A stretch of DNA of 61,712 nt, counting the filler, from Sphacelaria rigidula (lineage: Eukaryota), in the NCBI GenBank assembly GCA_964200075.2. It is 7 parts of 7 records of this genome, joined end to end, with 100 filler letters (N's around TTAATTAATTAA, not from the genome) between each part and the next. Parts side by side here need not be neighbours in the genome. Positions count along the whole stretch, not along the records: positions 17,663 to 26,392 come from CAXNAA020010247.1; 6 more parts are not named here. The stretch is one strand, 5' to 3'. Below, piece after piece: positions 1 through 61,712 of the stretch (position 1 is its first letter; each line of letters begins with the position of its first letter). A program made the translations under genes and the position numbers. The notes beneath the pieces are model-generated. The model was given only the letters and a program-made list of their open reading frames with translations, had not been told where the DNA came from and ran no database searches.

Positions 1-109
1 TTTGTTAGAGGTGTCTCTATCAGGAGTAGGGACGGAGCTCCGTCTCGAAAGGGATGCGTGGTCAATGGTCAAACGACTAAGGCAAGCACCAAATGAGTAC
101 GCCCCCCCC
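1..109 (+). mobile_element. 3' end of the C-tailed LINE family
   Basis: Aligns by eye to the 3' end of the LINE copy at 22740-22872 and ends GAGTACGCCCCCCCC. Confidence 0.85.
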
Positions 110-262
110 TTTACCACACGTGCGCCTGCTTCATGTCAAACACCAGACGATTCTTCAAGAAAATAGGAGAGTGCCGCTCACTCAGGAAACGAGCTGCCTT
201 AACAACGCCCGAACATGACCTTCTCGCAAAGCACCGCGACTGCGATTCACCAAGTCTTGCAG

Positions 263-408
263 AATTCCTCCGACTTGGTGCTTCAACAGCGCTGTTCATC
301 GTAATGAACTGCCAAGCTGGAGGGACTCTACAAGACTTGGTTAATCGCAGTCGCGGTGGTGTGCAAGAAAGTAATGTTCTGGCCTTGTACAGGCAGCTCA
401 TTTCCGAG
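263..408 (+). pseudogene. Duplicated kinase exon (subdomains IV-VIa), probably a relic of an internal duplication
   Basis: Translates LFIVMNCQAGGTLQDLVNRSRGGVQESNVLALYRQLISE, paralogous to exon 1521-1658. GT donor at 409. There is no AG at the homologous acceptor position (nearest are 262 and 289). Confidence 0.65.
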
Positions 409-445
409 GTATGTACGAGTATTACTTGGATGTTTTGAGCATCTT

Positions 446-656
446 TGTAATGCTTGAGAGGACCTTGTGCTTAGAGCACCGTATCGGAATTTGAACATCC
501 CTATGCTTCGGGTTAGGGTTAGGGTGAGTGCTGGGTTGAGGGTCAGGAGTGTGGTCCCTGCAGGGACTGGCCTGATTGGTTTTGAAACACGTCGATCCTG
601 GGGTGTTTTGAACTACGATGCGGTTCTTTAAGCACGCGGTCCTCTCACGCGTTACA
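446..656. mobile_element. MITE family T (TGTAATGC...GCATTACA TIRs, internal TTAGGG-type repeats), copy 1
   Basis: 211 bp with about 40-bp imperfect TIRs and internal GGGTTAGGGTTAGGG. Homologous to four other copies in this contig. Confidence 0.85.
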
Positions 657-862
657 TCGTCTACCTCCGCGACAAATGTCCTCTACTTTCCATTCCCGGT
701 ATCAGAATACAATCAGCAACACATTCCCCCAAGGCACGGCGACTGCATAACATGCATAAAGAACAAGATAGCGCAAGCCTTACGTATATATATATATATA
801 TATATAACGCCTCTCGACGTGATCCCCCCTTTGCATTGACATGACTCTACTACCGGCGGTAG

Positions 863-3800
863 TCGACAAAGGCCTGGACTAATGAGGTGGAGGTCCTGGA
901 GATCCTGAGCCACCCGTCCATTGTCGACTTAGTGGATACATTCAAGGTGTGTGCGTGTTTGTTGTTTACGGGCACCACAGTAGCGCAGGATGTTGTGAAC
1001 GTAGCTCTAACCCGTGGTTCGTGAATCCGCGGTCACGCTTGTGCGGCGGAGATGGCGTTGCCGTCAAGAGTGGTCAGAGGAGAGCTCCCGCCGGTATGTT
1101 GGCTATACCCTCACATAGCGTTCAGATGCATTCTCCAGCATTCTTACGGCCGATATCGCTTCGTGCACCGGGCTGAGACTGACTCGGTCTCTCTATAGGA
1201 TACACGGTCATGCGTGTTCCCTGTGCTTCTCGGGACTTTTTGTCTCCACTACCACGCCTTGTGCCTTGTACAAACGCGCGCCGAGACCGAGACTCTTATT
1301 TATTCTCTTTCAGATAGCGCAGAGGTATTCTGGTCTGTCGACACCCCGCAAGAGCACACCACTCTGCGCAACGATGGTAGGCTCGCGTCACAGGAGTGGA
1401 TCGGAATAGATATTCCATTAGTCGGACTGGATTGCTGATGCACCAGCTCAGCGAGTATCCTCTCCCCCCCCCCTTGCCGCACGTGCCCTGCTTCACGTCA
1501 AACACTGGATAATTCTCCAGAAAAATACGGGGATGCCAAAGCTGTTCATCGTGATGGCCTACGAAGCCGGAGGGACCCTCCGAGAGTTGGTGAACCGCAG
1601 TAACGGTGGTTTGGGAGAGCAACATGCTCGGGCGCTGTTTCGGCAGCTGGCTTCGGGGGTGAGTACGACTATTGGTCGGGTGTTTCGAGGGTCTCTGTAA
1701 TGCGTGAGAGGACCTCATGCTTAGGGGACCGCATCGGAATTTGAACTTCCGTATGCTTGGGGTTAGTGTTAGCGTAAGTGTTAGGGCCAGGGTCCGGGGC
1801 GTGGTCCCTGTAGGGATTGGCCCGATTGGTTTTGGAAAATGTCGATCCTGAGGTGCTTCGAACTACGATGCGGTCCCCAAAGCATGCAGTCCTCTCACGC
1901 ATTACCGCCAGCCGTATTTTATGTGCCAGCATATCATGAAAAAGCACGGAATATGGAGGGTGTTATTGTACCCCAGAGGACGGTAGAGGTATATGTTAGG
2001 GTCCCCATTGTCGCAAGGGGAAATAAGACGCGCAAGGGTGCATGATGCCTGGTCCGCGATATCGGTTTGTGATTTTCATTTTGAGCACCACATGGAACTC
2101 TAATGAATAGAATCATCCCCAGCGCGTCCAGAAAATATTTTACGGATGGTTGCCGCCGTAAGTGATAATTATATGGAGCATGAGATTCAACCTTCAGGTG
2201 GTACTTTGCCTTCTATTGGAATGCGTGGGCGGACCGCGTACGTTTTGCACCGCATCGGAGTTCAAACATCCCATTGTTTGGTTCAGGGCTAGGGTTAGGG
2301 CTAGGGTTAGGGTTAGGGTTAGGGTTAGGGCTAGGGTCGCAGTTTCTGCAGGGGCTGGCTCTAGCGGTCTTGAAACACGTCGTTCCCAGGGTGTTTTGAT
2401 CTCCGATGCGGCCCGAACAGCACGCGGTTCGCACACACACGTTGCACTATTACCAACTGCAGAAGCCTTCCCAATCCGTGCGCCTTCACGATTTTAGGTG
2501 TGCTACTTGCACCAGAGGAGAATCATCCACCGGGACATTAAACTCTCGAATATAGTGCTCGACTCCAATCACGAGAACTTGAAGATTATCGATTTCGGCC
2601 TAAGTGCCGTAATGACGACAGGGCGTCTCCAGACCCCATGCGGTGAGTACGCAGGCCTTTTTCGACGGCGATGAGCACGACGCAAACATATCATGTGCAC
2701 TACACCGCCGCACATACCGTTAAACGTGCCGCGTGGCCGTCTTCGGTGCTGAGGTTTTGGTGATGTCAACCGCTCATTTTGCAACATGGTAAGTTAATAT
2801 TAAAAGTGTTGATAAAGGAGAAAATTCAAGGCGTAACATTCATTTTTTTAGTACTGGAGGTTGAACTGGTAGCTCAAAGTTCTGAATCACGGTAATACTT
2901 GCAGCGTGCTGTCGAGTGTATTCGCACCTTGCAAATGTCGCACCGGTCCTACTGTAGCGCTGAGTACCTTTTTCTCACCATATGAAACGCTGGGCATCGA
3001 ACTGTGAAACATTTTGCAGTGGCTTCGTAGGGATTTTTCGGTGCAGCGATAAGGTCTGAGTTTGCTATACTCTTAGTCCCGCTGCAAATGGTCCTTGAGG
3101 TCAGCACAGCGGCGGTGATACGTTCGAGACGCAAAACACACATACATACCCCCCGCTATCGTGGAGCACAAATATTATCTCGACATATGAATAGAAACGT
3201 CAACCACGATTGATTGATTGATTTGAGGAATTGACCGATTGATGGTTGCACTTTAACTGACCCCGCAGGGGTCCAGCCATGGTCACAAGATAGACGTACC
3301 CAAGAAAAGCAAAACTGAAGCATTAAAACGTCGACCAGCACGCCATAGTAGACTAAGACGTGAAAAAAAAGAACTAATAATGATTTAATAAGAAAACAAT
3401 CGATGAAAGCGAAGCACAGAAATAAATGGCCGACCTGAACCAAAAAAAAGAAGATGAGAGAAAAGAGCAAAAAAGGAATTAAAAAATATAAAAAGGAAAA
3501 AGCTCGAGGGATTCAGGGCAGCAGCGTAGATACAGACACACGCCAGTGGGCATTGCAGAACCACCGACGAAGGGCATAATCAACAACCGATATGAGCAAA
3601 CGATATCGGTCAAATTTGGCGGCCTTGACATCCCGCCGGGAAGTGAGTGTACGAGTCTCGCCGCTAAACCCTTTAGCGCTGCAGGTGTCCATTTGTGGAA
3701 TCACGTGTGTCGAATGTTGAGTATTGGTGTGTGTCTAGATATTTCTTCATGGTATTACATGCGGGAGGTTTCGGTGAATCCCCCTGAGGTAGTTGGTGCA

Positions 3801-6800
3801 TTGTGCTGTCGCGTCCCGAGAATTGTTCTCTTGGCACATGCTTTTGAACCATCTTTATCGTACGATACCCTACACCGAGCACGTTTTGAATTCATTCAGA
3901 ATGGATGAAGAAGGAAGTGTACGTAGCCCCCCCCCCCCCGAACCTTGCTCCCCCTTATTGTTCGATGTCGCCTTGTTTTCCTCTCGGGCTGCGAGTAGCT
4001 CCCACGGTCCTGGATCAATGGGCACGGGTTGTCCAGGGAATAGATGCATGAAATTTGACTTGGTCACCATCGACGACAAAAAGCCTGTTCATGTATGAGT
4101 TCAAGCAACCCTTAGCATCCCGCTCGCACGTGCTTTCTGAACCAACTCTTGCCCACCCTTCCGCCAAAACCTGCAGGAACGCCAAACTACAAGGCACCAG
4201 AGATGGTGTCACCACTCGTCGGTAGAGTCGGGTACTGGTTGCCAGTCGATGTCTGGAGTATGGGCATTTGCCTGTACAAGATGACGCGTGGGTGAGTAGG
4301 GAAATACAGTGGTAAAGGGCCACGGGCGTTCGGGTCGGGCATACGAACCGGGCGAGGCAGGATGAGCAGGGGTGGGCAACAGCTTATGTGCACAGGGCCT
4401 TGAAACAAAAACGTGGGTGGGTTTTTGTCGTTTGTCGTACTTTTTCAGCCTGAAGTATTGGGCAAAGATTCCACCAGTTGACTTGTTGAAGTCAAACGTT
4501 GATGCCTAACATTGTGCTCTGTAAAATTTGCCTCGCTGCAGGTACGACGGACGGCGTGTGACAAGGCCCGCGTCCCTGGGGGCGGGCTTACTATTTTCCG
4601 TACTTTCACACTCACTTACCGTTGCACTTCTTTGTGTTCGTTTTGTTTTCCAATGGCATGGCGACGCACTCATTCAAAGCAGAGCGACTTTCATTACTAC
4701 TGACAGAGTTAACAGAACAGTAGTACGCATGGATCTCCCACCAAATGCTTCCCCTGCCGTGTATTTTTAACTCCCCACACAACAACTGTCACGAGCTTTC
4801 TGCGCCGGAGGATATGGCATGGAGTACCTACATAACTTCCATTTGCCTCCGCCTTGGACGAGCGTTGCAGCAGATAAAAATTGGTACCACTGAAACCCTC
4901 TCAACGAGTACACATTGTTCGCTGAGACGCACACATCCTTCATACATGAGCACTCAGAGTTCGCACCGCTATAACCCGTATCCTCCTTCTTTCTGGTCCT
5001 GCTGCGTCAGCGAGCTGCCCTTCACCGGTTCAAATCGGACACTTTTGAACCAGAGCATTAGCAATGATAAAGCCAAGCCCATAGAGACCCAAAGCTCGGA
5101 GTTGAACGATCTTATCAAAAGAATGCTGGACAAAGTCCCCCACGAGAGACCGACTGCTCCGCAGGTGCGATGACAACACGAACACCGCTACCGCGTTGCT
5201 AGGCCTGCAGTCAGCATTATGGTTCACGCCACGAGACACCCGACAAGACTTTGAAAAACACCGTGAATATATTGAATGCCGTCCGTTGAACGTGGGACTA
5301 CGGTGACAGAATTGCCACGTAGCCTGCAAGTGCTGCTGATTGGTTTGGTAGAGGGCTTAAGCTCGTCTATCATATACACGTTGTAATGCGTGGGAGGACC
5401 ACGTGCTTTTTGGACCGCATCGGAGTTTTAGCATCCCTATGGTTAGGGTCAGGATCAGGGTCAGGGTCAGGGTCAGGGTTAGTGCCAGGGTTAGGATCAG
5501 GGGAGCGGTCCAGTAGGGACTGGCTAGAGCGGTCTTGAAAACATCGATCCTAGGGTTTTAAAGTTTCGATGCGGTACGAAACGCACGCGAGCTTCCCACG
5601 CATTCCACACTTGTTAATCTGTTTCTTGAATCTCATGTATCATCATATATATGTGTACATCGTGCTAGCATCCAGGAATAGGGGGGTAGACTGTGATATC
5701 CCGAAGTCCCCATGCAAACCTTCAGCAGGCAACAGAAGTAATGAGGACCTTGGCGAATTTCAAGCGAATCTAGCACCACTGCAAGGCACGAGAGAGGGCA
5801 TCTCCTGAATGGTGGGAAATATTGGCTGTAAACGGCTGTAACGTTCTTCGATTATACGTTGCCTTGATAAACCTTTACGTGGCAGATGCCGCGCGACGTC
5901 TTACGTTTATTCCCATTCTCGTGTTGGTATATATTGCTTTAAAGCGAATGGACGGGAAGGTAGGGCGAGAAAGCGTTGGTGAAGTGTTCCAAGCCTCATA
6001 GACCATTTAGGATGACGCACGACTAGAAGATGCTCGTGGTACAAGGGCTAAGCTGTTTCTCCGTGTATCGCTTTTCGACGTCTGGCGTTATACTTTTTTC
6101 TGTTTCGTTGGGACGCGTTTTGCCTCTTTCATGGAACGAATCCCCTGTCCGCCGTACGTAGCCCTCATGAAAACGTATCGTGGGAGGTTCATCTGCCTGG
6201 GGATTTAAAGGCTCCGAAACAACTATTGATACTCAAACGTTGTCTTCATTTTAGTGGGAAAGCGAACTTGCAGGACGCGATCATATATTCAAACGGACTA
6301 GATACGCACCCATGCGTAACCACCCTGTAATGCATGTTGGGACCGCGTGCATTTTGGGCCGCATCAGAAATTGAACGCCCCAGGACCGACGTGTCGGGAG
6401 GACCGCATGGACCTCATAAACGCAGGGACAGCTCCCCCAGCGATCCTGGGCCACGGATTTATCGAGGCAAGGGTAGCGAAGCCAGGCGAGGTGATTGGAG
6501 CGACACAGCGACGACGCAGTGTGCCTTGAAAGGGAGGAGAGTGAAGATATCAAACCTGTATAGGCCAGGCATTCGTAAGTCACGTGGAAGTCACTCTCGC
6601 ATGTAAAGTTTGACGGGAAAGAGTTGGCACCAGCGCATTTTGGGGAGGTGTCGGCGCCTACCACGTCATAATGACCGCATCGATGAAGTGATGCTCGGTT
6701 CTGAAAGGTACTAGGTGCCGAGTCGACCCATCTACTCGGAATTAACGGGTACCAGATATAGGAACGACCCCTCTGCTCCGTACTTACCCGTACGAAACAC

Positions 6801-7838
6801 CGCGACGGCCCATCTGCTCCGTACTTGCATGTACTGAAATGTGGTTTGCATGCGGTCTACTTTGTTATTCAAGGCAGCTTCGAGGTAAGCACAGAATTCG
6901 AGGCCACGGACCTTGCTTTGTTCCTCCGCGGAGATGGCATCACATTGGCTCGGTCTTTACTTTTCTGTTTACTTTGAAGCTGCCTTAGATGGCAAAGTGG
7001 AGCTCATGCAAACCACACGTCAGTACCCTGAAGTAAGTACCGAGCAGATGGGTCGTCTCGGTATCTAGTACCTGTTCGTACTTAGCAGATAGGTCATCTT
7101 GGCATCAAGTACCGATCATCGGTTCGTCGATGCGGTCATGATCGTAATGTATCAGAGGACCGCGTGCTTAGGGGGCCGCATCAGAATTTAAACACCGCTA
7201 TGTTTAGGGTTAGGGTTGGGGTTAGTGTTGGGGCTTGGGTCAGGGGCGTGGTCCCTGCAGGGACTAGCCTGATTGGTTTTCAAAAACGTCGATCGTGAGT
7301 TGTGTCGAACTACGGTGCGGTCACCTGAGTACGCGGTCCTCTCACGCATCACGATGATGATACGGTAGGCGCGGTCACCTCCCAAAATATACTGGTGTCA
7401 CCTCTTTATTCCCACACCCACATGCGAGAGTGGCTCCCACGCGAGTTACAAGTCCTTGGGTTCATTAGTTTTGAACTCCTCGCTCTCCTCCCTGTCAGAG
7501 CACACCGCGTGCGTCGTCGTGTCGCTCCAGTCATCTTGCCTGGCTTCGCTACCCCTGGCTTGATACGTACGTGGGTCAGATTTCTCGGGGCGCGGTCTCT
7601 GCATGCATGAGAAACGTGCAGTCATCTCGACACGTCGGTCTTGCGGCGTTCAAATCCTGATGCGATCCAAAGCGCACGCGGTCGTACCACGAAGTAAATT
7701 CCCACATGGCAAAATGGAGAAAAACTTGGGGCGTTCTGCTTCATGTTCTACGGAGACAACCACACACCCCTGCACATGCCCCGGACCTAGGTTTTGGACC
7801 ACCCGTGGTTTCCTGTCAGCTTTGGTGCAATAGGATAG
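863..7838 (+). CDS. Ser/Thr protein kinase (CAMK/PLK-like), 5'-partial; exons 863-946, 1521-1658, 2498-2642, 4177-4291, 5011-5164, 7791-7838
   Basis: All junctions are GT-AG and phase-compatible. Motifs: [61 protein letters not shown], then TAG at 7836-7838. The Gly-loop and VAIK exons are not in the contig. Confidence 0.9.
1696..1906. mobile_element. MITE family T, copy 2
   Basis: 211 bp, TGTAATGCGTGAGAGGAC...GTCCTCTCACGCATTACC. Starts 37 nt after the donor of exon 1521-1658. Confidence 0.85.
2217..2446. mobile_element. MITE family T, copy 3, with nine tandem (T/C)(T/C)AGGG hexamers
   Basis: Hexamer array at 2283-2336. Flanked by a 4-bp direct repeat, CTAT. Confidence 0.85.
3205..3325 (-). 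mobile_element. Retroposon 3' end with (CAAT)n tail
   Basis: The reverse complement matches 36480-36575 (TTCTTGGGTACGTCTATC...GGACCCCTG...CAGTTAA...CAATCAATC). Confidence 0.7.
5382..5607. mobile_element. MITE family T, copy 4
   Basis: Same TIRs, with an internal TCAGGG/TTAGGG array at about 5441-5502. Confidence 0.85.
6326..7698. mobile_element. 1.37-kb foldback (whole-length imperfect palindrome) in the last kinase intron
   Basis: The arms are reverse-complementary from the termini (TGTAATGCATGTTGGGACCGCGTGC / GCACGCGGTCG) to a centre at CTCCGCGGAG (6924-6933). The right arm is interrupted by a family T MITE. Confidence 0.85.
7143..7353. mobile_element. MITE family T, copy 5, nested in the foldback
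   Basis: 211 bp, flanked by the direct repeat ATGAT. Confidence 0.85.
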
Positions 7839-8731
7839 CCTCAACATCGTCCGCTACCGGAAGAGGTAACACCATGGATGAGGATACCGGCGGTCAGCCG
7901 GGAACAGCGCGGCAAGTCTAGGGGAAGGAAATTGGCAGAAGAGGAGGAGCCAGGGGGTACTAAGGAACACAGACGCTGAGCTGTCGGGAGCGGAAGAGCC
8001 GCCATAGTTTTTGTGCCTTGTGTGAACGTGTTTAGCTGGTATGCCGAAACTTTGCATTCTTAGTTACTCCCGGTGCGCTGGGGCGCGGGAGTGTCGTGGT
8101 GAGCGCAAAGGTGTTGTCGTTTGGTGTAGTCGAGCACTCCCTGCCTAGCTGGAAGGTGTCGGCATGTGATTGAAGCAGCGCATCGTTCTCGGAGGACCAC
8201 TGTAAGCGCCCTGCATCGTACACATGGCTAATTACTCATCTGCTCCAAGTATCGGTATCTAGCCCTGGAAGTATTCATGCGCACAGGTTCTTTCTCCACG
8301 CTATATATTTGAGTAGTGTAACGTGTTTTCGGCGATATGACTTGTTGCGAGGTAGCTACGGCCTACGGTGCGTCTCTAGATGATGAGGATTAATTTCTTG
8401 ACACACAATAAATTATCGTGGTGTTCAATGTTACCAGTATCTGGTTGTATGAGGGTCCACCGGTGGCCACTGAGGTACCTGGAAGGTGGGATTATGGACG
8501 TTCCAGACGCTCTGCAAGTTGCGGCGCAAGGTCAAAAATGTGACGTTGCCAGCGTATAAGTTGCAACCCATTGAAGGGTGTAGGGGTGTTGAAGGCAGGT
8601 GTACCAGTTGCGGGCCCGACTGTTTTACGAAGTCGGAAAAAAAGGGGCGGGGGGGGGGGGAGGAGGAGGTCTACCAATGATATTGCATGCCATGCTGGGA
8701 GGGGGGGTGGGGTGTGGGGGGGCACATGGCG

Positions 8732-8831
8732 NNNNNNNNNNNNNNNNNNNNNNNNNNNNNNNNNNNNNNNNNNNNTTAATTAATTAANNNNNNNNNNNNN
8801 NNNNNNNNNNNNNNNNNNNNNNNNNNNNNNN
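8732..8831. other. Artificial contig linker
   Basis: N-run, TTAATTAATTAA, N-run; 100 bp. Confidence 0.98.
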
Positions 8832-9035
8832 AAACAAAAAAAAAAACGAAAGACCACATACCAATTACAAAACACAACATCAACCACTACAAGTACGGAG
8901 CTAACCAGTACGAGAAAAATGAAGGGAGGAAGGGGGGGGGACACATGGTTTTCCAACGACGCTACAATGCAAGACAAGCGACTCGAACGCGGTACACTGC
9001 GCAAGGTGAATGGGAAAGCAGACTCGGATGCAGCA

Positions 9036-11553
9036 TCATGAGTCATCTGCATCCCAAGCGGTGTCCGTGTTCCGTAGAACGGCTGTTTCGAGTTTGCCTT
9101 GGTCGTGTCGTTGGAGGCACCAGGATCCCCTCCGAGCGGTCGGCTCCTCCGTGTAGTAGGCATCATCCGAGCGAATCTTGAGGGGGCTCGGGTCATCAAG
9201 GAAACGGATAAAGTAGGAGTGGTCAGATGCAGGATCGACCAAATGAATTTTTCCCAACCCCCACAGTGAATCGAAAGCCTTATACCAAAAATACGCCCCT
9301 TTCGGCAATCGTTCTCCGTGGAAACACTGCATGTATTGTGAACGCGAAAGAAGGCTATATGCTGTCACAACAAACCGCGCTGAGTGTTCACGTGCCAGTT
9401 TCCGAGCGGCAGTTACGTTGTGCGTCGACCGATATCTCTTATTCAGCGGGCGGTGTTGGACGGTATCTCCTACCCAGTACAGCAATATTTCCCGACGAAA
9501 ATGACGCAAACCAACCTCACGCTCCCATGTAATACGCATGATACCCTTCCAATGTGTTTGATACATTACCGCTATCTTACCTTCACGACCGCGAACCAGT
9601 TGATGGCCCGGAATCCTATCTACCTCAACGCGTTTCAGGGGTGCGTCCGCATCCTCGACCGTCATATGATACGGCGGAGTTCTGATCGTATACTTGGTCA
9701 AAACATACTGGCTAAGCCCTACCGGCAGTTGTTTGGGCATGTCAGAGTTATGAAGGGGGATGCACGGTTTGCATCGTAGTTTCGAGACGCAATTTTTCGG
9801 TTTCAAACCAGGTTCATCCGTGCGAAAATCTAATTACAAAAGTTTCGCTCCCACCGACTCTTGTCGGGTGCGGTAGCGCTGGGATCAACAGCCAAAATTT
9901 CCCAAGGACCAGTCCAATTCAAGGATTGCTTCGCCTTCAACACTTTATCCAAAGATGATGATTTCGAGCTAGCCCCTTGATTGATGGTCTTCATATCGTT
10001 ATAAACCCATGCCCATTGGCCTACCTTCCACACCGGGCGGTTATGCACCACATCATCCAACATCGAGTTCGCCCTGGCCACCTTGGCCAAATTGATTTGG
10101 TTCTGTTCTCGTACCACTTCATATGCAAGACGAACACGATTGCTCACCGACAAATGATACTATACAACATCACGATCGAGACCCTGATGTCCGCCTGTAT
10201 TGTTGCTTCGAACACTGTCAAATGTAACCTAGGCATACGACCAATGACACTTTCTACGATAGCCCCCTCCCAAAACCAGTCCAAAAGTGTCACGAAAAAG
10301 ATGGCCATACAGCGCCTGATGATTCGGTTCAGACTGTATGAAGCGCCTCATATTGGCAACATTGGTGAGAACGAGCGCAAGCGCAGGAATTTTCAGCTGC
10401 TCGTTGTGCTCGGCTTTTCCCATTCCGATTCACGTGAAGATTTTGCCTCCCAAACCTATGTACTTTTTTTGGGGGGGGGGTATCGTAGAAAGTGTCCAAT
10501 ATATATTTCATTCGATGCCAATCCCGTAGCGGTATTGACTGAGTTGCTATAGTTCATTTGGACAAGGGGCAGATGGAGATCCCAATCCACCTGTCTCTCA
10601 TTCGCCACAGCAGCAAGCATCTGTGCAATCGTATGGTTCACTGGTTCCGTTCCACCATTAGTGGAAGGGTGATACGAACCAGTAAAAATGCGATGGGCGC
10701 CCAAAAGGTCACTGACTGCGGCCGAAAGTTTGCCTGAAAAATGCGGGCGGTTGTCGGACAGTAATCGTCTGGGCACACCCCACTGTGGGATGTACATGTA
10801 TACAAGAATGTTGGCGGTGCCTTCCGCGTTATAGCTGCAGGCAGGGACAGGGTGCATTACCGCATGTCGACTAATTCTATCTATAAACAAAATATACTTA
10901 TTACCATTATTCGTCAGGGGTAAAGGACCGAAATAGTCCCACGAGACTCCTTCACCAGGCCCGTTTGGGAGTGGTATGGAAACAATCGGCCAACGAACTC
11001 TTTGACGTGAAGTCTTGCGCGCTTGACACAAGAGACAACGCCGAACCCATCAACGAGTACACTGATCCGTTCGAATCCACCAATGAAAACGTTCAAGCAT
11101 CTGGGAGATCCTAATGGCGTCCAAATAAGTCGATGCCTGTGAATGGCATTCGTGTAGAACCCATGGGAGCAGGAGCATCGGGACATAAATTCGGTTGGGT
11201 TCATCACGTAGCAAGCGGGCATGTCGACTTGTAGGCTTCCCCCCGGGGAGGGTCGCTGTGGACCGGCGAACTAAAAGAACGACACCATCATCATCCGTAT
11301 GCAGCATACCTTTCCGAGAAAGTTCGGTAACTTCATCCTGTGTGGGGGCTTAAAGGTTCCCGACGGACAAAAGGAATTCGGTTTCTGAAAATGGACATGG
11401 GCAACCTTTGGATAGATAGTGGATAGCTGATTTACAAGCAGGTTCTGCCTGTTGTTCCCGGGTCCAATCGGCGTGGGAAGACAGGGTCAAACGTTCCTTG
11501 AATACGCCATCTGTTGAAGCGTCTACTTCGCGTTGGGTCGTGTCGGGGTGGGG
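9036..11553 (-). mobile_element. Decayed Ty3/Gypsy pol: integrase zinc finger, core domain and C-terminal region
   Basis: Frameshifted ORFs 11050-11307 (HECHS...), 10456-11031 (CQARK...DYFGPLP...LLSDN...YHPSTNGGTE), 9830-10153 (NWTGPWEI) and 9036-9806. Confidence 0.9.
10246..10496. mobile_element. MITE family G (GACACTTTCTACGATA TIRs), inserted in the Gypsy integrase
   Basis: TIRs followed inward by C/G runs. 4-bp TSD CAAT (10242-10245 and 10497-10500). Confidence 0.9.
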
Positions 11554-11558
11554 GTGAC

Positions 11559-11880
11559 TGTTAGAAAAGTGTCGCTATGACCCCTTTGACGTGATCTCTA
11601 GAGTTGGCGCAATGGCACTTAAGCCAAGCAAGCAGACAAGCTGCTTTGGAGTGTAGACAGAAGATGATGTTCAAGGTGCCTCTTGCGGGCAAGACAGTCC
11701 AAGCAACCCACCGTGTTGAACGGTCAACCGAGGAGAGTGGGAGCAACCCGACTATCAGCTACGCTCCACATCAGACCAACTATCGTGATCAGTACCGGCG
11801 ATCGACCTACTGCCCCCATACAAATACAATACCATACGAAGCGTTGGCGAGAGTAAGCCCCATAGTCTTATTTTCTAACA
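11559..11880 (-). repeat. Copia 3' LTR, preceded on the minus strand by a polypurine tract (11881-11890)
   Basis: TGTTAGAAAA...TTTTCTAACA termini. The adjacent CCCCCCCTCA reads TGAGGGGGGG on the minus strand. Confidence 0.95.
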
Positions 11881-12505
11881 CCCCCCCTCAACGCAAGTAC
11901 AAGTCTTACTCCCTCACACTCCCCCTCAATGCAAATCCACATTAGTTACAACCACCCAACTCAATACATCCGTCCCGGCACTCAAGGACGAAATAATAAA
12001 GGGTCCCACAGCCAGACGGAAGTCAGACTTTGGATGTGTTGATCAACTTGACGAGATGACAGTGCCTGTGCCTGCTGAGGTACTTGGTTCCTATGTCGGC
12101 GAGTTAGTCTTCAGTCTTAACGTGACGAATGTCGATCCTTCCCTCCTTGACTAATTCCTGGATAAAGAAGTACCGTAGAGCTATGTGCTTGACTCTCGAG
12201 CTGGAGTTTCGGTTGCCTGCGACGTGGAGAGATGAAGTGTTGTCGATGTAGACGGGGACGTAGTCGAAGCGTGTGCCAACTCCCATCTCCAGCATCATGT
12301 TCGAGCTAAATATGGCCTCCTTCATGGTGAGTGCAGTGGCCACGAGTTCTGCTTCCATGGTCGATTGCGCCGTCAATCTTTGTAGTCCTACCTTAAAACT
12401 GATGAAGCCATTCGAGCGAAATAGAAGATATGCTGATGTTGATTTCCCGCTGTCGGGGTTGTTGCCCCAGTTTGCCTCTGAAAAAGCCGTCAATCGGAAA
12501 CCACC

Positions 12506-12735
12506 CTGGTTGTAGGTGATGTCATGGTCCGTAATGCCGGCCAAATATCGAAGTAAGTGTTTTGCAGCTGTCACATGCGCCTTCGACGGTTTGGACATCG
12601 CCCGTGCCAGTTGATTCACGCTGGTTGTAGGTGATATCATGGTCCGTAATGCCGGCCGAATATCGAAGTAAGTGTTTTGCAGCTGCCACATGCGCCTTCG
12701 ACGGTTTGGACATCGCCCGTGCCAGTTGATTCACG
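12506..12735. repeat. 115-bp tandem duplication that frameshifts the Copia RT/RNase H junction
   Basis: Units start at 12506 and 12621 (CTGGTTGTAGGTGAT...GATTCACG). Confidence 0.9.
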
Positions 12736-13207
12736 CCGTATCCAATGTCGTAGCGGGTCACTCGAGCGAGATACATCCCACTGCCTGTGATGGCCTGGAA
12801 GCGCTGTTTGTCTTCCTCGTGGAGTATTTTGTCCCTCGGCTGGTCCAGTGATGGTGCTTGTCCCGCCGCAGGAGTGCACGCCGGGTTGCAGCTCGCTATC
12901 TCGTATCGTTCCTGGAGAGACTTCTTGTAATTTGTGTGGCTGGTGTTGGCTATCTTGCTATTACGGTCACGAACAGCCTCCATTCCCAGCACTAACGATA
13001 CATCTCCCATGCCCGTCATAAAAAAACGTCCCATTAGTTTATATTTGATTTTCTCCAGCACCTTGTTGTCAGTCTGCCACTGCTCCAGGTGTACCCCCCA
13101 ACTATTACCGACATAATGTGAATGCGCTGAATTTTGCAGATCGGAATAACTGACGCAACCGATCCCGGGGACTTGTTTCCAGCCCAGCACACCGACTCGA
13201 ACGTTGT

Positions 13208-13359
13208 AGCAGCAGCGGCAGCAGCGGTAGCAGTAGTAGTAGTCGTAGCTGTTGTTGTTAATGATGATGATAATGATGTTGATGTTGATGTTGTTGTTGA
13301 TGGTGTTGTTGTCGTTGTCGTTGTCGTTGTCGTTGCCGTTGCCGTTATTGTCGTTGTCG

Positions 13360-13406
<47 letters not shown>
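13208..13406. repeat. Compound trinucleotide microsatellite (GCA/GTA/GAT/GTC/GTT)
   Basis: Directly visible. Flanked by ACGTTGT at 13201-13207 and 13407-13413. Confidence 0.95.
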
Positions 13407-16400
13407 ACGTTGTGGACGAACGCCTTGGCCTCAATGACTCGAGGATGTCTTTGATCTGGTTTTCTTCCCTGCAGCATCTTGTGCGGACATTGCATTTGTA
13501 GCGCGGAGTGCGGTGCCCTGTTTGCAAGGTGGGATGTCCTGAGCATTGATTCGCCCAAGGGAAAGATCGGTAAACCGCTGTAGGCAAGCATGCACCGGGC
13601 CATGGCTACAAGCGTCCTCCCTACGCGCTCTGACAGGCCAATTCATTGTGGTGCATTGGTGCTCGCAAACTCTAGCAATATGCCTGTCTGCCGGCAGTAC
13701 GTTCTGAAATCGTTGCCAATAAACTCACCCGCTTTGTCTGCCCTGAGTCGTTCGAGCCGAACGCCGCCGGTCCCACCCATGGTCATGACCAGTTGCAAGG
13801 TGCGTTGCACTTTGTTGTTGACTGTCTTCGGATGGACTAGTTAGTGGCTTTTCCCAACAGCACGAATATTCCAGTCTGGGACAGATCCACCGAAGTCCAC
13901 CCCGTTACTTTCGACGGTTTTGAGAAGGTTCAAACTGTTGCTGTTCAAGTGCCTTATCCGCCGATGCCACAGCGTTGCGGCGTCTGCAGCTTGCATAGCC
14001 AGTCCAGGCGCGTCGTTGCCGCTGCTTACTTCTAGAGAAAAAAAGTACAGGTCACTCTCCAGATCCTGCAGCGGAACGGTAAAGTTGTCTGTCTCCAGTC
14101 TTAGGTTGTTTATTTCGAAAACAGACACAACTACGTTGCGCGTCGCTTGCTTGACGGAGAACAGATTCCGTCCCAAGCCAGGGACGACCAAACACGAAAT
14201 CTGGACCAGGCGTTTGATCCCTTCGTCATCTTTGGTGTGTCCGTGGAGCAGTCCACTACCAACCCCTGCCAGTTGGTGCCCCCCTGCGATGGTGATCTTA
14301 CGCGGGATCGCCAGTTCCTGGTCGTTGTACAGTTTGTGGCGCAGCCCCGGGATGAGGGTATCGTCGAAGTAATGTCCCGACGCGCCACTGTCGACCATGA
14401 CACTGACAGAGCTGACAGGGCTATTGCTGCCCTCTTTCCACTTGCCGACAGCGGGTCCCGCCGCGAGAGCCGACCCATCATCAGCGTCGGTGATACCGGC
14501 AAATGTTTCAGCATTGTCGTCGGAGTGCGATGTGGCTCGGTGGTATAATGAGTTCCGAAATATCAACCAGAGGTAATGAACCACGGCTATTATGGCCAGC
14601 GCGCGGACTATTGGGGAAAGTTCCCCCTTGATTCACCCAAATATGTTGTGAGCCCTGCGCCGGAACTCCAGACCCCCGGCCTCCTCGGTCCCGTCCGTCC
14701 CTTCGAAGGCACCGAAACGTCCACTGCTGTCAAATGAAGCAACAGGTTTGTTTGTTGGAGCAAACGGCCAAAGGTTGTCCGCTTCCCGGGGATCTTGTGT
14801 TCTGGGCGCTTGTAAGGCATTGCAGGAAATGGCCGGGGTCTGCTCCCTTGCATCGGTGACTGGTGGGTAACCTGACCATTGCGCGAGATTTTGCTGCCTG
14901 CTGATTGTTTGCTGCCTCCTGGTTGCGCCGTTGCAAGAAACGGCACTCTTCGTCGCTGTGGGTTGTTGACATGTGGAAGAAGCACCACTTGCCTTCTGTT
15001 CCCTTGTTGTCTCCCCCTGTCAGTGCTTGGGCCGCGTTTCGAGCAGGGCAATTTCTTTTAACGTGGCCTCGCTTTCCGCAGATGAAACATGTTATGTGGT
15101 TTCTTCTACTACCACCACTTCCACTGACCTGCATGGCAACCCCGCGGCCTGCGACCAAGTTGATGGCATCTGGATGAGAGAGATAATCGGTATACATGGT
15201 GCTGACCATGTATCGGAGATCCGCCAAATTAAAATCACGCCTCTCGCAGCTAGCAACACGAACCCTTTCGTACTCGGCAGGCAGGACTCGGAGGATAATG
15301 TCCTCGTACCGCTCATCGGGCATACCTTGTCCCATTTCATCTAGGCGATCACAGTAGCCGTCCATGACAAACAGGAAGTCTTCCGGATCATCTCCGGACT
15401 GCATCGTTGTGCTGTGGAGTTTGTCGTGGAACTCTCTTCGTGCCTCTTTGCTGTTGCCGTCAAATTTGTTGTGCAGCGCTGCCCACGCTGCTTGTCCATT
15501 CCCAATCCCATCCTGTGGGGTTTTCCCCACATGGCATCCAATTTTTGCTGATTTTTCCGTGCTAAAAAACAGAATACTAAACAGACCATCGCTTGCACGA
15601 TCCCACGCCACAAAATTTGTCGTATCACAGGGTGGTTAGCCATCATTGATTACGGTGGGCCTGGGTCTTTGCCGCCCCTGCAGGGTTTCTGCTGCCGCAC
15701 TGTGGTGAAGGGACAGGATCACCCGGAGTTTATCTTTGAATTCCCGGAAACTCGCTTCGTCTCGGCCATCAAACTTTGGACAGGTTTCAGAACCCTGGAA
15801 TACCCTCAATGCCCGCCATATGAATCCTGTTCGTTGCTGTGCTCCAACGTCACGAGTAAATATAAAGGGTGTTCAAGTATAGGTCCCCCACCACACAATC
15901 GGCTTGCTCACCGCCGCTTGAGTTGTCGGTAGCGCAAAAACAAATGTGTGCAGACGAGCAACAATCGGAAAGGTCCCCCACCGCCGCAGCGTCCTCCGGA
16001 GTTGCCGCTTGACGTTGATATCTGGGCACTTCTGGCTGGACAGGATATTGATGTACAGGATGTTGTCTTTGGCGCAGCGGCTGTGCACTTCAAAAATAGA
16101 CGCTTACATTTTTACCCCCAACAGAATCCGACTACTGACTGTTTCCCCAGGTCAGCCGTGATGTAGGGCGCGCTGTTGTCGATTCACCCTCCCAACGTAA
16201 ATCACACACTCTACTCGGTTCGGGTTGTGGTCTCCTGCTGTAGCGCCAGACGAGAACAGATGCGTGCTGTCGTTGTTGCAGGGTTACTACCGTACCGTAT
16301 TCTACGATTGTCCCGCTTTTTCAAAATCACGTATATTATCAGGTGCGCACAGAAACGTGCCGTCCTCACTTCGTGACACACTGTCGCAGTGCCAGTGCCA

Positions 16401-16536
16401 GATCCACACAGGTGTAGTGCCATCTTTACTTTGACTCAACTCACGTTGTTCTCCAGCAAAGATCCTTCCTTTTTGCTGGTGTCTTCCTCATTCCAAAGTT
16501 CGCTCCGTACACGCCAGCGACGAGGCTCAATGAACC

Positions 16537-16858
16537 TGTTAGAAAAGTGTCGCTATGACCCCTTTGACGTGATCTCTAGAGTTGGCGCAATGGCACTTAA
16601 GCCAAGCAAGCAGACAAGCTGCTTTGGAGTGTAGACAGAAGATGATGTTCAAGGTGCCTCTTGCGGGCAAGACAGTCCAAACAACCCGTCGTGTTGAACG
16701 GTCAACCGAGGAGAGTGGGAGCAACCCGACTATCTGCTACCCTCCATATCGGACCAACTATCGTGAGCAGTATCGGCGATCGACCTACTGCCCCCATACA
16801 AATACAATACCATACGAAGCGTTGGCGAGAGTAAGCCCCATAGTCTTAGTTTCCACCA
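16537..16858 (-). repeat. Copia 5' LTR, followed on the minus strand by a putative PBS GGTTCATTGAGCC (16524-16536)
   Basis: 322 bp, with 12 differences from the other LTR by manual comparison. Confidence 0.93.
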
Positions 16859-16863
16859 GTGAC

Positions 16864-17510
16864 ACGAAGCCGTGATGTCGGAATCAATTGTGAGCCTACC
16901 AGGTGGTGTATTCTCAGGCGGAACGTTAACGTCTACTATTGCGTCGATAAGCGTGGTGGGTGTTGTGGTTTTGTTGTTCACATCATCACCAAGGGGGGAG
17001 GGCACAGCCGTGGTTTCGGCTATGGCGTGCAAGGGAGGCATGGTCGGGGCCGATTTTCTGCGGGCCTTGCGTCGTGGACGTTGAGGAGGCGTAAGGAAAG
17101 TATCGGGGACCAGGGTGGGGGCAGGGAGGGGGAGGTCAGGACCAGGTACGGCTAATTCGTTGGCCGTGTCGGCGGTCCGCCCTCCACGAGTCCTACTCGA
17201 AATCAAATCTCGAACTCGGACTGATAAGGCGGAGTCAGTAAACGACGGTTCTATACCTGCTGCGAAAACCATGCGTTGGCCAGTTGCACGAAAATGATTA
17301 TAGCCAACAGTATTCGTAGGCAGTCCATTCCAAACTGAGTACAACGATTAAGGTTGCAAACTACCCAGCACAGATGCGTGGGCTGTGGTCGTCAGCCCAC
17401 CGATGCCTAAAACCGGCGTATTTCTCAGTGAAAGTGGTGTGTAGATACCTCTATGTCCATTCGTGCTAATAAAGTATACGATGTCTTTGATGGGATCGGT
17501 GATACGTCCC
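16864..17510 (-). mobile_element. Upstream continuation of the Gypsy pol that was split by the Copia insertion
   Basis: Lies on the far side of the GTGAC TSD and carries a same-strand open frame (part of ORF 16730-17344). Confidence 0.65.
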
Positions 17511-17512
17511 AT

Positions 17513-17562
17513 GGGGTGTACTCATGATCATGCCTGCCATAGTCATCAGACCATTGACCTCG
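17513..17562 (-). mobile_element. C-tailed LINE 3' end, subfamily 2, cut by the contig end
   Basis: GGGGTGTACTCATGATCATGC... matches 39042-39100. Confidence 0.75.
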
Positions 17563-17662
17563 NNNNNNNNNNNNNNNNNNNNNNNNNNNNNNNNNNNNNN
17601 NNNNNNTTAATTAATTAANNNNNNNNNNNNNNNNNNNNNNNNNNNNNNNNNNNNNNNNNNNN
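17563..17662. other. Artificial contig linker
   Basis: N-run, TTAATTAATTAA, N-run. Confidence 0.98.
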
Positions 17663-17674
17663 TTTCACTTTTTT

Positions 17675-17759
17675 GGGGGGAGGGGAGGGGGGGCGTACTC
17701 ATTTGTTGCTTGCTTTAGTCGTTCGACCATTGACCACGCATCCCTTTCGAGACGGAGCA
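17675..17759 (-). mobile_element. C-tailed LINE 3' fragment inserted in the G-run of a MITE family G TIR
   Basis: G-run, then CGTACTC...GACGGAGCA, then a second G-run, then ATCGTAGAAAGTGTC (ends 17796). Confidence 0.85.
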
Positions 17760-18159
17760 TGTTGGGGGGGGAGGGGGGGACATCGTAGAAAGTGTCGTTG
17801 GTGTAATTTCGTGGACGATGATGCGCATGCGCATGTGTTACATATATCGACGCCGAATGATCCGCTTTTCCTCTGAGGATTCGGAGCTCTGGTAAAGAAA
17901 TATCATATTTTGGAACATGTAATGACTTTTCCAGGTCTTGCCAAGGTACCCCTCCTTACTTTCCCCAAGTCAAGCACGCTGTCTCGACCTTGCTGAGAGA
18001 GAGACAACAACAAAAATGGAAATCAGAACCCAACAAAATACCATATTTTCCAGCCAGCATACACTAAACAAAAGTCACACACCAAAGAAGAAGTCTCACA
18101 CTAAAGAAAAAAACGGACCTACCAAGTAGAGAAGGTCAGCCTTGCGTCCCCTCTGATCT

Positions 18160-18896
18160 CGAACTCACTACCTGATCTTGACTTTATTTCTCGTCCTCCT
18201 GCATCACTCGCGTCGCTTTCTCTAAACGCACCTTTGTCCCCCGTTCCCACGTGTTGGTAATACCCACCGATATGCCATGCGTCTTCCTCCTTGCCCTCTC
18301 CACTTTGTACCGCATCTATCCCATCTCGGATACCTTCGCCGTCCCGATATGCTTCCACACCAACATGCTGGCACATCGGTGTCATCTGTGTCCGTCTTTC
18401 CGCCATCGCCGTTTTATTATTTACCTTCTGCATTAACCCTTGCATTCCCAGATTCAAACACGTTTCCTCCTGATTCTGCATCTGTCTGCTCAAGCCGAAC
18501 ACGTCTTACTCTTCTACCGCGCTTCCTGCGTCTCCTCCCACGCCTCATCAACCTCCTCCGAGGTCTCTGTCGCCTCCTCTCGCGTCCCCTCTTCCCAAAC
18601 CTTCACCCCTTCCTTACTGCCATACGATTCAGTTTTCTGCTTGAACCGTATGCGTCCGCCACTCGATCACTGTAGAAATGTTTGTTTCTTTTTAGTATTG
18701 TGCTTGTTTTGCTCGTTTCTGCTTTCGATCTATACTCCGTTCTGCATTTTTTTTTTTTTGCCTTTTTGCCTCATCTTTAATCAGCCAGCATTTCCGTTTT
18801 GTCAACCTTGGGCACGTCTACCTTATGGATAATGACCGCACCTGACTGAGTCCCTCGGGGATCAGTTAATGTGCGAACATAAGACAATAAAATAAT
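18160..18896 (+). mobile_element. Probable LINE 3' fragment with T-rich 3' UTR and short AAT-rich tail
   Basis: The 3' end TTGGGCACGTCTAC...GATCAGTTAATGTGCGA resembles 36500-36560. The upstream sequence is decayed and coding-like. Confidence 0.5.
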
Positions 18897-19099
18897 TGTT
18901 TTGGGTAGCGCGACCTTCCGTGCCTGCACCGCGTCTTTCCATACCTACTTCTATTCTTTGCGCCATCTTCCACACCTGCATCACCACCGTATCCCACGTC
19001 TCCTCCTCCTCCTCCTCCTTTTCCTCCTCCTTCTCTACTGCGAGAAAGGGGGTCGTGTCTTCGTTTGTTGGATCTTCTGCCCCGCAAATCATGCTCATG

Positions 19100-19860
19100 T
19101 GCACAGATAAAACTAGGCCTATCGACCTCCCCATGTCTCTTGTTTTTTGGTTTGCTGAATAGTGGGGAACTGCGCTCTTTTTGCCAGGCTTATGGATTTG
19201 AACGGCTCGCTGCGCTCTTGTCGCTACACGATAAAAACAACAAGTCGAACGATATCAGGTCTGAGCCATGGGACTCTGACTCATTCGTCGATGACCCGTA
19301 CAGCAGTGAGATTTGCTTGAAAACCTCTAGCTACCTCACCGTACCCTGCCAGGACGTTGATTTCGTTGTAGTCGCTCGTCGTCAGTCAGTCCGCCGTCCC
19401 TGATTTTCCCCGAGTTCCCATCCAGATGATTGAATTGAGTAATCCCCTAGTTCCGAAATGAACCATCAGTGCGAACTACTGAATACACGCGCAATTTCCT
19501 CCCCGAAAGTTCGTAGCAGGCGGTATGGTCCAGCCCAAATATTCCTTGTTCCTCTTGGACACTCAGCTCTCTTTTGCACAGCAGTGATCTAGTAGCACGA
19601 ATGGTCGCTTGCGGCATCGAAACTTACTTACGTGGCTAGCAGATTTTTTGTTTCCTTTTCCTTTTTCTTCATCTTCTTTTTCATTTTTTTCTTTTTTTCT
19701 CTTGTATCGCGTATGTGTGAGTTTTTCTGGTTCCGATGTTATTCTTGACTTTATTTTACCCTATATTGGGGTAGTTAGCCTGTGACCACGGAAGGCGTCC
19801 GCATCAGATGCCCAGTACACGGTACTGCGCAAATATCGGAACGGTTTTAAATGTGAAGGC

Positions 19861-19892
<32 letters not shown>

Positions 19893-19910
19893 AAACGACA
19901 ACAACAACAA
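19100..19910 (+). mobile_element. Probable retroposon 3' fragment ending in (AAC)n
   Basis: The last ~60 nt before the tail match the reverse complement of 42172-42240. The 5' boundary is approximate. Confidence 0.55.
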
Positions 19911-20979
19911 GTGAGGTCACTTTTCTAGCTTTTGTCCAATCACACTCACCAGAATACATATCTTGATCCTAGCTGGATGCGAGACTCTTAGGATCGCGTC
20001 AATCTGGCCTATCTGTGCCTTACTTTTTTTTACAGATAAGCCATCTATGCGTGCATCCCAAGCACGGTTCTTCGTGATCTCTACGACAAGGTATGTATGC
20101 TGGTCTACGATCGGCAATTCATCTTCTCCCCACTTCTATTTCAACGGTATCGGGTATTCCTTTCCTTCGTCACATACACTTAACACGCATTTGTTCACGT
20201 TCGTTGTCACTCTCCATTTCCTAGTGTAATTTTGCGTCTTTTCTATTGTTTCTGCGATCCTTCCAGTGTTTCTGATATCCCCACGAAATCCGCTACGAAC
20301 ATTAATCGTTGCCGTATCTTCGGTTACTTGACTCCTTGCTTTGCTGCTCCTGCTGCTACTACCAGCTATTAATCAATACCTTGAATGAGGTGGGTGTTAA
20401 CGTACATCCTTGTGCAACTCCGTGCAAGATATCCGATATTTCCCCAGCTGGCATCACAACACTTTTTTCGCATTCCTTCATTTTTTTCACCACTCTCCAC
20501 ATTTTCCTCTGATCTTGGCTTCCCACATTTTTTCCCACAGCCCATCCCTCCATACTGTGTCATAGGCCTTCTATAGGCCGAGAAAAAATGGCCTGTTGTT
20601 AGCCCCGCGTGTTTCCTACCTTGCAAAATCTTAACTAATGTGTACGCATGGTCCACGCAGCTACGGTGTACGTAGTCTGAACACTGTTTGCCCCGCGCTG
20701 GTTTTCTTCCTCCTCCAGTATTGTTCTCACTTCATCGTTCAAAATCTTACGGGATGTTTTCCCTACGGCGCTAAGAAATAAATGTTATCCCTCTATCATT
20801 GGCCGGGTAAGCCTCGTCTCCTTTCTTTAAAATGTTTACTACTACTCCTTCTCTCTACTTCTTGGGTATGCACTCGTTTGTCCAGATCCAATCATACAAC
20901 AAAATCGTTATGGGGATCATTCCCTCTCCCCCGCACCTCATAATTTCATTCACTATTTGGTCTGCCCGTGCTGCCGTTC

Positions 20980-22872
20980 CATTGCTAATATCAGGCCATT
21001 GATTAAAATCTGACAGCAATACAAGCAGCAAACCAGGAGTCAAGATGAGGGAAGATACGGTATCGAGATTGATGTTTGCAGATCACGTCGTGGGGTTGTC
21101 AGAAGCAATAGAAGGATTTCACGAGCAAGTAGAGAAGGCGCTAGAATACGCCAGGGAGTGGAGCGTGACAGCTAATGTAAACAACTGTTCGGTACTTGTA
21201 GCCACGAAGATAAGGAAAACCCGGTATAGTTTAGATGGAAATGGGGAGGAGGGGAACTACCGATCGTAGACCAGAGTACATCCCTTGGCGTAGGGATATC
21301 GAAAAGGTGTTTTTGGGATGCACACAACTATGAAATAATTGAAAAGAAAAAGATCCAGATAGGCAGGATCGACGTGATCCTACGAGATTCACACCTAGAT
21401 ACTAGGATTGAGAGATATATTCTGATGAGTGTGACTGTATCAAAGCTGGAATATGCAAAAGAAGTATGGGAGGGGAACGCGAAGTTGGTGAAAAAGCTGG
21501 AAACAGTTCAGATGGCAGCAGCTAGAACAATAATTGGATGCTCAAAAGCGACGAGTGATAACAGCCGATCATCGAAATTGAGGATGGAGCTTTTCATTGA
21601 GTATGAGAACCCGGAAGGTTAAAATCTTCGCACCCACACGAAATCTTCGGAATATGCTTCCATTCTTCCACCTACTAGTAGCTATTGACAAGTACTACGT
21701 CATACAAATTGTGACTTCGATAACCGAAATGTTAGGGTCCTAGGTGAAAAACCAATTTCGGAGAATTTCGGCGATCCGGTCGGATCGCCTATATTCCCCA
21801 ATATTTTTCTTCATCTAGGACCCCAACATTTCGGTTGTCGAAATCCAATTTTGTATGACGTGTAGTACTTGTCAATAGCTACCAGTAGGGGAAGGAATGG
21901 AACCATATTCCGAATATTTGGTGAGGATACGAAGATTTTGATTCTCCGGGTTCTCACCTTCAATGAAAAGCTTCATCCTCAATTTCGATGATATGCTGTT
22001 TAATACAGTATTGAGGCCAAAGTTGAGATTGTACCCACTTGAAACAATAGAGACATGAGAAAACTGAAATTTCAATATAGCGCAAGGAGCATGCCTAGAA
22101 AGAGAGCGCCAGGCACAGTTGATAGGGCTGCATGGAAGAAAGTGACGAAATAGTACACTGGAATAAGCTGGGATAGCGTAGTCGAGAAAGTGTGCAACGT
22201 AATAGGAGAAAACAAAGACGAGATAAAGTCGGTAGGTGAGTGTAGCGGATAAAATATGAAAGTAAGTTTCATTATAGATATAATAAGGGGGAAAGAAGTC
22301 ACGACACAGAAATCAGGTAAGGAAAAACACCTAAAGATATACGGGGGGTTTCAAGAGGAGATAGTGATGAAAACATATCTGCATGGCCAAATGGGCTCGG
22401 TGAAAAATTGAAACTGTGTTTTCGGGTGGGAGACCTGGATCTTCCAGAAAGAAGGAAAAGGTGCACCAGTAGTCTAGTGTCGGTGGAAATAGATGCACAA
22501 AATTGCCCCTGTGGCAAATAGAGGGTATAACTCATACAGTAGCAGATTGTGAACTAAACAAGGAGGAACGGGACGCGCTGGAGAGGGAAATGTGGAAAGT
22601 AAACGGAGGTGGCATGATCTCGTTTGATACATTAGACAGTAGGGAGAAAACGACCGCTATACTATGAGGTAGATGGTAGTCACAGATGGCGAATCAGAAA
22701 GGAGATAAGATATGTTAAAGTTTTTCGTGTAAGATCCATCCAAATGTTGGAGGCGTCTCCATCAGGAGTAGGAACGGTGCTCCGTCTCGCAAGGGGTGCG
22801 TGTTCAATGGTGAAACGACTAAGGCAATCAACAAAGGAGCACGCCCTCTCCCCCCCCCCCCGCCGCCGCCCC
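20980..22872 (+). mobile_element. 5'-truncated LINE copy with C-rich tail and 15-bp TSD
   Basis: RT C-half (LMFADHVVG, KLEYAKEVW), tail CCCTCTCCCCCCCCCCCCGCCGCCGCCCC. TSD CCCGTGCTGCCGTTC (20965-20979) / CCCCTGCTGCCTTTC (22873-22887). Confidence 0.9.
21560..22000. mobile_element. 441-bp foldback MITE inserted in the LINE
   Basis: Palindromic along its whole length, centre GCGATCCGGTCGGATCGC. Flanks TGAT/TAAT fit a 4-bp TSD. Confidence 0.9.
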
Positions 22873-23411
22873 CCCCTGCTGCCTTTCTGTTCTTGAGTTT
22901 AGCTACAAATCCATTCATTTCCTCTCTTCTGATCTCTCTCTGCAAGTATTTTGAATCACTATCTACCATTCTTGATGCCTCTACATTTGCCTCTGCCTAC
23001 GCGTCAGTTTCTCTCTCGAATTCCGCGTTGAACCTTCCGTTAGTTGTTGGTGTTCCTAGTTTCGGTAGTACTATACTGGTTCTTTTCCCTCCCCCTTCGA
23101 ACTACGAACCACATGACAGTTCTGTGCTCTTCGTGTGGCTATTCCCTTTTCTTCCTATCCGGCCTGTTCGCCCAGTATCCCTTTTATCCCTACCCACATT
23201 TGCTTCATCCTGCCATCAAAGCCTTCGTTTTATTTATTCACGATCTCTTTCCATATTCTATTTGCTTCTTTACCATCTTGTTACCTATTTTCTATCTTTG
23301 GCATACCTCTCCCACGCTGCCGTAGTCGTACTCGATATATATCTTGCGTGGGCCTTCCTCCTTACTCTTGTAGCCTCTTTCACTCCTTCATCCCTCCCCT
23401 TTACTGTCTGT

Positions 23412-23425
23412 AAGTACGCCCCCCC
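23412..23425 (+). mobile_element. 14-nt ultra-truncated insertion of the C-tailed LINE
   Basis: AAGTACGCCCCCCC lies between perfect 16-bp repeats CCCCTTTACTGTCTGT (23396-23411 and 23426-23441). Confidence 0.85.
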
Positions 23426-25427
23426 CCCCTTTACTGTCTGTTGCATACGATCATTTTCTTCCCCATGACCTTACTTGCTGTGGTCATGACGAAGCGCTCA
23501 CATCCTTCTACAACCTTCGCTCCTGTCCTATTCCTGTCTCTTCCGGCATTAGCAATACCTACGCTTTCAAACAACGTCACTGTATTTTTGGTTATCGTTT
23601 CTTGAAACTCTTTCTGCCCTTTTTGCATTTCTAGTTTTTATATTCCTCCTTTGTACAACTCCTTACCCCGCCTGTTATTTATAACCCTCGTCTGTTGACT
23701 ATCTATCCATAGTAGACAATGATCCGTAGTTCCTACGTCCACTGCGCGTGAGTGTACTCCCGTTTCCTAACTGCTTCCATATTATATAACTGAATAGTCA
23801 AGAATGGAATCTTAACCCCTTCGTATGCTTTGTCTAGTTCATTGCGGATCTGCCCTTTATACTCTATTGTCTAACGTCTTCATATCATATTCTCAACGAA
23901 CTTCCACGTGTCTACCCCATCTGTCTTATTCGTTTCTCTGTACCGCCCAACATCATCATTCGGTTGCCTTGCTTTTCCAGTCCTCGCCTTGAAACCTAAC
24001 ACGAAAATGCCTTTTTTTGTTCGCCTTTCATACATACGTGCATCTGCTACCATCTCCCCGAACTTCCTTTGTATATATTTTGCTGTGCCCTCCGACCCTG
24101 GGGGCATATAAATGTTTCCTAATGAAAAATATTCCGTTCTTCGCTCCCCTAGTACCCAGATCCATATTCCCTCGTCAAATCCATGTCTTCGATCACTTCT
24201 ATTTTGTCACACAGGTATTCCTTCACCAAGAATCCTACTCCCTCCGCTCCCCTATTCTTGTGTTTGTGTCCAATCGCTCCTTCCCTATCCATGCGTACTC
24301 TCCAACTTTGTTAAACGGTACAACCCTACTTCCTCGCATCTCCTCTTGAACTCAATTCTCGTCATATCGCAAGTGAATCTAAACACTATTAGCACTAGAA
24401 TTTTCATGGGTCCGATCCTGAGTTCTCTATTTACCCTTCTTTACCGTCTCTTTCTCGATCTCTTTCGAGATTATCTAAAGCACGTTCGTTTTGAACGTTG
24501 CAGTGGGACATAATAAAGGTACAATTTGATTTTTTTATAAAGATACTCGAATATGCCAATCCTGGTAGTAGGGGGGCATTCGGTCACGACCGCCTTGCGA
24601 GGTTCAAAATAGGGTACCCCTGACGTGGTTTTAAGCTCATGTCCTCGGCCGAACGGAGGGAAATATCATATTTTCGGCCGTGGTCGAAGCATGCCCCGAC
24701 AGCTGAGACGTTGTCCTGCATCATCTCGCCGCCTTATTTTTTTTCGTTTCGACTTACTTCTGCGTTTTTTTCGTTTCCTTTTGTTCGGAACAAATTTTCG
24801 AACGTAAAATCTTCATCCGAACACAAATCTGGCTCGTTCAGCCTCTCTGAGCGCGATTTTATCTAGCAGATTAAGATTTCGGACACCAGGCCCTCGGAGA
24901 ATGGTTTTCGGGGTAAGGAACTCAAATCAATTATCCGATTCTCTGGACCTTGACTTTTAGTACTTCACCTTTCTGCTCAAGTTGAGACAACACCGAATAG
25001 GTGTGTATATAACACAGATCTGCGGCCAATACCTGTTCGTCCTACACAAACATTTCTGACTTTCATCAGCTTGAGCAATATTGGAGATACCAAAATACAA
25101 TGTGCAGATAATCTGCAGGTTTTGTCGTTTTCTCACAGCTAGACAGAAAACGTTGCCAAGCGGGCTGGTGTCCGAAAACATAATCCATGGGACAAAATCC
25201 CCTTCAGAGAGACTGAAATCCTCAGATTTGTACGAACGCTCATCTGCCCCCGTAAATACTGGTCTTAGACCCCGGCTTATCGAAAAAAAAAAATGGCAAT
25301 GTGATCATGATGATGTGAGAACGATATGATGGTTCATAACCTCATAATCAGTAGAAATATCCCGCCTTTCCTGTCGAGGGCAAGACAAAACTACGACGAG
25401 AATGTGATGACGTGACAACACGCGAGC

Positions 25428-25739
25428 AGACTAGAGATTTCCAGCAGGATGGCAATCATACGCAAGGTGCGTCGGCATTGTCGCATGGTCGGATTGCGGA
25501 CCGTCTCTGGCATGAGGAGAAGCAGCAGCAGCAGCAGCAGCAGCAGCATTGTCGACACCGGATGATTCAGCCCCACCTCCAATCGTACACAACTGGAGGT
25601 GGTAGTGCAGCTGCTGCTGCTGCTGCTGGCGCACCTGCTGCTACTTCTTTTCCACGTGCGAGAGACGGTCCGCGTTCCAACCGTGCGACAATGCCGATGT
25701 ACCTTGCGCGTGATCGCCACCCTGCTGGGGATCTCTGTC
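25428..25739. repeat. About 310-bp inverted repeat with (CAG)n and (CTG)n in opposite arms
   Basis: AGAGATTTCCAGCAGG...CCTGCTGGGGATCTCT, with inner stem CCACCTCCA/TGGAGGTGG. Confidence 0.88.
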
Positions 25740-26336
25740 CGTACTACCCGCCGATGGATCCATGCTTGCTGTTCACTGGGCGCGTTTCTCTTTCCATCTC
25801 AGGTGCGCGGTTCTGTGTGGTCGTGATCCGAACAGTCCACGCGTGGCAACCATTTTACGTTGCCTTTCGCACTCTCATCGGCATGTTTCTCCGTGCTCAC
25901 AACAAGAATGATTTCAAGGGCGTGAGAACCGAACATCAACCCTCCATCAATCATAGGGACGAGTTAAATTTGAATCGTCTTAATCATAGTTGGTTGAATG
26001 TTCATTACTTTTTTCCCGATAAGACGAGGCCTTCGTCCATCTCTTATGATTCAGGGTGTGAAAATGTCGATTTGAATATTTCCTCAAATTTTCTATCGGC
26101 CGAGATGGCAAGTTTTCTGATGACTTCTTGCCGGTGTGTACGCAGCCAGCATTCCTGCAGCCCGCAACTCCCCCCACTCGGCGACAATTGAAGTCACATA
26201 TTTCACATAATTTACCGACCCACTTACTGGAGCAGCGCCTCAAGTCCCGTGGCTCGGCTTTGCGTGTGGTCGCCATGATGCTTGAGGAATATCCAGCCAT
26301 CATTATGCGAGCGAGTTGGCTTCGATCGTTGCCGTT

Positions 26337-26392
26337 GGGGGGGGAGGGGCGTACTCATTTGTTGCTTGCCTTAGTCGTTCGACCATTGACCA
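26337..26392 (-). mobile_element. C-tailed LINE 3' end, cut by the contig end
   Basis: G-run followed by CGTACTCATTTGTTGCTTGCCTTAGTCG. Confidence 0.85.
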
Positions 26393-26492
26393 NNNNNNNN
26401 NNNNNNNNNNNNNNNNNNNNNNNNNNNNNNNNNNNNTTAATTAATTAANNNNNNNNNNNNNNNNNNNNNNNNNNNNNNNNNNNNNNNNNNNN
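26393..26492. other. Artificial contig linker
   Basis: N-run, TTAATTAATTAA, N-run. Confidence 0.98.
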
Positions 26493-27261
26493 GGGGGAGA
26501 TGGGGGGCGAGGGGGGAGGGCGGGGGGTGGAGGCGCGCGGGCGGGGGGGGGGGGGGGGGGCTGGCGAGAAGAAACGTGCAAACTGGGATTCGGCCATTTG
26601 TTCCTCGAAACTGCACACCCGGGGATGATGCTCCATCATCCGCGGTGGTATTCAAAGTGGTGTGAATACTATCTGTATGTTTCGAAGAGACCACCGCTGT
26701 CGGTAGCACGCACTTGGTGAACGATAGCGTGCGGCGAGGGGGGGGGAGGGGGGGGGGGGGTATGCGATGGGTAATGGGTGACTCAATTGGAACTCCTGAC
26801 AAGTTCGCACCCGGGCGAGATACCTGATAATCCCCGACGTTGCACGAACAAAGAGTTGTGCCCTTCTTGCAACATAGGGAAGCTGGAAGACAACCGATAG
26901 TTTCCCGCGAGGAGAGCAAATGGTTGCGCTCTAACAGTGTAGGGAATCCGGCAGTTTTACATCCTCCCGTCCCCCGGTCATGGAACGACTCTCTGCATGA
27001 GATGCCAATTGAGGTGTTGCAGAGTCACCACCTGTGGCTAGCCCTGTCTGCCACAGCCCATAGTTGTACCTTTCATACCCCACCCCCGAAACGCGCCCGT
27101 AGATATCCTGATGAGTACACACTTTTTGTCAGAGCAAGCGCTTTGTTCTCTAAACCTACCGGTTCTTCAGAATGTTTGCAAAAAACTGATAAGCTTAACA
27201 AAATGATTTTTCCCACCCGGGTCTGGAGCAATGACAAAGACGTGTGTATTTCGTCCGTCGT

Positions 27262-27809
27262 CACACCTTGAATCCCTCCCCTCCCTTGGGACGAGTCTGT
27301 GGTCTCAAGGGATCAGCCCTTCTCTCCCCGGTGCACGCCTTGCATATTGATCTTGCGGATTGGCTCAGCACTCTCGCACCGTGTCGACTCTCATCAATCA
27401 AACCCAGTCAGCAACTTCTTGTCTACTCACGCACACCCTCTTTCGATGGTGATAAATCAGGTACTTGAAAAAAAATGACATGAGACACTTTCTACGATAG
27501 CCCGCCCCCAAACCAGCCCAAAAGTGTCACAAAAAAATGGCCATACAGCGCCTGATGCTTGGGTTCAGGCCGTATGAAGCGCCTCATATTGGCAATATTG
27601 GCTGAAACGAACCCAAGCGTGGGAATTCCCAGCTGTTCGTTGTGCTCGGCGTTTCCCATTTCGATTTATGTGAAGACTTTGCCTTCCAAAACCATGCACG
27701 TTTTGGGGGGGGGCTATAGTAGAAAGTGTTATGATCCTACCAGGAATCGAACCCACCATCTATTCACCCTTAAGCTTTTTGTCTACCCATAAGACCACCG
27801 GGGCGCGGC
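27262..27809 (-). mobile_element. tRNA-headed SINE family B, interrupted by a MITE
   Basis: Minus-strand A-box-like GGTGGTCTTATGG and B box GGTTCGATTCC. The body is shared with 43843-43960, 47233-47570 and 47805-48030. Confidence 0.7.
27484..27730. mobile_element. MITE family G, copy 2
   Basis: Homologous to 10246-10496. 4-bp TSD ATGA. Confidence 0.9.
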
Positions 27810-28278
27810 GTACTAGTCGCGGGAAACATCAAGGAATGTGGAGGAGATGGCCTACCTGGAGCGTGTACGCCGCTCGCACCCGGGAGGCTGCTTTGACCTG
27901 CGATAGAGTTGTTGCTTCCGATCGATTCGCTCGTTGCCGCCTGAACGTTGTTCGAGCGCTGGAAGGCCCCGTTTCTACCATTGATATGTCTGCGCAAATC
28001 CCACGAAATACATCACAACGTGCAGAGGACAGGGTGCCTTATCGAGGCAAGGTGGAAGCCCGCGGATTCCATTCCCGACAAATGCGGTATTTTAGGGGCA
28101 AAATCTAGGTTCCGTCGTTGAAGACGACACGACTCCTACAGCAGAGAAAATTTCACAAGAGGCGCTAAGGGTATACGAGGTTACTGGTCCAATCCTCGAT
28201 GATAGGTTCGTAAGGTAGGTACCGGGGAGCAAGGGGTTAATCTCCGAGGACGAAGACGCATTCCGGAGAAGAGGAGAG

Positions 28279-30012
28279 CTAAAACATGTGACGAAAGGGA
28301 AAACAACAAGTGCGGAGACAGTATCGGTGCTCCCAAGCGATGATAAGGAGGATGGCGTCGACTACACGTGCCTGTCAAAGTTGTTCAAGTTTGGAAAAGA
28401 CCTCGTGACATTCTGCAACAAAATCAGATGGTGAGACACAATGCATAGATACGTAGCCACGGCATGTGGCCTTCGTCAGTACTTGCCAAGTCGTACACCT
28501 TGTGGTACAACCGGGTCGTCAATGCTCGGGCATTCGCAGGCTTATCTGATATCTATCAGAGCTGATATCTAAGAGAGATCAAGCCTTAATCCGCCAAAAG
28601 TTGACGTTTTTTTATGGCAATTAAAGCCTCCAGACGTGGCAATACAGATCAGTACAATAGCTATGAAGAAATAACGTATCATAGGTGGTCAGCAGGAGAA
28701 TACACCCGTATGATGCAGCGCACTCGGTCGTGAAAAACCTCGACAACCTGCTCACAAATGTCAACTTCAGGTTTCACATCAACTGTCCCCACGACCCGAG
28801 TGTTGCATCGAAAAGCTTCCCGCGCAGGCAAGGTCTTCACTCACCTTGTCGACGTCCCAGGTAACGATTGAAGCCTTAGAACACGCCGAGTGGTAGAAGA
28901 GGGCAACGCGATAACGGCTCCTTTCACAGGGGTCGACGGCGGCGCCGCCGATGTGGCAACGGTGCTGCTCGCCTTGCCGGGTACAGCTTTTCTTAGCGAA
29001 CGCCTGTTTGGGCAGCAATGTTAGCAACAGTGTCGCGAAACATCACGCGGAGTGTGTGGTTGTGGACTGAAAAAAAAGAGAGATGGGTGTGCGTGTTGGA
29101 GAATGGGGAGATAGTTCTTACCGCAGTGCCGCAGTATCAGTATTACCAGTCTGTCTTGACGATCCCGACTCGTTTCCTGAGTCATCGATAGAGTACAGGA
29201 TGTACTAGATGCGATCAAAAACCAAGAGCTTCCGGTTGAGTCGGACTTCCGTAGATAGAGTGTTGTGTGATAGCTCGCTGTTACCCGTTCGGCGGGAAAT
29301 AGAGTAGCTTTTCCACGCATGGGCGTCAAGGTTAGTATTGACACATTGTAGGAACGGCTAACGTCTGCGACTCGGGTAGCAATACAAGATTATGAGCTTG
29401 GTTTTATCTCGCGAAGTTTGGTGGCTGCGTGTTCATCGTCTGTATACCGAGTCTGAGGGCTTCACTACGTTTCGTGATGCTCCTTAGTGCATGGCTAGTA
29501 CTGTGACCAGCCGATATACTACGTGTACGATAGGGATATAGACAACTACAAACGTAACAACGGTCGATTTTCTCTGACAGGATGAGAGTCATCGGTACGA
29601 AGCGTTCGCTGACGAGAGCCTGAGTCCGCGCAGCCTTGTCGACAATCGACTCCTTGACCACCGAGCCGACCCCATGCCCCCTTCCGCCCTGCAGAAGAAG
29701 ATACGGTGTCCCGCAGCAACAAGCTCACTTCGGCCCGATCTGCTTGTCTTCTTGGCCCATCGATCTTTGTACGTGCCTTGCGTTTTGGTCTCATGAGGAG
29801 GGCGCAGTCGTCCCAAGCCCGCGTCGGCCACTAGCTGCAGTGTGCCGTTTGAGGCGCATACCCACACATGCCTCATCTCCGTCGACGTGTTTTCCGTGAC
29901 AGTGCCCCAACTTGGGATAAATTTCTGCAGCTGCGGGGCTCACTTTGGTTCCCAGTACTGGGTAAAAGTCAGCAGCTGCAGGGCTAAGCCTGGAGTTCAG
30001 CACCATGAACAT
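28279..30012 (-). CDS. Tentative spliced gene or pseudogene with two PAM2-like motifs and a degenerate CCCH-like finger; exons 30012-29866, 29688-29554, 29003-28845, 28371-28279
   Basis: All junctions are GT-AG and phase 0, giving 177 aa. Motifs SRLSPAAADFYP and TKVSPAAAEIYP. CY|AFAKKSCTRQGEQHRCH forms across a junction. The gene may extend further upstream. Confidence 0.4.
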
Positions 30013-31071
30013 GACCCACTGACTGGATTGTGGGTTGCATCGCCGCTAACGTAATACACAGACTAGTGTGTAGGCCATGTCACTCTCATCTACTCGTACG
30101 CGCGTGGTTGTGTTGTTTGGTTGCTGGTTGAGGCCAGCTTACCACGACACAACCATCCCCAGTCGGGTGGCGGTCGGGAGGCAGGGAAATCACTATACGA
30201 CAGCGTATACCCTTTTCTCATATCACATACACTGCTGTCTGTATAGCATAGGACATGTCGAGCGAGTCCTTGCTCGCGAAACCTTGAGTCATGAGACTGC
30301 TCCGAGAAGAAAGGGGTACGAGCTTGTTCGGGTCATGCAACAAACTGGGGAGAATGGGAACAACTCCGACTCGAGTCACATGACGAGTTCAGAAGAATAT
30401 GGATGTACCTGAACATGATGATCTCGTATTTTTCTGAACCATGAAGACGAGTCCGACTCGAGTCATGATGGATGGTTCCGAAACAATCCGGGCGGATCTA
30501 ACTCGTTATCGCGACTAATTTTGCGAGATACGAAAGGATCTGACCCGATTCATCACGACTAATTTGAGAGATTCAACGGATACAAGACCCGGGATTAAGA
30601 TCCGGATCCTTTCGACGTGTGCACGTTTTCTAGTATCAATCCTTGTTTTTTACTCAATCGTCGGGGTTGCGTCAGGCCTACTCGTATACCCTGCAGCCAG
30701 GGGATTGGCTGTCACAGCACACGAAGCAGAACACGAACCTCCTCAGTAGTTGTCGAGGTTGATTTTTCCTGCCGATGAATGTTCAGGATGGCTCAAAGTA
30801 TTTTTCAGTTGAAAGGAATACCGCAAAGCCGAGGAGTTCGAACAAGTAAAAAACAAGACGTGGTTGTTTCGGATTGGCTGAAATCAGTACGTAGTATGTA
30901 AAAGTAGCGACACGAGAACGCCACCATCAGGTGGATCCTCAGTGCTACCATCACCTAGTGCGTGCTGTGCTTGCACCTTCGGCGGTGTCCGTGGCGCCTC
31001 TAGTACACAGGGTCAGAGAGCAATAGGTAGCACTGACAGTACAAAACAGCACGATATAGTATGTTAGAAGA

Positions 31072-31455
31072 GCCGGTCGCCCCGGTGGCTCAGATGGTAA
31101 CTTCGAAACCTTATAGAGGTTGGGTCGTGGGTTCGAATCCCGGAGCGGTCTGGGATTTTCTTCTCACACAATGCCCAACAGTGGAGAGTGGCCATATCGT
31201 GAGTGCACAAATTCGAGGAAATGATCGGCGAGAGAAAGGGATTGCTGAACCCCTCTCGCGATAAAAAGGACAGGCAAGCACTGCAGAAGGAAAATGAAGG
31301 CTTGAAATAAAAATCTCTTGTGCTAGCCATCCTCCTGTGAGACCCCGGCTGGTGCTACCACATATACCGAAAGGTATAGACCGGCGTCCACAATAGATGG
31401 GATGACAACACACACAGTAGTAGGCCCATTTTGCATGGGGCGTACACACAGCAGA
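31072..31455 (+). mobile_element. tRNA-headed SINE family A
   Basis: A box TGGCTCAGATGG, B box GGTTCGAATCC. Head, body and tail are homologous to 51085-51643 (minus). Confidence 0.82.
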
Positions 31456-34400
31456 TGGATATTTTAATATTAATATTTTAATATGCCGAAATCCGCAAGT
31501 TCTGCGGCCACGTCGGGGGTGGGAGTGTCAAAGTATTTAGATACTTGTTGATTCGTTTTTAATATTGTCGTACATCAACGAAGGTAGTTCCATGCATAGG
31601 TGGATTCATGCATGGTGACTCGACTTGAATTTCCGCATTGTGAAGATTCTCTGGACAACATGACACGTTCTCATCGGCTAAATTGTATGATCCCTGCTTG
31701 AAGTCTGCATTTGCCCGACATGGGGACAAATCCGTCTCGAGTCATCACAGCTACTTTGATAATACTGTGACGAAGGAATCTGGGTCGGATCATCATCCCA
31801 ACGATTCTCTGAAAACGGGACGGGTCCGATTCCAGTTACTACGACTGATTCGAGGAAATACGGACGGGTCTGATGGGAATCATGACGACTTATATGTGAC
31901 ACTGAGGACGAGACTCGAGTCATGACATTGAGATCGATATATCCGAGTCCAGTGGCGTGGACCCGGGTTCTTTGGAGTTATGTGCGAGACGGGAGGGTCT
32001 GACAATTGTACAGGAGTTAATGAAAGTCGATCTCCGGAAATCAATCACGCCAGTCTTGGGGTGGAGTTCTCGTAAATTCGCCATATGATTTTGCACGCGA
32101 TGCAGATCTGGAGCGGCCGTATGCGCCCCGCACAAAGTCGCGGTAAGAATGGAACGCGGTTCACAGCCCATGCAAAGTTGATAATGCACTCTGAGACGAG
32201 GCAAGAGAGGTTGAGCCATATATAGTATTGCTTATAGCCAGAGGAATGCGTTTTCCTCCCCGCAACCTCACCCCGTGCCCATGAATCGCGGAACATTCCT
32301 CCGTTAGCTCTGTTTCCCAGGTCGCTTGTAAGAGAAAGAAAAACCCCTTTTACGGAGCTGTTCTTGAATGAAGCTCGAGGTCGACGATCTCCAGATGTTT
32401 CGTTTTTCGATCGGTTTCACCGATTTGTTGGGATCTCTCGCCATCGTATGCGTCACATTCTCGAAACATCTCCCGATCGTTTTATATCTCAGGCCGGTTG
32501 GAGAAATGAAGAAAAAAATACATCGCAAACGTGTTATCACGTAACCCCTTAAGTGCGAGTGGTGGTCCATCTGGGAACTGGCATCTCCTTTACCTGAAAA
32601 CGGAATCAAAATGATACCGATTCACAAATGGACCACCGCTTGCGTGGGGGCCTGGCTCACTTACAACCGAAAGCGCGTTCTACTGGCTGGCCGTTGGTGG
32701 AGAGAGTGACGCAAGTTATGAAAACCAATCACCCGAGAACTTACAAGAGCGAAGTTTCTGCATATATCTCATATCAGTCAGTTAGTACTTCGGTAGTACA
32801 ATACTGCACCTTATGGCGCGGCACATCACGGCACGGGACATCACGGCACGACACGGCACGGGATATCACGGCATGGCACGGCACCGCGTAGTAGAGTACA
32901 GTCCTACATATGGCCCTCTATAGCTAACCTTGTCACCGAGAGACGTGGCTCCCAGCTCGATACCAGGGCGACAACGGCGTGCCTCGACAAGCTGTTCGTG
33001 AGCAAGACGGCAATGAGCGTACAGTATACCGCGATAGAGTACAGGATGCATGTTCCGATACCACTGATCGCAGTATATTTGAGCCATATTATCACCAGTA
33101 AAATGGCGATATTTCCATCAACACTAACACCTGCGACAGTGTGCCGCGAATGAATGTGGTCGCTATTGAATATATTGATGTACAGTAATGTCCCCACCAG
33201 AAGCTACCCGCAGGAAGGGAGGACTACACCGGTACACGTCCAGGACGTGAGGGCGCGGTCGATAGCACGGCATTCAGGAGTTATCTTGCAATTCTGCACC
33301 AGCCAAGGGTCCACGTTTTTTTGGCATATTTTCGTGTTGATATGAAAAATAAGCGGAGATGTGTGCAAGTCGAATCTATGCTGACACTGGCTCATCCGCT
33401 GTAGCTACCGACGGGTTGTGCACACGGTCACTCTGCTGCCAGCCGTGGCTGAAGGGGTACGGAGGAGCGACGGGCTTTACCATTGGTCCGTACTGCAGTC
33501 GTCGCGTACTGGCGGCTCCCCTGATCTCTCAGCTATTTGTCGTTGTTAGCACATTGGACAGCTTGACTTTGATTTGTGTCAGCGGGGAGGTGTGATAAAC
33601 GCGATTTCTTGCGCGACTTTCCCGTACTCTACCACCAAAATATGGAATATCTCACAGGAAAATAGCGGCGTATCGAGGTGAATCGAGTAGGAAATATGCG
33701 ATAGGACCTAGGCCGTTCAGACACTACATCCTGATCATCTCGACCACAGTATGATGAGTTGATTATGGTGCAAAGCCGGTGTTGCTATGATATCGCCTCG
33801 GCACATTTTTCCTGTGTTAACGAACAAAGAACTAGCCGTCCCTGCTAGCTGGCCGCTTGATCGCTTTTTCCTCTGCTGATGTGGTTGGTTTGGCACTCCC
33901 GTAAATAGAAAGACGCCGTCAACGATACACACATGTAGCAGCAACACGCCTTGGGACCCCAAAAGGGTCTGAGGCCCCCAAGATCGTCAGCGGCAAAAAA
34001 CGTTCTTCTGCTTCTGTATTCCGTTCCACTGGCTTCTTCGGGTCCCGGCTATTGTATGTCCTACGACCTGGTTCGCGCTCATCACCCAGAACTTACTCAT
34101 ACGCAAATTTACGCGCCAATGTTTGGAGTGAGACTCCGAAAAACTGCACACATATACTGTGGGACATTACGAAGCCTTTCGATGAATTACTTTGTATTTT
34201 TTTCGCTAGTTATCGGGGGTCCCTAGGTCCTGGCGGATCACATGCCTTTCTGGGATCCTCGTTAACTGGCGACACATGATTCCGTTCACAATAACTTTTT
34301 TATTATCCCATAGTGAATGTATGCATAATTTCAGATTTTAACTCCAAGAATCGCCACGAATAGTTGTGCCTTTTGTGTATTGAAGTGAGCTGGAAAGGTT

Positions 34401-35112
34401 ATAAACCCCAGGTACTCAATTTGAGTATCGAAACATATTTTCGGGTATACATGAGGTTTACAAGTTCCACGACGAAACTTTGTGAAAGGTGTCCTCGGAC
34501 TACCTCGAGACGCGTGTATTCTTTATCATTTTTAGTAGTTACCCACCGGCTTCCGGAGTCTTCCCGCAGGGACCCCAGATTCAGGCAAAGAGCGGGAAAA
34601 CTTTGAAAATATTCCAACAGATATATTTCTCCATTTGAGGCGCCAATACCTACCGAACTACCACGCTTGAGGGTGATCGGAACTTTTCTACAACAAATAA
34701 AAGGGAAACCGTTAGGGGGCTTCTGGGTCTAGGTGTCTATCATCAGCGGTAATCTCACGACGCCAAAACCTCATCACCGGAATATCACGGTTTCCAGTAT
34801 AATTTGATCATATTGTCCCTATTTCCCACTGTGTGATTTCCATTAGATTCCCGAGCTGATGACGGTTACTATGATTTGAAGCATGTGGAAATTGTGTAGA
34901 AATTGTGTAGAAACTGTGTTTGGAATTCGTAGTCATTTGAAGGCTGATTGATTGAGGCACCTTTTCGCCCTTAGCGCCATCCCTATGGCCTCAAACAAAA
35001 TCCGGCTGTATCACCCTTTGCAGTTGCTCATGGCGGTGAGTGTGATCCCGTGTAGGTGACAACAGTATATATATATTGCGAAAGGCATTTACTTTTGACA
35101 TAGGTTTCGGTG

Positions 35113-35222
35113 GACACTTTCTACGATAGCCCCCCCCCCAAAAGTGCATAATTTTGTGAGGCGAAATCTTCACGTAAATCGAAAGGGGGAAAGCCGAGCG
35201 CAACGAGAAGCTGGGAATTCCC
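35113..35222. mobile_element. MITE family G, partial copy at the contig end
   Basis: GACACTTTCTACGATAGCCCCCCCCCC plus internal homology to the other copies. Confidence 0.85.
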
Positions 35223-35322
35223 NNNNNNNNNNNNNNNNNNNNNNNNNNNNNNNNNNNNNNNNNNNNTTAATTAATTAANNNNNNNNNNNNNNNNNNNNNN
35301 NNNNNNNNNNNNNNNNNNNNNN
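35223..35322. other. Artificial contig linker
   Basis: N-run, TTAATTAATTAA, N-run. Confidence 0.98.
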
Positions 35323-35779
35323 TTCCCCCCCCCACCCCCTTCCCCTCTAATAAACGAGGTTAAACCAAGCTGGGTCCCCCCCCCCCCCCCCTCAAAACCT
35401 CGAAATTTCGATTTTGGGCCTGCGTGTGTCCCGAAATATTTTCGCCGTAGCCCCCTGACGTCCCCGGAAATGTTCCGCGTATTGATAATAAAAATGTCGT
35501 GTCCAAATTTCAGCACCCAACTTCTCACAATTAACTACCGCGTCACCCGATTGCCGACAAAATACACGATCAGCTGGCCCAGCTCGTATCACCAATCCAG
35601 TCGCCGTATGCAGGTCATATTAAGCTGGTTTTCGACCCTTCAGCTGTTATCTCTATGCCTCGAACGGTCAATCCATCTTTGGAGAAATGTGACCAACTCG
35701 GGGGATGGAGGGGGGGCTACCGCAGAGCGTGTACTCGCATGCTATAATAGAGCAATGCTACGCTAGGGGTGCACTTTTT

Positions 35780-36575
35780 CGCGAAATTTTGTCTGGTTTA
35801 GGGACTCGTAACGATTCTGGAAGCACAAGAATATAAGTCAGGGCATCCCCGTTTGCAGATTAATCCGGGATGTTCCCAGCACGTTGGAATAGAAATCCTG
35901 GCGTACTCTCGCATATTTTCATAAGTCGTNNNNNNNNNNTGGATGAGATAAAGGGCTCCTAACAATTCTAACCTCAGAAAATATGTGTGCACTCCTACCG
36001 TAGCATCACTCAATAGATACTCAATTTCATGCCCCCTAACAACTTTTTCGACGCATCCCTCTTACAGCTGCACAATGTGGCACTAACTCTACTCAACGGT
36101 GTGCTGAGGCATGCGAAGAACGGCATGGGTAATGCCTTAAACTGCGCCATAGAAGGCAGGAATCGCGAAGAATGTTCCGCCCGAAGCGTACTGATTATCT
36201 TGCATATGAATGACAGCCTCCAATGAGTTGCTTCATTTCCTGGTATCGCCACTTCCGTAGACAGCCACGACTTATACTCGGGGAGGGGGGAATCATATTA
36301 GACCAGTAACTACGAGCTGGGCCAGCCAAGAGTAGATCGCCCAATATAACAGGATCGGCATGAATGACGCCATACCGAAGAGCAACAGGATTGTACGTTT
36401 CACCCCTATCTTCGGTCTTGTTGTACTTTTCTTCTTTTTTTCTTTTTTTTTTGTTCCCCCCCCCTTTTTTTTCCCTAGAGCGCGTTTCAGTTTCGTTTTT
36501 CTTGGGTACGTCTATCATGAGACCATGATTGGACCCCTGGAGGGCCAGTTAATGTGCGACAACCAATCAATCAAA
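35780..36575 (+). mobile_element. Probable LINE 3' fragment with T-rich UTR and (CAAT)n tail
   Basis: The 3' end is shared with 3205-3325, and internal 36180-36238 is shared with 44155-44213. The 5' boundary is approximate. Confidence 0.55.
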
Positions 36576-36859
36576 TGAAAAATCTTTGAGGGGGGGTGCT
36601 ATCGCGGCACCAGTCGTCACTGAATCGATGTACACGAGACGAAGTCTTCGGTCGTGCGGAGTACGCGCTGAGTACATGAGCAGGTTTGACGTTCGCACTG
36701 TCTCATTCAGAAATTACGCATTAACCGGATAGCTCTCGTACTCAGTAAGAGGCGATTAACGGACCTGATGCCGGTAGCTGGCGTGCGAACGCGCAAGAGG
36801 AGACGAGATTCCTCTATTTACACAATCTCGACACCTTTCAGTTGACGTGCCCAATGGAT

Positions 36860-37500
36860 GCCAGTTGACACCGTCAACGTTTTTGGTTCGAACAAACTTC
36901 GACATGGATAAAACATCCAGGTTAAGGAATAGAACTGTGGTTCCGGGGTTTCACGAGTTGGACGCCGGAGCCGGCAAGGCAGCACCGGTTCCTCCTTCTC
37001 CAGAGGCTGCTCGCATGGTTATCGCCAACGCGGAAAAGATTCAGTTCACGACTGTTAGCTTTACGACGTCGTTTCTCCTTACACTCGGGTTTGTTTCCAG
37101 CACTTCCGACGCTTGTGTTTACAAAATGGACGATGGGGGCGTCATTCTTTGAATTTACGAAGACTAAAAGAAGAGGCAGTGACAAGGCGAGAAAAGCTGA
37201 AAGGATCGTCTACGAGTTCAATAGGTTTCAGATATAGTCGACCTCGGTGACGCCAAATTTTCACTTATTGGTACTCGCTTGGTACGCAAATAATTCAAGA
37301 CGACGCCGATCCGTCTCACTTTACGCAAGAGACACGAAACATTTCCATTCAGCTACCGGCGCTTGATCGACTCAAACAGATGCCGAAGATCCGATATGAC
37401 ACACGCGGTCATGGTGCTGACGGGACTGACGAAGGGCATTCCAAGACAAGACCGGATGCCATACGACTAGAGCGAGTGATGAGGTACCTGAATGGAGACA
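36860..37500 (+). mobile_element. Highly decayed Copia-type RT remnant
   Basis: Fragments LGFVSSTSDACVY, DLGDAKF and ERVMRYLNG in the expected order. Confidence 0.55.
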
Positions 37501-37770
37501 AATCTAAACTCATTAGAAGACAGAAGATCTGAGAAAAAATCTTTGAAGGACTTGAGAATTGCACACTCAAACCTCGCCCCCACCCATCTCCGCACCATCC
37601 TTCCTCGCGAAGCACCATACGATTCATACACTCGTTGCAAGACTATCACCTCACACACACACCCCTCTCTGCCCACACTTACATCAGGATGTGGATGTTT
37701 CGCACATTGGTTCAAGTGATGACTTTTCAAAAGCCACCACAACTTCATCCCCATCCCGTCACAAGTAACT

Positions 37771-38027
37771 CACAATTTCGAACTAGCCCAACAAATCAGT
37801 GTGGCACGCACCTCCCTCAACTACGCAAACCGAACATACCAAGGAGGACCGCAAAGTCTGTCCCAAATAAACAAAAATAAGGGGAACTGATATGTTGCTA
37901 CACAATTTCGAACTAGCCCAAGAAGCTGTGTGGCACACCTGTACATTCCCCCCTAAACTACACAAACCGAAAATACTAAGAAGGGCCGCAAAGCCAGTCC
38001 CGGTAAAAAACAAAAATATGGGGAACA
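37771..38027. repeat. Two diverged ~130-bp tandem units
   Basis: CACAATTTCGAACTAGCCCAA at 37771 and 37901. Confidence 0.8.
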
Positions 38028-38204
38028 AGCCGGTGTGTTGCTTTACTTGGAACCCAACACTCGGGCAAGCCCATGTTTTTCAAAGAAACCACCAAAAAAA
38101 GCCAAGACATACTTTAGTACAGCGATAACCTACTATGGGGAAACCCAAGGGTCCCCGTAGCCCCTCCAACCCACGTCCACAAACCTCTTCCGCCCGAACA
38201 TCCG

Positions 38205-38472
38205 ACAGATCTAGTGCCACACTCAAATTCCTAGCGCGCACATGATAGCACTCGGCTGCCCAAGGGCCAGCCTTAGCACACATCTTTTGTCCTGTAAATT
38301 GCGCAAGCTCTTTCAGCAACAGAGAGAGCATAGGGGAGATACAGATCTAGTGCCACACTCCGACTCCTCTCGCGTGCATGATGGCACTCGGCTGCCCAAG
38401 GGCCAACCTCAGCACACAACTCTCGTCCTATAAATTGCGCAACCTCTTTCCGCAACAAGGGAAGCATAGGGG
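38205..38472. repeat. Two diverged ~136-bp tandem units
   Basis: ACAGATCTAGTGCCACACTC...GCACTCGGCTGCCCAAGGGCCA at 38205 and 38341. Confidence 0.85.
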
Positions 38473-38583
38473 ATTACATCTACACCCAGACATAACACCT
38501 AGAACAATAACAAATACAACCACGCCTGAATTACGCTCTGTACAGCAATATCCTTATATACCCCAAGTTGTGTATAGGCCCCA

Positions 38584-41170
38584 TCACAAGAACGGAGGCA
38601 TGATTTCGAAAGCTTCAGAGCAAGCATATACGGAGTCATCCCCGAACACTCCCACGCGGATCTTGTACATCCCGGATTCAGTTACACTTGGTATCACCAC
38701 GTCGTAGTCTCCCTCTGATTGGCGCACGTCATGGGCACAACGGAAGTGGAGAGGGCGGAGAGCGGGCGACAGGGGTCAACATACATTCCATATTCCACGA
38801 CAAGAACAAGACCAAACGAATACCACAATGCTTTGCAATACTCAGTCAAGCTAAACGCATTCATCTGCACCGCCAATTTGCGTCGAATGTGCGTCGCATC
38901 TTGTGGTCGCAGATAGGGCCAACAATTATGGGCGCTACCTCACCCAAGTCGCCCCCAAACGGTTATTTATTTAGTGTTTCTAAATGTGAAATAAAAATCC
39001 TACAATCGCCGGGGCGGGCGGGGGAGGAGGGTGGGGGGGGGTGTACTCATGATCATGCATGCCGTAGTCAGAAGACCATTGACCTCGCATCCCTACGGGT
39101 GGGGGGGGGGGGGCGAAGACATAGAGCCTCGGATGTTTTTTGGGGCATCCGTGGGTGATACGGGAAGTTTTCAAAACCATTTGAAGGTAACCTAGTGCAG
39201 TACTACTTGAAGGTACTCACGGGTGTCCCTGCAGCCGATGTCGGGCCTGTCGCAGATAGAGCCGACCCACTGACCGCAGTCCCCTTGCAAGGGGCTCTCC
39301 ACAGATGCTTGAAAGTAGAGATCGATCTTGAAGCGTCCCGTCTCACCTCCGAGTCCGTTAGAATAGTCGAACTGATATAGGCGAAAGCAAGCAGGCAGGT
39401 GGACGGAGCAAGAAACGAGGGCATGGAAGCAGCCTGGTGAGGGGAAATAAATATGGAAAATAACAGGATATAATAATAGACGGCAGACGAAAACGCGGGC
39501 AAAGACACAACGAAAGTCAAAACGAAACCGGTCGTGGGCGCAGTATGCCCATTGTAGCAGTCATCACGCAAGACGCCTCACCTGAACCGTGTACTCCTCC
39601 CCAGAAACCCCCACGTCGTCCGCCGCCGGAGAAAGAATGTCGATCGACGGTATTCCTGCTTCGCCAAGCTCCGCGACGTCTGCGGATGCCATCAGATAAA
39701 AATCGTCGGAGCACCGAACTCTGGCCTGGCCCCCGACTTCCGCAATTCGTACCCTGTAGCCGTTGCTCGAAACCCCAACCAACGGCTCTGGCATGACCAC
39801 CTCGTAGCCCCCGTGCGTGTCCTGTGCACATCCCTCGGCCTCAGGGCACAACGGGTCTAGGAGGAAGCCACAGTTATCCTGTGTGTATGGACGGTTTGGG
39901 GGTGTACATGGGGTGGGTCGTTAAAAAAACTCCCGCCTTGCACCATGATCCGGCAATTTCACCGTATCCCAGCTACATAAGCCTACACGATCAAGGGCGA
40001 ACCACATGGTGACTGCTAGTGACCCATGGTATGTGGATAGCTAGAAGCAGCACGCGGAGTTTCACACGCAGAAATCAGGTGCAGTGGCCGGGAAAGTTGT
40101 TCTGCTAGATTTCGGTTACTGACTGGTCAGCGAGTTATTCTGGCGGCGCACGGCCCAGAACTATCATGGACCGCGACGTTTTGGTGACTGTGTCAATTCT
40201 GGCCACTTACTACTCGTGAACAGTTTACAGGAGCCTCTCTTTTTTCAACACACGAGACTTACGACCTCAGAACATACCACATTCGAGAACACTCACATCG
40301 AAGCAGAAGGAGTAAGAGCCACAGTACGTCAGGTCGATATCGAACCGCGCGTCAGCTGCAACCCCATTCCACTCCACCTGATATGACCTGCGAAGAACCG
40401 GAAGACACGAACGTGGTGAAAACATGTCAAATCTGCTGTCCGTTGTGGACATGTAAGTGATTCGCCAAAGGATTGACAAACTACTTTACATGACCTTGGC
40501 TGGCCAAGATGTTGGGGATTCCCCGCAATATCGCCATCCGCAGCCCACTTTCCCGAAACCTTATTTCAATGATTTCCCCCGCCGACAACTGTTTTATTTT
40601 AGCCCATGAAAATCCTACTCGTAATCGTGGCGTGCTCACATATTCCAAGTGTTTTTCGGATAAAACTGGATGAAAAAACAAACCAAACTTAAAAATACCT
40701 CGTACAACCTTCCCATGTATGGTGCGACTCGTCTTTTCTTCATGCACGAGTGTAGGGGCACTCAAATGACGCGCACAATCTAGCCAAGGCTGCAAGGGCG
40801 ACTACTCGATGGACAGATGTAGCAGGTGCAGCTCCCATCCACTGTACACTTGCATAGATGGTAACCGCGCCATTATACTGCACTCAGCTGTCGTACACCA
40901 CGTACTTTGCGTACCGTGGCCGTACCCTCATTACAAGGAGCAGGGGGCAAAGACGGACGCACCGACCGGTACAATGTACGAGGTAGCTCCTACTGTTTTA
41001 CCGCTCATGTGATGGAATGTCGGTACAAGACTACAGTAGTATAATAGTTAGTTGTGGGGTAGCTCTCACCTTCCAGCCACCGTGGTCATGCCTTCGGAAG
41101 GCGCAATAACATCAAGAGCCTGAGCGGAAGTAGCGAGCAGTACCAGGGTTGCCACGGTAGAGAAGCTCAT
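38584..41170 (-). CDS. Secreted 256-aa protein with two tandem cysteine-containing beta-rich repeats; exons 41170-41070, 40387-40297, 39878-39582, 39371-39221, 38714-38584
   Basis: Complete ATG-to-TGA frame (771 nt), all GT-AG. Signal peptide MSFSTVATLVLLATSAQA. The repeats align: YQVEW/YTVQF, RFDIDL/RFKIDL, DNCG..LC..GC/GDCG..IC..GC, GYEVVMP/DYDVVIP, GYRVRI/MYKIRV, CSDDF/CSEAF. Confidence 0.9.
39011..39113 (-). mobile_element. C-tailed LINE 3' fragment, subfamily 2, in an intron with G-runs on both sides
   Basis: Element body at 39042-39100. The reverse complement ends ATGAGTACACCCCCCCCC. Confidence 0.8.
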
Positions 41171-42116
41171 TTTCGATGTGCAATCCGTGCTTGATCGATT
41201 GACTGTCTCGTAAGGACTGTGATGTGCTTTTGTGCGCCTGTGCTGTTATCACCGCCGCTAGATGCCTCGTGACGTTTGCTGTACCGCTACCTTGTAATTT
41301 GGCTTGGACTGTTCTTGTTCTCGGTAGGTACTCGTAGAAGATGATGCAAAAAGTAGCGAGGGATGAAGGATGCTGTTGAGAGTGAATGTGCAGGGCATGG
41401 GGGGGGGGGGCATTGCGGTTCGAGCTCTGGCTGACAATCTTCCGCAGTCATCTCAGAATTCGGATATTGGATATCGGGATATCAGGGTGCGCAAGCCCAA
41501 GGGACCCCAAGAACTCCGGGAACAAGATACACCGCATACCTTGGTCATAAACATAAGAGCATATGCCGTCCGTAATATAGATATATGGTTACTATATTAA
41601 TGAACATCAGAGAGCCAAGGAACGCTCGCGAAAGATCGAATTTCTCAAAATTGAAATTACGTATTTCCGGTTTTGGCATCATCAAACCCAGGAGTACTGA
41701 TGGAACATTCAGGGTCCGCCCGCCTCTTTATTACAAGTATCGCGTAACCCGCGGACACTTCGTGACATCATCATCAGCTCAACAGCCGCAACGCTTCGAA
41801 GCCCTATCGCCCTATCCCATCTCATACATTGTCCCCCTCTATCCCCCCTCATGCACACTCACAGAGCACTTGAAACAGTAATATAAAAGCGGCACCGATG
41901 CAAACATCTGTGATCTTTACTGTATCAATTAGAGTATAATTTTGGTGCGTAACCTGGCGTAATTGCGAGTGACGGCACGATCTAGGGGTCCGTCTATGAG
42001 TTTGAAAATGGAGTGGGGTGCAGCCGAGGTAGCTGCAGATCGTAATGTTCTGTCTCGGCCAGTGACAAACGACAAACCTAGCCGTGATATTTTGCACACA
42101 CAACTGGCAGTGTATT

Positions 42117-42117
<1 letters not shown>

Positions 42118-42172
<55 letters not shown>

Positions 42173-42240
42173 CTTCACATTAAAAAGTCGTTCCGGTATC
42201 TGCGCAGTGTATACACCAGAGAAATTACGGACAGTGCGGA
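42118..42240 (-). mobile_element. Retroposon 3' end with (AAC)n tail
   Basis: (GTT)n followed by GTCTTCACATTAAAAAGTCGTTCCGGTATCTGCGCAG, matching 19800-19910 in reverse. Confidence 0.75.
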
Positions 42241-42664
42241 CAGACGACAGCACAACAGGGCAATACGAACGACCGGAGGAGCGACATGTGCTGGTGGGCG
42301 TGGCACAGCCACTCCCCCCTTATAAATCCGAGTCAAAGGCTATGACATTATACATATACATAGGTGGTGCACTTGTTTCTGTTTCGATTGTCCGATACTT
42401 AAATATATATGAAAATAATAAATGAATCGTATATGACCCACAGACGGTGCAGGTGGATATATATATATACAAAATGTACACACAGGTAGCGACTTGTTTC
42501 TGTTCCGATTGTGTCCTATTCTAAAATATATATGAAAACAATCCCAAGTAATACACGAATGAAAGATGACAATCCATGTGCCGAAAACCGCCAAATAATC
42601 ATGTCGACACCCCAGAAGGATACAAAGGATAGGATATTTGGGGGCCAAATTGTCGTCTCGTTAA

Positions 42665-42762
42665 CCCTTAGACCGCGAGATTAGTCTTTCTGGATCATGC
42701 ATACTTTTTTTCGCTTGAAATTGATGCCGATTCAACAGAAGACTAATCTCGCGGTCTAAGGG
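42665..42762. mobile_element. 98-bp piggyBac-type MITE
   Basis: TTAA TSDs and perfect 24-bp TIRs CCCTTAGACCGCGAGATTAGTCTT. Confidence 0.92.
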
Positions 42763-43121
42763 TTAAATGGCACGAATGACCATGAAAATCGCATACTATC
42801 ACAGATTGTATCGCAAACCTTATCTATCGAACCCGTCGTCACCCAAGCAAGCTCTCCAGTACCCTGGAACAGGGAATCAAATCCGGGGGCCAGTGGAACA
42901 TCACATTACGCTTGCGCGGTACAAGCGGTAGTAACTGTACAGTCAGTACAGTTGCCTCACAGCTTAAGACTTTCTAAGCAGTTTGACCCACGGTATATCG
43001 ATACATAACTAAAACACGGTCTAATAATAACACTCGTGGGCCTGCCATTGGTGACGCGACCAACACCTACGCATGGTGCGTGAAACAAGCTAATCTTCGG
43101 TTGTCAGCAACTCGTCGTGCA

Positions 43122-43277
43122 ATGTGGAGTTGGCCATCATGTTGGATAGCGGTGTTGGGTGTTGTCATGGGTTTAGCTGTGGCACATGCAGCAGAGGCAA
43201 AGGCGTCGGGCGACAGCGCATGGTTTCCCAACCTCCGCCTGTTCAAACGTCACTCTGATCGAGCTCTAGCAGGTGCG
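43122..43277 (+). CDS. Probable first exon of a secreted protein
   Basis: MWSWPSCWIAVLGVVMGLAVAHAAEA resembles a signal peptide. Donor candidates at 43273 (GTGCGG) and 43278 (GTAAGA). No downstream exon identified before the contig end. Confidence 0.5.
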
Positions 43278-43842
43278 GTAAGACGTAGGGTAGCCCACTG
43301 TTTAGTGTCGTACTCAAAGAAGAGATGATTTTATGTGACGTGTGTAACGACCGACAGCACGTGAATTAGCGGGGTATTGCATGTTTGTACAAATCATCAA
43401 CCGCATGTGTTGCACCGTCATTTACAAGCTGCTGGCACCCTGCACTACTCGTATGCAGTCGTCGGTTACACCCCACTGCAGTCCTGACTTGACTGCGTCG
43501 CAGTCGCGGTTACTACGAGTGCCGCACGTGACACAATTTAAATTTGTTATTAAACAGATGGCACAGTATGAACATTACTCTACGCTGAATACCACCCACT
43601 AAAAAACACCAGTTGGTAAAGGATTTTCGCTGCTCTCATGTCATGACGATCCGTACAGTACAGTGCTGTATCGAGGTGCGTTGAATAACACGTCCAAAAG
43701 CCATCTGCGGGTGTTGTAGTGCGTCGCATACACCTTCCTTCTCTTCTAACTACTTGAAAGTTCGGGGCTTTCTGTTCCGAGAATACAGCCCTACCTACAG
43801 TCCAGCAGACATTCGAGTGTGACAAAAAAAAAACTTATTTGT

Positions 43843-43960
43843 CGCACTTTGAACCCCTTCCCTTCCTCGGGATGAGTCCGTGGTCTCAAGGGATCAACCC
43901 ATCTCTCCCCCAGTGCACGCCTTGTATTTTGGTCTTGCTGATTGGACCATGACTATCAGC
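43843..43960 (-). mobile_element. SINE family B, 3' fragment
   Basis: GAGTCCGTGGTCTCAAGGGATCA...GTGCACGCCTTG is shared with 27270-27380. Confidence 0.7.
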
Positions 43961-44052
43961 ACAATTGTGAGCGTCAATGGCCCTTTTATGGCCTCTGGGC
44001 GTCAAATCAGACTGAAACACATTTGCGCGCGGGAGAGGGGGGGGGGGGGGGT

Positions 44053-44152
44053 NNNNNNNNNNNNNNNNNNNNNNNNNNNNNNNNNNNNNNNNNNNNTTAA
44101 TTAATTAANNNNNNNNNNNNNNNNNNNNNNNNNNNNNNNNNNNNNNNNNNNN
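44053..44152. other. Artificial contig linker
   Basis: N-run, TTAATTAATTAA, N-run. Confidence 0.98.
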
Positions 44153-44170
44153 CGGCCCGAAGCCTACTGA

Positions 44171-47100
44171 TTATCTTGCATTTGGATGACAGCCAACAAT
44201 GAGTTGCTTTATTGTGTGGTGGTTTTGGGGGGGGGGTTGGCGGGCTTTCGAGGCATTGCTTGCCCAACAATCTGTTAGAACAGTGTTTTCAGTCCATATA
44301 ACATACGTATTTTTTCCCACAACCGAGACATGACCTGATTGTACAGCAAAAAAAGAGGATGAAGAATTAAACAGCGGCATATATATCCATTCGAACGACC
44401 TCCCCTTTGGCTGCTACGATTGACAGTAGACTCACCGAACGCTGGCTCCCAACCCCTCTGGTTCGCCATGCTGCATATTTTGCCAACAAAAGTCCTTTGC
44501 TGCTCCTTACTTAAAGGAACCATGTACCTGTCAAACGAGCGACAAATTATGACGGGACATGTTCCAGCCAAGTGGCGCAAAGGTGGCATACCACCACAGT
44601 TGTGCACGATACACAATGTTATCCACCGCATTTCACTAAACAATACAAGCACGACATATATGTGTATGCTCCATCACCTTCCGGTATCCATGGTGACCAC
44701 TGCTCGGTCGGCAAGCGCGTCATTGATGACGTCACTATTCGCCGCATCAACTGTTGTCAGTCCCATGTGCACCCGATCAAAACGATGGCGGAAGCAAGCT
44801 TTCGAGAGGTGTTGGTTGAGGTCGCCACTTAGCACATGCACCTGAGTCAACAAAAGTCACCCGTCAACACGCTGAATGACACGTGATCAATCGAGCCCCT
44901 GCCACACTTGTCATGTTGTGGCGCAGCGTGATTGAAAAATAGTATATTCCTCTCCAATGCGAAGTATCAATTTCAAGCGTGCTGTTGAGCCCCATCGGTG
45001 ACGCCTTGACAGTAGCGAACGGTCTTGCTCGCCAGTTGTCACCTCGCGAAGTGCAAAGAAATCACCTGGACTCATGGGCAATGAATGTCAACAAAGCAAC
45101 AAGACTTGGTTCCCCACCTTGACACCGTCAAGGGTATCTACGACACACTGGGCCCTCACGAGAGCTTCCTGCCTCAGTTGATGTTGCGCCCTGCAAGAGT
45201 TTGCGAGTTCCACCCGAACGGCATGATAAGGAAAGCACATCAGCTCTGATATCCTTTGTTTTTTGCCACACATGCGCACCGTGAATAAACGGCGTAAATA
45301 AGTCGACGGTTCCCGTCCCTTGTTGTCGCCAAGTCAATTTTAAGCATCCCTGTGGTGGCGTGGTCTGTGAAAGGCAAACTCCACATCGCGGAGCTGTTTC
45401 TTCTGAGGCATCATTCCGCGGTTACTTTAACAAAATTCCTAGCAAAAAGGTCAGCTAGGTAGCAACGGAGAGCAACCGCCCTACTCCTCTGAGTGCCTGC
45501 CTATGTTTGTTTCGGTACAGAAGGTGGATAATCTACCAGTGATGTGGTAGGCTACCCTTGGTTTTGGCGAGGCAACGATGCACCTCGGCTATGTAGTCGA
45601 TGGCAGCAGTCAATTATTCAAAAGAGATGGGACGAAGCGTGTCCGAACGACTTTTCCGACTACATGTGGCGAATGAAGCGATCGTCGAACGGCTCCGAAA
45701 AAGTACATCCCAATATTCATTGGGATTGGCGAATTAATATGTTGTTGACATTCAAAATTATCATCTAGCCACCAGTCATGGTAACCCTTCTTTTTACTGT
45801 CTCGCCCTAATTCATTAGGTTCTTGATCATGATGTAATCAAAAGTAGGCGAGTCGATGCTCTATTCGAGAGACGAACCCTTGACCCCCTTGGTTTTTGAC
45901 GACGGGGTAAAGGGCGAAACCTATGGCCAAAGTGTGTTTGTGAGAGGAAGCTCATTATTAGCTCTTCTATGTTGCTGTCCACTTCGAGACGGCGATATAC
46001 TTATGATATAACTCCAGCAAGCATACAGTCCACCTACTTTTCCTGGCTACCCCCGACGTCGTCCGTTTCGGCGTCAAAAACGCGTTGTTGGCGAGATGCC
46101 TCTGCGCATTCTCCTGACTTCGGTTCTGCTCGATGCCTCTGTCGTGGATTAGGTCCGTGTTTTTTATCCTGCCGTGTGTTTTCGTTGTTCTCCTGCGAAA
46201 TTTCTTCAGTTACCCGTCCTTTATCATCTTGGCTGGAGCAGTCTTCTGCTGGGATAGTGGTGTCCTCACCGAGGCCACTGTAAATGTCACCTTCCTGGCG
46301 ATGAAATAAACCGTACATAATTGGAAGAATTAGTCAAAAAAAGAGACAATACTTTCGCCGCACGTGCACACATCAGTATCAACCGCATTTTTGCCATCCA
46401 CACAAATTCCTATATCAATAGGTCCTCGATCGAAATCGATTGCTGATACTTCAACATCTACCGCACCGTTCATTACGGCGGGACACCACGTCTGACCTTA
46501 GTCATCAAGTAGCGCCTGCCCGTCTCCATTTCCCATAAGTAGCTCAAGATGGAGTACACCGCCACTTCTGACGTGTTGTGCCTGTGCTGCTCCGTCCCTG
46601 GGGTGGCAACCGTCCAAACGCGGGGAACTCGGTTAGCACCCCGACTGAAGCAGCGACACTGAAGTGGTTCTACACCACAAGACGGGGTCGAGTTGGTGTT
46701 CCTTCCACCATCGTCAGCGCAGGATACCTCTCGCAGGTTTCGCACCAGAGCACAGACAACACGATGAGCTACTTTTCACCGGTACACCCTTGCCGCTGCC
46801 TCGAAGTGTAGACAGCTACATGCCTCACCCTCGCTGGTGAACCCTAAAACTTTTAGTTACTATTTATGTTGTCGGGACATACAGCCTTTCCGCCGGGTAC
46901 TTCGCCACTCGCGTTGATTGACCACACGCCCTATCTGTAGCCTAGCTAAAATTTGGCTTTTTTCAACGACGCATCCGCACGGCAAGGGTCGGTCGACCTG
47001 CAGAGCGGATAGCGTGAATATTTATCACTTCGCACCTGTTCCTTTGTTGTGGATGGTAAAAAGATCATCTGCGTGCTTGTTGGGGCGATCGCAGTCCACT

Positions 47101-50100
47101 CCAAATGTGATGAAAGGACCAACACGAACATCCAGCCAAAATCCCCTGCATACACTACAGCAAGAAGCGCTCACAACAAGGATCGACCGCCCATAGTGAT
47201 GTTCGAGATACGCTGTAAAATATTCGCTGAAACGGGGCCCTGGTGGTCTAATGGTCCAACTGGGATCATCATCACTATCACCGTTAGGGCGGGGAAAACG
47301 CGGGTGGGATTGCCGCCAGATGCGTCTAGCTTGGCGTATTTCTCAAAAGTTTCTAGATTCTGTCGTTGAAAGCGTGGGGACGTGAGGGCAGGGATAGGAA
47401 AAACAGGCCGTTTGACTGAGTTTGTGTCAGACGAGAGTCGACGCGGTCGGAAATGCTGATCTAATCCGCGATACCAAAATGTAAGGCGTTTACCGGGGAA
47501 AATATGAGTCGATCCCGTGAGACCACGGACTCTTCCCGAGGATGGGGAGGAGTCAAAAGTGACTGAAAAACCATGCGAGCTGAGGCTGTCGGTTTAGTGT
47601 ACATTGAACCGGCCGGAACAAGCGATAGAAATGAATAATGGCACCACGAAATAGGTGGGTAGCCATAAGGCCTTTGTGTAGTAATCATCTTCATCCTTTG
47701 TACGAGCAGACCCGGTAATTCGTTTGATCCTGAGCTCTACTTTTTTTGCCGTCATACGCCTAACCCCTCCACTTTCTCGGGACCAGTTCATAGCCTCAAG
47801 ATATCAACCCATCTCTCCCCCGGAACATGCCTGACTTTTTGGTGTGGCGGATCGAACAAGAACTCCCGCACCGAGTTGACTATCGTCATGTTTTCCCCAC
47901 TTCCATCCTCGCGTTTTCAATGGCGGAGATGAGATACTCCTCAGGGAGTGAAGTGTATTTGCTGGAATTCGAACTCTCAAGCCCGCCCTTACCACTTTTG
48001 ACACTGGACCGGTTAGACCCCCGGAGTGTACGGGGAAGTGTCAGAGACATATAACGGTGACCGTGCCAGGAATCATCGAACACTGCAGAAATATCAGAGG
48101 TTCTCATCATCTTGAGGGTGATCTGACCTGTTCAGTTCGTATATTTCGGTTGGCTTGTCATAACCTGCATAGCTTGTCTCACACGCCTGTCTCAACGGTG
48201 ACCATGCCAGGAATCATCGAGCATTGCAGAAGTATCAGAGATTCTAATCATCTTGAGGGTGATCTGGCCTGTTTAGTTCGTGTACTTTCGGTTGGCTTGT
48301 CATAACTTGCATAGCTTGTCTCGTACGCTCCTTTGGGCGTCCGTCGTCGCGTGACAGAAGACTTTGATCGCGGGTCAAGGAAAGCCTGAGATGTACGGGG
48401 GTCGATTGAGTCCACCACTATACCGACTCAATGGTGAAACAAGGCAGCGCCTTCAACCTGGGAGCTCACAGCGTGAACGGAAACACAAGAAAGACGGCAT
48501 CGCCACGTCACCCTCAGTCACTTCCAAGATTCGCCTGGTTGCTCGGCGCACGGACGAACGCGGTACTCCCTTGGTGATGATAAGCAGTGATAGCACATTC
48601 TACTGTCTGCAAGCCGTGCGTCGACTGACCTAATTTCTTTCTTCATCCCCCGGTGTTGTCCCTTCAGCATCATCCCTTCGGCAAAGCTGATCATTGTGCG
48701 GTTGGGTTGGTCGTAGATTTGATCACCGAATTCATACGCGATACCGTCCAAACGCCAGCCCCTAAACAACGGTGGTTTGAAGGAAAACCGCGAAACATGC
48801 AGTCAGCATTGCTCGGCATATGGTACCATCAGCTCCGTTTCGTCGTCGATTCAACTCAAAGCTCTATGACCCCAAATTGTACTGCCGGTGTCCTCCTGAT
48901 ACTTCATAAGGTCGGTCTCTACTCCCACCTGTACTGTTTGTGATGTATGATGCTAGCGACTTCCTTAAGCCTGGTGGTGTAGTCCCAGTCAACCAAATTT
49001 TTTCGATGGTCGTACCGTGCTCCAAAGAAATGCCTTTGGCGGCAATCGCGGAGCCCCACCACTGCCAGACACCATTTGAAGATAAGACAGGTAATCGCAA
49101 CGTGTGGGCCTTTTTGATACAGTCAACAGATCGTTCGACAGTGTGAGTCTCAGGGGAAAGTGTCAATCTTAGTGAAGGCGAGATTTTTCCTCGCGATGCT
49201 GCTATTGTGGATACCTATGAGCTTCCCCGGGGTCCAATTTTGTATAGGTTATATACGCCCCGACGACGTCGAAGGTGAAGATAGCGAATGCAAGCGATAA
49301 GCAACGACAAGACAGAGAAAATGGCGAGCGCTCATGAACCAGAAGAAAGAACGGCAGGGCGTCCGATAACATGCTCCACGCTTTCTCTTACTGCAGATGT
49401 TTGCGAAGCCCCAAGGATGACACGTGTGTAGCGTTGCAGCGGTGCGCCAAAAAGCATCGAGAGCTAGTGAGTGAGTGAACGTCGGAGTGTTGTTTCCACA
49501 TGTCAAAATCCATCACGTGCACCCAGGCCTGGTTCCCATAACTTCAGGAAAGTCACGCCTGGACAGATGCTGAGCATAGTCGAACGACCAACCGGTCCAG
49601 CCGTGAAAAGTGCTGGGTGTTAGGAAGCACTTCGGTGAAGTGTTCAAGGGGGGGGGGGGAAATAGCACAAATGCAATAATAAAGAACATCGCAAAACAAC
49701 ATTCCAAGTACAAAACATCGCTGTATCACGTTTCGGACGTACTTTGTGCTCAAACACATGTTTTCTGAAGGTTACGGAGGATTAAAAAATGCCGAGGTAA
49801 GAATTGGCTGCCAGTGTGACTGATAAGTTTGAGCCAATTGGGGTGACTCGACAGTTGCTCAACAATAATTCAAGTTTGTTCTCCGGTTTATTCATGTAGA
49901 GGGCATTTGACCTTTGGACCAGTGAGTGCCCACCAGTGCAGAGTTCAACTGTCCACTTTACAAGTGATAGGCCCCGTCTACGAGGATTGTAAAATTGCCG
50001 CGCATGACATGCAGTCTGTAACGAATGGCAACAAAGGTGCCGTTCTAACGTACATGTGATAAGTTTCGACACTTGCCGAAGCATGCATTTCCCCCGAGCC

Positions 50101-52177
50101 AGGGAGGGGGGTAACAACGTAGCAAAATATGAAACCATGCCATTCATCTTCTACTCTAGCACCGTAGTTTCGAGCTTACAGACCGTCAATTTTCAATCCT
50201 TCGAGGGCCAGGTGGAGAAGGGGGCGCCCCCCGCTGGAGTCTCGGGTTTGCCTACGGCCGATCGGATTGGCGCCCGATGCGATTAGAGGACCATTGCCAT
50301 CCTTGCCAAACCAGAATTTCCCGCGAATTGCTCCGATACCGGACTACCCTCTTCGCTTTACACAGATAAACTTTACTGTTCTGTGCTGAACTGGGCAACA
50401 GCGATACTCTTGCATTATTGCACTATACTGTAGTTCCGTCATGTAACTCACCATCACAAGGAGTGTTACAGTTCCAGTACTTCAAGATTTCTTCGAGTTG
50501 ATCCCTCTGTCTGCACTTGAGCAGGGATAAATCGACTATATCAGCAACCGCACCGAGCGAAAAGAGCATCTCCACAAGTGTTTTTGCCTGGCGAGCGATG
50601 TAAAGTCGTGTGCGTTCCTGGCGGAGAAGCAAAAGTGACACACCAGGACACATATGAGAATGATGACTCCAGTACGCACGTGAATACAAGTGATCAACAC
50701 TTGAGTTCATGGCAGCTGCACGAGTTGTGACAGCATGGTAGCGGTAGCATCTGAGAATATTCGTCACTCGGTGTTGACTAACCAGGTGAAACTTGCTACG
50801 CTCACCAGGCGTGAAAAGTACAAGTCGTTATCTTGACGTCGCGAAGTGCCGTTGCATACCCAACGATGGCACACCCACTATCTCGCTGGGAGTACCTGCA
50901 CCAAGCAATTGCCGAACACCTCAAGGAGAAGATGAGCCCTTTGTCGGATAGGCAACTCCCAGTCTTGTGCAACTTGCAGAAGAAGCAAGTGGCGGGCCAG
51001 TATTTCGGGCTGACTCTCCCACACATAAAGCTGGCATTGTGCAGGATGGAAGGAATAGATAACGGATAGCGGATGATGAAGTATGCGCGCAAGTGTATGT
51101 TGCTATCCTATCTATTCTGGACGCCAGCCTACACCTTTCGGTATGTGTGGGTGCATCAACCGGGGTCACACAAGAGGAAGGTCAACACCAGCATGAGGAA
51201 TTTTGTTTTGTTTCAGTACCCCTCCGTTCTCCTGCGGTGCTCACTACCTTACTTGTTATCGCCTGAAGGGTCCGGCATTTCCTTTCCCTCGTCGACCGTG
51301 AAGTCAAATTTTGTGTACTCCCGACACTGTCACTCTCCACTGTCTGGTGGGCAGAATGTGTGAAAATTCCACACCTTGGACAATATATGCTCAATAGTTG
51401 CAATAGACAAGAAACGTACTGCATAAAGTATAGGTCTACTGCAACATTTGTCGGCCGGCAATAGTTACAATAGGCCTATACTTTATGCAGTACACTTCTC
51501 GTCTATTGCATCTATTGACCATAATATATTGTCTAGGGTGTGGAAAATTCCCAGATCGTTGTTCGACTTCACCGAGATTTGAACCCACGTCCTAACTGTC
51601 AGAAGGTTTCGAGGATCCTAACTGAGCCACCGGGGTGACCGGCATATAAAGAAATGCGTTTCAACGACGACAGCAGTGACGCGCCCAAATCTATGCTGCT
51701 GACCATATGGAGAGGTCAAGATCTCGCGTGTGTCTTCATCGCGTCAGTCAGTACTGTAGTACATGCTTTTATGCACATGTTGTGCTCACGTTGATATTAT
51801 GGTGTGGATGCCGCCGTCGTGAGCTGATGGTACGCAGGACATGTCCTATATCGCCTGGTTGGCAGACCAAGATGTTTGCCTGTTGAGAGTGCGTTAGGAC
51901 AGCAGTAGCGGAGGACACTGTATCAGTGGCGTCTGCTCAGTAACGAAGGAGCATATCACTCGACCACGGGCTGGTTTGTTGTGATCAGCTAATGTGAGAT
52001 AATCAATCAATCAATCAATCACTCGAATTCTGAAGTAGCCATCCGTCGATGGAGCGGCGTTGAGGCTCTGTCTTCACCGACCTCTCCTTTGATGGGAGAA
52101 TCTTCCAGAAGATCCTTCGCTGGAGCGTAACCCCACATGGCATGAGCGCCGAGACCCGCCTGCTGTCGAGAATCCAT
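44171..52177 (-). CDS. DNAAF3: Dynein axonemal assembly factor 3 (PF22/C19orf51 family), about 549 aa; exons 52177-52082, 51879-51790, 51030-50896, 50617-50452, 49061-48929, 48761-48630, 47145-47036, 46597-46497, 46294-46038, 45190-45118, 44841-44678, 44527-44436, 44271-44171
   Basis: 13 GT-AG exons splice in phase to 1650 nt without stops. Family motifs: GLGAHAMWGYAPAKDL, GDIGHVLRT, EILARHLLL, LEVFGN, DLSLLKCRQRDQLE, GARYDHRKNLVDWDY, WRLDGIAYE, PNRTM, RGFWLDVRVGPF. The last exon is the least certain. Confidence 0.92.
47233..47570 (+). mobile_element. SINE family B, intronic copy
   Basis: Head GGGGCCCTGGTGGTCTAATGG. The body is the reverse complement of 27262-27450. Confidence 0.65.
47805..48030 (-). 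mobile_element. SINE family B, diverged copy
   Basis: Minus-strand GTTCGAATTCC box and TCAACCCATCTCTCCCC body. Confidence 0.55.
48053..48326. repeat. 141-bp tandem duplication in a DNAAF3 intron
   Basis: Units start at 48053 and 48194 (AACGGTGACCRTGCCAGGAATCATCGA). Confidence 0.9.
51085..51643 (-). mobile_element. tRNA-headed SINE family A, interrupted by a palindromic MITE
   Basis: Reverse complement reads GCCGGTCACCCCGGTGGCTCAG...GGTTCAAATC. The body and tail match 31072-31455. Confidence 0.82.
51370..51542. mobile_element. 173-bp palindromic MITE with 8-bp TSD
   Basis: CACACC...GGTGTG with arms paired to the centre. TSD GAAAATTC (51362-51369 and 51543-51550). Confidence 0.88.
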
Positions 52178-52882
52178 ACGTACCGTTATATCTCGCACCT
52201 CAGGCGACGCCTTCACTTACTCACGATTGACCGCAGGCCGCCGGAAGATCTTGCTTCGTGAATCTTGCACTGGACTGTCGCAGTACAAGATTCCCGGCAG
52301 TAAACGCCTCCCAAATGAAAGACGGGGACGCGGGGATATCCATACTTTGACGCTCGAACACTCTCTGGCAGTGTTGCGCCAACGGAAGAAGAAAAGTTCA
52401 GAGCAGAATCCGACATATTTTCGCCCCAATACGCACGCACACACTGCACAACCCCAGATTCAGCAAGATGAGGTTGTTGTCTGTTGTCTACATGGCATGT
52501 GGTCAAAGTTTCAGCGCGGAAAAGCACTGACAGCGCTTGCGCAACCGTGCCTCCTGAAGTGAGCACCTGTACAGGCGATACCAAGAGGGGTACCGCGTAG
52601 AATGACATCATCCAGAGTGTTCCCAATACGGATCGATGTTCCTGTGTTTGTTTGCCGGGGCAGGAGCCACCCAGCAGGTCACGGTGTTGCAGTAAGTGCG
52701 TCTGCGTATCAACATATGAACATATGCATCGACTGGCGTCTCAAGTAGTCTGGGCGGCGGAGACGCTGTTTTGAGGGCATACCGACGGTATTGCCCAAAT
52801 TCTGCATTTAACAGCCGATTTTATATTTTGGGGTTCAAACAAAATATGGGGCTGAAGTGGCATATCTCTCTTGCACGGAAGA

Positions 52883-52982
52883 NNNNNNNNNNNNNNNNNN
52901 NNNNNNNNNNNNNNNNNNNNNNNNNNTTAATTAATTAANNNNNNNNNNNNNNNNNNNNNNNNNNNNNNNNNNNNNNNNNNNN
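52883..52982. other. Artificial contig linker
   Basis: N-run, TTAATTAATTAA, N-run. Confidence 0.98.
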
Positions 52983-54373
52983 GAAACGATTCATTCACTG
53001 ATTGACCACTTTTCGCTCTTAATCGTGTCATCTACTCTCAATCTCACGAAAACACTGTTACTTTTGCCTCGATTTCGGGGTGAAAAAAGACGTTCTTTTG
53101 GCCCAAAAATCGTGCTTTCGCACACACCCTTGAGGGGAACGGACGGCTAGAAACGCCCCGAAATAGTTTTAGACAGGTCGGGAGGGATGGGGTCTCCCAT
53201 ATGAAAGTCGTTTGTCATGAATTTTGGCCAGGGAAAGCACTGCTGTTGAGTTGAACCTCATTTTTTTTCAACTCCATTTTCGAGAATCCATTGTTCATAT
53301 AGTAGTAAAATTGTACCATCACCACGGGAATTTAGCCAAAGCGATGAACCACCGATGAGTCACCCAATGACCATCATTGTGCTGCACAAGTCAGGAGTTG
53401 ATACAATTACTGTCAAACCATGCTAATCCCAACTCCACGACAAGCTCGAAGTAATCATGGGCTGTACAAAATTGCCGTCCAAGGATTTATCCGCCATTGT
53501 CATTGAAGTTATCATTGTAGGAGAACCAACTAGTGCAAACTACTATCGCGGATCTGAACAGGTGGAAATAATGAATGTGGTATTCAACAAAAAGTGAATC
53601 CCCCATCCCCTGGAAAAAAACACGCGGAAAAATCAAGTGTTGGCCCTCTGCCGCTCACGCGTCCGTCTCACGCCCGGACGCCGGTAGTCACGCACGCCTT
53701 ACCCCTCAGGTACGTACCACATGATGGAACTATTAATGGTGGGAATAACATGATGGAACTGTACTTCTTCGTCGTGTGGTGAATTTCCTGAATATGCCGA
53801 CAGTAAATTTCTCTCAACGATGATCGGATTGATGGCCTGCTGTCCATGGTTTTGTGTGGAGACTAGAGCGGGTGATGCAAAAGGCCGCGCGGGGTAGCAT
53901 GGTAGCAGGTTGATCTACTTGAGGTTCCAAGGCATACAACATGAGATGGATGTCGGCCCCATATCGGCAGATCATGGGGTCGTATTGTCCACGTGAAGTA
54001 CTCTGCGTTTGGCCCTCGTTGTGCTGTATTGCACCGTGTTGTCTCTACTCTCTGCAAGTGCCCCTCAGCATCAGAGAAACAAATATGGGCTTGGGTTTGA
54101 ACATACCGACAGTAGATAGCACAAAAGTACGGTTCGGCACGGTGTGCTTGGCCTGTGCTCGCGCGATGCCCTTTTCTGCTGTTTTTTGTGAGCAAGCATC
54201 GCGGATAGTAGGCAGCACTTGGTATCATACAGCATAGTGCAGTCTCGTGTCGTGCTCACGTGCCCTGCACTGGTCTACTTCCTTGCTGCCCTAACCCAGC
54301 GTGTACATTTCCGCTTCACTGGGCTGTCCGTGCTTCTTCACTTGTACATAATAGGGGCTGTTCTGTAGTCAAG

Positions 54374-54506
54374 ATGGTGGAGGAGGCTTCAGACATCATG
54401 GCCGCGCGCGAGCGCATGATCGCGCGGCGGTTCGGCGGAGCGAATGCCACAAGGACGGGAGGTGTAAGGAGGAAAAAGAAGAACGTCCACAAGACGGCCA
54501 CATCCG
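54374..54506 (+). CDS. BTF3: NAC beta subunit / BTF3, first coding exon only
   Basis: MVEEASDIMAARERMIARRFGGANATRTGGVRRKKKNVHKTATS, then a phase-1 donor GTGGGT where the conserved DDK motif would follow. Confidence 0.85.
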
Positions 54507-56111
54507 GTGGGTTGATGTTGAGGGTGCTGAGAGAGGTTGTGGTGACTTAGGTTTGCCCGTGCTGTCGTTTCACTCCCCTCGAGCTCGCCTACCGATGTAA
54601 TTACCCGGTGTACTCGCACTGCCTGTAGTCACCGGCTGGTCTTCCGCGTGCTTCATGATCGATCGCGGTTTGCGGAAGGAGTAAAGTCACGTTTGCGCTG
54701 TTCGTGTTGCAGTCCTTTCTCCCCTCCATGGCTGTAAAGTCCATTCAGTGTTGCGCTGGATGTCGGTTGAGAATATCGGTGATCTGCTTGAATACGCAGC
54801 TCAAGATGGAAGGGGTTACGTCGAAGACATTCCCAAGTCGAGGTATCGGAATTAACCTACAGAACGGTGGATGCACGGAAGCTCATTTAGACGAAGCTTG
54901 ACGCGAAACTGAGCAACGGCTCAAACGGTACTGACTGTGCCGTACACAAGAAGTGTAATACCCAGTAAGCGCAATGAAGTGTACCCGTTACCCGCGATGC
55001 AATGGACCTGTACCTGACTAGTATACAAGGACTTTCTCCGGTGTTCGAACTGCCAGGGCATCATCAGTTGTGATCCAGGATTTGGCGTAGATTGCGGGTA
55101 TCGTATTTTTTCTCACTTATTGTCCCTATGAATAATGTGTGTTGTGTGCGTCCCCACCACTTCGACTTCAAACCAACAGATCGCATAGAAACGCAAGTCC
55201 GATTTGGAGAGGAAACAAGCAAAGATGTGTCAACGGAACATGTTTTGAAAAGGATCTCGCAATACCACCCCCCCCCAAAAAAAAAAAAAGGGGGGAAGAA
55301 AGTTGGATGCGAATTCCGTGTGTGCAAAATCCTTCAAGGTCACGTCCGGATTCTTGCCACAAAAAATGATTTTCAAGAGTAATGAGTTGACGTTCTCACC
55401 CAATTTCTTGCTTCCGGCGCCCGGTTGCTCACCAAAACTCTACGTCAACCATGGTTCATACATGTTTTCATTACTCACCGAAGAGGCCAGCCCTTGGCCG
55501 GATTTAGGGTTGCCACTGAGCCATTAATGTCTACGTTCCCCATTTCTTCAAACAAAATGCGTCATGGACGTTCTTTGTCAATTCTTGGAAGGGTAGCTAC
55601 CATTGCAAGGAACTGAAAATAGTCAACGGGCAGGCCGACAAGAACATATGCGCGGCCATGGCTGTGTTCTAGCGCTCAAGTATGAGCTGGGCTAGCTGGC
55701 AGTGATTTGCGAATGTACCCGGGCCGGGCGGTGGATAATCCGAAGCATCGGGCGCTGAGATTCTGACGATATTTTCATCATCGCTACGCACAAGCCATGC
55801 AATAAAAAACAGCAAAGCGATCCAAAGTTTCTGTCGGAACTAGATGAGTGTCAAAACTCCGTACAAGTAAAAAAATACGCGGGCATCCCTAGTGTAGTTG
55901 TGCGTCCTTCTGTGGAGTAGATCCTGGTGCCATTTCGGCCAAAAATTCCAGAAATTTGGCGCAGTATCCAACCTTCCGTGTGGCACGGCTGCGCTCGTTC
56001 AATCCAAGTGATGCAGTTGACTTCAGTTACGGAGATCACGAGTCCGAATCCTGACGGATTCCTTTTTTTTATTCCGTCAGTTAGATACTAATTTTTGCAG
56101 TACCTTTTTTT

Positions 56112-56672
56112 TTATCCAGCGGCGGTCCCGTGCGTCACCGCGTTGGTCGGCATTCTCGAGTCGGGCTGATTCGGTGAACTGAAGAAGTCATGGTGTGACA
56201 TGCAAATGCGGGATTTACTGCTGACCAGCTCGTAGTACGGCTCGAAACATGAAGGAAGCATGCTTGTAGCACTACACCTGCGGCGTGCGACCTCTTGTGC
56301 CCGCGACGAAATATCAGCTACCCCGAAGTGTGGCTCCTGGCCAACTTCTAACGGTGTTTTTTTGCCAAATATACTCGGTTTAATTAAGAATCTCGCGAGG
56401 GTTGGTGTTTCTCGTCCCCTACAGGCTGGTCCAGGCTCATCATCCAAAAAACACTTATCGGCAAAACCTCCCTCCGTTTCAAGGAGATCGACCCCAAAAT
56501 TTTGCACAGCTGTTCTATGGGGTACCACAGGCTGGGCCAGCCGACAGTGATTTCCGAGTGTATTTTGACGATGCTGTGAGTAGTTTGAGGAGGTGGTTGC
56601 TATAATTTTGGCACATTTCCCGAGTTGCATCGGAAAAACAAGAACAAAAAGAGGAGGTTGGAGCGATGTCAA
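56112..56672 (-). mobile_element. Possible decayed hAT transposase C-terminal remnant
   Basis: PLEV...ISSRAQEVARRRCSATS loosely resembles the hAT dimerisation domain. Weak. Confidence 0.3.
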
Positions 56673-56820
56673 GTTTCTGCAAAAACTAAAAAAATGCTGT
56701 AACTCAAAGAAAAAAAAGGATGCACCTCCAGAAATGTTGTGCGTAGTGATGAAAATGTTGCGTCAAAATTCCAGCACCCAACTCCACGAATTACCCACAG
56801 CATCCGATTTTTCGTCTGGC

Positions 56821-56890
56821 ACCGGGTGGTCAAACTGGTGAGAACCGCCCCTCCTTACAAAGGTCACGGGTTCGAATCCCGACACGACCA
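56821..56890 (+). mobile_element. tRNA-like SINE head
   Basis: GGTGGTCAAACTGG...GGTTCGAATCCCG, with no canonical anticodon arm. Confidence 0.55.
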
Positions 56891-58927
56891 TTTTTGTTTG
56901 CGCATAATCTGGCATATAGCCTGCATCCGGGGGGTGTATAGCGCGGTTTGCGGTAGGACTTCAACCTTCAAATGACCGTCGGCTGTGAGGTTCTCTCCCA
57001 CGACGGAGCTGCTGGCAACCTTGATGCCTTCTGGCAGCACTACTCCCACCAGCGTGCTTTTGCCTGCTCATGTTGAGTCAAGGCGTGCCTGTGCGGCGCA
57101 ATCGCCTACCGTAATTCCACCGCATTTCGTAAAGCGAAACGTCACCAGACACGCTATCACACAACGACACGAGACGTTCCCCGTACTCAATGCAGCACAA
57201 AAAACATCATCGCCAAAACTTTGCCAATCGAGCAACGGCCGTGCCGTGCCGTGCATTACCAGGTTGTTCCGCAGTTCACAGCGAAATGCACGAGTCGAGC
57301 TGATTTATCGACTAAGAATGCAAATGCGGGATGTACTGCTGGCCCAGCTCTTACCCAACTCTCGAAGGTCGATGTTTTTCGACTTTTTGACTTTGCTCAC
57401 CGTTTTCCCCAGTTTTTCCCGGGAAACATCGATCTAATCGGACCCGTGTAAAACGATAAAAAAACAAAACTAGAAGAACCTCGTTCATTCAAAGTTGCAA
57501 TATGACCCTAAGAACAGTTGTGCAACGTTTCAGGATCTCAGGCCACTTCTTATAGACTAAGAAGAGCCATTTTGGACGATTTTTCTCAGAGACTTCCTCC
57601 AGAGGAATCAGTCCTAGAGCCCCACCTCATAGTCTACAAAAAAATGCTGGGGGTTTGTACATCCGAGGCTATCATCTAGCCTGCGTGCAGACGCTGGTAG
57701 TGGTCATCATTTACATTTTGTGCTTGTGCCACCTGTGGTAAACCGACACGTACATAATCCTGCCAAGATACAGCATGGATGGGATGGGATGGCAACACAC
57801 ACACGCGCGCGCGCGCACACCCATACGCACATGTACAGTAGCCACTGGTATAATAGGGATCGAAATGATGGGCGCATCAACCCCATACCATGGACAAAAG
57901 AATACAAGGTCGAAAAATGTACTGCGTACAGTATAGAATCAATGGTCAATTACAATGGACAACATATTCCACACTGTACGCAGTATATTTTTCGATCGTG
58001 TATTCTAATATCCAGGGTACGATTTACCCTCATTTAGCCGATCGCCGCTTGGTACAATGGTCGTGTCGCGAGCGGCGCAATGTGTGCAGCAGACGGTTAG
58101 GCATTAGCTCCGTAAGCGCGCTCAAGGTTTAGCTTCATTTGGAGTTCCCGGGCTTGAATAAGCCTTTTTATCGAAAAGCTTGAAGAGAGCTTGAAATTTT
58201 TGAAATGCTAATAATGTGTCTGAAACACGCATGAAATTGCGATATTTCGTTACGCGCCTCCTGCAGCCAGTGTATCAGCTGCTTGAAAGTGTTCCCTACG
58301 ACTCATGGCGTCATTCGTCACCGAAATGGCTTTAATATTCAATACAGTACTATAAACTGCCATGGTTGCGGGTGCGGGTCTGATCCGGAAAACGTTCCTG
58401 TATGTGTTCTATTACATATACATGATACTACGTTAAATTGAAAAGTGTAGTGTAAATTTTGTACAAAAGTTGGACCATGGGGTTCATTGTACATTGTACA
58501 GCGTACAACCTACATCGTTTAGGAGGAGTAATCATTGGAGGCAGCAGAAAACGGTCTCGTGACGAAGTGATTTCAAATGTCGACTGATTGCAGATGATGG
58601 AGGGGGCGGGGGCGATAGCTTGTAGCTTGAAGCTAGATGGGGAGAGGCTAAAGGCTGCAATGACCCACTGCTGCATCATGTATCATGAGTGTACGTAGTG
58701 CGGACACGTTTCGATAGATGATTTGGGGTGGCGTTCAAATTGAATGATCGGAGAAAAGTCCTATTTTTCAAAAACATTTTTTTGAACTTCGAATACCCAA
58801 ATTGTAGTCTCCTCGTGCTGGGAAGCGCGCCTCGTGAGGGGATACTGCCACAACGAGAATGCGAAGGGGGCGCATAAAGTACGCATACTTTCGCTGGAAA
58901 AAGCTTACAGTGGGGCATGAAATAAGA

Positions 58928-59009
58928 GGGGGGAGGGGGAGTACTCATTCATTGTTTGCCTTCTTAGTCGTTTGGCCATTGACCACGCATCCCTTTCGAG
59001 ACGGAGCAC
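58928..59009 (-). mobile_element. C-tailed LINE 3' fragment
   Basis: G-run followed by GTACTCATT...CATCCCTTTCGAGACGGAGCAC. Confidence 0.85.
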
Positions 59010-61712
59010 AAGGGCGAGAGCTTATATACATGAAGAAAAATAAGCTTAGTTTTTTTTTACGGGCTTACGGAGCTATAGTAGTCAGCGTCAGAAGTTTTCA
59101 GAATTCGTAGTCGTCCTTTTTCCTGAGTTTTTCTGGAGTGTCGTTCATCACTACTACTTGAAAATGCTAGCCCTGGTGGATTTAGGGAGAACGCGCAGGC
59201 CGCGCTCGAACTGCAATGTTCGCGTTGGTGTTTTTGGGGGCGATACGGATTTGATACCCCGTTTATCTGGAGGGTGTTATTGACCGTTTTTGGTCCGGTA
59301 CAAGCAATTTTCCCCCTCTTCAGCGACGGAACGGTAAATATTCAGATGAATTAATACGTTCAATTTTTTTTCACAATAACGATCGAGATCATGTTTCCTT
59401 CCTATACTGCACAGACCCCAGTCTAGCATTTTCTGTGGATGGCCTATTTCCGGTGGTTTTCCGCATTACATTTTCCATGAGCACTCGGAAGTGCTAGCGT
59501 CGATAGTTTTGACAAAATAAGCAAACCGTGCTCAAATCACAGTTGGTGTTGTGGGGGCGATACCGGGTAAAGACCCCGTTCACCAGTAGGGTGTTATTGA
59601 CCGTAAATGGTCCAAGAAATATAGTTTTCCTGCTTTAGCGCAGTGACAAAGGCAGAATTTCAAAAAACCAATCCTTTTTGAGTCTTCGCTCATTTAATTC
59701 GGATCTAGGCGGTCCACCGAAACCATCGAAAAGCTAAAGCCTGGGGTTGTATTTTCGCAGGACCTCCGAAGATCGGTCAAGCCTGTAAGTCACTCATGAT
59801 TGCTCGCAGATGATTTTCCATTCAATATTTGTCAAGAGGATTAAAATATCTCCGGATGCGCATTTTTTAAAAGTCACCGTGATGAGCGTTGGTGAGCAAA
59901 ACAAATTTGGACAATATTTGAGAAACCAAGAAATCACGGATTCTGCATACTTCTGACGCTGACTACTGTAATGCCTACAGACGGTTTGTGCCATACCACA
60001 CACACAAGAAAATTCACGTGACAGTAGTGCGGTAGCAACCATCTGAGTACGCAGAATACAACAGAGTCCGCAATCGTTGGCAGGCACAACAAGCATGAAA
60101 CGATACGAGCAGTCAACGCAGCCAGCAGGGGCGACATCGTCCTATTTAACTGTAGTAACGCTGCCGGCAAAAAACAGTGCACTGTCTGTACTGTCTGTCC
60201 CTGTTCCTACGGTCATGAAGAGGATGCACGGAGTGCAGCAGCAGCTATGCTGTTGGCACTGTACTGTATATACAACATGGACAACTGCTTTTGCACTGAC
60301 TGCACTGAGCATATATACGAGGAGTGTGTGATGGAGCACTGACTGTACCATTGTGGGTGCGTTGTGCGAGGAATGTGCGATGGAACGACGATTCGCAGAT
60401 TGATCAAAGTCTCTGCGAGTCGATGGCTTTTCGCAGAAACACTTCGCAAAATCCCGCTGTCTGCAAATCGTGGCCAATTTCCACAGGCTTTTTAATGAAA
60501 AATGGCCCTACAAGGTCGCGTTCTGAAAAATGTCTCTGGACAGAGACCAAAATGACTTTTCTCGGAGACTTTTTTCAGTCTATGAGAAGCGGCCTCATTC
60601 CTCAAAACGGCGTGAGGTGTTTCGATTTGGTGCGATGAACTTCGACGTGACGTGGTAAAACCGAAAACTACTTGATTTTAACACCAGAATGGCGTTCGTG
60701 CGCCTTTTTTCACGTGAACATGAAAATTCAAGCACCAGATAATCGAGTTTTGCAAAGGATTTTTGTGGAGCCATTCCTTGGGTTATGTGGCGACAGCTCG
60801 TTCACGAAAAGATGACAGCCAAATATCGTGGTGTTGGTTTCTGTACCGCCTTCCGGGGGTCCTCACACAAGGACCCCCGGAAGGCGGTAAGAGACGGAAA
60901 AACCATGAAATATTGTCGGGAATACAATTTTTCCATTCGGAGTACCAATACCTACGGAACTGCCAAGTTTGAGGGCGATCTGAGCTTTTTCACAACAGAT
61001 GTAGGGGACACCGTCACGAGGCTCCTTGGGTCTTTCGTGCGTATCATAAGTGCGAATTAGTCAACACCCGACATCACTGAAACATCACGGTTTCGGGTAT
61101 AATTCAGTCGTAGTAACCGTTTTCAACTATGTTTTTACCTTGGATTCTCGAGCAAGCGGCAGTACATTGAAGAAACTCATGGACTTGCGGAATGCCCAAA
61201 TAAATAATCCCCGTATGGCGCAACGTAGGGTCCTGTTGTCCTTGTGCCGTACTCGGTCAAGTTACCATCCGTTCCAGCCATAATTTTTTTTGTGGACCTG
61301 GGTCTACTCGAAACAAGAAACAGACAGACTCGGCTCACGAATCGTTGTTTGGAAAACTGAAATCAATCACGACCTGAACTATGCAAAACACATCAGCAAC
61401 TGCTGGAAAAATTGATTTAGTCTGGAAGAAACATGCCTGCTTGAAGGGGGGCTTGACGTGGGACAAGGTGAGGAACCTGAAAGGAGACAAATGCCGCGCC
61501 AATCGAAAATCGAGTTGAGTTTCTAACCCTTTTAGGACCGGACCCCCACTAACACAGGGTTGATCCTGTGTCAGTGGAATAACAAAAAATAAGTCCTTCA
61601 GTGACCTACCCAATCACAGTGAGGCGAAATTCATTGACCAGACCCGAATGACCAGCGCGGGGATTGTGGTCGGGTGTGATGCTACTGCAAAGATCGTGTG
61701 GGGGCCCTATCC

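Follow-up and report, generated by a model that had tools for sequence, protein, structure and literature searches.

How a run of eleven Cs, six bases of a LINE 3' end and a perfect 16-nt direct repeat came to lie together inside an old transposon copy is the question raised by positions 23396–23441 of a 61,712-nt stretch of Sphacelaria rigidula DNA (assembly GCA_964200075.2), which was analysed at its full length and is here called the window. The window consists of seven pieces of 8730–8731 nt joined by N44-TTAATTAATTAA-N44, and the locus lies in piece 3 (17663–26392). It is eukaryotic and transposon-rich, with a Copia element in piece 2 whose ORF has its closest named relatives among brown algae, in Sphacelaria (77%), followed by Ascophyllum and Ectocarpus, and a search of the window against Rfam returned no match.

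Structure of the locus and its unoccupied state

The locus had been described, in a sequence-only reading, as a 14-nt insert flanked by a perfect 16-bp TSD, and re-reading of the sequence shows this structure to be exact:

23396–23411, + strand: 5' copy of the TSD, 16 nt, led by CCCC (CCCCTTTACTGTCTGT), with a single-copy homologue in three of three external LINE copies
23412–23418, + strand: inserted bases AAGTACG, an unmatched A followed by the six bases (AGTACG) that precede the tail in the LINE
23419–23425, + strand: inserted C tail, seven Cs if the TSD takes four Cs (external copies, C8–C13)
23426–23441, + strand: 3' copy of the TSD (CCCCTTTACTGTCTGT)

The whole C run at the locus spans 23419–23429 (11 C), and the boundary between tail and TSD is ambiguous within it, the TSD measuring 12 nt without any C from the run and 16 nt with four. 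The direct repeat reaches 20 nt with one mismatch, and CCCCTTTACTGTCTGT, searched with up to two mismatches permitted, has two matches in the window (0.03 expected), both at this locus. The insert yields a 14-nt, 100% match to window positions 96–109, the 3' end of a LINE family. Only six of its bases are element-specific, the A at 23412 being a mismatch to the G of the element. The proposed identity of the insert with the last bases of the LINE holds for AGTACG+Cn, which is the 3' terminus of the LINE and with which the termini of external copies agree. Furthermore, AGTACG+C7 stands directly before the 3' copy of the TSD, and the intact LINE 3' end is thus oriented with its tail against the TSD.

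The 30 bases by which the locus exceeds its unoccupied form lie antisense within a host that is itself an older, degenerate copy of the same LINE, the two segments of which are parted by a nested copy on the + strand:

22877–24522, − strand: host LINE copy, amino acids 36–755 of the external ORF (blastn to the external copies L050 and L098, tblastn)
19923–20989, − strand: continuation of the host LINE, amino acids 749–1107, RT region (blastn, tblastn)
21020–22876, + strand: nested 5'-truncated LINE copy, ~1.4 kb, amino acids 965–1426 (blastn, tblastn)
20965–20988 and 22873–22896, + strand: left (CCC-led) and right copies of the TSD of the nested copy, 17 of 24 positions identical, ~19–24 bp

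The host copy shows ~68–73% nucleotide identity to its external relatives, its ORFs give no Pfam match to RT or EN domains, and no host paralogues were found elsewhere in the window. The site is covered by three external copies, L050, L098, and L165, and all of them present one 16-mer region that passes directly into TGCATA, with no insert, and contigs of same-species paralogues likewise read through a single copy (six from run X1 and two from run X5 at 23437, and one from run X5 at 23384). A single 16-mer region and no insert is what the sequence-only reading had anticipated for the LINE consensus. Because relatives and paralogue contigs have one copy and no insert, the duplication and the insert are, on this comparison, private to this host copy. 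The site itself reads CCCC in the window versus CCAT in the three relatives and the same-species paralogues, and both TSD copies share the CCCC change, along with a one-base deletion that only the host copy has. It follows that the C4 site predates the duplication, and the earlier statement that four Cs have become eleven is borne out as the passage from a C4 site to a C11 run. The difference between CCCC and CCAT would in turn imply two substitutions before insertion, which is plausible in a degenerate host copy.

A structure built on a homopolymer could in principle reflect chance resemblance or an assembly artefact, given that homopolymers are prone to error and that LINE tails or C/G runs contain 8 of the 14 piece ends of the window, an indication that the assembly breaks at such places. 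To set the locus against chance, perfect, non-microsatellite direct repeats of at least 12 nt with a spacing of 1–60 nt were counted in the window and in 200 dinucleotide-preserving shuffles. The window contains six such repeats, compared with a shuffle mean of 0.195 (n = 200), and one of at least 16 nt, compared with none in any of the 200 shuffles. The search outlined in the sequence-only reading, for AGTAC[GA]C4+ between two copies of a C-led 8–20-mer, was run on the 61.7-kb window and returned this locus alone, on the + strand, with no match on the − strand. In a non-window control made up of 165 fetched loci from other collections (579,706 bases), AGTAC[GA]C4+ sites occur 37 times, including 34 instances of AGTACG-C8+ in unrelated viral contigs, and a flanking 8–20-mer repeat is present at none of the 37. 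The shuffled-control comparison that had been put forward as a means of refutation thus leaves the pattern standing. With regard to assembly, contigs built independently from public runs, one of which may be the assembly's own source, bridge the locus in run X1 (23192–23466, 0 differences), run X4 (23241–23485, 0 differences), and run X3, from a second study (23192–23488, 1 difference), while no bridging contig is listed at the locus for run X5. The insert is carried by all three bridging runs (X1, X3, and X4; two studies), with no empty allele among them. The structure of the locus is not due to chance, because none of the 200 shuffles gave a 16-nt close repeat, and it is not an assembly artefact, because contigs from three runs bridge it. 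Set against the controls and the agreement of three runs in two studies to within 0–1 differences, an origin in chance or assembly is extremely improbable.

The C-tailed LINE and its insertions

The repeat ending in ...GAGTACG+Cn is present in seven copies in the window, including two of a GAGTACA subfamily. The copies are located as follows:

1–109, + strand: family reference 3' end, cut by the window start and ending in GAGTACG+C8, 93–94% identical to L050, L098, and L165
22745–22861, + strand: LINE-tail repeat copy
58932–59007, − strand: LINE-tail repeat copy
26342–26392, − strand: LINE-tail repeat copy
17513–17562, − strand: GAGTACA-subfamily repeat copy
17687–17779, − strand: ~75-nt 5'-truncated LINE copy (repeat part, 17687–17758) with C-rich TSD CCCCCTCCCC
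39034–39113, − strand: ~55-nt 5'-truncated GAGTACA-subfamily copy (repeat part, 39034–39094) with C-rich TSD of 11–13 nt

A motif taken from the core of the repeat was used to look for external copies in public contigs. The full LINE tail was recovered in at least three of the 120 listed metagenome loci (L050, L098, and L069), the remaining blastn matches among these listed loci being motif-sized (21–42 nt), and a scan of genome contigs with the tail-core motif gave one match, L165, in a contig filed in a bacterial MAG. In all four loci the 3' end is 93–94% identical to the window repeat. L098 carries an intact 1426-aa ORF (119–4399, − strand) with Pfam matches to Exo_endo_phos (E = 6.7e-13) and RVT_1 (E = 1.1e-30), and L050 an intact 1253-aa ORF with the same two domains; the external copy is at least 5.0 kb long, and the named protein closest to the external ORF is from Ectocarpus, with 60% identity and a homologous C-terminal motif. 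Viral loci were also considered, and none of the 34 with the AGTACG-C8 word shows a match to the tail family at E ≤ 1e-2. The 10 viral loci with the tail-core motif contain no LINE tail, and three of them give motif-sized matches of at most 24 nt.

The external copies define the terminus of the element. They end in ...TGAGTACG followed by C9, C8, and C13, and in one copy in TGACTACG+C11, with the C tail placed directly after GAGTACG in L050, L098, and L165 and after GACTACG in L069, and with unrelated flanks beyond. The stop codon of the ORF is the TGA in ...AAATGAGTACG, which leaves a 3' UTR of 5 nt before the C8–C13 tail, and the conserved 3' 60–110 nt of the LINE are coding. The LINE copies in the window are 5'-truncated and degenerate, and show homology to the external ORF by tblastn. 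The Pfam scan of the window, which covered 24 ORFs of at least 130 aa, all 119 ORFs of at least 45 aa in piece 3, and 144 of 175 ORFs of at least 85 aa in the other six pieces (the 31 omitted being mostly the shortest together with long Copia-region ORFs already scanned), produced no LINE RT or EN match among the scanned ORFs, the only matches being Copia domains, a kinase fragment, and DUF4471. Judged by the external ORFs and termini, the element behind the insert is identified as an APE-type LINE with a C tail and a single EN-RT ORF.

Other insertions of the family show how it meets its targets. The nested LINE copy lies ~0.5 kb upstream of the stub at 23396–23441, inserted into the host LINE copy; it is interrupted at 21557–22000 and ends in a degenerate C tail (22850–22876). 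Its site is unoccupied in relatives, where it reads GTCTG-CCCC-TGCTGCC, so the first base of the nested copy's TSD coincides with the start of a C4 run. The ~75-nt copy has landed within the C run of another repeat family, three paralogues of which are uninterrupted, at 10471–10480 (−), 27705–27713 (−), and 35130–35139 (+). For the two short copies (~75 and ~55 nt) the C-rich TSDs are CCCCCTCCCC and CCCCCCCACCC, respectively. Among the insertions in the window with recognisable TSDs, the stub included, four of four have TSDs of ~10–24 bp that are C-led or C-rich, a pattern that would be expected for TPRT in which a G-ended nick pairs with a C tail. The stub had been singled out as the cleanest single piece of evidence for this mechanism, which is not clearly so, the nested 1.4-kb copy and the 75-nt copy being equally clean.

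Origin of the stub

The C-tail-primed and early-aborted reverse transcription proposed in the sequence-only reading is well supported by the terminus of the LINE, the unoccupied relatives, the C-led or C-rich TSDs of the family, and the controls described above. On these grounds, the locus very probably arose when a (C)n-tailed APE-endonuclease LINE inserted with extreme 5' truncation, and endonuclease-dependent TPRT would have ended after six bases. In such an event, the endonuclease would nick the bottom strand at the position that on the top strand lies immediately 5' of CCCC, and the exposed G residues would pair with the C tail of the RNA and prime cDNA synthesis. Synthesis, or engagement of the template, would then stop after six element bases, the 5' junction would gain one unmatched base, and the duplication would arise from fill-in after a second nick at a distance of 16 bp, with the conversion of a C4 site into C11 as the net outcome. 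The tail of the stub, ~7 C, is close to the C8–C13 of the external copies. Either the LINE's own RNA or a non-autonomous RNA with a common 3' end may have served as template, two options that six bases cannot separate. If this reading is correct, the stub would constitute a natural record of the first nucleotides of TPRT by a LINE whose tail is of C instead of A. Nick position (immediately 5' of CCCC), 16-bp stagger, and length of tail used (~7 C) would all be fixed by one event, with junctions that are unobscured by an element body.

The same TSD and tail would also be left if a longer 5'-truncated LINE had been inserted by TPRT and a later deletion had removed all but its last six bases. The unmatched A at 23412 could then be the first base of the longer insert, and the host and neighbouring copies are old and rearranged. 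Such a deletion, however, would need to start within one base of the junction between TSD and element, and no remnant of additional element sequence is present. Moreover, the TSD of the stub is identical at 16 of 16 positions, as opposed to 17 of 24 in the older nested copy, which indicates little time for decay. Sequence cannot distinguish truncation at integration from later deletion; on the balance of these observations, the deletion is considered very unlikely.

A different account would involve the repair of a staggered break, in which fill-in creates the duplication and the filler is templated from LINE-tail DNA or cDNA elsewhere, for instance through endonuclease-independent capture or end joining by polymerase theta. 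Elsewhere in the window, short duplications enclose unrelated filler, one at 6772 (14 nt, gap 27) and one at 53719 (13 nt, gap 16), and the genome therefore does make such scars. At the stub, by contrast, the filler reproduces the 3' terminus of the LINE exactly, its tail has a normal length, the C run of the TSD abuts that tail, and both the length and the C-led start of the TSD are those seen in genuine family members. Insertions that bypass the endonuclease usually have neither TSDs nor an intact 3' end. Nor is the nearest LINE tail the template: the tail of the nested copy reads GAGCACGCCCTCTC, unlike the insert of the stub, which has the family-consensus terminus, and local copying from this neighbouring tail is ruled out because the two differ. 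Repair of a staggered break is hence very unlikely to have produced the locus.

Known LINEs and C/G homopolymers

In mammalian L1, insertions are 5'-truncated, TSDs are A-led, and poly(A) tails seed A-rich microsatellites. The insertion proposed here would resemble those of L1 in that the tail pairs with the nicked target, the TSD begins with the base of the tail, 5' truncation is variable, and a homopolymer is lengthened. It would differ in the use of C for A, in a tail that follows a 5-nt 3' UTR instead of a polyadenylated UTR, and in leaving only six bases of the element. Among LINEs with other tails, UnaL2 of the eel is a tail-dependent, "stringent" LINE with a short repeat tail and a 3' stem-loop, and very short 3' UTRs are found in the RTE clade. 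Like these, the Sphacelaria element has a tail other than A, a very short 3' UTR, and a conserved 3' end in common with non-autonomous partners; it departs from them in its homopolymer C tail and in its conserved 3' 60–110 nt, which are coding.

The closest described counterparts are the RTE-X elements of Ectocarpus. RTEX-1_Ec32 (5867 bp) is listed with "single EN-RT ORF; (C)n 3'" and a "C-rich" TSD, RTEX-2_Ec32 with "(C)n termini/TSD", and the non-autonomous RTEX-N1/N2 with a 3' 60–100 bp in common with RTEX; the remaining LINEs listed for Ectocarpus end in (CAA)n or (CA)n, (C)n being given for RTE-X only (PMC12477816). A single EN-RT ORF, a (C)n 3' end, and C-rich TSDs are the RTE-X features found in the present element, which is most likely of the RTE-X kind and is set beside RTEX_Ec32 by description, not by sequence. 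The Ectocarpus RTE-X elements and this LINE also agree in that their copies are often 5'-truncated and that short non-autonomous families have the 3' end in common with them, and the consensus length of 5.5–5.9 kb of the former may be compared with the at least 5.0 kb of the external copy. Relative to those elements, this LINE is a diverged family in another species. Stub-sized insertions, an exact target motif, and a link to genomic homopolymers are all absent from the Ectocarpus RTE-X table (PMC12477816). As far as that table goes, a C-tailed LINE and its insertion behaviour are already annotated in Ectocarpus, and the stub is a tidy example and not a new mechanism. A limited literature search returned no description of stub-sized C-tailed LINE insertions or of homopolymer genesis from them; for poly-C-tailed LINEs, and for LINE insertions that are abortive or extremely truncated, PMC12477816 was the only specific source it returned. 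A poly-C run is also mentioned in PMC9942856, where it is part of the TIR of a DNA transposon.

C/G homopolymers are abundant in the window, which contains 100 C8 words as against 1.78 expected and 33 C runs of at least seven. Ten of the 33 runs are tails of this LINE family or their TSD partners, three belong to a second repeat with a ...CGATAG-Cn junction, and one ends a ~945-nt element with a 12-nt TSD, so that 14 abut recognisable C-tailed repeat ends or TSDs and 19 are without recognisable origin. The contribution of C-tailed elements to many C/G tracts is supported by these counts. The sequence-only reading went further, in suggesting that aborted events would seed homopolymers across the genome. 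In its broad form, with abortive or near-abortive TPRT by (C)n-tailed RTE-X as a major and self-reinforcing source of G/C homopolymers in brown algae, this is a tentative and rather doubtful proposition, for which the lengthening of C4 to C11 at the stub and the presence of a LINE copy within the C run of another repeat may be counted as support. Each strike on a short C run would lengthen the run and thereby offer a better primer-pairing target for the next, in which case LINE activity would have left many "anonymous" C/G tracts as footprints devoid of element sequence. If stubs are common, they would explain part of the C/G homopolymer excess and of the assembly breaks at such tracts, and failed retrotransposition attempts could be counted from sequence alone. 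Among the 33 C runs, only one is associated with a stub of less than 50 nt, that at 23396–23441. For the annotation of transposable elements, the use of the stub is practical and changes no concept: it is an insertion that repeat maskers will miss.

The coding 3′ end of the LINE

The last 60–110 nt of the LINE are both conserved and coding, as seen in two metagenome copies (L098:106-330(-) and L050), in the contig copy L165 and in proteins P0001–P0004. This stretch encodes a C-terminal motif, ...APSRK..VVNG.T.KA, that is also carried by Ectocarpus proteins, and the C tail begins 5 nt past the stop codon, so that, judging from the sequence, the protein C-terminus and the 3′ recognition sequence of the LINE would overlap. 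L165, where the algal LINE shows both sequence homologous to EN/RT and a C13 tail, is filed among the genome contigs under the MAG of an uncultured bacterium, and is almost certainly eukaryotic contamination in a bacterial bin.

Other C-tailed or possibly C-tailed elements in the window

A second repeat family in the window presents a conserved junction, ...CTTTCTACGATAG-C9-10-AAAAGTGCATA..., and may be a non-autonomous, C-tailed element repeated in tandem, an arrangement comparable to that of RTEX-N1, a non-autonomous RTE-X partner of Ectocarpus, which "can be present in tandem". The 75-nt, 5′-truncated LINE insertion landed within the C run of one copy of this family. A further C-tailed, retroposon-like insertion, of about 945 nt, ends in ...CGATAGCA-C7, a terminus that differs from that of the LINE, and is bounded on both sides by a perfect 12-nt direct repeat reading TCAAAGATTTTT.

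C-tailed or possibly C-tailed elements other than the LINE
10471-10480 (-), second-family junction
27705-27713 (-), second-family junction
35130-35139 (+), second-family junction
17764-17779 (-), second-family junction
36590-37546 (-), C-tailed element of ~945 nt

Other transposons and a probable host gene

The nested LINE copy is broken at a single point of the element alignment by a 444-nt insertion whose inverted arms, 139 nt each (21560-21698 and 21862-22000), are 86% complementary, and which looks like a MITE-type element. The LTRs of a Copia-type retrotransposon, 300 nt in length, are 97% identical, and the closest named relative of this element is from Sphacelaria. Three ORF fragments align one after another along the DUF4471 (PF14740) profile, and probably belong to an intron-containing host gene.

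Further elements and probable gene
21557-22000, 444-nt insertion with inverted arms
11558-16835 (-), Copia-type LTR retrotransposon with LTRs and fragments of gag, zinc knuckle, integrase and RT
47028-50827 (-), DUF4471 region

Make-up of the window

The window comprises seven equal pieces of 8730–8731 nt, linked by N44-TTAATTAATTAA-N44, and is therefore not contiguous DNA. LINE tails or C/G runs lie at eight of the 14 piece ends.

Linkers
8732-8831
17563-17662
26393-26492
35223-35322
44053-44152
52883-52982

Piece 1 holds an internal short run of telomere-like TTAGGG-variant repeats (2290-2337). Two further short, perfect direct duplications, one of 14 nt with a 27-nt gap (6772-6826) and one of 13 nt with a 16-nt gap (53719-53760), enclose filler unrelated to the LINE in either case.
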